Below, one piece after another: positions 1-64,000 of a stretch of 64,000 nucleotides of DNA (positions within the stretch are counted from its first letter, which is position 1; each line of letters starts with the position of its first letter). A program made the translations under genes and the position numbers. The DNA comes from Clostridia bacterium (lineage in GTDB: Bacteria; Bacillota; Clostridia; TANB77; CAG-508): NCBI GenBank assembly GCA_017511265.1, contig JAFWKV010000017.1, positions 7,312 to 71,311 on the forward strand, read 5' to 3'. The notes beneath the pieces were generated by a model. It had not been told where the DNA came from, did no database searches, and worked only from the letters and a program-made list of their open reading frames with translations.

Positions 1-266
1 TTCTATTGCATATTTAATCGTTGCAACTACTTTTGCTAAAAAGTATATGTTTAAAGAAAGTAAACATTAGTAAGCAAAATACACTCAGATAAAACTTGAA
101 GTCCTATTTGAGAAAATTGTTACTATTTAGACTCAACATTTAGGCGGAGATAATTATAATCTAGTCTGAACAGTAACAGAAAATTAGGTAAAATAATCGG
201 ATTTGATTGAAAATAGTAAAAAGAAATGATATAATGTTAAACAGTAATAAAAAAGGGGGAAATAAA

Positions 267-728
267 ATGAGCCAAGAAAAGAAAGTAAATATTGACAAAG
301 ACGAACTACTAAACAAGGGAAAAGGAGTTTTTTCAGACTTTAAAGATTTTATTTCACAAGGAGATGTTATAGACTTAGCAGTTGGTGTAATTATAGGTGG
401 AGCATTTGGAAAAATAGTAACATCATTAGTAAATGATATTATAATGCCAATAATTGGAACACTAATAGGAGGAGTTGACTTTACAGGATTAAAAGCAAAA
501 ATAGGTGAAGCAACAATAACATATGGAGTATTTATTCAAAATGTACTTGACTTTTTAATAGTAGCTTTATGTATTTTCTTCTTTGTAAGAGGAATAGAAA
601 GAATGAAAAAGAGAATGGAAGAAGCATTCAAAAAAGAAGAAGAAGAGGTTGCTGCAGAAGAGGAAGAAAAGAAAGACGAGCAAATTGTACTACTTGAAGA
701 AATTAGAGACTTATTAAAAAATAAATAA
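267..728 (+). CDS. mscL: Large-conductance mechanosensitive channel MscL. ORF track starts at 207; the start at 267 (MSQEKK) is preferred because of the GGGGGA ribosome-binding site.
   Basis: Conserved TM1 motif DFKDFISQGDVIDLAVGVIIGGAFGKIV, a second TM segment and a charged C-terminal helix. Length is typical. Confidence 0.85.
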   Translation: MSQEKKVNIDKDELLNKGKGVFSDFKDFISQGDVIDLAVGVIIGGAFGKIVTSLVNDIIMPIIGTLIGGVDFTGLKAKIGEATITYGVFIQNVLDFLIVALCIFFFVRGIERMKKRMEEAFKKEEEEVAAEEEEKKDEQIVLLEEIRDLLKNK

Positions 729-740
729 AAAATGAAAAAA

Positions 741-778
741 GGATAATATACAAAATCTTTATATTATCCTTTTTTATT
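741..778 (+). terminator. Rho-independent terminator after mscL
   Basis: Hairpin ggataatata / atattatcc followed by a T-run. Confidence 0.6.
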
Positions 779-823
779 GAAATTTATTTAATTTTATGGT
801 ATAAAAAGTTTGGAGGCGATAAT

Positions 824-1201
824 ATGAATAAAGAATTAAAAATAAAAAAATGTTTTAAATGTGGTGCAGTTATAAAAGTAATAGATGACTGCAATTGCAC
901 ATGTGGTTTTCAATGCTGTGGTGAAGAAATGAAAACATTAGTACCAAATTCAGTAGATGCAGCAGTAGAAAAACATGTACCAACTTATGAAATTAAAGAT
1001 GGAAAAATATTTGCAAGAGTAAATCATGTAATGGAAGAAAATCATTATATTGAATGGATTAGTATAGTATTTGATGGTGAAGAAAAAACTACATATTTTA
1101 AACCTGGGGACGAACCGGTTGCACATTGCAAATATGTACCAGGTTCTATAATATATGCATATTGTAATACACATGGTCTATGGAAAAAAGAAGTTGACTA
1201 A
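824..1201 (+). CDS. dfx: Desulfoferrodoxin / superoxide reductase
   Basis: N-terminal desulforedoxin-like Cys cluster (CFKCGA..CCGEEM) and C-terminal SOR motifs (EKHVP, HxxxH, CNTHGLW). 125 aa. Confidence 0.8.
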   Translation: MNKELKIKKCFKCGAVIKVIDDCNCTCGFQCCGEEMKTLVPNSVDAAVEKHVPTYEIKDGKIFARVNHVMEENHYIEWISIVFDGEEKTTYFKPGDEPVAHCKYVPGSIIYAYCNTHGLWKKEVD

Positions 1202-1228
1202 TAGCAAAATTGGAAGGATAAAGGATAT

Positions 1229-1702
1229 ATGAAAAAAGTATTATTTATCTCAAGTACTGGCGGGCATTTTAATGAACTAACGCAATTATCTCCATTATTT
1301 GAAAAATATGATTATCACATAATAACAGAAAAAGATAAAACAAACGCAAATTTAAAACAAAAATATGGTGATAAAATTTCATATTTGCCGTATGGCACAC
1401 GTAGCAAGCTCTTTAGCTATATTTTTAAATATTTTTATTTATGTTTAAAAACAATTTATTTATATATAAAAATAAGACCTAAATATATTATTACAACTGG
1501 AACTCATACTGCAGGACCAATGTGCTATTTAGGAAAGCTTTTTGGAAGTAAAGTTATTTACATTGAAACATTTGCAAATAAAAATACTAAGACAGCTACA
1601 GGCAGACTAATTTACCCTATAGCTGATTTATTTATTGTTCAATGGGAAGATATGCTAAAACTATATCCTAAAGCTGTATATGGTGGCTCAATATATTTGT
1701 AA
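1229..1702 (+). CDS. Alg14/PssD/Cps14F-like oligosaccharide biosynthesis glycosyltransferase accessory subunit
   Basis: N-terminus MKKVLFISSTGGHFNEL is typical of the Alg14-like family. About 157 aa. Confidence 0.5.
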   Translation: MKKVLFISSTGGHFNELTQLSPLFEKYDYHIITEKDKTNANLKQKYGDKISYLPYGTRSKLFSYIFKYFYLCLKTIYLYIKIRPKYIITTGTHTAGPMCYLGKLFGSKVIYIETFANKNTKTATGRLIYPIADLFIVQWEDMLKLYPKAVYGGSIYL

Positions 1703-1709
1703 AAAGTAC

Positions 1710-1738
1710 TTGATTTTTATAAAAAAATATAGTACAAT
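1710..1738 (+). promoter_or_regulatory. SigA-type promoter for rpsO
   Basis: ttgatt, 17-nt spacer, tacaat. Confidence 0.45.
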
Positions 1739-1835
1739 ATATGAGTAACAAAAGTATACCTTATACTTGGCATTAAGATTAAACACCTTATCTTATGCTC
1801 AGTTTAAGGAGATAAACAAAATAGGAGGTGTTAAT

Positions 1836-2099
1836 ATGACAAAGGAAAGAAAGCAAGAAATCATTAATACATATAAAAGAGACGAAAAAGATACTGGTTC
1901 TCCAGAGGTTCAAATAGCTCTTTTAACAGAAAGAATTAATGAATTAACAGAGCACTTAAAAATCCACAAAAAAGACAATCATTCAAGACGTGGACTTTTA
2001 AAAATGGTTGGTAAGAGAAGAAATCTATTAAACTACTTATCTAAAAAAGACTTACAAAGATACAGAGACATAGTTGAAAAACTAGGATTAAGAAAATAA
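1836..2099 (+). CDS. rpsO: 30S ribosomal protein S15
   Basis: [42 protein letters not shown] is the canonical S15 sequence. AGGAGGTG ribosome-binding site. Confidence 0.95.
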
Positions 2100-2107
2100 A
2101 CAAATCA

Positions 2108-2144
2108 AGGATGTTTAGCTATGACCTAAACATCCTATTTTTTA
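2108..2144 (+). terminator. Hairpin terminator/attenuator between rpsO and pnp
   Basis: aggatgtttag..ctaaacatcct followed by a T-run. Confidence 0.55.
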
Positions 2145-2157
2145 TTAGCATTATAAT

Positions 2158-2273
2158 GTCTTAAATATATAAAAATTTTGAATCCAAAACCGGATAGGAA
2201 GACCCTAGCTATGTTTTGCAACGAAGTTGCAAGACCCAGGTTTTGAGTGAAAAATTTTCTATATATTTAAGAC
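2158..2273 (+). repeat. MITE-like palindromic intergenic element, family R1 copy A
   Basis: Terminal inverted repeats cttaaatatataaaaattttg / aaaattttctatatatttaag flank the core ggaagaccctagctatgttttgcaacgaagttgcaagaccca. A second copy lies at 12669-12790 on the opposite strand. Confidence 0.6.
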
Positions 2274-2306
2274 ACATATAATGTAATATTTTAATAGGAG
2301 GAAAAA

Positions 2307-4430
2307 ATGTTTAAAGTATACGAAACAGAATTAGCAGGAAGAAAACTAAGTATTGAAACAGGAAAAATAGCAGGATTAGCAAATGGAAGTGTAATGGTAA
2401 GATATGGTGATACAGTTGTAATGGTAAATGTAACAGCATCAAAAGAACCAAGAGAAGGAATAAACTTTTTCCCATTATCAGTTGATTACGAAGAAAAATT
2501 ATATTCAGTAGGAAAAATACCAGGTGGATTCTTAAAAAGAGAAGGAAAGCCAGGAGACAAAGCAATACTTACATCAAGAGCTATAGACAGACCATTAAGA
2601 CCATTATTTCCAAAGGACTTTAGAAATGACGTTGTAGTAGTAGCAACAGTATTATGTGTAGATCAAGATAATTCACCAGAAGTTGCAGCAATGATTGGAG
2701 CATCAGCAGCTCTTTCAATTTCAGATATTCCATTTGGAGGACCAACAGCTGCAGTAAATGTGGGATTAGTTGATGAAGAAATTGTAATAAATCCAACAGA
2801 AGCACAAAGAGAAAAAAGTGATTTAACATTAACAGTTGCTGGAACTGAAGAAAAAATAGCAATGATAGAAGCTGGAGCAAATGAAGTATCAAATGAAACT
2901 ATGTTAAATGCAATAAAAGCAGGACACGAAGAAATTAAAAAAATGTGTAAATTTATATCTCAAATGAAGGAAGAAATAGGAAAGCCAAAATTTGAGTACA
3001 AATCATTTGCAATTCCAGAAGAAATAAGTGAATTTCTTGAAAGCTTTAAAGACGAAATGAAAGTTGCTGTTTTTGAAAAAGACAAACAAACAAGAGACAA
3101 CAATGTAGCAGAATTAACAGAAAAAATAGAAGTAGCATATGCAGAAAAATTTGGAGAAGAAAAGATTGAAGAAAATAAAGCAACAATAGGTGAAGCAGTT
3201 GAAAAACTAGAAAAAAAATGTGTTAGAGAAATGATTTTCAATGAGCATAAAAGAGTAGATGGAAGAGCAATAGATGAAATTAGACCATTATCATGTGAAG
3301 TAGGTATTTTACCACGTACACATGGAAGTGCAATTTTTACAAGAGGACAAACACAAGTAATGTCAATTGCAACACTTGGAATGATTAGTGAAGAGCAAAT
3401 ACTAGATGGTATAGATACAGAAGAATCAAAAAGATATATGCATCACTATAATTTCCCTGCATATAGCGTAGGAGAAGCAAGAGCCTCAAGAGGACCAGGA
3501 AGAAGAGAAATTGGTCATGGAGCTTTAGCAGAAAAAGCATTAGTTCCAGTAATACCATCAAAAGAGGAATTCCCTTATGCAATAAGAGTAGTATCTGAAA
3601 CACTTTCTTCAAATGGATCTACATCACAAGGAAGTATATGTGGAAGCACTTTAGCGTTAATGGATGCAGGAGTTCCTTTAAAAAGACCAGTTGCAGGAAT
3701 TTCAACAGGATTAGTATCAAACCCAGATAATCCAGATGACTATGTAATGATTTTAGACATTCAAGGAATAGAAGATTTCTTCGGAGATATGGACTTCAAA
3801 GTAGGAGGAACAGAGAAAGGTATTACAGCAATTCAAGTTGATATCAAAGTAGATGGTTTAACATATAAAATAATTGAAGAAGCATTTGAAAGAACTGAAA
3901 AGGCAAGAAAATATATTCTAGATGAAATTATGCTTAAAGAAATTGCAAAACCAAGAGATGAGATTTCTAAATATGCGCCACATATAGTTAGCACAAACAT
4001 AAAAGTAGAGAAAATCAAAGATGTAATTGGAAAAGGTGGAGAAACAATCAACAAAATAATAGATGCTACAGGGGTAAAAATTGACATTGAAGAAGATGGA
4101 CAAGTTATGATTTATTCAGTAGACAATGACAAAGCACAGGAAGCATTAGATATGGTTGAAGACATTGTTAGAGAAGTTGAAGTTGGTGGAATCTACTTAG
4201 GTACAGTTACAAAACTAATGGCCTTTGGAGCATTTGTTGATTTAGGATTTGGAGGTAAAGAAGGACTGCTTCATATTTCTAAAATTTCTAACGAAAGAAT
4301 TAAAAACATTGAAGATGTACTTCATGTTGGAGATAGAGTAACAGTTAAAGTACTTAACATTGATGAACAAGGAAGAATAAACTTAACTGCAAAAAATTTG
4401 AATGAAGAATCAGAGAAAAAAGATGATTAG
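2307..4430 (+). CDS. pnp: Polynucleotide phosphorylase
   Basis: 707 aa with RNase PH domains, KH domain and C-terminal S1 domain. Conserved rpsO-pnp synteny. Confidence 0.95.
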   Translation: MFKVYETELAGRKLSIETGKIAGLANGSVMVRYGDTVVMVNVTASKEPREGINFFPLSVDYEEKLYSVGKIPGGFLKREGKPGDKAILTSRAIDRPLRPLFPKDFRNDVVVVATVLCVDQDNSPEVAAMIGASAALSISDIPFGGPTAAVNVGLVDEEIVINPTEAQREKSDLTLTVAGTEEKIAMIEAGANEVSNETMLNAIKAGHEEIKKMCKFISQMKEEIGKPKFEYKSFAIPEEISEFLESFKDEMKVAVFEKDKQTRDNNVAELTEKIEVAYAEKFGEEKIEENKATIGEAVEKLEKKCVREMIFNEHKRVDGRAIDEIRPLSCEVGILPRTHGSAIFTRGQTQVMSIATLGMISEEQILDGIDTEESKRYMHHYNFPAYSVGEARASRGPGRREIGHGALAEKALVPVIPSKEEFPYAIRVVSETLSSNGSTSQGSICGSTLALMDAGVPLKRPVAGISTGLVSNPDNPDDYVMILDIQGIEDFFGDMDFKVGGTEKGITAIQVDIKVDGLTYKIIEEAFERTEKARKYILDEIMLKEIAKPRDEISKYAPHIVSTNIKVEKIKDVIGKGGETINKIIDATGVKIDIEEDGQVMIYSVDNDKAQEALDMVEDIVREVEVGGIYLGTVTKLMAFGAFVDLGFGGKEGLLHISKISNERIKNIEDVLHVGDRVTVKVLNIDEQGRINLTAKNLNEESEKKDD

Positions 4431-4452
4431 CATAATCATCTTTTTTCTGCTT

Positions 4453-4536
4453 TGGGGAACTTTTGGGGACAGGTCCAAAAAGTCTTCGAACTATCATAAA
4501 CTTTTTGGACCTGTCCCCAAAAGTTCAAAAGTTCCC
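4453..4536. repeat. GGGGAC-type palindromic intergenic element
   Basis: Inverted arms ggggaacttttggggacaggtccaaaaag / ctttttggacctgtccccaaaagttcaaaagttcccc. Confidence 0.5.
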
Positions 4537-4597
4537 CATTGACAACATTCAACTCTATTGGTAAAATAAACAAAAAGAGAAAAGGAGGAACTCCGAA

Positions 4598-6259
4598 ATG
4601 ACAGATATAGAAATAGCAAGAAATACAAAACTAGAAGACATAAAGGTCATAGCAAAAAAGCTAGACATAGCAGAGGAAGACATAGAGCAGTATGGAAAAT
4701 ACAAAGCCAAAATATCTAACAATGTATATGAAAACGTAAAAGAAAAAGAGAACGGAAAATTAGTTTTAGTTACAGCAATGAGTCCAACACCATTAGGAGA
4801 AGGTAAAACAACAGTATCAATAGCAATTGCAGATGGATTAGCTAAAATAGGTAAAAAGCCAGTTTTGGCATTAAGAGAACCATCACTAGGACCAGTATTT
4901 GGAATCAAAGGTGGAGCAACAGGAGGCGGACAAACTCAAATAGCACCAATGGAAGATATCAATCTTCACTTTACTGGAGATATTCATGCAATTACATCAG
5001 CAAATAATCTACTATCAGCTTTAATTGATAATCATATATACAATGGTAATGAATTAGGCTTTGATAAAGTAGTATGGAAAAGATGTGTGGATTTAAATGA
5101 TAGACAATTAAGAAGGGTAAATACAGGTTTATCAGAAGAAAAAAATGTAGTACCAAGAATGGATGCATTTGATATAAGTGTAGCTTCAGAGATTATGGCA
5201 ATTTTCTGTCTAGCAACTGATACAAATGATTTAAAAGAAAGATTAGGAAATATAGTTGTAGGATATAATAAAGAAAATAAAGCAATTTATGCAAGAGATT
5301 TGAAAGCAGAGGGAAGCTTAACAGTATTATTAAAAGATGCAATAAAACCAAATTTAGTACAAACATTAGCACATACACCATGTATAGTACATGGTGGACC
5401 ATTTGCAAACATAGCACATGGATGTAACAGTGTTATAGCAACAAAACTTGCTTTAAAGCTTGGAGATTATACAGTAACAGAAGCAGGATTTGGAGCAGAT
5501 CTTGGAGCAGAGAAATTTTTAGATATAAAATGCAGAAAAACAGGGTTAAAGCCAGATGCAGTTGTAGTAATTGCTACAATTAAAGCACTAAAATACCATG
5601 GAGGAACACCAAAAGCTGACATATTGCACGAAAACATGGAAACACTAGAAAAAGGAATGGGAAATCTATATCAACATATAGACAACATTAAAAATAAATT
5701 TGGACTAAATGTAATTGTTGCATTAAATAAATATAATACAGACATGCAAAAAGAAATTGACTTTGTAATGAAAAAATTAAATGAAAAAGGCATTCCTGTT
5801 AGCTTGTCAGAAGGATGGGCTAAAGGAGGAGATGGTGCTACAGATTTAGCTCAAAAAATAGTAAATGAATGTGAAAAAGAAACAGAGCTTAATTTTATGT
5901 ATGAACTTGAAGATAGTATTCAAGATAAAATAAAAAGTGTTGCTCAAAAGATTTATGGCGCTGAAGATGTTGACTATTCAGCTGAAGCAATAGAAAGTAT
6001 TAAAAGAATAGAAAATTTAGGTTATGGTAATTTACCTGTTTGTATTGCAAAAACACAGTATTCTTTCTCAGATGATGCAAAAAATATAGAAGGCATTACA
6101 CCATACAATATTACAGTAAGAGATGTAGAACTTAAAGCAGGAAGCGGTTTTATTGTAGTTTTATGTGGCAAAATATTTACAATGCCGGGCTTGCCAAAAG
6201 TTCCAGCAGCTGAAGGTATAGATATAGATGAAAATGGCAATGTAGTAGGGATATTTTAA
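4598..6259 (+). CDS. fhs: Formate--tetrahydrofolate ligase
   Basis: 553 aa. P-loop PTPLGEGKTT and full-length FTHFS similarity. Confidence 0.95.
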   Translation: MTDIEIARNTKLEDIKVIAKKLDIAEEDIEQYGKYKAKISNNVYENVKEKENGKLVLVTAMSPTPLGEGKTTVSIAIADGLAKIGKKPVLALREPSLGPVFGIKGGATGGGQTQIAPMEDINLHFTGDIHAITSANNLLSALIDNHIYNGNELGFDKVVWKRCVDLNDRQLRRVNTGLSEEKNVVPRMDAFDISVASEIMAIFCLATDTNDLKERLGNIVVGYNKENKAIYARDLKAEGSLTVLLKDAIKPNLVQTLAHTPCIVHGGPFANIAHGCNSVIATKLALKLGDYTVTEAGFGADLGAEKFLDIKCRKTGLKPDAVVVIATIKALKYHGGTPKADILHENMETLEKGMGNLYQHIDNIKNKFGLNVIVALNKYNTDMQKEIDFVMKKLNEKGIPVSLSEGWAKGGDGATDLAQKIVNECEKETELNFMYELEDSIQDKIKSVAQKIYGAEDVDYSAEAIESIKRIENLGYGNLPVCIAKTQYSFSDDAKNIEGITPYNITVRDVELKAGSGFIVVLCGKIFTMPGLPKVPAAEGIDIDENGNVVGIF

Positions 6260-6346
6260 TTTGTTGACTTTTATTTATAAACGTTCTGACTAATGAACAT
6301 GAATAAAACTTCTTATTTTTAACATAATAAAAATAGGAGGTTTTTT

Positions 6347-7282
6347 ATGTATAATTTTAGAACAGACTTAGCAGTTGAAAGACATGACATATACAGAAAA
6401 GCAAATAAAATAGAAAATAAAATAGATGGAATTGATGTAGAAGAGCAAGCTATAGATGACAAACTAAAAGTAACTAGAGTAAAAGTCACAAACGAAAATG
6501 GAGAACAAGCAATAGGAAAGCCAATTGGAAGTTATATAACAGTTGATGTAAAAGACTTAAAAATGGCTGATGAAGAAGACATACAAAAGTCGGCAGAAAT
6601 ATTATCAAAAGAATTAGTACCTTTATTAGATAAGCACATAGACAAACAGGGAGAAATACTAGTTGTAGGACTTGGAAATTTATATGTAACGCCAGATAGT
6701 TTAGGACCAAAGGTAATCAATGACATAGATGTAACAAGGCACCTAATAAAATATGTACCTCAATATGTAGAAGAGGGCACAAGAATGGTAAGTGCAGTAT
6801 CACCTGGAGTACTTGGAACTACAGGAATAGAGACAATGGAAATTTTAAAAGGGATAGTCGAAAATGTACATCCAAAGTTAGTAATAGTAATAGATGCATT
6901 AGCATCAAGAAGTATTGAAAGAATTAGTAGTACAATTCAGCTCTCAGATACCGGAATTGTGCCAGGTGCAGGAGTAGGAAACAGTAGAAAAGAAATAAGT
7001 CAAAGAACATTAGGCATTCCTGTTATAGCAATGGGCATACCAACAGTTGTAGAAAGTGCAGTTTTGGTAAATGACTGCTTAGATTTATTTATAACCAAAT
7101 TACAAACGCAAGCCAAGTCAAATGATTACTTAAACAAACTAAAGGAGCAAGATAATTATGAAGAAATTAAAGAAGCATTAGTTCCAAATGATTATAATAT
7201 GATTGTAACACCAAAAGAAATAGATGATTTAATTGAAAATATGAGTAGTATTGTTGCTAGAGGGATTAATATGAGCTTGTAG
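6347..7282 (+). CDS. gpr: Spore germination protease GPR
   Basis: N-terminus MYNFRTDLAVERHDI and a length of 311 aa are typical of GPR endopeptidase. Confidence 0.85.
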   Translation: MYNFRTDLAVERHDIYRKANKIENKIDGIDVEEQAIDDKLKVTRVKVTNENGEQAIGKPIGSYITVDVKDLKMADEEDIQKSAEILSKELVPLLDKHIDKQGEILVVGLGNLYVTPDSLGPKVINDIDVTRHLIKYVPQYVEEGTRMVSAVSPGVLGTTGIETMEILKGIVENVHPKLVIVIDALASRSIERISSTIQLSDTGIVPGAGVGNSRKEISQRTLGIPVIAMGIPTVVESAVLVNDCLDLFITKLQTQAKSNDYLNKLKEQDNYEEIKEALVPNDYNMIVTPKEIDDLIENMSSIVARGINMSL

Positions 7283-7526
7283 TAAGATTTACAAAATTGA
7301 AAAAATGTATAATCTTCATTCCTATAGGATAAAGGATTTTATATCTTTTATCCTATTTTTATACTATAGATAAGCTCTGTTTAAATTGTCATAATACTGT
7401 TGCAAAAATGTAATGAAATTGAAATATTAAATACAGCCCAATATGGTATAATAAAAAAGGAAAATAGAGAAAAATAGAATCTAGATGACACATTAAAAAA
7501 CAAAAAGATTGAGCAATTTACATAAA

Positions 7527-7555
7527 TTGACATAAATTTGTAAAAATGGTATAAT
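7527..7555 (+). promoter_or_regulatory. Consensus SigA promoter upstream of a small ORF
   Basis: ttgaca, 17 nt, tataat (perfect consensus). Confidence 0.6.
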
Positions 7556-7594
7556 ATAAGTGTATTATACCCAATCAAAGATTGGAGGCATATT

Positions 7595-7834
7595 ATGGAA
7601 GTTGAAAAGATAAAAGAGGAAATTGAAAAGGTAATTGAGGAAATTCAAGATTTTACAAAATTTAGTCCAAATGGAGAAGTTGATTCAATAGAATACCTCT
7701 ATACTGCAAGAGAAGTAGCAAATTGCTATGACCGAATAATGACATCGAATCTAGATGAGAAAACGCTTAAAGAAATAACTTATCTTCGTCATTGCCTGAA
7801 ACAAAATCCGCAATATCTTAGCTTTCATAAGTAA
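7595..7834 (+). CDS. Small hypothetical protein (79 aa)
   Basis: ORF with an upstream consensus promoter and GGAGG ribosome-binding site. No recognisable family. Confidence 0.4.
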   Translation: MEVEKIKEEIEKVIEEIQDFTKFSPNGEVDSIEYLYTAREVANCYDRIMTSNLDEKTLKEITYLRHCLKQNPQYLSFHK

Positions 7835-7930
7835 TAATTCTTTATAATTAAGAATTATTAAAAAGAAAAAGACACAGAGGATAAGTAAAATCTTCTGTGT
7901 CTTTTATTTAGAATGGGGGTATAATAGATA

Positions 7931-9796
7931 ATGTCAGCATTACCATTTGAAACAATAGAAAAAATGAGAGATAATTTATTAATAGAAATGCAAAACATAT
8001 ATAAAAATCAGCCAGTTTTAGATTCAGAAATAGAAATTGAAATAAATAAAAATTGGAGTTTACCAATAAAAGCCATTGTAAATAATGCTGTAGAACTTTG
8101 TACGAGAGATTTAGAAAGTTCATTTAAAAAATTAACAAAAAGCATAAAAGATAATAATGCATATATAGAAGAATGGGAACAACAAAAAACTGAAATAGAA
8201 AATAGTAATGCATCAGAACAACTAAAAAGAAAGAAAACCGAACGAATAGATAAAAAAATAAGGGAAATACAAGCAGCTAATGAACAAGAAAAGATAGAAA
8301 TTATGAAAAAAATACATAGAATATATGCTGACTTTTATGCAAAAACGGGATGGATCAATAACAAATTAAAACATCAAGAGATGGATATGCGATGGGACAA
8401 TAAAAATACATGTATGAGAAAAGCCTTTTTTTATGAATTAATGGGAGAGTATGAGGGATTTAATATACGATTGGATGAATATGGGAATAAATGTTTTTAT
8501 ACACCAGTTTTATTACCAATTCAAGGTGGACATTTTTTGCCTATATCTTTACATTTTGGTAGTGAACGTAATTATCAAGAATTTATGATAAAAACGGATG
8601 CAGAATTAGACAATTATAGAGAAGATTTACCAGAACTTGTATATAGAGCTAAATTAAGATTAAGATATCAAAATAAACAATCAAAATTAAAAAAAGATGA
8701 CAAAAATATACCTACAGAATTATCAGAACCTATTAGTGGTTCTGATATAGAAAAAATACAGATATTAGTGCTTAAATATTCAGATGCTAAAAATAAATAT
8801 GATGGAAAAAAAGAAGAATATAATAAAGCAAGCAAAAGATACAAAAAAGAAGCTTGTATTCAAGAAATAAAACAAATACAAGCAGAATTAGATGAAATCG
8901 AGAGTGAATTAATAAGACTATGCTCTAGTGATAAACAATTTTTAGAGTGCATTAAAGAAGCACCTACACTTGGATACACAGAGGAAGTAAATAAAAATGG
9001 ATTAATAAAGGAAATAGGGCATTTGCTAGAAATAAAATCAAAAAAAGACGTTATAGAATTTATAAAAAAGAATCCTAGCAAAACTGAAATGGTAAAAGTT
9101 TTATTTGAAGACGATTCAGACGTTGTGAAATTCATCGAATTAGTTCAAGATATACAATCAGCAGAAGATATTGAAAAAAGAAATGAATTAGCTCAAAAGT
9201 TAATGTACAGATGTGTAGGAATGGGAACTGAAGGTGAAGACGCATTCTTTCCAACAGAAGACAGCAAAGAATCACAAATTGAACCAATAAAAGAATTTAT
9301 AGAATCTCAAGGAATAAAAATACCAGAATTGGATCAACAAATTCGAGAAGCATTCGATGAAAAAGAATTATTGAAAAGTGAAGAATGGGACATAGGAACA
9401 GAACCACTTACTCCACATAATTTTGCAAAGATACTAAAAAAAGGAATGATTGATCATAATTTGGATTTTGATTCTGCAGATGAAGCTATAGATATTTATT
9501 TAAAATTAGATATGTTATATGGGAGAGATGGTGAAAAATCCATCCGAATGATTAAAAATAAAATTGATAATTCATTAGGCAAAGAAGAACCAGCAAATTA
9601 TGAAGAAAATAAAGAAATATATGATGAATTATATGAAGATGCATTGGAGGGGAGAGTAGCAAAATTTTTTGAAAAACTTCCATTAACATTTTCGCCAGCA
9701 GAACTAGCAGAATATTACCAAGAGACAAATGAGTTTGAGAGAGAATGGAACCAGTATAAAGAAAGAGATCAAGACATAAAAGGGATACATAATTAA
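7931..9796 (+). CDS. Hypothetical K/E-rich coiled-coil protein (621 aa)
   Basis: Long ORF with a GGGGG ribosome-binding site, biased toward charged residues. No motif recognised. Confidence 0.5.
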   Translation: MSALPFETIEKMRDNLLIEMQNIYKNQPVLDSEIEIEINKNWSLPIKAIVNNAVELCTRDLESSFKKLTKSIKDNNAYIEEWEQQKTEIENSNASEQLKRKKTERIDKKIREIQAANEQEKIEIMKKIHRIYADFYAKTGWINNKLKHQEMDMRWDNKNTCMRKAFFYELMGEYEGFNIRLDEYGNKCFYTPVLLPIQGGHFLPISLHFGSERNYQEFMIKTDAELDNYREDLPELVYRAKLRLRYQNKQSKLKKDDKNIPTELSEPISGSDIEKIQILVLKYSDAKNKYDGKKEEYNKASKRYKKEACIQEIKQIQAELDEIESELIRLCSSDKQFLECIKEAPTLGYTEEVNKNGLIKEIGHLLEIKSKKDVIEFIKKNPSKTEMVKVLFEDDSDVVKFIELVQDIQSAEDIEKRNELAQKLMYRCVGMGTEGEDAFFPTEDSKESQIEPIKEFIESQGIKIPELDQQIREAFDEKELLKSEEWDIGTEPLTPHNFAKILKKGMIDHNLDFDSADEAIDIYLKLDMLYGRDGEKSIRMIKNKIDNSLGKEEPANYEENKEIYDELYEDALEGRVAKFFEKLPLTFSPAELAEYYQETNEFEREWNQYKERDQDIKGIHN

Positions 9797-9934
9797 TAAT
9801 GATGCTGAAATGGTTGAAATCACATAAAATTGCCAAATAGATGTTATATTTATATAACATCTATTTGACTTAATGGATAGTAAAATTATTTTAAATCAAC
9901 TTGAATTTTTTCTTCCATAATTGCTTGGCAAAGT

Positions 9935-10747
9935 TCACAGCCGTTTGCAAATTTCCACTCTATTTTCAAAAATCAAAAGAAGTGTATTTATAAACTCATT
10001 AATATTTTTATCAGCTAAATGAACATAAATTTTTTGAGGCAAAATATCTAGTAAAGTGTTTAAAGCATAGTCATTTGAAGAAAAAGAAATATCAGATAAA
10101 TATCTTGCTTTAAACATATTTTTTTTTATATCTATAACATTTTGCTTTTCATCCAATAAAAAAGACTGGTTATTATTATAGACTAAATGAACAACTTTTA
10201 CAGAAGATATTTCAGAACTTACATATACTTTTAATAATGAAATGAATTCCCAATATTCTCTTTCAACAATATACTGATTTACAGCTTCATCTATTAATTC
10301 ACTCAAATATTTAATATATTTTTTTAGCCTAAAATTAACAAAACCTTCTAAATTAAGTTGCTTTTTTTCGAGCAAGTATGAATTAAAACAATCTAATAAT
10401 AATTTATATCTATCATTAAAATGGTATATACTATTTTCAGATAAATTTTCTAAACATATTTTAAAAACAGTATTTCTTTCATGAATATCAAAGTAAAAAT
10501 AATTTAAAAATATTAATCTTTTTATGAGCCTTTCTTCATAAAAATCAATTACTAAGCAGGAAAGGAGTTCAGATGTAGTAGAAATAAAAGATTCCAAGTC
10601 AATACCTGTATAATGAATGATTATATTGTCATAATGTTTGAAAGAATTACATGAAAAACAAATATTTTCTTGCTGGGTATTTTCTAGTAAATTTAGTAGA
10701 TAATTTATTTTATCTAAATCATTTGTTTTAATGCATATTGATTTCAT
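9935..10747 (-). CDS. Hypothetical protein. The start was moved to the MKSICIK ATG, which has an AAAGGAGA ribosome-binding site.
   Basis: ORF track 9935..10801. The internal start has a strong ribosome-binding site. Possibly YtxC-like sporulation protein (low confidence). Confidence 0.45.
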   Translation of the reverse strand: MKSICIKTNDLDKINYLLNLLENTQQENICFSCNSFKHYDNIIIHYTGIDLESFISTTSELLSCLVIDFYEERLIKRLIFLNYFYFDIHERNTVFKICLENLSENSIYHFNDRYKLLLDCFNSYLLEKKQLNLEGFVNFRLKKYIKYLSELIDEAVNQYIVEREYWEFISLLKVYVSSEISSVKVVHLVYNNNQSFLLDEKQNVIDIKKNMFKARYLSDISFSSNDYALNTLLDILPQKIYVHLADKNINEFINTLLLIFENRVEICKRL

Positions 10748-10865
10748 TTTAGAATCTCCTTTCGTAATTTTATTATCTACTAAAAAGCAATTATTATTCA
10801 ATTTATTAGATAACTTATATTATGCGAAAAAGAGATTAAATGAAACTTGTCAAGAAGAATCAAAT

Positions 10866-11031
10866 GGAACTGCTGTCAATGTCAATGGGGACGTGTCAAT
10901 GGGGACGGGCTTAAATGACACACTGATGCCTTGATGATGTTTTTTTGCCCCGTCCCAAAAGACAGCAGCTACATCTTCAAGGCATCAGTGTGTCATTTAA
11001 GCCCGTCCCCATTGACATTGACAGCAGTTCC
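10866..11031. repeat. Large imperfect palindrome (arms about 55 bp) downstream of the GH57 gene
   Basis: ggaactgctgtcaatgtcaatggggacg...cgtccccattgacattgacagcagttcc. Same GGGGACG motif family. Confidence 0.55.
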
Positions 11032-11046
11032 ATTTGATTCTTTCAG

Positions 11047-12636
11047 TTATGAATAAATTCTATAATCAATTTCGGGAAAAACACAATCTTTCTTAGAAAT
11101 ATCCTTTAAAAAGACTTCATCAATTTCATCAGATTTTATTTGATCATACAATTTAGTAAATCTACCAATATGGTCTTTTATACGTTTCTTAGCATAATCT
11201 ACCATAGTACCATTTGTAATAATAAACAGCCAATCACTGCTTTGTGCAAGAAGTAATTCACGTGCACATTGATTCAATGCTTTTTTCTTTAATCCTTTGG
11301 CGTTTGGATATAAATAAGCAAGTTCACACATTTTGTCTCCAGCAGTATGCAAATGTCTATGTACATAGTCATTAGTTTGATTAAGCCATACTTCGCTATA
11401 TCCATTAGCACCCCAACTTGAACGACATGGTGAAGCAATTTGAATTTCAGGATATTTATCAATATATTCAGAAGGAGTAATTAGTTTAAAATTACAATCG
11501 TCATAATAAATCTTTTTAAATAAAGTGTAAATCCAATCTGGACCTTCATACCACCAATGACCGTACAATTCTGCATCATAAGGACATAAAATAATAGGGG
11601 GAGTATCCATAAATTTAGACAAACTTTCTATTTGCTCATTTCTGCAATCAAAAAAGTGACCAGATTGCATATTTACAGAGTCTTGAGCCCATTGCAAATC
11701 ATAATAATCCTTTTCACAATCCTTACCTGTAATTCGATAATATTTTATTCCTGTATGTACTCTATCTCCATTAGGAGCAATATACGGTTTTATATATTCA
11801 TAATCATCTACATCATATCCAATATCACGATAGAACTCTCTATAATTAAAATCTCCAGGATAGCCATTTATTGAACTCCAAACTTGTCTTGAAGATTCTA
11901 TGTCACGACCAAATGCTATAACACCTTCTGGTGAAACTATAGGGGCAAATGTGCCATAAACAGGTGTTGGGTCAGCATATAATATTCCATGTGATTCTGT
12001 AATAATATATTCTATACCAAATTCTTTTAAATATTTATCAGCTTCTGGAACGTAACCACATTCAGGTAGCCAAATACCACGAGGCTTTTTTCCAAAATAT
12101 TTTTCATAGGTCTGAACTCCAACTGCTATCTGTGCTTTAACAGTTTTTTCATTCACATATAGAATAGGAAAATATCCATGTGTTGCACCACAGGTTATTA
12201 TTTCTAAAACACCTAAATCTTGAAACTTTTTAAATTGTTCTATTAAGTTTTTATTATATACATCCTTAAATAAGTGTAAATCATTTGAATATCTATCATA
12301 GTAATATTTTGCAAGTTTATTTAATCGCTCATCATACGAAGTTCTTTTTATTTCTTTTTTTGATAATTCAATAAGTCTTCTTAAATATTTTATATATTTT
12401 CTTTGCAATAATTTATTGTCAAGCATAGAAAGTAAAGGTGGAGTCATAGACATTGTTATTCTAAAATCAACACCTTCATCAATTAATTTTTGAAATTTAG
12501 TAAGCAATGGCATGTAGGTTTCTGATATTGCTTCATATAACCAAGATTCTTCCAAATAATCATCACTTTCAGGATGATGAATAAATGGAAGATGTGCGTG
12601 CAATACAAAGCTTACATATCCTTTTTTTTCTTTCAT
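11047..12636 (-). CDS. GH57-family 1,4-alpha-glucan branching enzyme
   Basis: N-terminus YVSFVLHAHLPFIHHPE is characteristic of GH57. 529 aa. Confidence 0.75.
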   Translation of the reverse strand: MKEKKGYVSFVLHAHLPFIHHPESDDYLEESWLYEAISETYMPLLTKFQKLIDEGVDFRITMSMTPPLLSMLDNKLLQRKYIKYLRRLIELSKKEIKRTSYDERLNKLAKYYYDRYSNDLHLFKDVYNKNLIEQFKKFQDLGVLEIITCGATHGYFPILYVNEKTVKAQIAVGVQTYEKYFGKKPRGIWLPECGYVPEADKYLKEFGIEYIITESHGILYADPTPVYGTFAPIVSPEGVIAFGRDIESSRQVWSSINGYPGDFNYREFYRDIGYDVDDYEYIKPYIAPNGDRVHTGIKYYRITGKDCEKDYYDLQWAQDSVNMQSGHFFDCRNEQIESLSKFMDTPPIILCPYDAELYGHWWYEGPDWIYTLFKKIYYDDCNFKLITPSEYIDKYPEIQIASPCRSSWGANGYSEVWLNQTNDYVHRHLHTAGDKMCELAYLYPNAKGLKKKALNQCARELLLAQSSDWLFIITNGTMVDYAKKRIKDHIGRFTKLYDQIKSDEIDEVFLKDISKKDCVFPEIDYRIYS

Positions 12637-12668
12637 TTATAGTTCTCCTTTGTAATAATCTAAAATAC

Positions 12669-12790
12669 AGTCTTAAAGATATATAGAAATTTTTCCTTTC
12701 AAAGACTGGGTCTTGCAACTTCGTTGCAAAACATAGCTAGGGTCTTCCTTCCCGTCTTTGAAGTTCAAAATTTTATATATCTTCAAGACT
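12669..12790 (-). repeat. MITE-like palindromic element, family R1 copy B
   Basis: Reverse complement matches 2158-2273, including the core ggaagaccctagctatgttttgcaacgaagttgcaagaccca and the AT-rich terminal inverted repeats. Confidence 0.6.
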
Positions 12791-12799
12791 GAAATTGAT

Positions 12800-13639
12800 T
12801 TATTTAAATGTAGAAGAAGTAGGTAAATCTTCTAATGTTTCATCTTCATAAATAGTCTTGTATAAATCATAAATGTTATAGATTTTTCCCATATTTTTAA
12901 TAAATGATATACTTCTAGTAGAAGTAACATTAGTCTTTACATTCCTGAAGTAAACCTTGTGCTCATCAGTATTAAATAAAATTTTATCATTAGGTGATTC
13001 AATATCATTAGAAGAAGAAACATAAATATAATTTGTTTCAATATGACTGACTGAAGGAATAGGGCGTCTACCTAGTTCAACACTATAATCACATTTACTA
13101 TCATTTACATGAATATACCAACTATTTGCAAAGTCATTAATTTCGACTTCAAAACTATAGTTTAAAGTTTTATTATGTATAATTAAAATTGGTTTGGTTT
13201 CTTCAAAGAAATTCTCTCCATAAATTCTTTTATAATTTTCTCTGTCTTCATCTGATATATCCCAATAAACAAATAGATTTTTAGGAGTTTGAGCTAAAAG
13301 TTTTACAATAGTTTGATTATATCTATAAGGTAAATCATAATATTCAACAATAGGAACAGCTTTAACTTTTGCAGCTTTTTTCCTTGTTCTTGAAGTTGAT
13401 GCTTTTTTGGCAACTACTTTAGCTTTACTATTTACGTTTTTTGAAGCAGAGCCTTTAGTACTACTATTTTTTTTAGTTTTAGAAGCAGCTTTTTTGGCTT
13501 TTATGGTCTTTGATAATGCTGCTGCTTTTGACACTGCTGTTTTTTTAGTTGTAGTTTTACTTGCTTTTTTGGTAATAGCTTTTGTTTCTTTCTTTTCGAT
13601 TTTTTCTTCATTTGTTATTTCTTTTGTTTTTCTAGGCAT
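12800..13639 (-). CDS. Hypothetical protein with a Lys/Ala/Thr-rich basic N-terminus (DUF4912-like partner of GH57)
   Basis: 279 aa. Basic low-complexity N-terminus followed by a conserved C-terminal domain (VEYYDLPYRYNQT..FVYWDI). Confidence 0.45.
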   Translation of the reverse strand: MPRKTKEITNEEKIEKKETKAITKKASKTTTKKTAVSKAAALSKTIKAKKAASKTKKNSSTKGSASKNVNSKAKVVAKKASTSRTRKKAAKVKAVPIVEYYDLPYRYNQTIVKLLAQTPKNLFVYWDISDEDRENYKRIYGENFFEETKPILIIHNKTLNYSFEVEINDFANSWYIHVNDSKCDYSVELGRRPIPSVSHIETNYIYVSSSNDIESPNDKILFNTDEHKVYFRNVKTNVTSTRSISFIKNMGKIYNIYDLYKTIYEDETLEDLPTSSTFK

Positions 13640-13837
13640 TTTATCCCTCCATTAGTAAAAATAATTTTCCTGCATATATATTATATTAAAATAGAAATAA
13701 TTTCAATAGTAAAATTAAAATTTCTTATTAAGTTGTTTTTTTTCTGTTTAGCAAATTTAGAATTTGCCATTTCTATTTTATTATGTTACAATTGAATAAG
13801 TTTATTAATATTAACTGTGAAAATTGGAGGAGAAACA

Positions 13838-14680
13838 ATGTTTTCAATAAATAAAATCAAAGTATATGCTTTTGTAGGACCATCTGGAACAGGAAAAAGC
13901 TATAGAGCACAGATGGTAGCAGGAGAAAAAAATATAGATTTTATAATTGATGATGGACTTTTAGTAAAAGACAATGAAATAATTGCTGGTAATTCTGCAA
14001 AAAAAGCACCAACAAAAATCGAGACAGTAAAACACGCATTATTTTTAAGTGATGAAGAAAAAGAAGAAATACACAAAGCAATTAGAAAATATAAACCACA
14101 AAGCATACTTATCTTAGGAACATCAGATGGAATGGTAGAAAAAATTGCAAGTAATTTGGGTTTACCTAAAATAATCGAAACAACATATATTCAAGACGTT
14201 GCAACAGAACAAGAAATGGAAACAGCAAGAAGAATAAGAGTTACAGAAGGAAAGCATGTAATACCTGTTCCAACTTTTGAATTAAAAAAAGATTTTTCTG
14301 GGTATTTACTAGATCCTCTTCAAATATTTAAATCGAAAGGAAAAGGACAAAAACCATACATATCAGAAAAATCTATAATAAGGCCAACATTTAGCTATAT
14401 GGGAAAATTCACGATATCTGATTCTGTATTTAGGCAAATTTCTGAGCATTTAGCCACAAAATCACCTGCAATTTATCGTATTTTAAAAACAAGAGTAGAT
14501 AATTACGAAGAAGGTCCAACAATTTATATGGAAGTAATGGTTGTTTATGGATATAACGTAATTGAAGAATTAAAAAAATTTAAGCAAAGAGCTAAAAAAG
14601 AAATAGAAAATTTAACGGCAATGAATGTAGTTTCAATGGAAGTTGTAGCAAAAAGTGTATATGTACCAGAAGAGAAATAA
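13838..14680 (+). CDS. P-loop NTPase domain protein, function unknown
   Basis: Walker A VGPSGTGKS and a GGAGGA ribosome-binding site. The C-terminal half is unassigned. Confidence 0.5.
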   Translation: MFSINKIKVYAFVGPSGTGKSYRAQMVAGEKNIDFIIDDGLLVKDNEIIAGNSAKKAPTKIETVKHALFLSDEEKEEIHKAIRKYKPQSILILGTSDGMVEKIASNLGLPKIIETTYIQDVATEQEMETARRIRVTEGKHVIPVPTFELKKDFSGYLLDPLQIFKSKGKGQKPYISEKSIIRPTFSYMGKFTISDSVFRQISEHLATKSPAIYRILKTRVDNYEEGPTIYMEVMVVYGYNVIEELKKFKQRAKKEIENLTAMNVVSMEVVAKSVYVPEEK

Positions 14681-14695
14681 AAAGGAGTGAAAGAG

Positions 14696-15361
14696 ATGCC
14701 ATTTGTAGTAGCAATAGATGGACCAGCAGGAACAGGAAAAGGAACTGTTACAAAAATTATAGCAGATAGACTAAATCTAATTTATATTGATACAGGTGCA
14801 ATGTATAGAGCAGTTGCATTAAAAGCACTTAAGAACAATATTAAGCCAGAAGAAACAGAAAAAATAGAAGAAATATTGAAAGATATTTCAATAAAATTAA
14901 ATAGAATAAATGAAAAACAACAAATATTATTAGATGGCATAGATGTTACACAAGAAATAAGAACACCAGAAGTAGATGATGTTGTTGCAAAATTTGCAGC
15001 AGTAAAGCAAGTTCGTGAAAAAATGACTCCACTACAAAGAAAAATGAAAAGTGAAGGAAATATAATAATGGAAGGTAGAGATATTGGTACAGTTGTATTT
15101 CCTGATGCAGATGTTAAAATATATTTAGATGCAACAGTTGAAGAAAGGGCTAAAAGACGTTATAAACAAAATCTAGAAAATGGTATTAAATGTACGTTTG
15201 AAGAAATTTTAACAAGCATAAAAGAAAGACATATTCTTGAAACCACTAGAGAAATTGCTCCGCTAAAACAGGCTGAAGACGCTATTTATGTAGATTCAAC
15301 AGAACTTTCTATTGAAGAAGTTGTACAAAAAATTATTGCAATTATTGAAGAAAAAATTTAA
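14696..15361 (+). CDS. cmk: Cytidylate kinase
   Basis: IAIDGPAGTGKGTV...DTGAMYRAV. Confidence 0.9.
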   Translation: MPFVVAIDGPAGTGKGTVTKIIADRLNLIYIDTGAMYRAVALKALKNNIKPEETEKIEEILKDISIKLNRINEKQQILLDGIDVTQEIRTPEVDDVVAKFAAVKQVREKMTPLQRKMKSEGNIIMEGRDIGTVVFPDADVKIYLDATVEERAKRRYKQNLENGIKCTFEEILTSIKERHILETTREIAPLKQAEDAIYVDSTELSIEEVVQKIIAIIEEKI

Positions 15362-15364
15362 ATT

Positions 15365-15472
15365 TTACACATTGACTAACAAATATAAAAATTTTTATAG
15401 CATTACATTTTCTATTCGAATGTAATGAACAGGAGACGATTAAAAATTTTTATATTTGTTAGTCAATGTATA
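15365..15472. repeat. AT-rich palindrome (32-bp arms) between cmk and plsC
   Basis: tacacattgactaacaaatataaaaattttta / taaaaatttttatatttgttagtcaatgtata. Confidence 0.45.
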
Positions 15473-15495
15473 AAAATAAAAGGAGTTGCTTAAAT

Positions 15496-16095
15496 ATGAA
15501 AGAATTTTTTACAAAAATAGAAAGAGGCTTTGTAAAAGGAATAATAAGATTTTACACAAAAATACTATATAGAACAAAAATAATAGGCACAGAAAATATT
15601 CCGCTGGAAGGACCACTAATTTACTGTGGAAATCATAGAACATACTTAGACCCACAGCTAATTGTAGTTACTGCAAAAAGACATGTACGATTTATGGCAA
15701 AAGAAGAATTAGGAAAAAATCCATTATTTGATGTATTAGGAAATGTATTTGATGTAATTAGAGTTAAAAGAGATTCAAAAGATATTATAGCATTAAAAGA
15801 AGCCTTAAAAACATTAAAACAAGGAGAAGCTATTGCACTTTTCCCTGAAGGGACAAGAAATGGATTAGAAAAAGGCGAGAAAGTTAAAGAAGGAGCTGCT
15901 TTTTTTGCATTAAGAACAGGTGCGAAAGTTATGCCAGTTGGAATTAATGGAGGAGACAAGTTATTTAAAAAAACAATAGTAAAATATGGCAAACCATTAG
16001 ATTTTAGTGAGTATAAAGGACAAGAAAAAGATAAAGAGGCTTTAGAAAAAGTTACAGAAGAAATTATGAATAACATTCTAGAACTTGCAAAGTAA
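15496..16095 (+). CDS. plsC: 1-acyl-sn-glycerol-3-phosphate acyltransferase
   Basis: Acyltransferase motifs NHRTYLD and FPEGTRN. Confidence 0.8.
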   Translation: MKEFFTKIERGFVKGIIRFYTKILYRTKIIGTENIPLEGPLIYCGNHRTYLDPQLIVVTAKRHVRFMAKEELGKNPLFDVLGNVFDVIRVKRDSKDIIALKEALKTLKQGEAIALFPEGTRNGLEKGEKVKEGAAFFALRTGAKVMPVGINGGDKLFKKTIVKYGKPLDFSEYKGQEKDKEALEKVTEEIMNNILELAK

Positions 16096-16186
16096 AAATA
16101 GAAACAAAAAAGACATATAATTGTAATAATTATGTAATAATCATATGATAAAATATAATATATAAATTTAGAAAAGAGAGATACAA

Positions 16187-17218
16187 ATGAATATAAAAAT
16201 TGAAAGTATGATGGAAAGATTTAATTCAATAGATAAAAGAATTCGCAGAATTAAGAATGAACATAGATATGAAGAGTCTCAATTTGAGACAGCTGAATTA
16301 AATATGAATAAATGTTTAAATTCTCTAGAACAAATTTTGCAAGAAATAGATACTGAAAGAGAAGAACTTACTAAAAATGAAAAAAGAATTTTTACTGAAT
16401 TTAGACAAGAATTTCCAAATGTAAGTGATGAGGACATTTATTCTAGTATGGAATATGAAGATGCAAAACAAAGTATAGTAGAGGACAGAAATTTATGTGA
16501 CAAATTAGAAAATCAAATTCACGAATACATTAGTAAATATGCTGATGAAATAGAAAAAATAAAACAAGATGAAACTGAATTTAAAGAAAAACAGGAAAAT
16601 TTAAAAAATGAGATAAAATTAAAAATACTTAACTCTTATGAAAAATATGGTGATGAGCTAGGGATTATTAGAAGCGTTGTTAAAGTAAATAATAAAGTAG
16701 TAGAAAATATTTTTGATGCTGGAACAAAGGCAGAATTTGAGCTATCAAAAGAATTGAAAGTACCATATAATTTTTATGAAGATGATAGTATTTATAGTGT
16801 TACACAAAAAGGTATGATATTTGAAGGTGGAAATTCTTTCAAAATAGCAGAAAAATGTACTTTATTAAGAGAAAAAGATGCAATTGCAAAAAGAAAGAAA
16901 AGAATGAGTCAATTAAAGCAGTTACTAGAAGAAAATGAAGAAGTATTTAATAAAGATGGAAAAATTATTGTTAAAGGTCTTGAAATACCTATAACTCAAA
17001 AAGAATTAATTGATATAGAATTATTACCTGAAAAATTTGGCTGGAAACCATTAGAACCAGAAATAGAAAATACTTCAAAAATAGATGACTCAAACAATAA
17101 AAGTGAAGAACAAGAAGACAATACAGACAACACGAAAGGTTCATCATTTTATATGATTGAATATAAACCAAAAAAAAGTAGTAAATTAAAAAACTTCTTA
17201 AAAAGAATTTTTGGATAA
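16187..17218 (+). CDS. Hypothetical coiled-coil protein (343 aa)
   Basis: ORF with charged heptad-like composition. No family recognised. Confidence 0.45.
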   Translation: MNIKIESMMERFNSIDKRIRRIKNEHRYEESQFETAELNMNKCLNSLEQILQEIDTEREELTKNEKRIFTEFRQEFPNVSDEDIYSSMEYEDAKQSIVEDRNLCDKLENQIHEYISKYADEIEKIKQDETEFKEKQENLKNEIKLKILNSYEKYGDELGIIRSVVKVNNKVVENIFDAGTKAEFELSKELKVPYNFYEDDSIYSVTQKGMIFEGGNSFKIAEKCTLLREKDAIAKRKKRMSQLKQLLEENEEVFNKDGKIIVKGLEIPITQKELIDIELLPEKFGWKPLEPEIENTSKIDDSNNKSEEQEDNTDNTKGSSFYMIEYKPKKSSKLKNFLKRIFG

Positions 17219-17223
17219 ATAAA

Positions 17224-17601
17224 TTGATTTTATTTATGGAGATAGTTAAAATGGAGCATTGGAGTATAGAAGAATATAAAGAGTACACAGATAGAACTGT
17301 AAAAAAGAGTAAATATAGAGCACAAAAAACATCTATAGATGGACATGTTTTTGACAGTAAAAAAGAGGCAGAGTATTATTGTGAGTTAAAAAATAGATTA
17401 CGTGCAAATGATATTAGTGGCTTTTGTTTACAACCGGTTTTTATTTTAGCTGATGGATTAAAGTATAAACCAGATTTTATAATTTTTAACAATGATAATA
17501 CGACTGAAGTTATTGATGTTAAGGGTGTAAAAACCAAGGAGTATATTGCTAAAAAGAAAATGTTTGAAGATAAGTATAATTTGAAAATAGTTGAAATTTA
17601 A
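17224..17601 (+). CDS. DUF1064-like (phage-associated) protein
   Basis: KYRAQKTSIDGHVFDSKKEAEYY motif, typical of DUF1064. Confidence 0.45.
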   Translation: MILFMEIVKMEHWSIEEYKEYTDRTVKKSKYRAQKTSIDGHVFDSKKEAEYYCELKNRLRANDISGFCLQPVFILADGLKYKPDFIIFNNDNTTEVIDVKGVKTKEYIAKKKMFEDKYNLKIVEI

Positions 17602-17724
17602 GTATGAGTCATAAGCGTTTCGTTTATGGCTTTTTATTTTTTCATAAATTTAGAATTATTATAATATGTTTATACAAAAGTATGATTCAAAAAAATTTAG
17701 CAATAGATACATATATAAATAAAG

Positions 17725-17874
17725 GAAATCTGCGTAAGCGACCAGCTAACGCATACTGCCACTGTAACAGGCAAAGCCTTAACAGTGGACAGCAAAACGA
17801 GCGGAGCGAGTGCGATTGGAGCAAGCTACAGACTAGTTATTTTTGTTCGTAGCTTGCGACACACAAAGATTTCC
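17725..17874 (+). repeat. Intergenic repeat family R3, copy A
   Basis: aaatctgcgtaagcga...gagtgcgattggagcaagctac...gtagcttgcgacacacaaagattt. Reverse complement recurs at 27081-27182. Confidence 0.55.
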
Positions 17875-17938
17875 GTATTTATATATTTATCATAGTGCTA
17901 AAAAATTTTGGATTGTAATAATATAAAGGAGGATTAAA

Positions 17939-18691
17939 GTGAAAAAATTTATGAAAAAAAATAAAAAAGCCATAATAGTTGGGGCAATCTGCTTACTTTT
18001 GATATGTTCAATTGTAACATTTTCATTTGGAATGCAGAGTTATTATAAATTAGATTTTTCTACAGGCTTAGTTACTGCAACCACATTAAATGTTAGAAGT
18101 GGTCCAGGTGTGCAATACAAGATTGTTGCTACAGTTAATAAAAATGAGTACGTTCGTGTATTTGCTGGAGTAGGTGATTGGTATATAATACAAGTTGAAG
18201 GTGATTACATAGGAGCTGTTAGTAAGAAATATATAAAACCTATATATCCAAAAGGTACATCAAATACAGGAAACACAAATAATAATACTGTTACAAATAC
18301 GTCACAGATGAATGCTGATGAGCAAGAAGTTTTTAATTTAATAAATAACCAACGAACCAATAACGGGTTGTCTGCATTAAAAAATGATAGTGAATTACAA
18401 AGGGTAGCAAGAATAAAGGCTCAAGACATGGTAAATAATAACTACTTTTCGCATCAATCACCAACTTACGGATCACCATTTGATATGATGAAAAGCTTTA
18501 AAATATCTTATAATACTGCAGGTGAAAACATTGCTGCCAATTCAAGCAATAGTGGAGCTGTAAATGCGTGGATGAATTCATCAGGTCATAGAGCAAATAT
18601 TCTAAATAGTAGTTTTAATTATACTGGAGTAGGAGTAGTAAGCAGTCCTAAATATGGGAAAATGTATGTACAGATGTTTATAGGTAAATAA
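17939..18691 (+). CDS. Secreted SH3b + CAP/SCP (YkwD-like) domain protein. Probable GTG start.
   Basis: Signal/TM segment, then SH3_3-like TTLNVRSGPG..WYIIQ, then CAP motifs NYFSHQSP and SSGHRANIL. Confidence 0.7.
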   Translation: MKKFMKKNKKAIIVGAICLLLICSIVTFSFGMQSYYKLDFSTGLVTATTLNVRSGPGVQYKIVATVNKNEYVRVFAGVGDWYIIQVEGDYIGAVSKKYIKPIYPKGTSNTGNTNNNTVTNTSQMNADEQEVFNLINNQRTNNGLSALKNDSELQRVARIKAQDMVNNNYFSHQSPTYGSPFDMMKSFKISYNTAGENIAANSSNSGAVNAWMNSSGHRANILNSSFNYTGVGVVSSPKYGKMYVQMFIGK

Positions 18692-18752
18692 ATATTTGTA
18701 CTTGACAGCAGGAATATGTGAGTATAAAATATAATTGAAAAGAGGGATACAT

Positions 18753-19727
18753 ATGAAAAAAAGGAAAAGAAGAAATAATTCAAATAGCTTAAAACCTTTT
18801 ATTATTCTGCTGTTTATAATTATAATAGCCTGTAGCACATGGCTAATAATAAAAAATGGTTCAAAAAGTGATAATACAAACATAGAGAATGAGTCAGAAG
18901 TAAAAGAAACAGCAACTCATGAGGAAGAAGAACAGCCAAAAGAAGAAGAGCAAAAAGTTTCAAAATTAAATGATTTAGCTGAAGATGAAGCTTCTTTTGG
19001 AAAGCTAGAGGAACCTGTATATAAGATAAATGAAAAAAATATAAAAGTGCCTGTGCTAATTTATCATGGCTTTTCAACACCAATGCTTTCAAATGAAGAT
19101 GATCCCTACAAGTTAATGTGTTCTACAGATTTATTTGAAGATCAAATAACTACACTTAAAGATGCAGGATATACTTTTATAACATTAGAAGATATGTATA
19201 AATATAAAAATGGCAAAATTGGTTTACCTGAAAAAAATATAACTATTACTATGGATGATGGATGGGAAGGAAACTATACAGAAGCATTTGATGTAATAAA
19301 AAAATATAATGTACCAGCAACTATTTTTATTGTAGAAGAGTTAGTTGGCACGTCAGGTTACTTTGATTGGGATCAAGCTAAAGAAATGTATGATTCTGGA
19401 TTAGTAAAAATTCATGTTCATGGTAGAAAACATTCATCTGCAACAGGGTATAATAGCAAAGATAAATTGATAGAAGATTATAACCATACACATTCTATGA
19501 TTGAGGAAAAGTTGGGGGCAAAAATACAAAAAATTATGGCTTATCCTGCTGGTGATAGTTCGGCAGATACGATTAAATGGTTAAAAGAAGCGGGCTTTGA
19601 AGTACAAGTACAAACTAAATATGGTACGGTAAATAAAAGTAATTCTTTGGACTTAACAGGCTTAGGAAGAATTCGTGCAGAGAAAGCTTCAGGTGCATCA
19701 ATACTAAAAACAATTAACAGTAAGTAG
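18753..19727 (+). CDS. Polysaccharide deacetylase (NodB homology) with N-terminal TM anchor
   Basis: ITMDDGWEGNY...ATIFIV and histidine motifs. Confidence 0.8.
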   Translation: MKKRKRRNNSNSLKPFIILLFIIIIACSTWLIIKNGSKSDNTNIENESEVKETATHEEEEQPKEEEQKVSKLNDLAEDEASFGKLEEPVYKINEKNIKVPVLIYHGFSTPMLSNEDDPYKLMCSTDLFEDQITTLKDAGYTFITLEDMYKYKNGKIGLPEKNITITMDDGWEGNYTEAFDVIKKYNVPATIFIVEELVGTSGYFDWDQAKEMYDSGLVKIHVHGRKHSSATGYNSKDKLIEDYNHTHSMIEEKLGAKIQKIMAYPAGDSSADTIKWLKEAGFEVQVQTKYGTVNKSNSLDLTGLGRIRAEKASGASILKTINSK

Positions 19728-19740
19728 ATTTGGGCGATGA

Positions 19741-19946
19741 TTTTGGGGTTCGAGGTGAAAAAGCATCAACTAGGGGAGCATTATTATTGTTAAACATTAC
19801 GACCTTGTTGTCGCTTTCTTTCATTGAAATGTATTAATGAAAGGAAAGCTCCAGCCGACTACGCTTCGCTCCGCCTACGCGGTCTTCATTTTTTAACAAT
19901 AATAATGCTCCCCTAGTTGATGCTTTTTCACCCCGACCCCAAAATC
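19741..19946. repeat. Large palindrome (about 53-bp arms) between convergent genes. Likely a bidirectional terminator or repeat element.
   Basis: ttttggggttcgaggtgaaaaagcatcaactaggggagcattattattgttaaa ... reverse complement at the 3' end. Confidence 0.55.
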
Positions 19947-19950
19947 ATCT

Positions 19951-20580
19951 TTAATAAAGCAAAGTAATCGTGTTTCCAACTTTACGAATAAAGCCTTCTT
20001 CTTTTAAATGGCCAAGCTCACGAGTCATTGCACTTCTGTCTACACTCAAATAATCCGCCAAATCAGTATAAGAAAAAGGAATGGTAATAGTTTTATTTAA
20101 TCTATTAGAAGAAAGTATGTCAAAATAAGAAAGCAACTTATCTCTAGTATTTCGTTTAGTTAAAAGTTCAATACGTGTATTTAACTCAATTACTTTTTGT
20201 AAAACCATATCAGCCATACCCGAGTATAATTCATCATGAAAAGGGCAAGTTTTTTTACATCTATTTAAAACGTTTTCATAAAGAATAAAAAGTATTTCAG
20301 AATTTTTTTTAGCTTCGACAAATAATTCATTATTTGTATTTGCTGGATAAAATACTTCACCAAAAATATCATTTTCAGTAAAGTGTCCAATAATTGTTTT
20401 ATTTCCATTAAAATCATAACGAATCAAGTCAACTTCACCTTTTAGTACAATGCAGAGCTGATTTCTATTTTCTATATATGTTGTGACATTTTCACCTTTA
20501 GAAAATTTCTTTATATTGATTCTATCACAATTTGCTTGAATTTTTTGAATGAATTCGCTTTTATTAAAGTTGGTTATCAT
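19951..20580 (-). CDS. Crp/Fnr family transcriptional regulator
   Basis: cNMP-binding fold plus C-terminal HTH (TDLADYLSVDRSAMTRELGHLKEEGFI). Confidence 0.8.
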   Translation of the reverse strand: MITNFNKSEFIQKIQANCDRINIKKFSKGENVTTYIENRNQLCIVLKGEVDLIRYDFNGNKTIIGHFTENDIFGEVFYPANTNNELFVEAKKNSEILFILYENVLNRCKKTCPFHDELYSGMADMVLQKVIELNTRIELLTKRNTRDKLLSYFDILSSNRLNKTITIPFSYTDLADYLSVDRSAMTRELGHLKEEGFIRKVGNTITLLY

Positions 20581-20725
20581 ATATTTTCCTCCGAATATAA
20601 TATTACAGTTAAATTACAATAATATTACATTTGAATTATACAACCAATCTGTTGCAAATGCAACAGAAAAAAGACATATTATACATATAATTAGTATGTA
20701 TATTAATGTAAAATGGAGGACACAA

Positions 20726-22183
20726 ATGAAAGTTATAAAAAGAGATGGAAGAGCAGTGGACTTTAAAAGCGAAAAAATTTCTATTGCAATTGAAAAAGCA
20801 AATACAGAAGTTAAAGGCAAAGAAAAAGCAACAAAAAAAGAAATAGAAGAAATAATAAAATATATTGAAGATTTAGATAAAAAAAGAATACTTGTTGAGG
20901 ATATACAAGATATAATTGAACAAAAATTAATGGAAATACAAAAATATAATCTTGCAAAAAAATATATTGTTTATAGATACACAAGAGCATTAGTAAGAAA
21001 ACAAAATACTACAGATGAATCAATACTAGGATTAATAAAAAAATCGAATAGAACTATATCACAAAAAGGAGATAATCATAATGCTGTTATATCATCAATG
21101 CAAAGAGATTTAATTGCCGGAGAAGTTTCAAAAGATTTAACTAGAAGAATTTTACTACCTGAAAAAATAATTAAAGCCCATGATGAAGAAATCTTATATT
21201 TTCATGATGCAGAATATTTTTTACAGCCAATAGTTAATTCATGTGTAATAAATCTTAAGGATATGTTAGACAATGGCACTGTAATAAATGGAAAAATGAT
21301 AGATACGCCAAAAAGCTTTCAAGTTGCATGTACAGTAATGACACAAATTGCATTAGCTGTCGCAAGTAGCCAATATGGAAAACAATATATAGACGTAAGC
21401 TGTCTTGGTAAGTATTTAAGAAAAAGTCACGAAAAGTATACCAAACAGCTAGAAAGTAAATATAAAAATAAAATTAGCACAAATATAATAAAAGAAATTG
21501 CAATTGATAGAGTAAGGCAGGAATTAAATAATGGAGTACAAACAATTCTAAATCAAATAAATACCTTAATAACAACAAATGGAAAACCTCCATGTACTGT
21601 TTTATTATTAGACACACAAGAAGGAGACTTATATAAAGAAGAAAATGCTATGATAACAGAAGAAATAATTCGTCAAATAAACCAAGGAATAAAAAACGAA
21701 AAAGGAGAATATGAAAAAGTAGTATTACCTGAATTAATTACAGATACAAAAACAATACATAAAATTTTAGACCATAAATTTGACCAAGGAAAAGTAAGTA
21801 TTAATTTAGAGCAAATAGCAAAACTTGCAGAAAAAAATGAAGAAAGGTTTTGGACTTTGCTAGATGAAAAATTAGAAATATGCCATGAAGCCTTAATGTA
21901 TAGACATTATGCATTACTTGGAACACCAGCAGACATTAGTCCGATTCAATGGAGATATGGAGCAATAGCACGACTTGAACAAGGAGAAACAATAGATAAG
22001 TTGTTAAAAGATGGAAATTCAACACTTACTTTAGGATATAAGGGAATACAAAAAGCAATAGAGTTATTTACAGGAGAAGAAAGTAACAAAGAAGGTATAG
22101 CTTTTGAAAAAAACATTTTAAAAATTTTAAAAGAAAAAATACAAAAATGGAGAAAAGAATCTGGAATTGATTTTATTATATAA
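20726..22183 (+). CDS. ATP-cone + class III (anaerobic) ribonucleotide reductase-like protein, truncated or divergent (486 aa). No glycyl-radical C-terminus.
   Basis: N-terminus MKVIKRDGRAVDF (ATP-cone) and an NrdD-like AHDEEILYFHDAEYF segment. ORF ends at ESGIDFII with no RVCGY-type motif. Confidence 0.5.
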   Translation: MKVIKRDGRAVDFKSEKISIAIEKANTEVKGKEKATKKEIEEIIKYIEDLDKKRILVEDIQDIIEQKLMEIQKYNLAKKYIVYRYTRALVRKQNTTDESILGLIKKSNRTISQKGDNHNAVISSMQRDLIAGEVSKDLTRRILLPEKIIKAHDEEILYFHDAEYFLQPIVNSCVINLKDMLDNGTVINGKMIDTPKSFQVACTVMTQIALAVASSQYGKQYIDVSCLGKYLRKSHEKYTKQLESKYKNKISTNIIKEIAIDRVRQELNNGVQTILNQINTLITTNGKPPCTVLLLDTQEGDLYKEENAMITEEIIRQINQGIKNEKGEYEKVVLPELITDTKTIHKILDHKFDQGKVSINLEQIAKLAEKNEERFWTLLDEKLEICHEALMYRHYALLGTPADISPIQWRYGAIARLEQGETIDKLLKDGNSTLTLGYKGIQKAIELFTGEESNKEGIAFEKNILKILKEKIQKWRKESGIDFII

Positions 22184-22280
22184 ATATGATATAATATCAT
22201 TATTAAGCTTAATAGCTTATATGTAAGTCCTATATTGATAATCAGTATAGGTTAGGCAACCTTGACGAAAGGGGAGAATT

Positions 22281-22679
22281 ATGAGTTTTATTCACTTGCC
22301 AGATAGGGAACTTTTCGAGGAAGGAGTACTTCTTACAAGCGAATATAATGAAGATGTACGGTGTGATTTGTTTGGACTACGTAGGTTAAGTGATAATACA
22401 GACATTATTCCATGCGTGTATAAAAGTATACTTAGCTATAGAAATGGATTTGCAAGAGTTATAGACTTAGCTGGGAATCTTCGATACGTAAATGAAACGG
22501 GAGATTTCCTATTTGACAGAGAACTGCCATTTATTCCAGAACTTTGTGATGACTTTAATGAGGATGGCAAAGCAATTATTGCTTGCCTTGTTGAAGGCTG
22601 TTTCATCGTAAAAGGGCATATGAATACTGATGGTGAGATGTTCCTCAAAGGGTATAACGATAGAAATGTAGTCCTCTAG
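22281..22679 (+). CDS. Hypothetical protein, possibly WG-repeat-like
   Basis: 132 aa. Segment YRNGFARVIDLAGNLRYVNETGDFLF resembles WG/KWG repeats. Confidence 0.3.
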   Translation: MSFIHLPDRELFEEGVLLTSEYNEDVRCDLFGLRRLSDNTDIIPCVYKSILSYRNGFARVIDLAGNLRYVNETGDFLFDRELPFIPELCDDFNEDGKAIIACLVEGCFIVKGHMNTDGEMFLKGYNDRNVVL

Positions 22680-22743
22680 CAACTGTAAACTAACTCATAA
22701 TATCAGGTAAAAAGGAGACTGTTCTTAATTGAACAGTCTCCTT

Positions 22744-23184
22744 TTACAAGTATTTTTTTAAAGTTTCAACACTATCTTCTTGCATTGTTACAAAATCACT
22801 TAAAAGTTGCTTAACTTCGTCATTTATTTGTCCATCCTGATTTTGATTTATCAATCTTCTTCCTTCAATAATTCCCATATTAGTACCTTGCATTAAAAGC
22901 TCAGAAACCTTAGAATTACTTTTGTCAGACATAGTGTTCATCTGAATTCCGTACCAAGTCATCATTTTTTCCATTTTGTTAGGCTCATGAGGCTCTTTAT
23001 CTCCATACTTTGGATACATTTGCTCAATTCTTTTAGAGATATCACTATATTTGTCATATTCAATATTTAATACATCTCTAAATTGAGGGTCACCTACTTT
23101 GGGTGATACATATTCAATCGCATTCATTCCCATAGTCGCACCTTTACTAATTTCATCTAAAACATTAACATTATTTTGTTCCAT
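22744..23184 (-). CDS. Hypothetical protein (146 aa). Start reset to MEQNNVN, which has an AGGAGG ribosome-binding site.
   Basis: Strong ribosome-binding site ttaggaggaatttt upstream of the ATG. No family recognised. Confidence 0.5.
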   Translation of the reverse strand: MEQNNVNVLDEISKGATMGMNAIEYVSPKVGDPQFRDVLNIEYDKYSDISKRIEQMYPKYGDKEPHEPNKMEKMMTWYGIQMNTMSDKSNSKVSELLMQGTNMGIIEGRRLINQNQDGQINDEVKQLLSDFVTMQEDSVETLKKYL

Positions 23185-23247
23185 AAAATTCCTCCTAATT
23201 TTTATATTGTTCTTATTATTAACAAATTTTTGAAAAATATTCTTTGA

Positions 23248-23280
23248 AGTTGTCAATGTGGACGGTTCTAATTGACAACT
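23248..23280. repeat. 33-bp palindromic element agttgtcaatgtggacggttctaattgacaact
   Basis: Near-identical copy at 44051-44083 and a variant at 23342-23374. Confidence 0.55.
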
Positions 23281-23389
23281 TGACAAATTTAAATTATAAA
23301 ATATAATTAATTAAAACGAAACTGCCAATAGTGAGAAAAAAGGTTGTCAAAGGGGACGTAGCAAACTGACAACCTTCAAGGAGGTAAAT

Positions 23390-26300
23390 ATGCCAAAAGT
23401 TAATTGGACCAAAGAACAAGAACAAGCAATATATGAAAAGGGATCAAATATATTAGTTGCAGCAGCAGCACGGAAGTGGAAAAACTGCTGTATTAGTTGA
23501 GCGTATAATAAATAAAATAATAAATGAAAACATAGATATAGACAAATTATTAGTTGTAACATTCACAAATGCAGCAGCTTCTGAAATGAGAGAAAGAGTG
23601 TTAGATGCAATTTATAGCAAATTAGAAGAAAATCCAGAAAACGAAAGACTACAAAGGCAAATTACATTAATAAACAAAGCAAGTATCTGTACAATAGACT
23701 CATTCTGTTTAGATGTTATAAAAAATAACTTTTATGAAATAGACATTTCACCCAACTTCAGAATAGCAGATACAGCAGAAATAAATCTATTAAAACAAGA
23801 CGTACTTGAAGAACTATTTGAAAATAAATATGAAAATCAAGACAAAGATTTTACAAAACTAATAACCACATATACAGGTTATAGAGATGATACACCACTA
23901 AAAGAACTAATACTTAAAATATATGATTATATCCAAAGTAATCCATTTCCATCAAAATGGCTAAACGAAAAAATTGAAATGTTTAATTTAGAAAAAAGAC
24001 TTGAAAAAGACTTTGCAACAACAGTATGGGGAGAAAAATTATTACAAGAACTGGGAGAAGAACTAATTGATGATATATTAATGTTGCAAGAAGCAAAGCT
24101 TATATTAGCAAGAGAACCAGAATTAGACAAATTCGAAAAAGTAATAGATGATGACATAGATAGTTTACAAATGCTAAAAATAAATTTAGATTCGTGGGAC
24201 AAATCATATGAAATTGCAAGTAACATAAAATTCAGTAAATGGCCAACAGATAGAAAACTAAATTACCAAGAAAAAGATGATGCTAAATCAATTAGAGACA
24301 TAGTTAAGAAAAAACTAAAAAAGAAAACAGACAAAATACTTATCTTTAATTCAAAAGAAGCAAATCAAGATATTTATGATATGTATGAAGTACTTAAATT
24401 ACTCAAAAATCTAATATTGGAATTTGATGGTGTATTTAATAAGGCTAAAAGAGAAAAAAACATATTAGACTTCAACGATATAGAGCACACAGCACTTAAA
24501 ATACTGCTAAAAGAAAATGAGGACGGAAAACAAGTTCCAAGTGAAGTTGCAAAAATGTATCAAGAAAGATTCTGTGAAATTGCAATAGATGAATATCAGG
24601 ACAGCAATTTAGTACAAGAATATATACTAACATCAATTCAAAAAAACAATAACATATTTATGGTTGGTGATGTAAAGCAAAGCATATACAGATTTAGACA
24701 AGCAAGACCAGAACTATTTTTAGAAAAATATGCTAAGTACAAATTAAAAAACGAAAAGAAGGAAAAAGATAATTTAAAAATAAAATTATTTAAAAACTTT
24801 AGAAGTAGAGAAAACATTTTAAACTTTACAAATATAATATTTGAAAATATCATGAGTAATGTATTAGGAGACATAAACTACAACCAAGAAGAATATTTAA
24901 ACCTTGGTGCAGATTATGAAACTGAAAAAAATGCAAATCTAAAAACAGAAATAAGTATAATTGATGTTTTTGGGGACGGGGCAAAAAAACATCACGAAGA
25001 AAATAATGCTGAAGCTATAAGTGAAAGTTTTCAAGAAAACGAAGAAGAAATACAATTAATAGAAAACACTGAAATAGAAGCAAAATTTGTTGCAAATAAA
25101 ATAAAAAAATTAATAAACAACCATACAAAAGTATATGATGCTAAAAACAAAGAATTTAGAAATATAAAATATAAAGACATTGTAGTATTACTCAGGTCAA
25201 CTAAAGATATTGCAAACGTATACGAAAAAGAAATCTTAAATTTAAATATGCCAGTGTTTTGTGACACCTCAGCAGAATATTTAGACTCAATAGAAATTCA
25301 AACAATAATGTCTGTGCTAAAAATTATAGATAATCCATTAAATGATATTGCATTAATTACGTGCTTGCGTTCACCAATCGGAAATTTTACAGACAATGAT
25401 TTAGTCCAAATACGACTTTCAGACAAATATGATAATTTTTATAATACAATGTTAAAAGCAAAATTAAATGTTGATAAAAGTCTAAAACAAAAAATAGATA
25501 ACTTTATAAATAATATCAATACCTGGAGAGAAGAAAAAGAATATTTATCCCTAGATGAACTAATATGGAAAATCTATACAAAAACTGGTTATTACAACTA
25601 TGTAGGACTTATGCCAAATGGTAATTTAAGACAAGCAAACTTGAAAAAACTATTTGAAAAGGCAAAGCAGTATGAATCAGCAAGCTTTAAAGGTTTGTTC
25701 AATTTTATAAACTTTATAGAAAAGTTACAATTAAGTAGTGGAGATTTAGGAGCAGCAAAACTAATAGGAGAAAATGAGGATGTCATAAGAATAATGAGTA
25801 TACACAAAAGTAAAGGGCTTGAATTTCCTATAGTTTTTCTAGCTGGTACAGGAAAACAATTCAATTTGATGGATTTGAATGATAGCATACTTATGCATCA
25901 TGAAATGGGATTTGGTGTAAAATACATAGACTATGAAAAACAAATCCAATATGATACCTTATCAAAAGCTGCTTTAAGAGATCAACTTTTACAAGATACT
26001 TTGTCAGAAGAAATGAGAATACTTTATGTTGCACAAACAAGAGCAAAAGAAAAATTATATATTACTGCAACAAGCAAAGATGCAGAAAAAGAAATTAACG
26101 ATTTAAAACAAATTGTAAATATGTATCCAAAAACAGAAGGAAAAATAAATCCTGTTATTATAAAAAAATATAAAAGATTTATTGATTGGATTTTACTTAC
26201 AAGCATATATGAAAAAGAACAATTTGAAAAATTAGCAACAATTGAAGTTGTACAAGCTAAAGACATACAAACTACAGCTAATGAAGAAAAAGAAAAGATT

Positions 26301-27074
26301 GATGTTATCAAAATTTTAGAAAATCAGGACGAAAATATAGTTGACTTAAAGAGGGTGAAAGAATTGCTTGAGAGTAATTACAAATATATTTCATCAATAG
26401 ATATACCAACAAAAACATCTGTTACAAGATTAAAACAAGCAAACCAAGAACCTTTAAATAAAAATACAGATGAAATTAGCTTTGCAAAGCCTGAATTTTT
26501 AAGGAAAGATAAAGATGAACATATAACATCTGCACAAAAGGGAACTCTAGTACATTTATGTATGCAGAGATTAGACTACAAAAAGAATTATAGTGTAAAT
26601 GATGTAAAAGAATTAATACAAGAATTACAAGCCAAACAAATCATAACAGAAAAAGAAGCGAAGTGTATAAATCCTGATAAAATTTATAAATTTACACAAT
26701 CTTCTATATGGAAAGAAATGCAAGAAGCTAAAGAAGTTCATCAAGAAAAAACTTTTTATATAAATATTCCTGCAAAGAATATTTATGGAGAAAATATAGA
26801 TGAAGACATTTTGGTACAGGGAATAATTGACTTATATTTTATAGATAAAAATGATAATTTAATTTTAGTTGATTATAAAACTGACTATGTTGAATTTGGC
26901 AAGGAAGCTGAACTTGTGAATAAATATTCAGAACAATTAAATTTGTATAGTCAAGCATTAGAAGGAGCTTTGAATAAAAAGGTTTATAAAAAATATATTT
27001 ATTCAACATATTTAAATAGGGAATTACAATTAACAGATAATAATACTGATTCTAGCAATATGATAAATATATAA
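23390..27074 (+). pseudogene. addA: ATP-dependent helicase/nuclease AddA (RexA) with a +1 frameshift inside the Walker A motif
   Basis: The 23390 frame gives MPKVNWTKEQEQAIYEKGSNILVAAAA. The next frame (ORF 23457) continues GSGKTAVLVERI. The sequence gcagcagcagcaCggaagtgga carries an extra C relative to the expected AAAAGSGKT. The C-terminal RecB-type nuclease motif GIIDLYFIDKNDNLILVDYKTD is intact. Confidence 0.8.
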
Positions 27075-27080
27075 ATACGA

Positions 27081-27182
27081 AAATCTTTGTATGTCGCAAG
27101 CTACAAACTTAATTATTACTAGTAGGTAGCTTGCTCCAATCGCACTCGCCAAAGGCTCGTTTGATCGCTTACGCAGATTTTC
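27081..27182 (-). repeat. Intergenic repeat family R3, copy B
   Basis: Reverse complement shares gaaaatctgcgtaagcga...gagtgcgattggagcaagctac...agcttgcgaca with 17725-17874. Confidence 0.55.
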
Positions 27183-27278
27183 TTTATTTATATATTTACC
27201 TATTGCTAATATAATTTTTCAAAACGGTGAATTGTAACAATAAGAGAATGCTGTTAGAAAGTTTTTGCTAAAAAAGAA

Positions 27279-27307
27279 TTGACAATAGTTTTAATCTATG
27301 TTACAAT
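27279..27307 (+). promoter_or_regulatory. SigA-type promoter of the rplU-rpmA operon
   Basis: ttgaca, 17 nt, tacaat. Confidence 0.5.
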
Positions 27308-27309
27308 TA

Positions 27310-27405
27310 ATAACTGTAATCCGCTTAATCAAGGTAGATAAGAGGTAATTTTAAACCCACCTTAAATTAAGGATTAGCGAGTATACATATAAGGGAGGTG
27401 CATTT
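27310..27405 (+). ncRNA. Putative L21 ribosomal-protein leader (5' UTR structure) upstream of rplU
   Basis: About 95-nt structured leader between promoter and ribosome-binding site. Firmicute rplU operons commonly carry an L21 leader element. Confidence 0.3.
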
Positions 27406-27408
27406 TAA

Positions 27409-27783
27409 ATGTACGCAATAATCGAAAGCTGTGGAAGACAATACAAAGTAGCAGAAGGAGATGTTGTATTTTTTGAAAAATTAGATGCAGAAGAAGGGAA
27501 AAAAGTTAAATTTGATAATGTAATTTTATTCTCAGACGGAAAAAAAGTACAAGTTGGAAATCCTTATGTTAAAGGTATTAAAGTTGAAGGTAAAGTAGTT
27601 GCCCATGGTAAAGGCAAAAAAATAATAGTTTACAAAATGAAACCAAAAGCAAACTATAGAAGAAAATATGGTCACAGACAACCATATACAAAAGTTGAAA
27701 TAACAGCAATAAAGTTACCTACAGCAAAAAAAGCAGAACCAGCAAAAGCTGAAAAAAAGACTGCTGAAAAAAAAGAAGCATAA
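27409..27783 (+). CDS. rplU: 50S ribosomal protein L21 with a Lys/Ala-rich C-terminal extension
   Basis: [20 protein letters not shown]... is canonical L21. Confidence 0.9.
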
Positions 27784-27835
27784 ATTAGAAATTTATTTAA
27801 ACGGTATAAATAAATAACCGAAAGGAGTGAGAAGA

Positions 27836-28108
27836 ATGGCTCATAAGAAGGGGCAAGGATCAAGTCATAATGGTAGAGAGAGTGAATCAAAAAGACTTGG
27901 TGTAAAAAGAGCTGACGGTCAATTTGTTCTTGCAGGAAATATTTTAATTAGACAAAGAGGAACAAGCACACATCCAGGTATTAATGTAGGAAAAGGTAAA
28001 GATGATACCTTATTTGCATTAGTTGATGGAATAGTTAAATTTGAAAGAAAAGGTAAAGATAAAAAACAAGTTAGTGTTTATCCTGTTGAAGAAGCTAAAA
28101 AAGCCTAA
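27836..28108 (+). CDS. rpmA: 50S ribosomal protein L27. No N-terminal propeptide and no prp gene between rplU and rpmA.
   Basis: [31 protein letters not shown]. Confidence 0.95.
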
Positions 28109-28131
28109 ATCATTTGATTTGGGCTTTTTTG
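28100..28131 (+). terminator. Rho-independent terminator after rpmA
   Basis: aaagcc...gggc followed by tttttt. Confidence 0.55.
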
Positions 28132-28155
28132 CTTATGGGATTAAAGGAGAGAAAT

Positions 28156-29514
28156 ATGCCAGTAGAAAAAAATAAAGAATATATAGTTGATATTATAGAC
28201 AATGGTTTTAAAGGAGAGGGTATAGCAAAAATCGATGATTTTACTATATTTATTAATGGTGCAATAAAAGGTGAAAGAGTAAAAATTCTTATTGTAAAAG
28301 TACATACTTCTTATGCATTTGGCAAAATAATTGAATTTATGAAAAAAGCTTCATTTAGAGTAGAAGAGGACTGTGCAACTTATAAAAGATGTGGAGGCTG
28401 TAGCTTGAGACATGTAGATTATAAAGAAACTTTAAAAATAAAGCAAAATGCAGTGCAATCATTAATTGATAAAACTTTAAAAGACAAGATAAAAGTTGAA
28501 GAAACACTTGGAATGGAAAGACCTTTTTATTATAGAAATAAATTACAATACCCAATTGGTTTAAATAAAACAGGAGATCCTATTATGGGAGTTTATGCAA
28601 ATAGAACTCATGAAATAATTCCAGTAGAAAAATGTTTAATTCAAAATAATGAAGCTGAAGAAATAGCAAAAGATATTTTTGATTTTATAAAAGAGAATAA
28701 AATAACTATATACAATGAAAGCAATGGCAAAGGCCTAATTAGACATATAATTGTGAAAATTGGAGTCAAAACAAATGAAGTAATGTGTGTAGTAGTTATT
28801 AATGGTAGTAACTTTCCAAAGCAAAATGAGTTTATTAAAAAGACAACTGAAAAACATAAAAATATTAAATCAATTGTAGCTAATATTAATACTAAAAATA
28901 CAAATGTAATACTTGGAAATGAAAATATTAATTTATATGGAAATGGATATATACAAGATGTTTTAGGAAAATATACTTTTAATATTTCACCGATGTCATT
29001 TTATCAGGTAAATCCAGTGCAAGCAGAAAGATTATATAATATAGCAATTGAAGGAGCTAATATAAATAAGGATAACATTGTTTTTGACCTGTATTGTGGA
29101 ATTGGGACTATTTCTTTATTTGTGTCTGAATTTGCAAAAAAGGTTTATGGGGTTGAAATTGTAGAAGAAGCGGTAAAAATGGCAAAAGAAAATGCTAAAA
29201 TTAACAATGTATATAATACTGAATTTCTTGCAGGTGACGTAGAGTTGATTTTAGATGATTTAGTTAATAAGAAAAAAATTAATCCTGATGTTGTAATTGT
29301 TGATCCTCCTAGACGAGGATTAGACAATGAAAGTATTAATAATTTACTTAGAGTAAAAACAAAGAGAATTGTATATATTAGCTGTAATCCTGCAACTTTA
29401 ATACGTGATTTAGCTAAACTAGAGAATTACTATAAAGTAAATTTTATTAAACCTGTTGATATGTTTCCTTACACAAGCCATGTGGAATGCGTTGCGTTGC
29501 TATGTTTGAGATAA
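28156..29514 (+). CDS. 23S rRNA (uracil-5)-methyltransferase RlmD/RumA family
   Basis: TRAM domain, 4Fe-4S Cys cluster CGGCSLRH, SAM-MTase motifs DLYCGIGT and VDPPRRG. Confidence 0.8.
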   Translation: MPVEKNKEYIVDIIDNGFKGEGIAKIDDFTIFINGAIKGERVKILIVKVHTSYAFGKIIEFMKKASFRVEEDCATYKRCGGCSLRHVDYKETLKIKQNAVQSLIDKTLKDKIKVEETLGMERPFYYRNKLQYPIGLNKTGDPIMGVYANRTHEIIPVEKCLIQNNEAEEIAKDIFDFIKENKITIYNESNGKGLIRHIIVKIGVKTNEVMCVVVINGSNFPKQNEFIKKTTEKHKNIKSIVANINTKNTNVILGNENINLYGNGYIQDVLGKYTFNISPMSFYQVNPVQAERLYNIAIEGANINKDNIVFDLYCGIGTISLFVSEFAKKVYGVEIVEEAVKMAKENAKINNVYNTEFLAGDVELILDDLVNKKKINPDVVIVDPPRRGLDNESINNLLRVKTKRIVYISCNPATLIRDLAKLENYYKVNFIKPVDMFPYTSHVECVALLCLR

Positions 29515-29601
29515 TCGCTAAACCCTGTATATTGTAGATGCTTCGAGAAATTAAACAAGGAATTTTTAGGCATAAAAAATGAAATAGGAGATGGAGAATA
29601 A

Positions 29602-30186
29602 ATGAAAAAAACAATCGTAATTGCGTCTAATAATGAACATAAATTAAAAGAATTTAAGGAAATATTAACAGAATACAATATAGTTACCTTAAATGATATT
29701 AGTTATTATGATGATATAGAAGAAACAGGAACAACATTTGAAGAAAATGCTCTGATAAAAGCACAAACAATTCATAAGTATTTAAAAAGTAGAGGTTTAG
29801 ATTATATTGTTATAGCTGATGATAGTGGATTATGTGTAGAATCTTTAAATGGAGCTCCTGGGGTATATAGTGCAAGATATGCAGGAGGGCACGGAGATAA
29901 TGAAGCAAATAGAAGTAAACTTCAACAAGATTTAATAGGTAAAGAAAGAGATGCATATTTTATATGTACTATTGTTGTAGTTTATACCAATGGAGAGCAT
30001 AAAACATTTGAAGGTAAAACATTTGGAAAGATTACTGAAGAAGAACTTGGAAAAAAAGACTTCGGATATGATTGTATCTTTTATTCAAATGATTTAAATA
30101 AGACATTTGGAGAAGCAACAGAAGAAGAGAAGAATAGTGTATCACACAGAGGAAGAGCTATAAAAGAAATGATAAAATGGTTTTAA
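29602..30186 (+). CDS. rdgB: Non-canonical purine NTP pyrophosphatase (RdgB/HAM1)
   Basis: MKKTIVIASNNEHKLKEFKEIL... Confidence 0.85.
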   Translation: MKKTIVIASNNEHKLKEFKEILTEYNIVTLNDISYYDDIEETGTTFEENALIKAQTIHKYLKSRGLDYIVIADDSGLCVESLNGAPGVYSARYAGGHGDNEANRSKLQQDLIGKERDAYFICTIVVVYTNGEHKTFEGKTFGKITEEELGKKDFGYDCIFYSNDLNKTFGEATEEEKNSVSHRGRAIKEMIKWF

Positions 30187-30225
30187 ATGATATCGGAATA
30201 GGTTTTACAAACAAAGAAATAAATG

Positions 30226-30254
30226 TTGACATAACGAGAAAAATATGGTAATAT
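30226..30254 (+). promoter_or_regulatory. SigA-type promoter
   Basis: ttgaca, 17 nt, taatat. Confidence 0.45.
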
Positions 30255-30393
30255 TATTATTGTAAGGGAGTAATTACCTAAAAATAGGAACAAGGTCAAC
30301 ATTCGACCAAAAGTCTAGCTTTGTTTTAAAAAATGAGACTTACTAATCAAGTATTAGGTAAGTTTCAAAACCAAAATTAAATAAGAAATTAAT

Positions 30394-30430
30394 TAAGACT
30401 TACTTAATACAAAATTAAGTAGGTCTTTTT
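30394..30430 (+). terminator. Perfect hairpin terminator about 170 nt downstream of the promoter. Delimits a possible small RNA or leader.
   Basis: aagacttacttaat acaaa attaagtaggtctt tttg. Confidence 0.55.
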
Positions 30431-30482
30431 GTATGCTTAAAATTAAGAAACAAAAAGACCAAATGGAAAGGAGGTATAATTA

Positions 30483-30647
30483 ATGCAATTTGTATTAGAA
30501 CAAACAAGAACAGCTAACACATATGATAAAAAACCTGATACAGCCAACTATGACGTAAATATAAGAAATATATCTTATACAACATTAAGATTACCTAAAC
30601 GAGAGATTGAGAACATAAAATGGCTATTTTCAGGAGATATAAGCTAA
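30483..30647 (+). CDS. Small ORF (54 aa) with a strong ribosome-binding site. Not in the ORF track.
   Basis: ggaaaggaggtataattaATG. Product MQFVLEQTRTANTYDKKPDTANYDVNIRNISYTTLRLPKREIENIKWLFSGDIS. Confidence 0.35.
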   Translation: MQFVLEQTRTANTYDKKPDTANYDVNIRNISYTTLRLPKREIENIKWLFSGDIS

Positions 30648-30944
30648 AAGAAAAATACAACACAAATAATATTTTTAATAAAAAATAAACAAGTAAATAA
30701 TAACACCAAATCTATGATAATATGTTACCGAAATGTTACCAAATTGTAATGAAAAAGAAATATTATACAGCATTATGTATGATATAATAAAAAAGAAATT
30801 TACTATGATGAAATGAGGAAAAAATGTTTATTATGACAAAAAGAAAAAGCAGTAAGCTTATATAATAAAATGATTCTTTGCATAGTTATCATACATTGTT
30901 AACATAAAACTGAAAAGCAGACTAAAACAAAAAGGAGTAAATTT

Positions 30945-32043
30945 ATGGAAAAGAAATTAGGATTTGGATGTATGCGACTTCCTATGAATGGAGGGGAGGT
31001 TGACTATACTGAATTTAATAAAATGATAGATTATTACATGAATCAAGGTTTTAATTATTTTGATACAGCACATGGATATTTAGGAGGAAAAAGCGAAATA
31101 GCAATTAGAGAATGTTTAGCTAAAAGATATTCTAGAGAAAGTTACATATTAACGAACAAATTAACTTTACCCTATTTTAAATCACAAGAAGAAATAAAAG
31201 ATTTTTTTGAAAGACAATTGGAATGGTGTGGAGTAGAATATTTCGATTATTATCTAATGCATGCACAAGATAGAAATACATATCCTCATTTTCAAAATAC
31301 AAATGCTTATCAAGAGTGCTTAAAACTTAAAAAAGATCGGTAAAATAAAACATTTAGGTATTTCATTTCATGATACTGCAGAAATGTTAGAACAAATATT
31401 AACTGAACATCCAGAAGTAGAAATTGTTCAAATACAATTTAATTATGCAGATTATTTATCGGCAAGTGTTCAATCTAAAAAAGTATATGAAGTATGTCGC
31501 AAGTTTAATAAACCTATATTGGTAATGGAACCAGTTAAAGGAGGAGGATTAGTAAACCTTCCTAATGAAGCTAAAAAAATGTATGATGAATTAAGTCAAA
31601 ATGTAAGCTTAGCAAGTTATGCAGTAAGATTTGCAGCTAGTTTTGATGGAATGTATAAAGTTTTATCAGGTATGAGCAATTTCGAACAACTTAAAGATAA
31701 TGTTGATTATATGAAAGATTTTGTTCCATTAAATGATAAAGAAATGGAAACAGTATTAAAAGTAGGAGAATTATTAAGAAGGATGGGAGGAATACCATGT
31801 ACTGCTTGTAGGTATTGTGTAGATGGATGTCCTATGAACATATCAATTCCAGATTTATTTTCTTGCTATAATACAAAAGTTCAATTTCAAGATTGGAATG
31901 CAGGTTACTACTATAATGTTCATACACAAAATGGACATGGAAAAGCATCAGATTGTATAAAATGTGGTAAATGTGAAAAAATCTGTCCACAACATTTAGA
32001 AATTAGAAATTTATTAACAAAAGTATCAGAAACTTTTGAGTAA
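30945..32043 (+). pseudogene. Aldo/keto reductase with C-terminal 4Fe-4S ferredoxin domain, split by a +1 frameshift
   Basis: ORF 30945-31343 ends LKLKKDR*. The next frame continues GKIKHLGISFHDTAEML. The sequence aaagatCggtaaaata has an extra C. The C-terminus carries two Cys clusters CTACRYCVDGCP and CIKCGKCEKICP. Confidence 0.7.
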
Positions 32044-32121
32044 TATTAAAGCATTGTAAGATGAGTTATTATTAATCGATATGGATACATTAAAATATTA
32101 AGAAATACAAGAGGTAAGAAT

Positions 32122-32634
32122 ATGTTAAATGCATTAATAGTTCAGGGGATTGGAGCAATAGGATATACATTACTTGCTTTAAGCTATTTTAAAAAAGAAA
32201 AAAGACAAATATTATTTATGCAAATTATTTCTTATATATTCTTTGTAGTACATTATTATTTATTAAATGGTATTACAGGAGCTATATGTAATTTAATTGG
32301 ATTATTTGCATTAATAACTATTTATATATTTGAAAAATACAAGTTAAAAAACAAGATACTTGTTTCAACATTTTTTATAGTATTGCTTTTAGCAGTTAAT
32401 GCACTGACATTCCAAAATATATATTCTATATTTCCTATGGTAGCTTCAGTCATTGTTGTAATATCATTTTTAGAAAATAACGAAAATGATATAAGAGGAA
32501 TTGGAGTATTAGCAGCAATATGTTGGCTTATATATGCAATAGTATATAAATCATATATTGCGATAATTTTTGAAGTAATAACACTTATAAATGTAGTTAT
32601 AGCATTTTCTAAGAATTTATCACACAAGAAATAG
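32122..32634 (+). CDS. YgjV-like small inner-membrane protein
   Basis: 170 aa with multiple hydrophobic helices. Confidence 0.45.
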   Translation: MLNALIVQGIGAIGYTLLALSYFKKEKRQILFMQIISYIFFVVHYYLLNGITGAICNLIGLFALITIYIFEKYKLKNKILVSTFFIVLLLAVNALTFQNIYSIFPMVASVIVVISFLENNENDIRGIGVLAAICWLIYAIVYKSYIAIIFEVITLINVVIAFSKNLSHKK

Positions 32635-32710
32635 AAGAAAATAAAGATAGAAAACATAAATTGATAAATTATGACTTATAAAGAGCAAAAAAAGACTGGC
32701 AATGATTTTG

Positions 32711-33322
32711 CTAGTCTTTTTTAGTTAAAATAGTAACTATTTCAGCCATTACAATATTAGTCATTACATCATAATCTAGCTCGTTATGCTTATGATAAAC
32801 AATTTCGTGGCAAAGATTATCAATTAATCCAATAACAATATGCACTTTCTCATTGATGTTAGTAATACTAAATCCACTTTCAGTAAGTGCAGATGCAATT
32901 TTAAAAGTCATATCCATTTCTCGTTTATAGAAAAAATAAGCTACGTCTTTATCAGAATGAGCCATAGCTGTAATTTCTTCATGAGCGGTTTTAGATAATT
33001 TGTGATTACTAATATATTTATTTATCATATTTTTTATTATATCAATAAAATTTTCTTTATCAAATTTTACATTAGATATATTAAGCATTGGATAAAAAAT
33101 ATCATCAGCATATTTATCAAGACCACTTAGTAAAATGTCTTTTTTATCTTTAAAATATTGATATATAATTCCTGTTGATACACCAGCTTTTTTGGCAATT
33201 TTAGAGGTGTTAGTTTTATAGTATCCATCATTACAAATTAAATCAAAACCTGCTTCAATAATTTTTTCTTTTGTTTCAATAGAACGCTTTTGAATAGGCT
33301 CTCTTATTTCAGATTCAGACAT
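32711..33322 (-). CDS. TetR/AcrR family transcriptional regulator
   Basis: N-terminal HTH TNTSKIAKKAGVSTGIIYQYFKDKKDIL. Confidence 0.8.
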   Translation of the reverse strand: MSESEIREPIQKRSIETKEKIIEAGFDLICNDGYYKTNTSKIAKKAGVSTGIIYQYFKDKKDILLSGLDKYADDIFYPMLNISNVKFDKENFIDIIKNMINKYISNHKLSKTAHEEITAMAHSDKDVAYFFYKREMDMTFKIASALTESGFSITNINEKVHIVIGLIDNLCHEIVYHKHNELDYDVMTNIVMAEIVTILTKKD

Positions 33323-33483
33323 ATAAGTAACCCTCCGATTTTTTTATTATTAATCAATTATAGCACAATAAAATTCCAAGTCAATAAATATGATAAAGAC
33401 TTCATATTCTATTGACAATATATAATCAAATATATATAATAAAACAAATGTGACAATTATGTCATATTTAAAAAGGAGGAATT

Positions 33484-34194
33484 ATGGAAAAAATAGTAGA
33501 ATTAAAAAATGTAAGCAAAGTTTATAAAATAGGAGAAAATGAATTTAAGGCACTAGACAATATAGACTTATCTTTAAATAAAGGAGAAATGATTGTTATT
33601 CTTGGCCCATCAGGTGCAGGAAAATCAACATTATTAAATCTGATTGGAGGTATGGATACACCTACAAATGGAAATGTAATTATCGATGGAGAAAATATTT
33701 CAAAATATAATGAAAATAAACTTTCAGATTATAGAGCAGAAAATGTAGGGTTTATATTTCAATTTTATAATATTCTTCCTAGTCTAACAGTTAAAGAAAA
33801 TGTTGATATAGTAAAAGATATTGTAAAAAATCCAATAAGCACAGAAGAAGCATTAAAAGGTGTTGGACTTTTTGAACATGCTAAGAAATTTCCAAACCAA
33901 CTATCAGGTGGTGAACAACAAAGAGTAAGTATAGCAAGAGCAATAGCAAAAAATCCTAAATTATTATTATGTGATGAACCAACAGGAGCATTAGACAGTA
34001 AAACTGGTGTAGAAGTGTTAAAACTATTAAGAAAGCAATGTGATGGTAATAATGGATCTAATACAGTTATAATTGTTACACACAATAATTTAATTGCAGA
34101 TATTGCAGATACTGTAATAAATGTGAAAAATGGAAAAATAGAAAGTGTTATTACTCACCAAAATCCAAAGAAAATAGAAGAGGTGGAATGGTAA
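33484..34194 (+). CDS. ABC transporter ATP-binding protein (MacB/LolD type)
   Basis: Walker A GPSGAGKST, signature LSGGEQQRVSIARA, Walker B LLLCDEPT. Confidence 0.85.
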   Translation: MEKIVELKNVSKVYKIGENEFKALDNIDLSLNKGEMIVILGPSGAGKSTLLNLIGGMDTPTNGNVIIDGENISKYNENKLSDYRAENVGFIFQFYNILPSLTVKENVDIVKDIVKNPISTEEALKGVGLFEHAKKFPNQLSGGEQQRVSIARAIAKNPKLLLCDEPTGALDSKTGVEVLKLLRKQCDGNNGSNTVIIVTHNNLIADIADTVINVKNGKIESVITHQNPKKIEEVEW

Positions 34195-36519
34195 ATGTTA
34201 AACAAAAAAATACTTCGTGATATATGGAAAAATAAATCACAATTTATAACTATATTTCTTATGGCTTTTTTAGCTGTTTTTGCATTTGCAGGAGTTCACG
34301 CTTACATGGATGGAATGAAAGAAAGTAGTGAAATTTATTATAACAATCAAAATTTGCAAGATATATGGTTAACATCAAAGAATTTTAAAACTGATAAATT
34401 AGATGAAATAAAGAAAATAGATAATGTGAAAAATGCAGAAAGATTACTTACTATAAATGCAAACGTAAGCGAACCAGAAAGATTTGTTAATCCTGATACA
34501 AATAAAAAATTATCAGATTTAGTTATTGAATGCAATTTCATAGAAACAAATGAAATAAATAAAATGTATCTAATTGAAGGAGAAGAATATTCAAAAGAAA
34601 AAAGTGGTTTATGGCTTGACTTCTATCTAGCAAAAAAATTGAAAATTAAAGTAGGAGATGAATTAGAACTTTCTATTGAAGGAAACAGCTTTAAGGAAAA
34701 AGTGAAAGGTTTAGTAGAAGTGCCAGACCATGTTTATTTTATAAAAGATGATACAGCAATATTTCCAACACATACAGATTATGGCTTTTGTTATCTATCA
34801 ATAAATGAATTTCCTAATAACGTCCAACCTACATTTCCTTATGCCATTGTAGATGTAAATGATACTTCAAAAGCTCTTGAAACTAAAAACAAAATAAAAG
34901 AAACTACAAACGATATTATAACTGCTACATTAAGGGAAGATAATCTTTCTTATGATGGCTATAAAAGAGAAGCAGAAGAAGGAGAAACGTATTCAGGTGT
35001 ATTTTCAGGATTATTTGTTTTCATAGCAATACTATCAGTTGTAACAACAATGAATAGATTTGTAAAAAAAGAAAGAACTCAAATAGGAACATTAAAAGCA
35101 CTTGGAATAAAAAGAAGCAAAATAACAAAAATGTATGTCAATTATGGATTTTTTATATCCGTAATTGCGAGTATTTTAGGTATTATATTAGGCAATTTAT
35201 TAATAGGAAAATTCTTTTTAGAAATGGAAATGGAATACTATGAAATTCCATATTACAATATAACTACAATTCCTTTAGTTTATGGCGTTGCAATTGGAAT
35301 AATTATAGTAATTACTCTTGTTACATATTTATCTTGCAGAAAAATACTAAAAGAACCTGCAGCAACAGCATTAAGAATTGAAAGACCTAAAGTTAAAGTA
35401 AAAGAAAATAGCTTTACAACTAAAAAAGCATTTAATAAACTATCACTATCTACAAAATGGAGCCTACGCGATATAGTTCGTTCTAAAGGTAGAACTTTAA
35501 TGGCTATTGTAGGAATTGCAGGCTGTACAATGTTGGTTGTTACTGCATTTGGAATGTTAGATTCAATGAAATCTTATGTGTCTTGGGAATTTGAAACAAT
35601 TAATAATTTTGAATATAAATTAAGTTTATCTACTGATTATACAGAGAAACAATATGATGATATAATATCAAAATATGGAAATGCAACAAGTCAAACAACA
35701 GGAGTTGAATTTAAAAGTAATTCTGAAATAATTGTAAAACCTTTAACAATAAATGACACTAATAGATTATTACAAGTTACAGACCATAATCGAAATCCAT
35801 TTACAATGAAAGATGATGGATTATACATAACTGAAAAAATGTCGAAAGTAAACAATTTAAAAATTGGAGATATTGTAGAATGGCACATAATTGGATCAGA
35901 TAAGTGGTATAAAACAAAAATAGTAGGATTAAACAGAGATCCACAAGCACAGCAGTTTAATTGTACAAAAAACTTCTTTGATACTTTAGAGGAAGAGTAT
36001 AAAGCAGACAGTGTTTATACAAATGAGAATTTAAGTGGTATAAAAGAAATAGCAGGAGTAAATACAATTCAAACAATAAAAAATTTAGAAGATGGAATGA
36101 ATAGCATGCTTAATATGATGTATTCCTTAATTGCATTGCTTATTGTTGTATCTGTTATTTTAGCAATTGTAATTATTTATAATCTAGGAATTTTATCATT
36201 TTCAGAAAAAGAATATCAATTTGCAACATTAAAGGTTTTAGGCTATAAATATAAACAGATAAAAAAGATATTTATAAAACAGAATATATGGATTGGTATT
36301 TTTGCAATAGCAATAGCTTTGCCACTTGGAAACTGTATGACAGATTATATATTTAAAAATGCTATTGGAGATACATACGATTTTGAAGCAATGATAAAAC
36401 CTATAACATTTATAATATCAAGTATAGGAACATTTGTGGTTGTTTATATTGTTAATCAATTTTTGGCAAGAAAAATCAAAAAAATAGATCTGGTATCAAG
36501 TTTGAAAGGAAATGAGTAA
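34195..36519 (+). CDS. ABC transporter permease, FtsX/MacB-type with duplicated FtsX domains
   Basis: 774 aa, two 4-TM FtsX-like modules. Its start immediately follows the ATPase stop. Confidence 0.75.
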   Translation: MLNKKILRDIWKNKSQFITIFLMAFLAVFAFAGVHAYMDGMKESSEIYYNNQNLQDIWLTSKNFKTDKLDEIKKIDNVKNAERLLTINANVSEPERFVNPDTNKKLSDLVIECNFIETNEINKMYLIEGEEYSKEKSGLWLDFYLAKKLKIKVGDELELSIEGNSFKEKVKGLVEVPDHVYFIKDDTAIFPTHTDYGFCYLSINEFPNNVQPTFPYAIVDVNDTSKALETKNKIKETTNDIITATLREDNLSYDGYKREAEEGETYSGVFSGLFVFIAILSVVTTMNRFVKKERTQIGTLKALGIKRSKITKMYVNYGFFISVIASILGIILGNLLIGKFFLEMEMEYYEIPYYNITTIPLVYGVAIGIIIVITLVTYLSCRKILKEPAATALRIERPKVKVKENSFTTKKAFNKLSLSTKWSLRDIVRSKGRTLMAIVGIAGCTMLVVTAFGMLDSMKSYVSWEFETINNFEYKLSLSTDYTEKQYDDIISKYGNATSQTTGVEFKSNSEIIVKPLTINDTNRLLQVTDHNRNPFTMKDDGLYITEKMSKVNNLKIGDIVEWHIIGSDKWYKTKIVGLNRDPQAQQFNCTKNFFDTLEEEYKADSVYTNENLSGIKEIAGVNTIQTIKNLEDGMNSMLNMMYSLIALLIVVSVILAIVIIYNLGILSFSEKEYQFATLKVLGYKYKQIKKIFIKQNIWIGIFAIAIALPLGNCMTDYIFKNAIGDTYDFEAMIKPITFIISSIGTFVVVYIVNQFLARKIKKIDLVSSLKGNE

Positions 36520-37297
36520 TATGGATGTTTTTTGGGGATTAGCAATTCCATTCTTAGGCACAACTTTAGGTTCAGCAATGGTTTTCTTTATGAAAAACAA
36601 AATTAATAATAAAATAGAAAAACTTTTATTAGGATTTGCTTCAGGAGTTATGATTGCAGCGTCAATATGGTCTTTACTTATGCCTTCAATAGATATGGCA
36701 GATGAACAAGGAGTAATTAGCTGGGTACCTGCTACAATAGGATTTTTACTTGGAATATTTTTCTTGCTAATACTAGACAGCATAATTCCACATTTACATT
36801 TAAATAGTGATGAACCAGAAGGAGTGAAAGCAAAAATAAAGAAAACAACAATGATGGTGTTAGCAGTAACATTGCACAATATTCCAGAAGGAATGGCTGT
36901 TGGAGTTGTTTTTGCAGGTGCTATTTCTGGAAATACAGGAATTACAATAGCAGGAGCCTTTGCTCTAGCGATAGGTATAGCTATTCAAAACTTTCCTGAA
37001 GGTGCAATTATTTCAATGCCATTAAAAAGCGAAGGAATGTCAAAATTAAGGGCCTTTTGGTATGGCACTTTATCAGGCATAGTTGAACCAATAGGAGCAA
37101 TTTTGACTATTGCCTTGACTAATCTTGTTGTTCCAGTTTTACCATATTTTTTATCTTTTGCAGCAGGTGCAATGATTTATGTTGTTGTTGAAGAGCTTAT
37201 ACCTGAATCACAAACAGGAGAACACTCAAATATTGGAACTATTGGTGTAGCAATAGGCTTTGTTATAATGATGGTTTTAGATGTTGCATTTGGATAA
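36512..37297 (+). CDS. ZIP family divalent metal transporter (ZupT-like)
   Basis: HNIPEGMAVG and QNFPEG motifs. Confidence 0.8.
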   Translation: MSNMDVFWGLAIPFLGTTLGSAMVFFMKNKINNKIEKLLLGFASGVMIAASIWSLLMPSIDMADEQGVISWVPATIGFLLGIFFLLILDSIIPHLHLNSDEPEGVKAKIKKTTMMVLAVTLHNIPEGMAVGVVFAGAISGNTGITIAGAFALAIGIAIQNFPEGAIISMPLKSEGMSKLRAFWYGTLSGIVEPIGAILTIALTNLVVPVLPYFLSFAAGAMIYVVVEELIPESQTGEHSNIGTIGVAIGFVIMMVLDVAFG

Positions 37298-37528
37298 ATA
37301 AAATACAATACATTTTTACATCGAATTCGTTTACATGAAGAATTTTTTGTCATTTTCATAGACAAATACATATATAAGAGAATAAAAAATTTGTATTTTA
37401 AAAACTTTTATGATACAATTTCTAATATAAGATGTAAAATTAAGTACAAAAGCAGACATTAAAAATTATCAATGTCTGCTTTTACATTCATATATGTACA
37501 ACAAAAGCAGAGGAGAAATTTTAAAACT

Positions 37529-38245
37529 ATGAAAAAAACAAGAAAAGTTATATTTATTATATTAGAGATTATATTTGTACTTTTGACTATATATTCGTTA
37601 TATAACATATATCAATGGTATACAGAAAACAGAAAAACAAGTGAAATCTTACAAAGCATTTCAAATAGCATTACTGTTGATGAAGATAACAAAACAGTTG
37701 TGGATTTTGATAGATTAGAAGAAAATAATTCTGATATAATTGCATACATAAAAGTAAATGGAACTGAAATAAATTATCCTGTGGTTAAAGCAGATGATAA
37801 TGATTATTATTTAAGTCATAGCTTAGACAAGACAGTAAATGGAGCTGGATGGATATTTGCTGATTATAGAAATAAGCTAGATGGAACTGATAAAAACTTA
37901 ATAATATATGGACATAACCGAAGAGATGGGAGCATGTTTGGCACATTAAAAAATATTTTAAACAAAGAATGGTATGAAGATAAAAATAATCTTAAAATTT
38001 CTTTACATACAGAAAATGAAGAATCAACTTATGAGGTATTTTCTGTGTATCAATTAGAAGAAGAAGATTATTATTTACAAACATCTTTTAAGGATAAAGA
38101 ATTTTTAAGCTTTGTAAATACACTACAAGGAAGAAGTATAAAAAATTTTAATGTAGAAGTATTAGATCATGACTCTATTCTTACTTTGTCTACTTGTGCT
38201 AATGATAATAGATACAGAGTCGTATTGCACGCAAAAAAAATATAA
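37529..38245 (+). CDS. srtB: Class B sortase
   Basis: N-terminal TM anchor, catalytic TLSTC motif and conserved His. Lies immediately upstream of the dockerin gene cluster. Confidence 0.7.
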   Translation: MKKTRKVIFIILEIIFVLLTIYSLYNIYQWYTENRKTSEILQSISNSITVDEDNKTVVDFDRLEENNSDIIAYIKVNGTEINYPVVKADDNDYYLSHSLDKTVNGAGWIFADYRNKLDGTDKNLIIYGHNRRDGSMFGTLKNILNKEWYEDKNNLKISLHTENEESTYEVFSVYQLEEEDYYLQTSFKDKEFLSFVNTLQGRSIKNFNVEVLDHDSILTLSTCANDNRYRVVLHAKKI

Positions 38246-38350
38246 AAATATACTGTTATTTGTAGCCAAAAATATAATTTATTGATATAATGTAGATATT
38301 AAATAGAGGAGTGAGCATAAAAAAATAAATAATAAAAGGGTGATTAGTAA

Positions 38351-41300
38351 ATGAAAAACATTATAAAACAATTACTTATAAGTCTGATAGCATTTATCTC
38401 CTTAGCTGAATGCATAGTACCGCTATCAAGCTATGCTACAGAAAACAACATAGGTACAGATGGACTAATCAGACTAAACATAAAAGGAACAGACAGAACA
38501 ATAACAAAAACAACAACAATAGAAGAAATAAAAAGCTGGTATACAGGTGAGCATATATTTGAAACACCATCATTATATGGTGGAAAAGCATATAGCTTTT
38601 ATGTTGGCAACAATTTTGATGACTATTTATACATTGAAACAATTGCAGATGGAACAATATTTAGCTATGGTTCAGTAGACCCTAGTTATAAAACAAATAC
38701 ATATAGCTTTGACGATAATTATCCATATGGAAAACTTACAGTACTTTCTGGATGCTTATTAAGTGATGAAGGTATTATAAAAGGTGGAGTTTATTACAAC
38801 AAAAATGCTTACTTAAAAGGAAAATTTAGTGACATAAAACAAGCATACAAAGATGCATTTGAAGAAGAATATTGCAAGGCAAATAATATAGAAAAATCAG
38901 AAATAGGTACAGAAAAAGACAAAGGCAGACAATCAAAAGCAATGCTAGATTTGTCCAAGCATGCAGTACTAATGTATAACGGGCTGATTAATTATTATGG
39001 CAGAACAGAAAGTTTTATGGAAACAGATAAAGATAAGAACGGAACAGATACATTCAAAACTTTTGAAGAATTCTTTGACATAAACAATCAATTGATTGAG
39101 AACGGTTCAAATTTATTTTCATATTTAATAAAAAAGGGATATGGCACAAGCTATTACTATTCATTAGGAACAAAAGCAGGTTGTGATTTATATGATAATT
39201 CGTATTCAATTTTTAGTCCGTTACAACTAGCCGGGATGGCTAAATTACAAAAAAATGCAGATCTAAGTACAAGAAACAATCCAGTTTGGACGTATAACTA
39301 TAAAAATAAAGTCTTGTTTGGAATATCTTTCAAAAAAGATTGTTTAAAAAGAGAAGATACTATACAATACACAGATGATGAACTAAATAAATTAAAACAG
39401 GCAAGAGGATACTATAAGGATGCAATTGCAGAATTAAATAAAGAAAAAGACATATATAAAATACAGCCAGTATTAACTCCACCAGAAAATATGCAAGCTG
39501 GGGAATTAGTGGATTCTAAAAAGAAAGGAATACTAAATTATTTCAATGCAATTCGTTCTGCAGCAGGTTTAGGAACGTTAAAAGGTGTGGAAAAAGGATA
39601 TGACACAGCACAGCATTTAACAACATTGCTTGCATATAGACTTAGGTATTTAGGACTTGGACCTACTCATTATCCTGAACAGCCAGAAGGAGTAGATAGA
39701 GATTACTGGAAAAAAGCAGTTCGGTTGGGAAACATCATGGGGAAATTCATTATCTTATGCCTCAATATCAGTAAATGAAGCAAATATGATGAGACATATA
39801 AACAACCTACTAAATGACAATGATGGTAGTCTTGACTTCGGACATAGACGTCATTTATTGCATCCTGGATATGCAGAGTTTGGATATGGAATTACTGAAT
39901 CTTTTGCAGAAGTTAATTTAAATGGATACCAAGATTATAAGTATATATTTAATGGATGGCCAGCTCCAAATGGAATTACATTTATGGAATCTTTAACTTA
40001 CAGAAAATTTATTTGGTCTGTAGCTTTCGATAGAAGCAAATACCTAGTTCAAAATTCTTGTACTGCTGAAATTAAATGCTTAAATACAGGTGAAAAATAT
40101 ATTTTTAATGAAGAAGAGGGAGAAGCTGATTCTAATCGAATTTATCAAAATATTGTAGAAGGTGAACAAATAGATTCTTTAATTAATAAAGTGGTTATTC
40201 GTGATAATAACATAGAACCTGTTGCAGGATATGCTTATGAAGTAACTATTCATGGACTTAAAAATGTAAGAACAGGAAAAATAGAAGATTATACATATAG
40301 AGTTAGATTTGACTATGCAGATGCAGCTTCTTATGGTAATTTACCAACAGGAATAACTATTGAACCTGATGCAAAACTTGAAAAGCTTTCAAATACAAAT
40401 AATACATATAGTGCAAAAGTAGGAGAAACATATAAATTAAATGCAATATTGGAAGGAATAGATGAAAACGTAATAGAAAGAAAAATCACTTGGGAGTCTT
40501 CAAACCCTGAATTAGTTACAGTTAAACAAGATGGAACTATAAAAATAAATAAAGATACCAATGACAAAAGTGCTACCATTACAGTATATCTTGATGCAAA
40601 TAAAAGCATACAAGAAGAAATAATAATAAAACCCCAAGATGTAACATTGATTTTAGATACTGAAAATTATACATTCACTAGTTTAGATGATACCTTACAA
40701 CTCTCACCACACCTAAGCAATAATGAAGAAACAACATTTACATATAAATCAAGTAATGAAAATATTTTAAAGGTAGATAAAAATGGAGTAGTAAAACCAA
40801 CAGCTCCTGGATTTGCTGATGTTTCTATAACAGATACAAAATATAATAAATCTGTTATATGCAGATTTTATGTTGCAACATTAGTAACATTATCAGATGG
40901 AAGCAAAGCCTATGTAGGTGATATGAATAGAGATGGAATGTTCAATTCAGTAGATAGTTCATTAATTATAGGTGCTTATAATAGAACTCCAACAGAAGAT
41001 GAAGCATTAATTGGTGATGTAAGTGGCGATGGATACTTAAATGCTGTTGACAGTAGTATCATTTTGAAATTGTTTAGTGAAGACGTTTTTTCACCAGGAA
41101 AATATTTCCCAATAACAAGTGTAAAACTTAGTAAAAATGAATTAACACTACAGCCAAATAAAAGTGAAACTTTAAAAGCAACAATAGAACCCAAAAATAC
41201 AACAGATAGTCCAAAAATAACATGGAAATCTAGTGATGAAGGCATAGCAAAAGTTGATGAAAATGGAAAAATTACCGCAATAGCAAAAGGATCTACAGAA

Positions 41301-41573
41301 ATAGTTGCAACATCTACAAATGGAAAAGAAGACAAATGCACTGTAACAGTTGCAGAAAACACAGATAAACCACAAACACTAAAAGGCGATGTAAATGGAA
41401 ACGGAATAGTAGAGTTAACAGATTATTCAATGATTTTAAAACATGTAAAAGGAATAAAATTACTTGAAGGAGAACAATTAAAAAGAGCAGATGTAAACGG
41501 TAATGGAACAATTGAACTTACAGACTACTCAATGGTATTAAAACATGTTAAAGGAATAAAATTATTATTTTAA
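38351..41573 (+). pseudogene. G1. Secreted protein: unknown N-domain + CAP + Big_2 repeats + internal dockerin + C-terminal dockerin. Frameshifted paralog of G3.
   Basis: ORFs 38351-39778 and 39786-41573 align end-to-end with the 1080-aa G3. Relative to the G3 segment AVRTGTSWGD, the run ggaaAcatca has an extra A, shifting the frame. Confidence 0.75.
41376..41570 (+). repeat. Dockerin-coding DNA repeat (G1 3' end)
   Basis: About 195-bp segment, roughly 85-95 % identical among eight genes. Encodes GDVNGNGIVELTDYSMILKHVKGIKLL twice. Confidence 0.7.
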
Positions 41574-41601
41574 TGATGTTAAATATTAGGGGGGAAAATT
41601 T

Positions 41602-44046
41602 ATGGAAAAAACGAGAATAAAGAAAATACTATCTACTGTACTAATTTCAATATTTTTATGTAGCAACATGGTTTTTGCAATAAATGAAAACAATAATAAC
41701 ATTGAATTGCCAAATGAAGCACCAGCTGTAAATTTTGAAGAAAATAATAAAATTGATGAAATTGAACAAAAAATAAAAATAGAAGATTTAGAAAAATCGA
41801 AGAAAAGTAATCAATACACTGAGAAAAAAATTACTCCCTCAAAATCAAAAAAATTTTTAAAATCTACTACAAAATCTACAGACAAATATGAAGGACATTT
41901 AGTTGAAAGCAAAAACGACATATCATCAACTTTTGTCGTAAGAGATGGAAAACATTATTCATATTTGATTGACGAAACTGTTTTGCCAGTAGTTTCTATT
42001 TATAGATATTGCTTTGAGACACAAGAAGAAAAAGAAATATATCATAATGAAGAATTAATGGTAAATGATTATTCATATTATATTCATAACAATGTATATT
42101 TAAAAGACAAAATGATATATTTTGCAGCCTTTTCAAAGAATGATGATAATCATATACACATAGTAGGCTATAATACACAAACTGAAACAATAAGCTATTC
42201 AAACATATTTAATATATCAAAAGATAGCTATGCTGAAAGCTTTTGTATAGATGATAGCGAAAATGCATACATTGTTATTAAAGGACAAACTGAAGGTACA
42301 TTTAGAATTAATTCATATGATAAAAATGGAACATTAATAAGTAAATTAAATAATGACATATTTGATAGTTTTTATTCTATAAAAATAACAAATTCAAATA
42401 ATAATATGATTTGGATAAAAGCATATGTTGAAAATGGAGATTATGTTAGCCCTAGAGATATTGCAATGAGAGTAAATAAGGGAGTTTTTATTACAGAAAA
42501 TTATGATATATTACGCAAGAAGGGAATAGAAATAAAATTTCTAAATGATGAGAAAAATATTGCATATGACAATTATGGAGAAATATTAAAATTCAATTAT
42601 ACTGATACAAGTGTAAGCTTTTCAGTGATAAACTATATTACAATCGATAAACAAAAAACAGTTACTGTTCCTTTCGAAAATACAGTAGAAGATTCATATT
42701 TATATGCAGGTGGAGAAAAGGGAACAATACTTAAATATAATTGGGATACATTTAAAATAGAACGATTTATTTCAATTGGAGAAAACAAAGATGTTATAGG
42801 AACATTTAAAGATGGAGACAAATTATATATTGAATATATGGATCCTAATACATATGATGTGTATGCTCTTATACTTGATTATGAAGATTTTATGACACCA
42901 CAGCAGACAATAGAACTAACAAATAATACGACTTTAAACAGAACAAAAGATGATATAAAGAGTAAGTACAATGAGCTTAAAATAGTAAAAGCAAATAATT
43001 ACAAAAATATTTACTCTGAAGCACCTTCAGTTACTGCACCTTATAAAGCAGGTGTACTTAATGAACAAGCTAAAAATGATACCTTAAATCAAATAAATTA
43101 TTTTAGATGGCTTGCTGGAGTAAATGAAGTAACTATAAATGAAAAGTACATGGAAAATGCACAGTGCGGAGCAGTTCTTTTGACAACAAGCAAAGAATTA
43201 ATGCACAATCCTGCTAAGCCAAGTGATATGACAGACGAATTTTATAATAAGGCATTAGGTGCTATATATGCAAAATTAGGAATACCTATGTCAGCAAATA
43301 TATCTAGATATTCGCCATTAGCTGAATCTATAAAAGGATATGTAGATGATACCAATAATATGGAACCAAATGTAGGACACAGATTAAGCATACTTGACTA
43401 TCAAGCTACAACTACATCTTTTGGATTTGCAGAAAAAAATGGAACAGTTGAAATGTTTACAGATTGGAGTAAAACACCAGACAATGCATTTTATGCATGG
43501 CCATCACCAGGAAACTTTCCAATAGAATCAATTGCAAGTCAAGCAATGTGGTCAATTAGATATGACCAAACGATATGCTTTGTGTCAGATAATGTTGATA
43601 TAAAATTAAAGGCTAATGGCAAAGAATACTCGTCTGCTAATAATGATTTTGAAGTATTCCACGATGAAGATTATAGTGCATTATATTACAAATTACCAAA
43701 TGAGTTACTAACTTATTTAACAGATGGAAAAAATACCATTCAAGCAAATAAAAAGGTTGAAGTTGAATTAAGTGGTCTAGCTGACCTTCAAGGAAATGCT
43801 TATATAATAAAATATCCAGTTGAATTTATGAGTGTAAAAGAAAAAGCATATCTTAAAGGTGATGTAAATGGGAACGGAATAGTTGAATTAACAGATTATT
43901 CAATGATATTAAAACATGTAAAAGGAATAAAATTACTTGAAGGAGAACAGAAACAAAGAGCAGATGTAAACGAAAATGGTAGAATTGAACTAACAGATTA
44001 CTCAATGGTATTAAAACATGTAAAAGGAATAAAATTATTATTTTAA
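41602..44046 (+). CDS. G2. Secreted protein with an unknown N-terminal region, a CAP/SCP-like domain and a C-terminal dockerin.
   Basis: Signal peptide. CAP-like NYFRWLAGVNEV...GHRLSIL. C-terminal GDVNGNGIVELTDYSMILKHVKGIKLLEGEQKQRADVNENGRIELTDYSMVLKHVKGIKLLF. Confidence 0.7.
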   Translation: MEKTRIKKILSTVLISIFLCSNMVFAINENNNNIELPNEAPAVNFEENNKIDEIEQKIKIEDLEKSKKSNQYTEKKITPSKSKKFLKSTTKSTDKYEGHLVESKNDISSTFVVRDGKHYSYLIDETVLPVVSIYRYCFETQEEKEIYHNEELMVNDYSYYIHNNVYLKDKMIYFAAFSKNDDNHIHIVGYNTQTETISYSNIFNISKDSYAESFCIDDSENAYIVIKGQTEGTFRINSYDKNGTLISKLNNDIFDSFYSIKITNSNNNMIWIKAYVENGDYVSPRDIAMRVNKGVFITENYDILRKKGIEIKFLNDEKNIAYDNYGEILKFNYTDTSVSFSVINYITIDKQKTVTVPFENTVEDSYLYAGGEKGTILKYNWDTFKIERFISIGENKDVIGTFKDGDKLYIEYMDPNTYDVYALILDYEDFMTPQQTIELTNNTTLNRTKDDIKSKYNELKIVKANNYKNIYSEAPSVTAPYKAGVLNEQAKNDTLNQINYFRWLAGVNEVTINEKYMENAQCGAVLLTTSKELMHNPAKPSDMTDEFYNKALGAIYAKLGIPMSANISRYSPLAESIKGYVDDTNNMEPNVGHRLSILDYQATTTSFGFAEKNGTVEMFTDWSKTPDNAFYAWPSPGNFPIESIASQAMWSIRYDQTICFVSDNVDIKLKANGKEYSSANNDFEVFHDEDYSALYYKLPNELLTYLTDGKNTIQANKKVEVELSGLADLQGNAYIIKYPVEFMSVKEKAYLKGDVNGNGIVELTDYSMILKHVKGIKLLEGEQKQRADVNENGRIELTDYSMVLKHVKGIKLLF
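43849..44043 (+). repeat. Dockerin-coding DNA repeat (G2 3' end)
   Basis: Same repeat family. Confidence 0.7.
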
Positions 44047-44050
44047 ATGA

Positions 44051-44083
44051 AGTTGTCAATGGGGACGGTTCTAATTGACAACT
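44051..44083. repeat. 33-bp palindromic element agttgtcaatggggacggttctaattgacaact between G2 and G3
   Basis: One mismatch relative to 23248-23280. Confidence 0.55.
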
Positions 44084-44101
44084 CATATGAAGGGATATAA
44101 A

Positions 44102-47100
44102 ATGAAAAACATATTAAAACATATTATATCAATACTAATATCAAACATAATACTAATACAAGCATTTATGCCTATAGTAAGTTATGCAGAAGATTCAAAA
44201 ATTGGGGCTGATGGTTTAATAATGCTAAATATTAAGGGTACAGACAGAACAGTAACTAAAACAACAACAATAGACGAGATAAAAAACTGGTATGCAGGAG
44301 AGCATATATTTGAAACACCATCATTATATGGTGGAAAAGCATATAGCTTTTATGTGGGCAGCAATTTTGACGACTATTTATACATCGAAACAATAGCAGA
44401 TGGAACAATATTTAGTTATGGTTCAGTGGACCCTAGCTATAAAACAAATACATATAGTTTTGGAGATGAATATCCATATACCGAAAGAAATGTTTTATAT
44501 GGATGCCTTTTGTCAGATGATGGTAAAATAATTGGTGGAGTTTATTATAATAAAAAAGCTTATTTAAATGGTAATACAAACAAAATAAAACAAGCATATA
44601 AAGATGCTTTTGAAGAAGAATATTGCAAAGAAAACAAAATAGAAAAATCAGAAATAGGGACAGAAAAAGATACAGGTAGACAACCAGAAATTATTCGTAA
44701 TTTATCTAAACATGCAATACTTATGTATAATGGATTAATACATTATTACAATCGTGATGAGAGCTTTATGCAAACTGATAGAGATGAAAATGGAGATACA
44801 TCTTTTACGACATTTGATGAATTTTTTGACATTAATAATCAATTTATTGAATTTAAAACAACAGCCTTTAACTATATTGATGATATGAATTATAATTCAG
44901 ATTATTATTATGTTTTAGGTGCAAAATCCGATTGCGAAATATATAATTCATATTATATTTTTAACCCATTACAAATGGCAGGAATGGCAAGAATACAAAA
45001 AAATACGAACTTAAGTAATAGAAATATTCCAGTATGGACATATAATTATAATGAAAAAAAATTACAAGGTATATCTTTTTGGAAAGATTGTTTTAAAAGG
45101 ATAGAAAAAGTTGAATTAACGCAAGAACAACAAGAAAGATATAAAAAATTAAGAGAATATTATGCTAAAGGTGAAGAAAAATTAAATAAAGAAGAAGGAA
45201 TGTATAAAACATTACCTTATTATGATGAGCCAGAAAAAATGGTCGCAGGTGAATTATTACAATCAAAAAAAGAAGGAATTAGAGATTACTTCAATGCAAT
45301 AAGAGCTGGATGTGGGCTAAAGCCAGTGCAAATAGGAGAACAAGGATTTGACATAGCACAACATATGACTACACTTTTACAATATAGATTTGAAAAGTTT
45401 GGAACAGGACTATCACATCATCCAGATAAGCCAGAAGGTGTTAGTCAAGAATACTTTGATATAGCGGTTAGAACTGGTACATCATGGGGAGATTCACTAT
45501 CGTTTATGGCAAGAACAGCGAATTCAGAAGGGATGAAACAACATATAAATAACATGTTGTTTGATGATAACAAAGATTATCAATATGGACATAGACACCA
45601 TTTATTAACATCATTTTATTCAGACTTTGGATATGGAATAACTGGATTTTTTGCATCTTTACAATTAAAAGGAGCAAATGGAGATTATGCTCCGTGTGTA
45701 GCATGGCCAGCTTGTAATGGGGTTACTATGATGGAATCTTTGGGACAAAGAAATTTCGCTTGGACAATTAAGTTTTATGAACTTTACTATGAAATATTAG
45801 ACTCGTGCAAAACAGAAATAAAAAATTTAAATACAGGCAAAGTATATACATTTGATAAGGAAGAAGGTGATGTTGATTCTAGGCGCTTATATCAAAATCT
45901 TACTTTTGATGATATAACATATTCGTTTGCAAATAAAATATTACTTAAAGAACCTGAAATAAAGCCCATGGCTGGAGAAGTATATGAAGTAACTGTAAAG
46001 GGTATAAAAAATGTAAAAACAGGAAATATTGAAGATTACACATACAGAACGGCGTTTGTGTACGGAGACTCAAGCAAAGATATAGAAACACCAAAATCTA
46101 TAGACATAGAAGTTGATGAAAATTTAGAAAAAACATCAGCTAATACTTATACAGGAAAAGTAGGCAATGAATATAAATTAAATGCAATAATTGACGACTT
46201 AAATGCTGTAGACAAAAAAATTACATGGTCATCTTCAAATAGTGAATATGTATCAGTTAATCAATATGGAAAAATAAAAATAAATAAAGAAGGTAAAGAT
46301 GCTATAATTACCGTTTCACTAGATGCAGATAAAAACATACAAAAAAAGATAAAAATAACACCAGAAGATTTTAAAATAATTATTGACAATGATAAAATAA
46401 AGAACAACACTTATACATTTACAAGTCTAAATGAAATATTACAATTGCCTGTATATTTAAGTAATGGGGAAGATACAACATTTACATATAGCTCAAGCAA
46501 TGAAAAAGCAATAAAGATAAATGAAAATGGAACTGCAACATCTGTAGCAGGAGGATTTGCTAATATAACAGTTACAGATACTAAATCAGGTAAAAGTGTA
46601 ATATGTGATTGCTATGTACAAGTTCCTGTGATATTAAGTGATGGAAGTAAAGCTTATGTTGGAGATATGAATAGAGATGGAATATTTAATGCATTAGATA
46701 CTGCTAATATTTTAGATTCTTATAAAAATAATCCGAGTACTGACCAAATATTAGTAGGAGATATAAATGGAGACGGCAATTTGACTTCACTAGATGCATC
46801 TAAAGCAATTGACTTATTTAAAGCAGGTATATTTTTACCTGGTAAATATTATCCTATAACAAAGGTAAGCTTAAATAAAACAGAATTAACACTACAGCCA
46901 AATAAAAATGAAACCTTAAAAGCAACAATAGAGCCAGAAAATACTACAGATAGTCCAAAACTAACATGGAAATCTGGTGACGAAAGCATAGCAAAAGTTG
47001 ATGAAACCGGAAAAGTTACCGCAATAGCAAAAGGCTCTACAGAAATAACTGCAACATCTGCAAATGGAAAAGAAGACAAATGCAATATAACAGTTATAGA

Positions 47101-47317
47101 AAATATAGATAAACCACAAAAACTAAAAGGCGATGTAAATGGAAATGGAATAGTAGAGTTAACAGATTATTCAATGATTTTAAAACATGTAAAAGGAATT
47201 AAATTACTTGAAGGAGAGCAAAAAGAAAGAGCAGATGTAAACGAAAATGGTACAATTGAACTAACTGATTACTCAATGGTACTAAAACACGTAAAAGGAA
47301 TTAAATTATTATTTTAG
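44102..47317 (+). CDS. G3. Secreted protein: N-domain + CAP-like + Big_2 x3 + internal dockerin + C-terminal dockerin.
   Basis: Signal peptide. YGHRHHLL CAP motif. Big_2 (ITWSSSNSEYVSVNQYGKIKI; KLTWKSGDESIAKVDETGKVTAIAKGSTEITA). Internal GDMNRDGIFNALD...GDINGDGNLTSLD. C-terminal dockerin pair. Confidence 0.75.
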   Translation: MKNILKHIISILISNIILIQAFMPIVSYAEDSKIGADGLIMLNIKGTDRTVTKTTTIDEIKNWYAGEHIFETPSLYGGKAYSFYVGSNFDDYLYIETIADGTIFSYGSVDPSYKTNTYSFGDEYPYTERNVLYGCLLSDDGKIIGGVYYNKKAYLNGNTNKIKQAYKDAFEEEYCKENKIEKSEIGTEKDTGRQPEIIRNLSKHAILMYNGLIHYYNRDESFMQTDRDENGDTSFTTFDEFFDINNQFIEFKTTAFNYIDDMNYNSDYYYVLGAKSDCEIYNSYYIFNPLQMAGMARIQKNTNLSNRNIPVWTYNYNEKKLQGISFWKDCFKRIEKVELTQEQQERYKKLREYYAKGEEKLNKEEGMYKTLPYYDEPEKMVAGELLQSKKEGIRDYFNAIRAGCGLKPVQIGEQGFDIAQHMTTLLQYRFEKFGTGLSHHPDKPEGVSQEYFDIAVRTGTSWGDSLSFMARTANSEGMKQHINNMLFDDNKDYQYGHRHHLLTSFYSDFGYGITGFFASLQLKGANGDYAPCVAWPACNGVTMMESLGQRNFAWTIKFYELYYEILDSCKTEIKNLNTGKVYTFDKEEGDVDSRRLYQNLTFDDITYSFANKILLKEPEIKPMAGEVYEVTVKGIKNVKTGNIEDYTYRTAFVYGDSSKDIETPKSIDIEVDENLEKTSANTYTGKVGNEYKLNAIIDDLNAVDKKITWSSSNSEYVSVNQYGKIKINKEGKDAIITVSLDADKNIQKKIKITPEDFKIIIDNDKIKNNTYTFTSLNEILQLPVYLSNGEDTTFTYSSSNEKAIKINENGTATSVAGGFANITVTDTKSGKSVICDCYVQVPVILSDGSKAYVGDMNRDGIFNALDTANILDSYKNNPSTDQILVGDINGDGNLTSLDASKAIDLFKAGIFLPGKYYPITKVSLNKTELTLQPNKNETLKATIEPENTTDSPKLTWKSGDESIAKVDETGKVTAIAKGSTEITATSANGKEDKCNITVIENIDKPQKLKGDVNGNGIVELTDYSMILKHVKGIKLLEGEQKERADVNENGTIELTDYSMVLKHVKGIKLLF
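47120..47314 (+). repeat. Dockerin-coding DNA repeat (G3 3' end)
   Basis: Same repeat family. Confidence 0.7.
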
Positions 47318-47336
47318 ATAATTATTGGAGAAGAAT

Positions 47337-49511
47337 ATGGAAAAAATGAAAATTTTAAAAAATACATTAGCTATTTTATTTGTTTTAACAATAATAATAA
47401 ATTCAATAAATATACCTAAAACAATGGCATATACAGATCTTTTTATACAAGAAACAAGTGATAGACCCAATATTATAGAAGGGTCAGTTAGACTTAACCC
47501 TGAAACAAAAAGAGTTGCAGACTATGCTGGAAAAGATGCCTATTGTACTGGTGATGAAATAAAATTAGATGTATATATCGAGACACCTTATATAAATTTG
47601 AACACATTATCAGTAGGTGTAGGACTAAGCACAAATGCATTTGAATTTGTTGGTTATGAATTAGGAGAAGAAATACCAGAGGAATATAAAAATAAATTTT
47701 CAAAAAGAACAACTTATAATCAATTTATAGATTATTCCTCTGGAAAAGCTGATTACTCCCCAGATGGAGTTATACTTGAATATGAAGACTCAACAAATCG
47801 CATAAATAATTCTGGAGAATTCAAGGTTTTTACAGCAACATTCAAAGTAAAAAAAGCATTTATGGATTTAAAAACATTTAAAGACTATATAAAAAATGTT
47901 AAACCATGTACTACATATTCAAATTATAGAAATGATGAAAATAGACAGACTTGCTTTCCAAGAATGCAATTTAATAGTATCTATGACTTTTATGTAATGT
48001 CAGAGCCGAATCAAGTTTTAATTTATGATACAACAGCAAAAATGAAAATAAATGAATACAAAAAATTTAGTGTAAAAGTAAACCCAGAAACTGCATATCA
48101 AGGAGTTAAATGGAGTTCAAACAATCCAGATGTAGTCAGTGTTAGTGATGATGGAGTAGTCATTGCAAAAAAAGAAGGCAAAGCAACAATAACTGCAAAA
48201 GCAACTGCTAAAGAGAGTGTAAAATGCAATTACAATATTACAGTGAATGGTTTGTCTGATAATGTTTTGATTGAAAAAATAACAATTGATAATAAAGAAA
48301 AAATAAACAATTTATATCCTGGAAAATATGCAAATGTATTAGCTACTATTTTACCAGAAAATACTAATCAAGACAAAACAATTACATATTCTAGTTCAAA
48401 TCCAGAAGTAGCTACCATAGATAGTGATGGTACGATAAGAGCAATATATCCGGGAACAACAAAAATAACTGTAAAAACAACAAATGCAAAAACAGACGAA
48501 TATACAATAACTGTAAAGAATCCAGTTTCAAAAGTTAAGATAAAAAATAAAACAGCAGGAATTTATTTATATGATTATATGGGATATCCATTAGATATTG
48601 AAACAGAACCTGAAGGATATGAAGAATTAGTAAAACTTAGCTCATCAAATGAAAACGAAGTTATAGTAGATAATACATATAAAAGTATAAGAGCATTAGA
48701 TGTAGGAGACGTAAAAATAACAGCTCAAGTAGGAGACGTAAAAGATAGCTTTATGGTAGGAGCATTTACTAAAGAAATGCCGGCAACAAGTGTTAAAATA
48801 AATAATAAAATAGAAGAAATGGAATTAAAAGAGGAGATACAACTAGATGTTACGATAGAGCCTAACCCAGAAACTAATCCTGTAAGTAAACTAGCATTTA
48901 AAGTTGATGATACATCAATTGCAGATATTAGTACATTTGGAATTTTAAAAGCAAAAAAGGGAGGAAAAGTTAAAGTTACAGCATATTCAGCAACTACAGA
49001 GGATTCATTTATAGTAAATATTAATGCCGAAAGTGGTATAGAAGACTTTGAAATAATAGATTTTAATGGCAAAGTAGAAGAATATGCATCATCGTGTTAT
49101 GCAGTTAAAATAACACCTGAAAATGCTGATGGAAAAAATTTTTGGGAAGCAAGTAGTTCAAATCTGGATATACTTGATGCGTATAAATGGAATGATGATG
49201 AAATTGTAATCGATGGTATTTCTCCAGGAGAAGCAGATATAATAATAACTGCAGGAAGCGACTATAAAAAGATAATTCATGTAAAAGTTTTTGAATACGG
49301 AAGCCAAGATAATTACTTAAAAGGTGATGTAAATGGCAATGGAATAGTAGAACTAACAGATTATTCAATGATATTAAAACATGTAAAAGGAATAAAATTA
49401 CTTGAAGGAGAACAAAAAGAAAGAGCAGATGTAAATGGCAATGGCACAATAGAACTAACAGATTACTCAATGGTATTAAAACATGTAAAGGGAATTAAAT
49501 TATTGAATTAA
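47337..49511 (+). CDS. G4. Secreted protein: putative cohesin-like N-terminal module + multiple Big_2 + C-terminal dockerin. Candidate adaptor scaffoldin.
   Basis: After the signal peptide, a roughly 125-aa segment (GDEIKLDVYIETPYINLNTLSVGVGLSTNAFEFVGYELGEEI...GEFKVFTATFKVKKA) matches the cohesin beta-sandwich pattern, as I recall it from CipA-type cohesins (GDTV.V.V...YD...LE.V...G....DGVFA.I.FKVK). At least four Big_2 repeats follow, then the dockerin. Confidence 0.6.
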   Translation: MEKMKILKNTLAILFVLTIIINSINIPKTMAYTDLFIQETSDRPNIIEGSVRLNPETKRVADYAGKDAYCTGDEIKLDVYIETPYINLNTLSVGVGLSTNAFEFVGYELGEEIPEEYKNKFSKRTTYNQFIDYSSGKADYSPDGVILEYEDSTNRINNSGEFKVFTATFKVKKAFMDLKTFKDYIKNVKPCTTYSNYRNDENRQTCFPRMQFNSIYDFYVMSEPNQVLIYDTTAKMKINEYKKFSVKVNPETAYQGVKWSSNNPDVVSVSDDGVVIAKKEGKATITAKATAKESVKCNYNITVNGLSDNVLIEKITIDNKEKINNLYPGKYANVLATILPENTNQDKTITYSSSNPEVATIDSDGTIRAIYPGTTKITVKTTNAKTDEYTITVKNPVSKVKIKNKTAGIYLYDYMGYPLDIETEPEGYEELVKLSSSNENEVIVDNTYKSIRALDVGDVKITAQVGDVKDSFMVGAFTKEMPATSVKINNKIEEMELKEEIQLDVTIEPNPETNPVSKLAFKVDDTSIADISTFGILKAKKGGKVKVTAYSATTEDSFIVNINAESGIEDFEIIDFNGKVEEYASSCYAVKITPENADGKNFWEASSSNLDILDAYKWNDDEIVIDGISPGEADIIITAGSDYKKIIHVKVFEYGSQDNYLKGDVNGNGIVELTDYSMILKHVKGIKLLEGEQKERADVNGNGTIELTDYSMVLKHVKGIKLLN
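49314..49508 (+). repeat. Dockerin-coding DNA repeat (G4 3' end)
   Basis: Same repeat family. Confidence 0.7.
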
Positions 49512-49528
49512 AGGATAGAAGGAGAAAA

Positions 49529-51715
49529 ATGATAAAAGTAAAAAAGATACTATCTATACTTATGATAATTTCTATATTCATTTCTTTTGTATTACCAATT
49601 AATATAGCTAATGCAACATATACAATTAAACAATTGAGAAATATGTACCCTAGTAACATGCAATGGAATGATAAATACAAAGATGGATCATCTGAATGTG
49701 CTGGATTTGCATATTTAATTTATGATAGTTATTATGGAATAGGACCTAAAGAATATGGTAATAAAATAACAGATGTAGAACAAGCACAGCCTGGGGATAT
49801 TGTAAGATACAATGGCCATTCTGTATTTATTTTAACAAGAAATGGCGAGTCAACAACAGTAGTAGAATGTAACTATGATCGTCAAAATCATGTTAGATGG
49901 GATCAACCTAAAAATATGAGCGAATATAGAAATAGTTTTGAATATATTTATAAAGCACCATATATTTTAGAAACACCAGCGCCAGTAGTAGGAGTCCCTA
50001 CAAATGTGACTGTAGATACATCTAAATGGGTGCAAGCCAGTTGGAGTAAACCAAGTAACTGTTATGGATACTTATTGCAAGTTTATAATCAGGAGGGAAC
50101 TAAAGTCAAAGAAATAAAAATAAATAAAGCAGATACCACAGAACAAGCCATAGCAGGGTTAGAAACAGGTAATTATACACTTAGAGTATATGCTAAGGGA
50201 TTAGCTGGAGACTATTCTTCAGAATACGGAAGTGCAAAATTTTCATGCAAAAAGGAAGCAACTACATGTACTTTAAAAACAAAAAGTAATGTAATTGAAG
50301 TAGGACAAACCTACGAATATGAAGTAGTATTTCCAGAAGGGACTACAGCATATACAACACTTTTTATAGATTCGGAAGGAGATAAAAGTGTTTTAGAGAT
50401 TGAAAACCAAATGACAGTTAGAGGATTAAAAGAAGGAAATACAAAAGTATTTTTTATGATGAGAAGTAGTAATACAACTAGAACAGAGTCTTTTCAAATA
50501 AGTGTAATGAATCCATTAAGATTTAAAGATAACGAAGCAAAAACACTGAAAATAGGAGATAAATATCAATTAGAATTAAAATCAAAATCAGAAATTGCAA
50601 ATTCTGTTAAGTGGAACAGTTCGAATACAAGTGTAGCAACGGTTGACGAGCATGGTAATATAACAGCCTTAAAGGCAGGGAAAACGACAATAACTGCAAG
50701 TCAGAGTATGTGGACTACTGACCATAATGCATCTGGAACAACCCAAGATAAATGTACCATAACAGTAATAGACCCTAATATATATGCGACCAGTATAAGT
50801 TTAAACAAAACAGAAATGACATTAGAGAATATTGGAGATACAGATATTTTAAAAGCAACTATTTTACCAGAGAATACTACAAACAAAACAGTAACTTGGA
50901 CATCAAGTAATACAAATGTAGCAACAGTAGATGAAAACGGTAAAGTAAAAGTAAAAGGAGAAGGTAAGACGAAAATTACTGCAAAAACTTCAAATGGAAA
51001 GAGCACATATTGCATGGTTACTGTTCCAAAGCAAATTAAATGTAGTCTAAATTATACAGATTATACTTTTTCAAATTTGAACGAAACGATTCAAATACAA
51101 GCAAAATTAACAGATGGGTATAGCTCAACATTTAGTTACAAATCCACAAGGGACAGCATTTTAAAAGTTGATAAAAATGGAAAAGTAACTCCTGTAAAGG
51201 GTGGATTTGCAGATATTGTTGTAACAGACAATGTTTATGGAAAAAAGGCAACACTAAGTTGCTATGTACAAGTACCAGTAGTACTAAGTGATGGAAGTAA
51301 AGCGTATGTAGGAGATTTAAACAAAGATGGTTACTTTAATGCAACTGATGCTGCAATTATTTTAGATGGCTATAAAAATGGAGCTACATCAGATGATGTT
51401 TTGTTAGGAGACATAAATGGTGATGGATTTTTAAATGCTTCTGATAGTGCAATGTTACTAGATATATATAAGATGGGTCTTTTTTCGCCGGGAAAATATG
51501 ATAAAATAACAGAAAAAGTTGTAAAAGGTGACATTAATGGCAACGAAATAGTAGAACTAACAGACTATTCAATGATTTTAAAACATGTAAAGGGAATTAA
51601 ATTACTTGAAGGAGAACAAAAAGAAAGAGCAGATGTAAATGGCAATGGCACAATAGAACTAACAGATTATTCAATGGTACTAAAACATGTAAAAGGAATT
51701 AAATTATTGAATTAA
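49529..51715 (+). CDS. G5. Secreted papain-like (CHAP/NlpC-P60-type) peptidase + FN3-like + Big_2 + internal dockerin + C-terminal dockerin.
   Basis: SSECAGFAYLIY...GDIVRYNGHSVFIL...VVECNYD (Cys/His). Internal GDLNKDGYFNATD...GDINGDGFLNASD. C-terminal dockerin. Confidence 0.7.
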   Translation: MIKVKKILSILMIISIFISFVLPINIANATYTIKQLRNMYPSNMQWNDKYKDGSSECAGFAYLIYDSYYGIGPKEYGNKITDVEQAQPGDIVRYNGHSVFILTRNGESTTVVECNYDRQNHVRWDQPKNMSEYRNSFEYIYKAPYILETPAPVVGVPTNVTVDTSKWVQASWSKPSNCYGYLLQVYNQEGTKVKEIKINKADTTEQAIAGLETGNYTLRVYAKGLAGDYSSEYGSAKFSCKKEATTCTLKTKSNVIEVGQTYEYEVVFPEGTTAYTTLFIDSEGDKSVLEIENQMTVRGLKEGNTKVFFMMRSSNTTRTESFQISVMNPLRFKDNEAKTLKIGDKYQLELKSKSEIANSVKWNSSNTSVATVDEHGNITALKAGKTTITASQSMWTTDHNASGTTQDKCTITVIDPNIYATSISLNKTEMTLENIGDTDILKATILPENTTNKTVTWTSSNTNVATVDENGKVKVKGEGKTKITAKTSNGKSTYCMVTVPKQIKCSLNYTDYTFSNLNETIQIQAKLTDGYSSTFSYKSTRDSILKVDKNGKVTPVKGGFADIVVTDNVYGKKATLSCYVQVPVVLSDGSKAYVGDLNKDGYFNATDAAIILDGYKNGATSDDVLLGDINGDGFLNASDSAMLLDIYKMGLFSPGKYDKITEKVVKGDINGNEIVELTDYSMILKHVKGIKLLEGEQKERADVNGNGTIELTDYSMVLKHVKGIKLLN
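51518..51712 (+). repeat. Dockerin-coding DNA repeat (G5 3' end)
   Basis: Same repeat family. Confidence 0.7.
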
Positions 51716-51718
51716 ATA

Positions 51719-51758
51719 AAGAACAGACAATTAATTTAATCTAATTGTCTGTTCTTTA
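51719..51758 (+). terminator. Hairpin after G5
   Basis: aagaacagacaattaa...ttaattgtctgttctt. Confidence 0.45.
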
Positions 51759-51842
51759 TATGAAAAATTTTAGTATATAGATTGTAATTAAAAAAAGTTT
51801 ATGATAAAATTTGACCATAAAATAAAAGGAGGAAAATTTGTA

Positions 51843-54599
51843 ATGAAAAAATTTATTTCATTTATAATCATAGCAATATTATTGATACAAATGTATTTAC
51901 CAGTTTTATCATTTGCTACAAATGACAAAGTAGCATTAGACAATCACATAATAAAAGCTCTAAATGAAGGTAATTATGACAAAGATGAAGATGGAGAATT
52001 TACAATAGAGGAATTGTCAAAAGTATATTGGCTATATATAGACTGTGACGATGAATTTGTTGATTTAACAGGAATTGAAAACATGACCAATCTTTCAACA
52101 ATTGGATTTAATAGTGCAACATCTGATATGGACTTTACAGTATTAAGCCAATTACCATTAGACACATTATTTTTATCAGGATTTTTAAATGATATATCAT
52201 TTTTACAAAATCTTAATAGCTTGTCAGAGCTTTCAATATCATTTTACAATGAAGATGTACCATTAGACATACTTTCAACACTAACAACATTACAGAGTTT
52301 AAGAATAAGTTGCAATGGCGACATAGACATAGATAAATTAAACAACTTAACAGAATTAAAATATCTTACAATACAAGTTAGAGATGGAGTGGAAGTAACA
52401 CCAGAACTTATAGAAAATATAAATAGCTTAAAAGTTAAGAATTTTGCTTTAGAGGGAAAAGTTATTTACAATGTAGGAAATCTTGTATCAAATAAGCAAG
52501 CAGAAATCCCATTTGACAATATTCCATTAATAAAAGAAATGCAAAATCCAGGTAGTAAATTATACTATGAAGATTTTACATACAGCAAAAAAGATGATTT
52601 AATTACAGTAGATAATGCAAATAAAAAATTTCTTTTAAACCTAAAAAATGATGATACTAGAAGTGCAACAATTGAATTTGATAATGATATTACACTTGAA
52701 ATACAATGGAGTACTGCTGAAGATGATGAAGAACCAGAATTAAGCAACAAAATTAAAAATGCCTTACAAAAAGTAGGTGCAGACAAAGATAATAATGGTA
52801 AATATACAATAAGTGAATTAAAAAATGTACATTCTTTGGATTTAAACTTCTCATACAATGACAAATTTGACTTAACAGGAATTGAAAAGATAACAAATTT
52901 AGAGGGACTAACTATTACTGCAACATGTCCAGAAGTCGATTTATCACTATTAAAAGAGCTTCCAAATTTAACATATTTAAGTTTAAATGGAAATTTTAAT
53001 AGCATGGATTCTTTGGAGGGAGTAACAAATTTAGTTTCTTTAAGAATAAGTACATATAATAAAGATTTTTACTTTAATTTTGGGATAATAAACAGAATGA
53101 CAAATCTAGAAGCACTAGATATATACGGAATAAATGAAAATAATTTAAATAACATTAACAAATTAACAAATTTAAATAAATTAAAACGCCTAACTTTAAA
53201 CTTTGGAACAGAACCAAATGAATTAAAATTACCTAATTTAACAAATTTAGAAGAATTAAATTTGTCTTATATTAAAACAGATAATTTAAAAGATTTAGAA
53301 AAATTAACAAAATTAAGAAAATTATATATTCAACCAGTATTAAATAAAGATAATAGTGATGTTGACACAGAAGCTATAAAAAAATTAACAAATCTTGAAC
53401 AGCTAAAAATTACTTTAACAGATGATCCAAGTTGGGTTAATAGCTTATCAAAACTGAAACAAGTAGTTCTTGTAGCAAACACTACAGAAGATAACTATGA
53501 AAACCCACAAAAGATCCAACAAATGGTAAATGGAATTAATACTATTAAGGCAAATGTAAAATTAATAGGTCAATTTAACTTTAATATCGGGAAACTTACA
53601 GTTGGTGAAGAAAGAGATATAAATATAGGTGACAATATTTTAGTGAGAGAATTTAAAGACCCAAATAGCAAATTATATAGCCCTAATATCAATATAAATG
53701 TAGGTCATAACAATTTTATAAATGAATGGAATTATAATGAGAAAACTAAAATTGCACATTTAAAAGTTACTGAATTTGGTAATGATTATGCTTATGCTAG
53801 TGCATCAGAATATGAGGAAGATGGAATGTCGGTTAGCATAAATTTTAAATGGAAAGGCATCATAGATGATGACAAAGAAACAGAAATACCTATTAATGAT
53901 GAAAACTTAAAAAAAGCATTATTAGAAAAATATGATATAGATGGAAATAAAAAAATCACAAAACACGATTTATTAAATATTGACGAATTAGACCTAGACA
54001 ATAAAGGAATAGAAGATATTACAATTTTAGCATCTATGCCAAATCTTGAAAGAATTATTCTTCCAAATAATAAAATAAAAAATATTAAGGTAATTGAAGA
54101 ACTATCAAACAGCAGAAAAATACAATATATAAATTTAAAAAATAACGAAATTGAAGATATACAGCAAATAAAAGATGCAAATTTTGAAATTATTAATTTA
54201 AGTGAAAATTATATTGACTTTTCTGAAAATTCAGCAAATAGAAAAATAATAGTAGATTTTGGAATTGAAAGATGGGGAAATGAATATGATTTTTATTCAC
54301 AATATATGCCACTAAATCAAACAAGAGAAGAATTTATAAATGAAAATATAGATAATTATTTTAAAACCTATGCAGCAAATCAAAAAACGAAAACAACATA
54401 TAAAAAAGGCGACGTAAATGGAAACGGAATAGTAGAACTAACAGACTATTCAATGATTTTAAAACATGTAAAAGGAATAAAATTACTTGAAGGAGAGCAA
54501 AAAGAAAGAGCAGATGTAAATGGCAATGGCACAATAGAACTAACAGACTACTCAATGGTACTAAAGCATGTAAAAGGAATTAAACTATTAGATGAATAA
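51843..54599 (+). CDS. G6. Secreted leucine-rich-repeat (internalin-like) protein with C-terminal dockerin.
   Basis: Many LxxLxxLxLxxN repeats (LTNLEELNLSYIKTDNLKDLEKLTKLRKLYIQ) and a C-terminal dockerin pair. Confidence 0.7.
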   Translation: MKKFISFIIIAILLIQMYLPVLSFATNDKVALDNHIIKALNEGNYDKDEDGEFTIEELSKVYWLYIDCDDEFVDLTGIENMTNLSTIGFNSATSDMDFTVLSQLPLDTLFLSGFLNDISFLQNLNSLSELSISFYNEDVPLDILSTLTTLQSLRISCNGDIDIDKLNNLTELKYLTIQVRDGVEVTPELIENINSLKVKNFALEGKVIYNVGNLVSNKQAEIPFDNIPLIKEMQNPGSKLYYEDFTYSKKDDLITVDNANKKFLLNLKNDDTRSATIEFDNDITLEIQWSTAEDDEEPELSNKIKNALQKVGADKDNNGKYTISELKNVHSLDLNFSYNDKFDLTGIEKITNLEGLTITATCPEVDLSLLKELPNLTYLSLNGNFNSMDSLEGVTNLVSLRISTYNKDFYFNFGIINRMTNLEALDIYGINENNLNNINKLTNLNKLKRLTLNFGTEPNELKLPNLTNLEELNLSYIKTDNLKDLEKLTKLRKLYIQPVLNKDNSDVDTEAIKKLTNLEQLKITLTDDPSWVNSLSKLKQVVLVANTTEDNYENPQKIQQMVNGINTIKANVKLIGQFNFNIGKLTVGEERDINIGDNILVREFKDPNSKLYSPNININVGHNNFINEWNYNEKTKIAHLKVTEFGNDYAYASASEYEEDGMSVSINFKWKGIIDDDKETEIPINDENLKKALLEKYDIDGNKKITKHDLLNIDELDLDNKGIEDITILASMPNLERIILPNNKIKNIKVIEELSNSRKIQYINLKNNEIEDIQQIKDANFEIINLSENYIDFSENSANRKIIVDFGIERWGNEYDFYSQYMPLNQTREEFINENIDNYFKTYAANQKTKTTYKKGDVNGNGIVELTDYSMILKHVKGIKLLEGEQKERADVNGNGTIELTDYSMVLKHVKGIKLLDE
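54402..54596 (+). repeat. Dockerin-coding DNA repeat (G6 3' end)
   Basis: Same repeat family. Confidence 0.7.
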
Positions 54600-54632
54600 A
54601 TTAATACTCATTAATAAATAGAGGGAAAATAA

Positions 54633-56315
54633 ATGAAAAATAAAAATAGTATTTTAATAAAATTTATATTTACTTTTGTATTAATAGCAACAATAACTCA
54701 AACAAACTTTATCTATGCAACTGCTTTAGAAGATGAAGAAGTATATGAAAGTTTACTTACAACAAATGAGCAAGAAGAGACAGACACAGGAAACCTAACT
54801 TATGCCTCTGGAGTTACAGATGAAATGTGCAAGCCAGAATATTGGGCAAGCAAAATAAAAGATGCAAGTAAGGTATTAATGACAAAATCAGAAATATCAA
54901 AGCTAAACCAAGATATTATAGACGGAGCTGGAACAAATGTATTTGATTTAACTAAAATTAACGAAACAAAAACTCCATCTGAAAGAGCGCAAATATTAGC
55001 AAACAGTGAAGACATTCCAATAAGAAATCTCTATATAGATGGTACATTAATAGATAATAATACATATTTTACAAAACTAAAAAATGCAATGATAGAAACT
55101 GGGTTTGATGGTGATGAAACAGTTCAAAAGTATGCAGTAGCTGTAAAAAGAGCAGATGTAAGAGTATGGCCAACAAATGATGTAATAGGCTATAGTGAAA
55201 CAGATCCAGATGACGAAATTGAAAATTCAATATTAAATGTAAATGAACCATTTGTAATAAGAGGAAAATGTGAAGTAGATGGCAAAACATTTTATTGGGG
55301 AAATTCAAATGTTTGCCCAGGATGGGTAGATGCAGAAAATTTAGCAATATGTGAAAGCAAAGAAGAATGGATAGATGCATGGCAAGTAGATGTATCAGCA
55401 AAAGACTTTCTTGTTGTAACACAAGATAAAATTACGCTAGAGCCATCTCTTTCAGTGCCAGAAACATCTGAAATAAAATTGATGATAGGAACAACTTTAA
55501 AATTAGTTTCAAAAAGTGATTTGCCTAAAAACATAGGTGAAAGAGGAACTTGGAATAATTATGTTGTATATTTACCAACAAGAGATGAAGATGGAAACTA
55601 TGTTAAACAATATGCATTAATATCACAGCACTATGATGTAAGTATTGGATTTTTACCAATGACACAAGAAAACATATTAAAAGTTGCATTTTCATGTTTA
55701 GGAAACAGATATGGCTGGGGTGGAATGTTAGGTGCAATGGATTGCTCATTATATAGTAGAAGTATTTATGAATGCTTTGGCTTAGAACTACCTAGAAATA
55801 CTACTTGGCAGATGAAGGTACCAGGAAAAGTTACAGATGTTTCAGAGAAGAATGATGAAGAAAAAGAAGCATTTTTAGAAAAACAAGCAGTAGGAGCAAT
55901 TCTCTTCTTCCCAGGACATGCAATGGTCTATACTGGCAATGAAAATAACACAAGCTATACAATAAGCGCAACAGGATCACTTTCTGATAGTATTGGTGAG
56001 CTAAATGTACAAAGTATGTATTCAGTAATTTTAAATCCATTAACAACCAGAAGAAGAAATGGAAGAACATGGCTAAATAATTTAACTTATGTATTGAGCT
56101 TTGGTGAAAACAATGAAGAGCTAATAGGTGACGTAAATGGAAACGGAATAGTAGAACTAACAGACTATTCAATGATATTAAAACATGTAAAAGGAATAAA
56201 ATTACTTGAAGGAGAACAATTAGAAAGAGCTGATGTAAACCAAAATGGAAACATAGATTTAACAGATTATTCAATGGTATTAAAACATGTAAAGGGAATT
56301 AAATTATTGAATTAA
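54633..56315 (+). CDS. G7. Secreted SH3b + NlpC/P60 (YkfC-like gamma-D-Glu-diamino acid endopeptidase type) with C-terminal dockerin.
   Basis: NRYGWGGMLGAMDCSLYSRSIY...PGHAMVY (Cys-His NlpC/P60). Dockerin at the C-terminus. Confidence 0.75.
   Translation: MKNKNSILIKFIFTFVLIATITQTNFIYATALEDEEVYESLLTTNEQEETDTGNLTYASGVTDEMCKPEYWASKIKDASKVLMTKSEISKLNQDIIDGAGTNVFDLTKINETKTPSERAQILANSEDIPIRNLYIDGTLIDNNTYFTKLKNAMIETGFDGDETVQKYAVAVKRADVRVWPTNDVIGYSETDPDDEIENSILNVNEPFVIRGKCEVDGKTFYWGNSNVCPGWVDAENLAICESKEEWIDAWQVDVSAKDFLVVTQDKITLEPSLSVPETSEIKLMIGTTLKLVSKSDLPKNIGERGTWNNYVVYLPTRDEDGNYVKQYALISQHYDVSIGFLPMTQENILKVAFSCLGNRYGWGGMLGAMDCSLYSRSIYECFGLELPRNTTWQMKVPGKVTDVSEKNDEEKEAFLEKQAVGAILFFPGHAMVYTGNENNTSYTISATGSLSDSIGELNVQSMYSVILNPLTTRRRNGRTWLNNLTYVLSFGENNEELIGDVNGNGIVELTDYSMILKHVKGIKLLEGEQLERADVNQNGNIDLTDYSMVLKHVKGIKLLN
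56118..56312 (+). repeat. Dockerin-coding DNA repeat (G7 3' end)
   Basis: Same repeat family. Confidence 0.7.
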
Positions 56316-56332
56316 TAAAAGGGAGAAAACTA

Positions 56333-59300
56333 ATGAAGAAATTTATTTCAGTAATCGTTTTAGCTATTTTTCTAGCAAATTTAAACTTACCAATTGTATC
56401 ATTTGCTGTGGAAGAAACAGAACAAAGCACAGAAAAAAATGAGCAACAACAAGAGGCTGTTCAAGAAGAACAAAAACAGCAAGAAGAAAATAATATAATA
56501 GAAGTAGAAAGTGAGACAAATGAGCAAAATGAGATGCAAGCTAAGCAGGAAAAGGAAGAACAAGACGAGCAAGTAAAAGAAGAAATAAACAAAAGTGAAG
56601 AGACAAAAGGAACAGAAAATAAAGAAAATCAAGAAGAACAACAAGAACCAGAACGTAATTTAGATTCAGAAGACGAAATAGTAGAATTAGACGAAAAAGT
56701 AAAAAATGCTATTTCAACATATTATGATATAGATGATAATGATGATGGAGAATATTCTAAAAAAGAATTAGCAAATCCAAACTTAACTTCTATAAATATA
56801 GATTGCAATCAAGACACTGTAGATTTATCAGGAATTCAATACATGACATATTTAACTGGTATTGATATGTACAATATAAATGGAAGTATTGATTATACAT
56901 ATTTAGTAGAAACAGAAAACTTAAGAAGAATTTCATTGAATGGTAACGTAAAAAATATCAGTAAAATTGCTGAGATAAGCAATTTAGAAACACTTAGTAT
57001 AAATTTATATAATTACGAAGATGATTGTATAGAAGAATTATATAGTGATATTAGTAAAATGACAAATATAAACGAACTTGATTTGTTAAATTGTGATTGT
57101 AATAATTTAAAAGCACTAGAAAATTTAGATAACATAAAGAGGTTGTGGCTAGATCAAAAGTATGGCACAACTTTAGATATTGAAACTTTGTCAAAAATGA
57201 AAGCACTAGAATATTTAACAATACAATACAATGGTGAAAACATTGCATGGTTGGAAAATTTAAGTAATCTTAAAGATCTTAGGCTTCTAGGTTATAATGA
57301 CAGAGTTGAATTTACAGAAGATTTTTTTGAAGATATAAAAAAATTATCAATAGAAAGTGTTCATACTGATTCTCGCTCCATATTGAATTTTGGAAAAATA
57401 GAAATAGGACAAACCAAAGAATTAAAATTTGAAGATTTTCCAATATTGAAAGAGATGTGTGATGAAAATAGTATTTTTCATGAATCAGATTGGAATTTAA
57501 TTGTTTCAGAAAATCAAGAAGAAGGAACTAATACAGATTGTATTCATATAGATAATGAAAACCGCAAAATTTCTATAACACCAACAGAGGAAAGTCGAAA
57601 AGAAATTTATATAGATAAGAACAAATTTGCATGGGGACTAGGAAATCATTTTATTATAACTTGGGAAGAACCAGAGGATAATGAAATAGTAGAAATAAGT
57701 AGTGAATCTATAAAAAATGCATTAGAGAACAAATACATAGATAAGAATGGAGACGGAAAATATACAAAAGGTGAATTAGCAGATATAAACTTACAATCAA
57801 TTGCTATATTTATAAATGAAGACCAAATTGACTTATCACCATTAGAATATATGAAAAATTTGAACTATGTAGATATTAACCTCAATTATTACAACAACAG
57901 TAAAATAGATTTATCAGTATTAAAAAAATTAAATAAATTGGAATGGCTGAGTGTATTTAATTTAAAAGATGTAACATCTTTAAGTGTACTAACTAATATA
58001 AAAAAACTAAGCATAGAAACAACTAGCGAAAATTTTGAAGAAAAATTAAAAATAATAAGCAGACTAAGTAATCTTGAGTATTTATACATATATGATATAA
58101 ACACAGATGTTGATATAGATGAATTAACATCACTAAATAATCTAAAACAATTATCTTTAGATAGTTCAGGTAGTAATATTAAGATAAATTTAGATAATAT
58201 AGAAAAATTAAACAACTTGACTGAACTAAGTTTAAGAAATTTTAATTATGAGAATTTTAACAGCATAGAAAAACTTTCAAAATTAAAAAGCCTAACCCTA
58301 TCTACAAGATTTGATGAGAAATTAGATATTGATACAATATCTAAACTGAACAATTTAGAACAATTAAGTATAGAAGAATTTGTAGACGACGTAAATTGGC
58401 TTTCTGACTTAACAAATTTAAAATCTTTAACATTATATATAAAAAATAATCAAAAAGGTTTAGATGAAAAGTTTTTTAACGTAATAGATAGTTTGAATTT
58501 GGAAAATCTTAACATACAGGGGGATTATTCAATAAATCTTGGAGAATTAGAACCTGGTGTAATGACGGAATTTGACTTTGCTGATATACCACTATTAAAA
58601 AAAGCAATGGATCAAGAAAGTACATTTTATACTGAAAATTTAAGATTAGATGTTAACGAATACCAAGATAATAGAGTTGATAAAAACTGTATTCAAATAG
58701 ACAATGAAAATCATAAAATATATATAACAGCTCCAGAAGACCCAAAAGCAAAAAAACAAATTACTATTAGTCAAAATACGGGACAATTTTATAATATTAA
58801 ATTTACATGGTCTAACCCAGGTGATGATGAAATAATTGAAATAGACGATAAAATTGCTGAAGCTATAAAACAAAATAATTCTAATACTGATGAAAATGGA
58901 GATGGAAAATTTAGCAAAGGAGAGCTTGCTAATATAGAAAATTTATATATTAATTGTAATTCTAACAAAATTGACTTATCAGCCCTTGAATATATGATTA
59001 ATCTTGAATATCTTTCTATTTATAGTATGTCAGAAGGAACTGACCTATCACCGCTAATAAAATTGAAAGAACTAAAAAATCTTACTATATATGGCAATTT
59101 TAAAGACTTTAATCAAATTACAGAATTAACTAATCTAGAAACACTTAATATATATGTATACAATGGGTTAAATACGCTTGATGGATTAAATAAACTTAAT
59201 CACTTAAATAATCTTACTTTACAAGGATTTGATTGTAAAGATTTAAGTGGAATAGAAAATATACCAAATTTAAAACAGTTAAGCATAAGAATTGGAAATG

Positions 59301-61651
59301 CCAATGACATAGTAGATGTAAATAGTATTTCGAAAATAGAAAATTTAGAAACACTAACGGTAGAAAACTTTAATCCAAATAATATAGAATGGATACGAAA
59401 TATTGATGGCTTAAATGAATTAACTTTAACACACTATTCATATTCTGAAAGTAATGAAATGGAGTTAGACAGCCAATTTTTTGATACATTAAAAACGTTT
59501 AATATTCAAAAAATAAAACTAAATGGAAGCTATATTGTAAATTTAGGAGAACTAGAAAATGGTGTAGAAAGAACATTTAATTTTGCAGATATACCAATAT
59601 TAAATGCCTGTACAGATAAAAACAGTAAAATATATAATGTAGAGTATGAAAAGTTTTATATTAATAAAGATGGCAAAAATCAACTAACAATAAATGATAA
59701 TAAATCTTTTACACTAACGCCAACTGATAGTAATGAAAAAACAAAAGAGATATATAATTATTCTGTTAATGTAAAACTAAAGTGGTCAAATCCTGGAGAT
59801 AATGACATAGTACCTTTAAGTGAACCAATAAAAAGATCGATTGGCACATATTATGACAAAAATGGAGATGGAGAATTTACAAAATTAGAATTAGAATCTC
59901 AGAATCTTACAAATTTAAGGATTAGCTTTAGAGACAATGAAGAATGTGATATAACAGGAATAGAACACTTGAAAAATTTAACATACCTATCTATCAATTC
60001 TAATAAAAACACAGATTTTTCAGAACTTAAAAAATTGGATAAATTAGAAGAGATATCAATAAGTGGAGATTTCAATGACATTTCAACATTAAAAGACGTA
60101 ACACAGTTAAAAATAGTTAACTTAAGCCAATACAATGATAATATAATAAATTTAAGCATACTTAAGAATTTGACTAATTTGGAAAGCTTAAGAGTAAACT
60201 CAAATGTTACTAATATTACTGAATTGAAAGATTTAGCTAAATTGAAAAAACTTGAGATTTCATATAATTATGACAGCAATAAGGTTAAATTAAGTGAAAT
60301 AACACAATTAATTAATATAGAAAATTTAAGACTTTCAAATATAGATGAAAAAGACTTAACAGGACTAGAAAAAATGACAAATGTTTCAACATTATACATA
60401 ACACTTAAGAACGAAATAATTGATAAATTAGATACAAATACATTGGTAAAAATGAATTCCATAAAAGAGCTTAGTATAAACGCTATGAATGATATAAGCT
60501 GGATAGAAAACATTCCTACATTAGAAAAACTAACTTTAAGTGGATATTATAATTTTGAGATTACACAAGATTTAATAAATACGATTAATAATAGCCAAAT
60601 AGATATTATACTAACAGGGTCATTTTATACTAATTTAGGAAGTATTTATTTAGGAAATACTTTAGAGTATGAATTAAACAATGTTTTATTACTAAAAGAA
60701 TTAACAGATAAAAACAGTAAATTATATGACGAAAGATTTAACATAGAGTATAGTAAAACAGAAGGCAGAATATCAGATATAGAAGTAACTCCAACAGAAG
60801 GAAAAATAAAAATAAAGGCAAGAGAATTTGGTACAGATAGTAAAAGGTTCAGTACTTATTATAGTTCAGAAAATAAATTTACAGGACAAATCTATATAAA
60901 ATGGCAAAACATTATGCCAGGAGATACTACAAAAGAAATAGAGTTCAAAGATGAAAACCTAAGACAAGCTTTACTTGAAAATTATGACTGTGATGATGAC
61001 AAAAGAATCACAGAACAAGACATGATTAATATAGAAAGCTTAAATTTATATAATAAAGGAATAAAAGATATTTCAGGTTTAGAAAAGGCAATAAATGTTA
61101 GGTATGATATAAACTTATCAAATAATAAAATTAAAGATGCCACAATTGCAGCTCAAATGCTAAATCTAAATGATGAAGTATACATATATTTGGATAATAA
61201 CGAAATTGAAAATGTTACACATATAAAAGATGCTAATTTTGATAGAATTAATTTAAATGGAAATTATATTGATTTTTCAGAAAATTCTGAAAATAAAAAA
61301 ATAGTAGTAGATAAATTAACAGTACTATATTCAAAAGTTTATGATGAATTTACTGAAGAACTACAAGATTATTTTGGTAGCAAAGAAGAATATATAAATG
61401 AAAGGATATCAGAATATTTTGAATATTCTGCAGGAAATCAAAAAACAAAACCATATCTAAAAGGTGATGTAAATGGCAATGGAGCTGTTGATTTAACAGA
61501 CTATTCAATGATATTAAAACATGTAAAAGGTATTAAATTACTTGGAGGAGAACAAAAAGAAAGAGCAGATGTGAACGGTAACGGAACAATAGAACTTACA
61601 GATTATTCAATGGTATTAAAACATGTAAAGGGAATAAAACTACTATTTTAA
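56333..61651 (+). CDS. G8. Giant (1772 aa) secreted LRR protein with an acidic E/Q-rich N-terminal region and C-terminal dockerin.
   Basis: Signal peptide. EEQ-rich low-complexity stretch. Four similar LRR super-repeats, each ending in a WSNPGD-like segment. Dockerin pair. Confidence 0.7.
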   Translation: MKKFISVIVLAIFLANLNLPIVSFAVEETEQSTEKNEQQQEAVQEEQKQQEENNIIEVESETNEQNEMQAKQEKEEQDEQVKEEINKSEETKGTENKENQEEQQEPERNLDSEDEIVELDEKVKNAISTYYDIDDNDDGEYSKKELANPNLTSINIDCNQDTVDLSGIQYMTYLTGIDMYNINGSIDYTYLVETENLRRISLNGNVKNISKIAEISNLETLSINLYNYEDDCIEELYSDISKMTNINELDLLNCDCNNLKALENLDNIKRLWLDQKYGTTLDIETLSKMKALEYLTIQYNGENIAWLENLSNLKDLRLLGYNDRVEFTEDFFEDIKKLSIESVHTDSRSILNFGKIEIGQTKELKFEDFPILKEMCDENSIFHESDWNLIVSENQEEGTNTDCIHIDNENRKISITPTEESRKEIYIDKNKFAWGLGNHFIITWEEPEDNEIVEISSESIKNALENKYIDKNGDGKYTKGELADINLQSIAIFINEDQIDLSPLEYMKNLNYVDINLNYYNNSKIDLSVLKKLNKLEWLSVFNLKDVTSLSVLTNIKKLSIETTSENFEEKLKIISRLSNLEYLYIYDINTDVDIDELTSLNNLKQLSLDSSGSNIKINLDNIEKLNNLTELSLRNFNYENFNSIEKLSKLKSLTLSTRFDEKLDIDTISKLNNLEQLSIEEFVDDVNWLSDLTNLKSLTLYIKNNQKGLDEKFFNVIDSLNLENLNIQGDYSINLGELEPGVMTEFDFADIPLLKKAMDQESTFYTENLRLDVNEYQDNRVDKNCIQIDNENHKIYITAPEDPKAKKQITISQNTGQFYNIKFTWSNPGDDEIIEIDDKIAEAIKQNNSNTDENGDGKFSKGELANIENLYINCNSNKIDLSALEYMINLEYLSIYSMSEGTDLSPLIKLKELKNLTIYGNFKDFNQITELTNLETLNIYVYNGLNTLDGLNKLNHLNNLTLQGFDCKDLSGIENIPNLKQLSIRIGNANDIVDVNSISKIENLETLTVENFNPNNIEWIRNIDGLNELTLTHYSYSESNEMELDSQFFDTLKTFNIQKIKLNGSYIVNLGELENGVERTFNFADIPILNACTDKNSKIYNVEYEKFYINKDGKNQLTINDNKSFTLTPTDSNEKTKEIYNYSVNVKLKWSNPGDNDIVPLSEPIKRSIGTYYDKNGDGEFTKLELESQNLTNLRISFRDNEECDITGIEHLKNLTYLSINSNKNTDFSELKKLDKLEEISISGDFNDISTLKDVTQLKIVNLSQYNDNIINLSILKNLTNLESLRVNSNVTNITELKDLAKLKKLEISYNYDSNKVKLSEITQLINIENLRLSNIDEKDLTGLEKMTNVSTLYITLKNEIIDKLDTNTLVKMNSIKELSINAMNDISWIENIPTLEKLTLSGYYNFEITQDLINTINNSQIDIILTGSFYTNLGSIYLGNTLEYELNNVLLLKELTDKNSKLYDERFNIEYSKTEGRISDIEVTPTEGKIKIKAREFGTDSKRFSTYYSSENKFTGQIYIKWQNIMPGDTTKEIEFKDENLRQALLENYDCDDDKRITEQDMINIESLNLYNKGIKDISGLEKAINVRYDINLSNNKIKDATIAAQMLNLNDEVYIYLDNNEIENVTHIKDANFDRINLNGNYIDFSENSENKKIVVDKLTVLYSKVYDEFTEELQDYFGSKEEYINERISEYFEYSAGNQKTKPYLKGDVNGNGAVDLTDYSMILKHVKGIKLLGGEQKERADVNGNGTIELTDYSMVLKHVKGIKLLF
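61454..61648 (+). repeat. Dockerin-coding DNA repeat (G8 3' end)
   Basis: Same repeat family. Confidence 0.7.
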
Positions 61652-61657
61652 AAGAAC

Positions 61658-61872
61658 ACAAAAATCAACCAAAATGAATTGGTTACTATTCAGACTAAGC
61701 TTTTATAGAGTAGCCTAAATGTTGATATATAAATATATTGAAAGAACAAGACCAGTAGGAAGACCCCAGCTATGTTTTGTTCAAAATATATTTATATATC
61801 AACATTTAGGCGGAAATAATTATAATCTAGTCTGAATAGTAACATGAATTATCCTTTTTGGTTGATTTTTGT
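61658..61872. repeat. Nested palindromic MITE-like element after G8, related to R1. Its right arm also matches 117-180.
   Basis: Outer arms caaaaatcaaccaaaa.../...ttttggttgatttttg. Inner arms cctaaatgttgatatata.../...tatatatcaacatttagg. The core ggaagaccccagctatgttttg resembles R1. The segment catttaggcgga.ataattataatctagtctgaa.agtaaca recurs at 137-178. Confidence 0.55.
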
Positions 61873-61928
61873 TGAAAGAAGAAATTACTTTTGATATAAT
61901 ATAGATGTTTAATTAAGGAGGTGTTTAA

Positions 61929-64000
61929 ATGACAAATAAAAGACTTTTAATCATCACACTACTAATAACAATACTACTAGAAATAATTTATTCAACAATT
62001 AATCCAATAGTACTTGCAACAGAAGCAAATACAATAAAACTTAATTTTACAAAATACAAATTTGAAAACTTAAATTCAAACATCCAACTTCAAGCATCAT
62101 TTACAGGTGAAACAGAAAAAATCACATGGAAAAGTGACAATGAAAATGCTGTAGCAGTTGACCCAAATGGTAAAGTTACACCAAAATCAGCAGGATTTTC
62201 ATACATAAGAGCAAAAGGAACAACATGTTCAGCTGAATGCATGATATATGTTGCAACACCAGTACAATTAAGTGATGGTAGCTATGGATATGTAGGAGAC
62301 TTAGACAGAAATGGAATATTAGATGCAAATGATGCATCACTAATAAGTGAAATATATAGAACAGAACAAGGAAATAAAGAAATTGCAGACATTGATGGTA
62401 ATGGTGTAATAGATGTAAATGATTCAAGCTTGCTAATGGATATATTCCGTTTTTATGAATTCACAGTTCCTGCTACTAAACCAAACGAACAAAATAATGA
62501 TGACGAAAACGAGCAAGGAAATCAAGGCGAAAAGCCAACGAATCCTGCAGAAGAACAGCAACAAGAACAAACATATACAAACGACTTAGAAGAAACAGAC
62601 CTAATTCGTATATATAATTCAAAAACTGGATTTGACTTTAAAATAAATAAAGATACAACAATTAATGAAGTTATAGCAAAATACGGAGAGCCAAAAATAA
62701 AAACAGAAAGTGCCTTTGGCGGATCTGCATATACATTTTATACAGACGACAAATATAGCAATTATCTATACCTTGAAACAACAGTAAATGATGCAACAAT
62801 AATATCTTATGGAACTGTATGGAATGAGTACTTTACATATAATTCAGGATATGGTGAAAAAGAAGACGTTACTGATAATTTACTATTACATGGCTATTTT
62901 ATAAATAATGGCATTGATTTAATAATTAGAGGAGGAATGTATTATAATACACAAAAATTAATAGAAAATAATTATGACAAAACAGTAGGAACATATAAAA
63001 CAAACTATAAAAACAACCCGTCATTATACTTAAAATCAATAGCAAAACATGCAACAACAATGTATAATGCAATATGTACAATAAATGGATGTACATGTAA
63101 CTTACAATTTAATGAAGACATATTTTATACAAATGAGCAACTAAAGCAAAATGACTCATCAATAAAAATTTATGCAGAAAATAATGGAAAAATGCCATAT
63201 TTAAAAGGCATAGGCGCTAGAGATAATGTGCAAGTTACAAGTAGATATTATGTATTATCTCCTATATATTTTGCAGATATGTTCTTTTCTGAGCCATTAA
63301 ACAAAATTGATATGCCAGAAAGATATAAATACGCTGTTTTTGACTATAATCAAGACAACCAAGTAATTGAAGCATATGTTATAGAAGAAGACATGTTTAA
63401 AATTTGGAATAAAGTAGCATTAACAACAGAAGAAACAACAAAATTAAATGAAGCAAGAAACTATTATAATACAGCAATGGATTTATTTAACAACAATACA
63501 GGAAGCATCTATAAAAGTGAGCCAATTGATAATCCGGCGGAAAGTTTATATGCAGGTGAACTAAAAGAAACGATGAAACAAGCTGCAACAGCATACTATA
63601 ATGCTATTAGAGCAGGACAAGGATTATCTAGTGTAGTACAAAATGAAACAGGAAGAAAACAAGCACAAGCAATGTCAATACTACAAAGCTATAGATGGCA
63701 CCAATTAGGACTTGGAATTACGCATACTCCTGAACAACCAGCAGGTGTATCTGATAACTTTTTTAATACTGCTACAGGATATGGACAAGTAAGTCTTGCA
63801 GAAAATATTGCAATGTCAAATAATTTAGAACCATCAATATATTCTATTCAAAAATATATTAAACAGTTTATGGATGATAGTTCAGAAACGCCTTTTAGAC
63901 TAGGACATAGAACATCATTATTAATGCCATCAAATGCTAATATAGGTTATGGAATTGCAAAATCTATAGGCGTTATGGAGATAGGGCATAATACAAAATT
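61929..64000 (+). CDS. G9 (partial, runs off the window). Secreted protein: Big_2 + internal dockerin + linker + N-domain + CAP-like domain, a permuted order relative to G1/G3.
   Basis: AGGAGGTG ribosome-binding site. Open frame from 61929 to the window end with no stop. Absent from the ORF track because it has no stop. Contains YVGDLDRNGILDANDASLISEIY...ADIDGNGVIDVNDSSLLMDIF and GHRTSLL. Confidence 0.7.
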   Translation, partial: MTNKRLLIITLLITILLEIIYSTINPIVLATEANTIKLNFTKYKFENLNSNIQLQASFTGETEKITWKSDNENAVAVDPNGKVTPKSAGFSYIRAKGTTCSAECMIYVATPVQLSDGSYGYVGDLDRNGILDANDASLISEIYRTEQGNKEIADIDGNGVIDVNDSSLLMDIFRFYEFTVPATKPNEQNNDDENEQGNQGEKPTNPAEEQQQEQTYTNDLEETDLIRIYNSKTGFDFKINKDTTINEVIAKYGEPKIKTESAFGGSAYTFYTDDKYSNYLYLETTVNDATIISYGTVWNEYFTYNSGYGEKEDVTDNLLLHGYFINNGIDLIIRGGMYYNTQKLIENNYDKTVGTYKTNYKNNPSLYLKSIAKHATTMYNAICTINGCTCNLQFNEDIFYTNEQLKQNDSSIKIYAENNGKMPYLKGIGARDNVQVTSRYYVLSPIYFADMFFSEPLNKIDMPERYKYAVFDYNQDNQVIEAYVIEEDMFKIWNKVALTTEETTKLNEARNYYNTAMDLFNNNTGSIYKSEPIDNPAESLYAGELKETMKQAATAYYNAIRAGQGLSSVVQNETGRKQAQAMSILQSYRWHQLGLGITHTPEQPAGVSDNFFNTATGYGQVSLAENIAMSNNLEPSIYSIQKYIKQFMDDSSETPFRLGHRTSLLMPSNANIGYGIAKSIGVMEIGHNTK

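What the first reader, a model, noticed from the sequence alone, without database searches (positions are those of the whole stretch)
51843..61651. Dockerin-tagged leucine-rich-repeat proteins, including a 1772-aa giant with four LRR super-repeats and an acidic N-terminus
G6 and G8 consist of internalin-like LRR arrays. G8 has four internally repeated blocks of about 350 aa. Each block has LRRs followed by a conserved segment ending ...KFTWSNPGDDEI. G8 also has an EEQ-rich low-complexity region after the signal peptide. Bacterial LRR proteins typically mediate protein-protein or host-cell adhesion. Coupling them to dockerins is unusual.
Basis: seen in the sequence. Interest (0 to 1): 0.6.

Follow-up and report, generated by a model that had tools for sequence, protein, structure and literature searches.

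The report
Dockerin-anchored internalin-like LRR surface proteins
Two large secreted proteins of an uncultured ruminant-gut Clostridia bacterium are strings of internalin-like leucine-rich-repeat binding domains ending in a dockerin tag. That tag most likely plugs them onto a cell-wall-anchored cohesin protein encoded at the end of the same gene cluster, a surface-display arrangement already known from Ruminococcus.

Summary
G6 (51843-54599, 918 aa) and G8 (56333-61651, 1772 aa) are secreted LRR proteins ending in Pfam Dockerin_1 domains. G8 has four super-repeats of 325-382 aa and G6 has two, 25-37% identical in BLASTP (E 1e-15 to 4e-53). Each super-repeat has a helical cap with a canonical EF-hand loop, about 8 LRRs of ~22 residues, and a ~115-aa beta domain. 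An AlphaFold model (pLDDT 90) matches Listeria internalins best.

"LRR plus dockerin is unusual" is wrong. R. flavefaciens has 28 LRR modules among 222 dockerin proteins. In R. bromii, the sortase-anchored single-cohesin Sca2 binds an LRR-protein dockerin.

G6 and G8 sit in a cluster of a class B sortase gene and nine genes with near-identical dockerins: LRR, NlpC/P60, CAP-like and Big_2 proteins, no CAZymes. Just beyond the window lies a protein with one cohesin, Big_2 domains and an SPKTG sorting signal. Four related loci share this layout. Across them, cohesin and dockerin divergence co-vary (r = 0.95) independently of the rest of the anchor.

Most likely this is a non-cellulosomal cohesin-dockerin display system with the LRR proteins as its binding arms. 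Their ligand is unknown. It is a new variant of a known kind, of moderate interest.

The parts
37472..38245 (+). Class B sortase gene at the head of the cluster.
   Evidence: NCBIfam TIGR03064 sortase_srtB scores 188.6 bits against a cut-off of 153.75. Pfam Sortase E=6e-16.
38351..51715 (+). Five other cargo genes with the same C-terminal dockerin. 38351-39778 plus 39786-41573 is a split copy of the 44075 gene. 41602-44046 has a weak CAP-like match. 44075-47317 carries Big_2 domains and an extra internal dockerin. 47325-49511 carries Big_2 domains. 49529-51715 carries Big_2 domains and an internal dockerin.
   Evidence: Pfam Dockerin_1 and Big_2 hits. The CAP match for 41602 is E=0.016. The dockerin-coding 218-nt repeat occurs 8 times at 81-88% identity. 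The dockerin peptides are near-identical.
51716..51759 (+). Terminator-like hairpin between the previous gene and G6. It suggests that G6, the NlpC/P60 gene and G8 form their own transcription unit.
   Evidence: An 18-bp perfect stem folds at -22.6 kcal/mol, z=-7.8, followed by a U-rich tail.
51843..54599 (+). G6, 918 aa. Signal peptide aa 1-25 (inferred by eye). Super-repeat 1: aa 29-304, nt 51927-52754. Super-repeat 2: aa 305-688, nt 52755-53906. Tail cap plus short LRR plus helical linker: aa 689-852, nt 53907-54398. Dockerin: aa 853-918, nt 54399-54596.
54633..56315 (+). NlpC/P60 peptidase-family protein with the same dockerin, lying between the two LRR genes.
   Evidence: Pfam NLPC_P60 E=1.7e-8 (34.9 bits, cut-off 23); Dockerin_1 E=2.3e-11.
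56333..56671 (+). G8 N-terminus. Signal peptide aa 1-25 (inferred by eye). E/Q-rich acidic low-complexity region aa 26-113.
   Evidence: 30 E and 16 Q in 88 residues. Similar acidic N-terminal regions occur in the relatives P0002, P0003, P0012 and P0013.
56672..60937 (+). G8's four super-repeats: aa 114-458, 459-840, 841-1165 and 1166-1535. Each has an EF-hand-loop cap, about 8-10 LRRs (8 strands in the block 3 model; counts for the other blocks are estimated from their lengths) and a ~115-aa beta domain.
   Evidence: Block alignment. Pairwise BLASTP E values from 5e-29 to 4e-53 within G8. The model of block 3 has pLDDT 90.2 and pTM 0.88, with 8 LRR strands 21-25 residues apart. Internalins are the top Foldseek hits. 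Canonical EF-hand loops start at aa 134, 470, 853 and 1175.
60938..61459 (+). G8 tail module: a fifth cap (loop DCDDDKRITEQD), a short internalin-type LRR, the conserved NYIDFSENS motif and a helical linker.
   Evidence: The alignment of tails from G6, G8 and four relatives shows 44-61% identity to G8. LRR_4 and EF-hand hits fall in this region.
61460..61651 (+). G8 C-terminal dockerin (aa 1710-1772) and stop codon. It has two near-identical Ca-loop-plus-helix segments, DVNGNGxxxLTDYSM(I/V)LKHVKGIKLL.
   Evidence: Pfam Dockerin_1 covers aa 1710-1765 and profile positions 1-56 of 57, E=9.2e-13. Peptide comparison.
61658..61872 (.). A 215-nt nested inverted repeat (long hairpin) between G8 and the next cargo gene. 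Its role is unknown; it could be a terminator or a MITE-like insertion.
   Evidence: Arms of 22, 16 and 27 nt are 91-100% complementary. The RNA fold is -90.8 kcal/mol, z=-13.8. It is single-copy in the window and absent from the related loci.
61930..64000 (+). Start of the ninth cargo gene (1205 aa in the full contig). It has an N-terminal Big_2-like domain plus an internal dockerin, a weak CAP match and a C-terminal dockerin. It runs off the window.
   Evidence: (CAP E=6e-4). The cohesin-bearing anchor follows it at L001 19297-22140, which would be about 65629-68472 in window coordinates and so lies outside the window.

Best explanation
G6 and G8 are secreted, multivalent, internalin-like LRR binding proteins. 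They are most likely held on the cell surface non-covalently. Their C-terminal dockerin would bind, in a Ca2+-dependent way, to the single cohesin of an anchor protein encoded at the 3' end of the same cluster.

The anchor has a signal peptide, a cohesin, three Big_2 domains, CxxC repeats, and an SPKTG motif followed by a transmembrane segment and a basic tail. It would be linked covalently to peptidoglycan by the class B sortase encoded at the 5' end of the cluster.

The two LRR proteins share this one docking site with seven other cargo proteins carrying the same dockerin: NlpC/P60, CAP-like and Big_2 proteins. With the dockerin at the C-terminus, the LRR super-repeats and G8's acidic N-terminal tip project outwards. 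They would serve as the ligand-recognition or adhesion arms of a non-cellulosomal cohesin-dockerin display system.

Shown: domain identities, cluster layout, conserved synteny, and cohesin-dockerin co-variation.
Inferred: actual cohesin-dockerin binding, sortase anchoring, Ca2+ binding by the caps, and adhesion. The ligand is unknown.
For: 1. Domains. LRR and Dockerin_1 score above Pfam cut-offs. The block profile matches internalins. The block 3 model (pLDDT 90) matches InlA, InlH and InlB with Foldseek E about 1e-10.

2. Anchor. Its isolated N-terminal domain hits Pfam Cohesin over profile positions 1-138 of 139, E=1.6e-8, 35.3 bits against a cut-off of 24.1. Four of five orthologous anchor domains also hit Cohesin. 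The C-terminus reads SSSPKTGDN, then a transmembrane segment, then RRKRNK. C. difficile SrtB cleaves SPKTG peptides, and its kinetic-assay peptide was d-SDSPKTGDN-e (PMC4155245). The cluster's sortase is class B.

3. Conserved synteny in four related metagenomic loci: dockerin cargo genes including an LRR-dockerin gene, then the anchor, then a DUF5640 gene, with a sortase nearby.

4. Co-variation.
- L001 against L007: the anchor's Big_2 region is 90% identical, but the cohesin is 35% and the dockerins about 40% identical.
- L001 against L008: Big_2 59%, cohesin 57%, dockerins 84%.
- Over six locus pairs, r(cohesin, dockerin)=0.95 and r(Big_2, dockerin)=-0.41.
- Within each locus the dockerins are 88-91% identical.

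5. Module swap. The G6 orthologue P0012 is 85% identical over the passenger but 42% in the dockerin. DNA homology ends about 35 nt into the dockerin-coding region. At least its upstream neighbour in that contig carries the new dockerin type.

6. Interchangeable anchors. Other members of the same super-repeat family end in three SLH domains, ChW repeats or a KPDTG sorting signal instead of a dockerin. The C-terminal module therefore acts as a surface-attachment device.

7. Experimental precedent. R. bromii Sca2, a single cohesin with a sortase signal, binds the dockerin of a '2x LRR' protein and that of a peptidase (PMC4611034). R. flavefaciens ScaE binds LRR-bearing dockerin proteins.
Against: - No binding experiment or complex model exists for this system.
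- The cohesin call rests on a modest Pfam score. The match was not listed when the whole anchor was scanned, although only 25 of 27 families were shown. The profile search against PDB gives a cohesin as top hit at only E=0.035. A DUF11 match overlaps the first 60 residues.
- The co-variation rests on four loci that are not phylogenetically independent.
- In R. flavefaciens, most dockerins from LRR proteins bound none of the tested cohesins.
- Only one contig of the genome is seen, so other cohesins or dockerin-tagged enzymes may exist elsewhere.
- Nothing identifies the LRR ligand. 'Adhesin' is inferred from the fold and from analogy to internalins.
Confidence: 0.7

Rival explanations
1. G6 and G8 are accessory components of a polysaccharide-degrading cellulosome or amylosome. 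Their dockerins would insert them into a multi-enzyme scaffoldin encoded elsewhere in the genome. The LRR domains would mediate assembly or substrate and fibre attachment rather than an independent adhesion function.
For: LRR-dockerin proteins are abundant in the cellulosomal R. flavefaciens and occur in the R. bromii amylosome. The source is a ruminant gut metagenome. Only one contig of the genome is visible.
Against: None of the cargo genes examined in the four related loci matched a glycoside hydrolase, carbohydrate esterase, lyase or CBM family. Cargo comprises LRR, NlpC/P60, CHAP, M23, RicinB, CAP-like and Big_2 proteins. The only cohesin found is a single one on a sortase-anchored protein. 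The co-variation ties the dockerins to that cohesin.
Confidence: 0.1
2. The LRR arrays recognise other microbial cells, and the cluster is a contact-dependent attack or epibiont-attachment kit. G6 and G8 would bind the target surface. The co-docked peptidoglycan hydrolases and CAP-domain proteins would then act on it.
For: The cargo sets pair LRR proteins with cell-wall hydrolase families. NlpC/P60 lies between G6 and G8. CHAP-RicinB and M23-RicinB dockerin proteins lie next to the LRR gene in L010. One family member fuses the LRR super-repeat directly to a CAP domain (P0042).
Against: NlpC/P60, CHAP and M23 enzymes are equally typical autolysins for the cell's own wall turnover and cell separation. 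There is no immunity gene, toxin domain or secretion apparatus in the cluster. There is no evidence about ligands.
Confidence: 0.12
3. The dockerins of G6 and G8 do not dock to the neighbouring cohesin. The proteins would then be released, soluble LRR factors, or bind an unidentified partner. The shared dockerin would be only a Ca2+-dependent folding or secretion module kept uniform by gene conversion.
For: Most LRR-protein dockerins of R. flavefaciens bound none of the tested cohesins. The cohesin assignment is of moderate strength.
Against: Cohesin and dockerin types change together between close relatives while the rest of the anchor stays 90% identical. Relatives replace the dockerin with bona fide wall anchors such as SLH, ChW or a sorting signal. 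LRR dockerins do bind Sca2 and ScaE in two studied species.
Confidence: 0.08

Closest known systems
Ruminococcus bromii Sca2 (single cohesin plus sortase signal) with its LRR-dockerin ligand CBL14720.1 (PMC4611034)
   Same: A cell-wall-anchored protein with one cohesin and a C-terminal sortase motif binds dockerins of non-enzymatic LRR proteins and peptidases. This is the same logic of non-covalent surface display.
   Different: In R. bromii the same cohesin also binds GH13 amylases, forming an amylosome. Here no CAZyme carries the dockerin in any of the four loci seen. The anchor here has Big_2 and CxxC-repeat modules and an SPKTG (SrtB-type) signal. The LRR passengers here are tandem cap-LRR-beta super-repeats.
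Ruminococcus flavefaciens FD-1 LRR-dockerin proteins and the ScaE anchor (PMC2930009, PMC5301203)
   Same: Architectures of signal peptide, LRR and dockerin are abundant: 28 LRR modules among 222 dockerin proteins. Some bind the sortase-anchored ScaE cohesin. Dockerin-tagged peptidases and transglutaminase-like proteins are encoded next to them.
   Different: The R. flavefaciens system is embedded in an elaborate cellulosome with many cohesins and six dockerin groups. Here there is one cohesin and one dockerin type per locus, arranged as a compact cluster. No sequence relationship of the passengers was tested.
Listeria monocytogenes internalins (InlA, InlB, InlH), i.e. the 'internalin domain' of cap, LRR and IR
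   Same: They share an N-terminal helical cap, roughly 22-residue LRRs forming a curved solenoid, and a following beta-sandwich domain. They are the best sequence-profile and structural matches.
   Different: Internalins have one internalin domain per protein; G8 has four plus a short fifth. The beta domain is not detectably homologous to the IR domain. Anchoring is by dockerin rather than LPXTG or GW modules. Scores are far below the NCBIfam internalin cut-offs.
Clostridioides difficile SrtB and its (S/P)PXTG substrates (PMC4155245)
   Same: Both involve a class B sortase and a substrate ending in SPKTGDN, a hydrophobic segment and a basic tail.
   Different: In C. difficile the adhesins and hydrolases are themselves the sortase substrates. 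Here only the cohesin anchor carries the sorting signal, and the adhesin-like and hydrolase proteins attach to it indirectly.
SLH-anchored members of the same LRR super-repeat family (for example P0015, P0031 and loci L012-L015)
   Same: They have the same cap-LRR-beta super-repeat and the same tail module.
   Different: Their C-terminus is three S-layer-homology domains, which bind the wall directly, instead of a dockerin. Some come from human-gut contigs.

Membership tests
Dockerin (Pfam PF00404 Dockerin_1) | A module of about 60-70 residues made of two tandem segments, each with a Ca2+-binding loop followed by a helix. | tested here: met
   G6 aa 855-910 and G8 aa 1710-1765 cover profile positions 1-56 of 57, with E=1.5e-13 and 9.2e-13. 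Both segments read DVNGNGxxxLTDYSM(I/V)LKHVKGIKLL.
Dockerin (Pfam PF00404 Dockerin_1) | Specific Ca2+-dependent binding to a cognate cohesin. | not testable with these tools
   The support is indirect. Cohesin and dockerin divergence co-vary across four loci, r=0.95. A dockerin module swap is seen in the G6 orthologue.
Leucine-rich repeat proteins | Tandem 20-30-residue LxxLxLxxN-type repeats forming a beta-strand/helix solenoid. | tested here: met
   Pfam LRR_14, LRR_4, LRR_EndoS and LRR_R13L1-DRL21 score above their cut-offs. The model has 8 parallel strands spaced 21-25 residues apart, pLDDT 90.
Listeria-type internalins (internalin domain) | An N-terminal helical cap contiguous with the LRR. 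| tested here: met
   The profile alignment to InlB covers chain residues ~25-207, which would include its cap. The model has helices at residues 4-13 and 27-31 before the first LRR strand.
Listeria-type internalins (internalin domain) | An Ig-like inter-repeat (IR) domain fused to the C-terminal end of the LRR. | tested here: inconclusive
   A beta domain of about 115 aa with one short helix sits at the equivalent position. It has no sequence match in PDB. Foldseek gives only weak Ig-like matches with E of 4e-3 or worse; InlJ is at rank 14 with E=0.036.
Listeria-type internalins (internalin domain) | Family-level sequence membership (NCBIfam internalin models) and LPXTG or GW anchoring. | tested here: not met
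   internalin_A scores 53 bits (G6) and 116 bits (G8) against a cut-off of 1600. The C-terminus is a dockerin, not LPXTG or GW. The proteins are internalin-like in fold but not internalin family members.
Cellulosome / amylosome | Dockerin-tagged carbohydrate-active enzymes assembled on a scaffoldin with several cohesins, usually with a CBM. | tested here: not met
   No GH, CE, PL or CBM family was found on any dockerin protein in the window or in loci L001, L007, L008 and L010. Only a single cohesin occurs on the anchor, and none occurs inside the window. The rest of the genome was not available.
ScaE / Sca2-type sortase-anchored cohesin proteins (applies to the neighbouring anchor) | Signal peptide, one cohesin, and a C-terminal sortase sorting signal. 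| tested here: met
   Cohesin PF00963 E=1.6e-8, 35.3 bits against a cut-off of 24.1, full-length match, with 4 of 5 orthologues matching. The C-terminus is SPKTG, a transmembrane segment and RRKRNK.
Class B sortase system | An SrtB-family enzyme plus a substrate with an (S/P)PXTG-type signal. | tested here: met
   TIGR03064 scores 188.6 bits against a cut-off of 153.75. The anchor ends in SPKTGDN, and its orthologues have SPKTG, NPKTG or NPRTG. G6 and G8 themselves have no sorting signal.
EF-hand Ca2+-binding loop (in the LRR caps) | A 12-residue loop of the form DxDxDGxIxxxE flanked by helices, which binds Ca2+. | tested here: inconclusive
   Eight loops fit a relaxed form of this loop pattern (D-x-[DN]-x-[DN]-[GKEN]-x-[IVLFY]-[STNQ]-x-x-[ED]), for example DKNGDGKYTKGE. 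Pfam EF-hand_1 scores 31.8 bits against a cut-off of 25.4 for G6, but no single stretch passes on its own. The model places helices on both sides. Ca2+ binding is not testable here.

The most novel reading that the evidence does not exclude
The cluster may be a cohesin-dockerin 'tool rack' unrelated to polysaccharide breakdown. One wall-anchored cohesin would be loaded interchangeably with LRR recognition arms, peptidoglycan hydrolases (NlpC/P60; CHAP and M23 with RicinB in relatives) and CAP-domain proteins. The cell would use it to grab and attack, or attach to, other microbes in the rumen. The cohesin-dockerin pair would diversify rapidly between close relatives so that each lineage loads only its own cargo.
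Probability: 0.13. Interest if true: 0.7.

Novelty: new variant of a known kind. Interest (0 to 1): 0.4.

Why it matters
Cohesin-dockerin systems are studied almost entirely as machines for degrading plant fibre or starch. This cluster is a compact, self-contained example. It has one sortase, one cohesin anchor and nine cargo genes. The cargo consists of binding proteins, wall hydrolases and CAP-like proteins, with no carbohydrate-active enzyme seen. This supports the view that dockerins are a general surface-display tag in gut Clostridia.

Related loci provide a natural experiment. Between close relatives the cohesin and all the dockerins switched type together. That pattern could guide specificity studies and the design of orthogonal cohesin-dockerin pairs.

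The tandem internalin-like modules with EF-hand caps form a rare family, with 51 representative clusters among 1.84 billion proteins. Their ligands are unknown and could bear on how uncultured rumen and gut Clostridia attach to host, feed or other microbes.

None of this overturns current understanding. The basic LRR-dockerin and anchor-cohesin arrangement already has experimental precedent.

Tried and rejected
1. The N-terminal domain of the 47325-49511 protein looked cohesin-like by eye. It has no Pfam hit even at E up to 10, no PDB hit, and hhalign against the anchor cohesins gives a probability of 0.5%. Rejected.

2. I tested whether the beta domain is an internalin IR domain. The profile search against PDB found nothing. 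Foldseek found only weak generic Ig-like matches. Left as inconclusive.

4. Search for the family in representative genomes. The block alignment A1 was too divergent to derive search patterns. The tail alignment A3 found only one weak, dockerin-only match, in a rumen Ruminococcus MAG.

5. Search for every contig carrying this exact dockerin type, to ask whether CAZymes carry it elsewhere. A degenerate 42-nt pattern found nothing in metagenome contigs. The question remains open.

6. Taxonomy. Homologues of the window's PNPase at 83-100% identity carry no name finer than 'Clostridia bacterium'. The lineage is unresolved. Germination protease and YtxC genes indicate a spore-forming Firmicute.

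7. An Rfam scan of the window found no known RNA family.

8. Recent duplication of the super-repeats is rejected. There is no DNA-level repeat inside G8 or G6 apart from the tail and dockerin regions, and the blocks are only 25-37% identical in BLASTP as proteins.

9. Horizontal-transfer island: G+C is uniform (0.25-0.32) across the window and the flanks hold housekeeping genes, so there is no compositional sign of one.


Full report
**1. What is at the coordinates**

The span 51843-61651 holds three + strand genes.
- G6 runs from 51843 to 54599 (918 aa). Its ATG follows an AAGGAGG ribosome-binding site and is the start used in the public gene call.
- A 560-aa protein at 54633-56315 has an NlpC/P60 domain and a dockerin.
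- G8 runs from 56333 to 61651 (1772 aa).

G8 is 100% identical to NCBI 'MAG: hypothetical protein IKF83_02470 [Clostridia bacterium]'. It lies on an ENA contig from a ruminant gut metagenome series, XIEF21-1_SAMN15830017. The window has uniformly low G+C (0.25-0.32). It carries housekeeping genes: PNPase, formate-tetrahydrofolate ligase, germination protease, YtxC, an AddA-like helicase and NrdD. This is therefore the chromosome of an uncultured, spore-forming Clostridia bacterium. Finer taxonomy could not be obtained.

**2. Checking the observation**

Pfam supports both the LRR and the dockerin assignments above curated cut-offs.
- G6: LRR_14 E=1.6e-15, LRR_4 E=1.3e-8, Dockerin_1 E=1.5e-13.
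- G8: LRR_14 E=2.1e-29 in four stretches, LRR_R13L1-DRL21 E=4e-13, LRR_EndoS E=8e-11, Dockerin_1 E=9.2e-13.

G8 divides into four blocks (aa 114-458, 459-840, 841-1165, 1166-1535). G6 divides into two (aa 29-304, 305-688). The blocks align end to end. All 15 pairs give BLASTP E values between 1.7e-15 and 4e-53. The C-terminal non-LRR parts alone still give 2e-5 to 7e-24. The repeat is therefore real and is not an artefact of LRR composition.

There is no DNA-level repeat between blocks, so the duplications are old. The E/Q-rich region after the G8 signal peptide is confirmed, with 30 E and 16 Q in 88 residues. Similar acidic N-terminal regions recur in relatives.

Both proteins also have an extra 'tail' module before the dockerin. 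It consists of a cap, a short 22-residue-type LRR, a conserved NYIDFSENS motif and a helical linker.

**3. Anatomy of a super-repeat**

Each block starts with a short strand and helix, then a loop that fits a relaxed form of the 12-residue EF-hand pattern, for example DKNGDGKYTKGE. There are eight such loops in G6 and G8 together.

AlphaFold2 on block 3, using a 16-sequence alignment of blocks from G6, G8 and five relatives, gave pLDDT 90.2 and pTM 0.88. The model shows a two-helix cap, eight parallel LRR strands spaced 21-25 residues apart, and a C-terminal beta domain with one short helix.

A profile of the blocks hits internalin A at E=1.4e-68 and internalin B at about 1e-20. The InlB match covers chain residues ~25-207, which would include its cap. 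The best Foldseek matches in the PDB are all internalins (InlA, InlH, InlB), with E about 1e-10 and TM 0.42-0.57 over 320-345 columns.

The beta domain on its own models well (pLDDT 86.8). It has no sequence match in the PDB and only weak, generic Ig-like structural matches: best E=4e-3, with InlJ at rank 14. Each block is therefore internalin-like in architecture (cap, LRR, beta domain). The proteins are nonetheless not members of the Listeria internalin families. NCBIfam internalin models score 53 and 116 bits against cut-offs of 1600. Homology of the beta domain to the internalin IR domain is unproven.

**4. How common is this module?**

An exhaustive profile search with the beta domain against 1.84 billion representative proteins found only 51 proteins at E of 1e-3 or better, 40 of them at 1e-10 or better. 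Many carry two to six copies. Reading their C-termini by regular expression, by eye, and by Pfam on ten representatives gives this split:
- about 24 end in a dockerin;
- 7 end in three SLH domains;
- 1 ends in ChW repeats;
- 1 ends in a KPDTG sorting signal with a membrane anchor;
- 1 ends in a CAP domain;
- about 13 are truncated by contig ends.

SLH-anchored relatives also turned up in human-gut contigs. One locus there has four consecutive SLH-terminated genes. The passenger is thus combined with several alternative cell-surface attachment modules. This argues that the dockerin does the same job here.

**5. The genomic context gives the mechanism**

Upstream of the finding lies a class B sortase gene at 37472-38245. 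It scores TIGR03064 188.6 bits against a cut-off of 153.75. All following genes are on the + strand and end in a nearly identical dockerin:
- a split CAP-like/Big_2 gene (38351-41573);
- 41602-44046;
- 44075-47317;
- 47325-49511;
- 49529-51715;
- G6;
- the NlpC/P60 gene;
- G8;
- a ninth gene that starts at about 61930 and runs off the window.

The dockerin-coding 218 nt are 81-88% identical across eight copies.

Fetching the contig beyond the window (L001) shows that the next gene after the ninth cargo gene encodes a 947-aa protein. It has a signal peptide, an N-terminal domain that hits Pfam Cohesin over the whole profile (E=1.6e-8, 35.3 bits against a cut-off of 24.1), three Big_2 domains and four CxxC (RYYR-CCHC) repeats. 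Its C-terminus reads SSSPKTGDN, then a hydrophobic segment, then RRKRNK.

C. difficile SrtB cleaves SPKTG peptides, and its kinetic-assay peptide was d-SDSPKTGDN-e (PMC4155245). No cohesin-like domain occurs inside the window. No CAZyme domain was found on any cargo protein.

**6. Comparative evidence for the pairing**

Orthologues of the anchor (57-75% identical) were located on contigs from other ruminant and gut metagenomes. The order is the same in all: dockerin cargo genes including an LRR-dockerin gene, then the anchor, then a DUF5640 gene. In L008 a sortase follows. In the relative P0002 a sortase directly precedes the LRR-dockerin gene. Cargo in L010 includes CHAP-RicinB and M23-RicinB dockerin proteins.

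Each locus has its own dockerin type, 88-91% identical within the locus. Between loci:
- L001 against L007: the anchors' Big_2 regions are 90% identical, yet the cohesins are 35% and the dockerins about 40% identical.
- L001 against L008: Big_2 59%, cohesin 57%, dockerins 84%.
- Over the six locus pairs, r(cohesin, dockerin)=0.95 and r(Big_2, dockerin)=-0.41.

The G6 orthologue P0012 is 85% identical over aa 291-850 but only 42% in the dockerin. Nucleotide homology (88%) stops about 35 nt into the dockerin-coding region. Its upstream neighbour in that contig carries the new dockerin type.

Cohesin and dockerins thus switch type together, as expected for a cognate receptor-tag pair. The limitation is that there are only four loci and they are not independent.

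**7. Comparison with what is known**

- R. flavefaciens FD-1 has 28 LRR modules among 222 dockerin proteins, often next to dockerin-tagged transglutaminase-like peptidases (PMC2930009).
- Some of these dockerins bind cohesins, including the sortase-anchored ScaE, although most LRR-derived dockerins bound none of those tested (PMC5301203).
- In R. bromii, the single-cohesin, sortase-signal protein Sca2 binds the dockerin of a '2x LRR' protein and that of a peptidase (PMC4611034).

The present system follows the same logic. It differs in four ways:
- no CAZyme is among the cargo in any of the four loci;
- it is arranged as a compact cluster of sortase, cargo and anchor genes;
- the anchor has an SrtB-type SPKTG signal and a Big_2/CxxC stalk;
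- the LRR passengers are tandem, complete internalin-like modules with EF-hand caps from a rare family.

**8. Function**

I commit to the following. G6 and G8 are exported by Sec; their signal peptides were read by eye. They fold with Ca2+ and dock through the C-terminal dockerin onto the wall-anchored cohesin. They project two to five LRR binding modules outward, with G8's acidic tip most distal. They act as the recognition or adhesion arms of this display system, competing for the same cohesin with the hydrolase and CAP-like cargo.

Confidence is about 0.7 for surface display through the cohesin. It is lower, about 0.5, for adhesion as the role. The ligand is unknown.

Rivals:
- a cellulosome or amylosome accessory role (0.1);
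- target recognition for interbacterial attack together with the co-docked peptidoglycan hydrolases (0.12, the most novel reading);
- dockerins that do not use this cohesin (0.08).

**9. Verdict**

This is a new variant of a known kind, namely sortase-anchored single-cohesin display of LRR-dockerin proteins. Interest is moderate. The main value lies in the clean, CAZyme-free cluster architecture and in the natural cohesin-dockerin type switch between close relatives.

Noticed in passing
window 61658-61872: A 215-nt nested inverted repeat lies immediately after the G8 stop codon and just before the promoter-like site (61872-61900) of the next gene. Its arms of 22, 16 and 27 nt are 91-100% complementary. 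It folds at -90.8 kcal/mol (z=-13.8). It is single-copy in the window and absent from the related loci. It could be an oversized terminator or a MITE-like insertion.
   Followed up: partly
window 51716-51759: A perfect 18-bp stem hairpin with a U-rich tail (-22.6 kcal/mol, z=-7.8) separates the 49529-51715 gene from G6. It suggests that G6, the NlpC/P60 gene and G8 are transcribed separately from the upstream cargo genes.
   Followed up: partly
window 38351-39778 and 39786-41573: Two adjacent ORFs together match the single 1080-aa gene at 44075-47317, with 85-86% nucleotide identity in 300-nt stretches. They represent a frameshifted or split paralogue, or an assembly error.
   Followed up: partly
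window 46664-46825 (gene 44075-47317, aa 864-917), 51314-51475 (gene 49529-51715, aa 596-649) and about 62299-62450 (gene from 61930): Three cargo proteins carry a second, internal dockerin-like pair of a different sequence type (for example DLNKDGYFNATDAAIIL...DINGDGFLNASDSAMLL) in addition to the common C-terminal dockerin. No matching second cohesin was found.
   Followed up: partly
window 47430-47990 (N-terminal domain of gene 47325-49511): A domain of about 180 aa looked cohesin-like by eye but has no Pfam, PDB or hhalign support. Its identity remains unknown.
   Followed up: yes
L001 22206-22604; also L007 13165-13560, L008 13021-13413, L010 13178-13573: A small DUF5640 gene (130-132 aa) directly follows the cohesin anchor in all four related loci. 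The linkage is conserved and the role is unknown.
   Followed up: no
window 49529-49950 (N-terminus of gene 49529-51715): The N-terminal ~130 aa has a Cys...His pattern (SSECAGFAYLIY...GHSVFI) reminiscent of CHAP or NlpC/P60-type amidases. Pfam gave no hit, so this is an impression from the sequence only.
   Followed up: no
L015 6774-16011 (human gut metagenome contig ORLM01000026): Four consecutive genes end in near-identical SLH modules, and one of them is a relative of the LRR super-repeat family. This parallels the dockerin cluster, with a shared anchor module on neighbouring surface-protein genes.
   Followed up: partly
P0042 (1672 aa): One family member fuses the cap-LRR-beta module to three copies of an unknown ~190-aa repeat and a C-terminal CAP domain (Pfam CAP E=5e-15). 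This links LRR and CAP modules, which in the window are separate neighbouring cargo genes.
   Followed up: no
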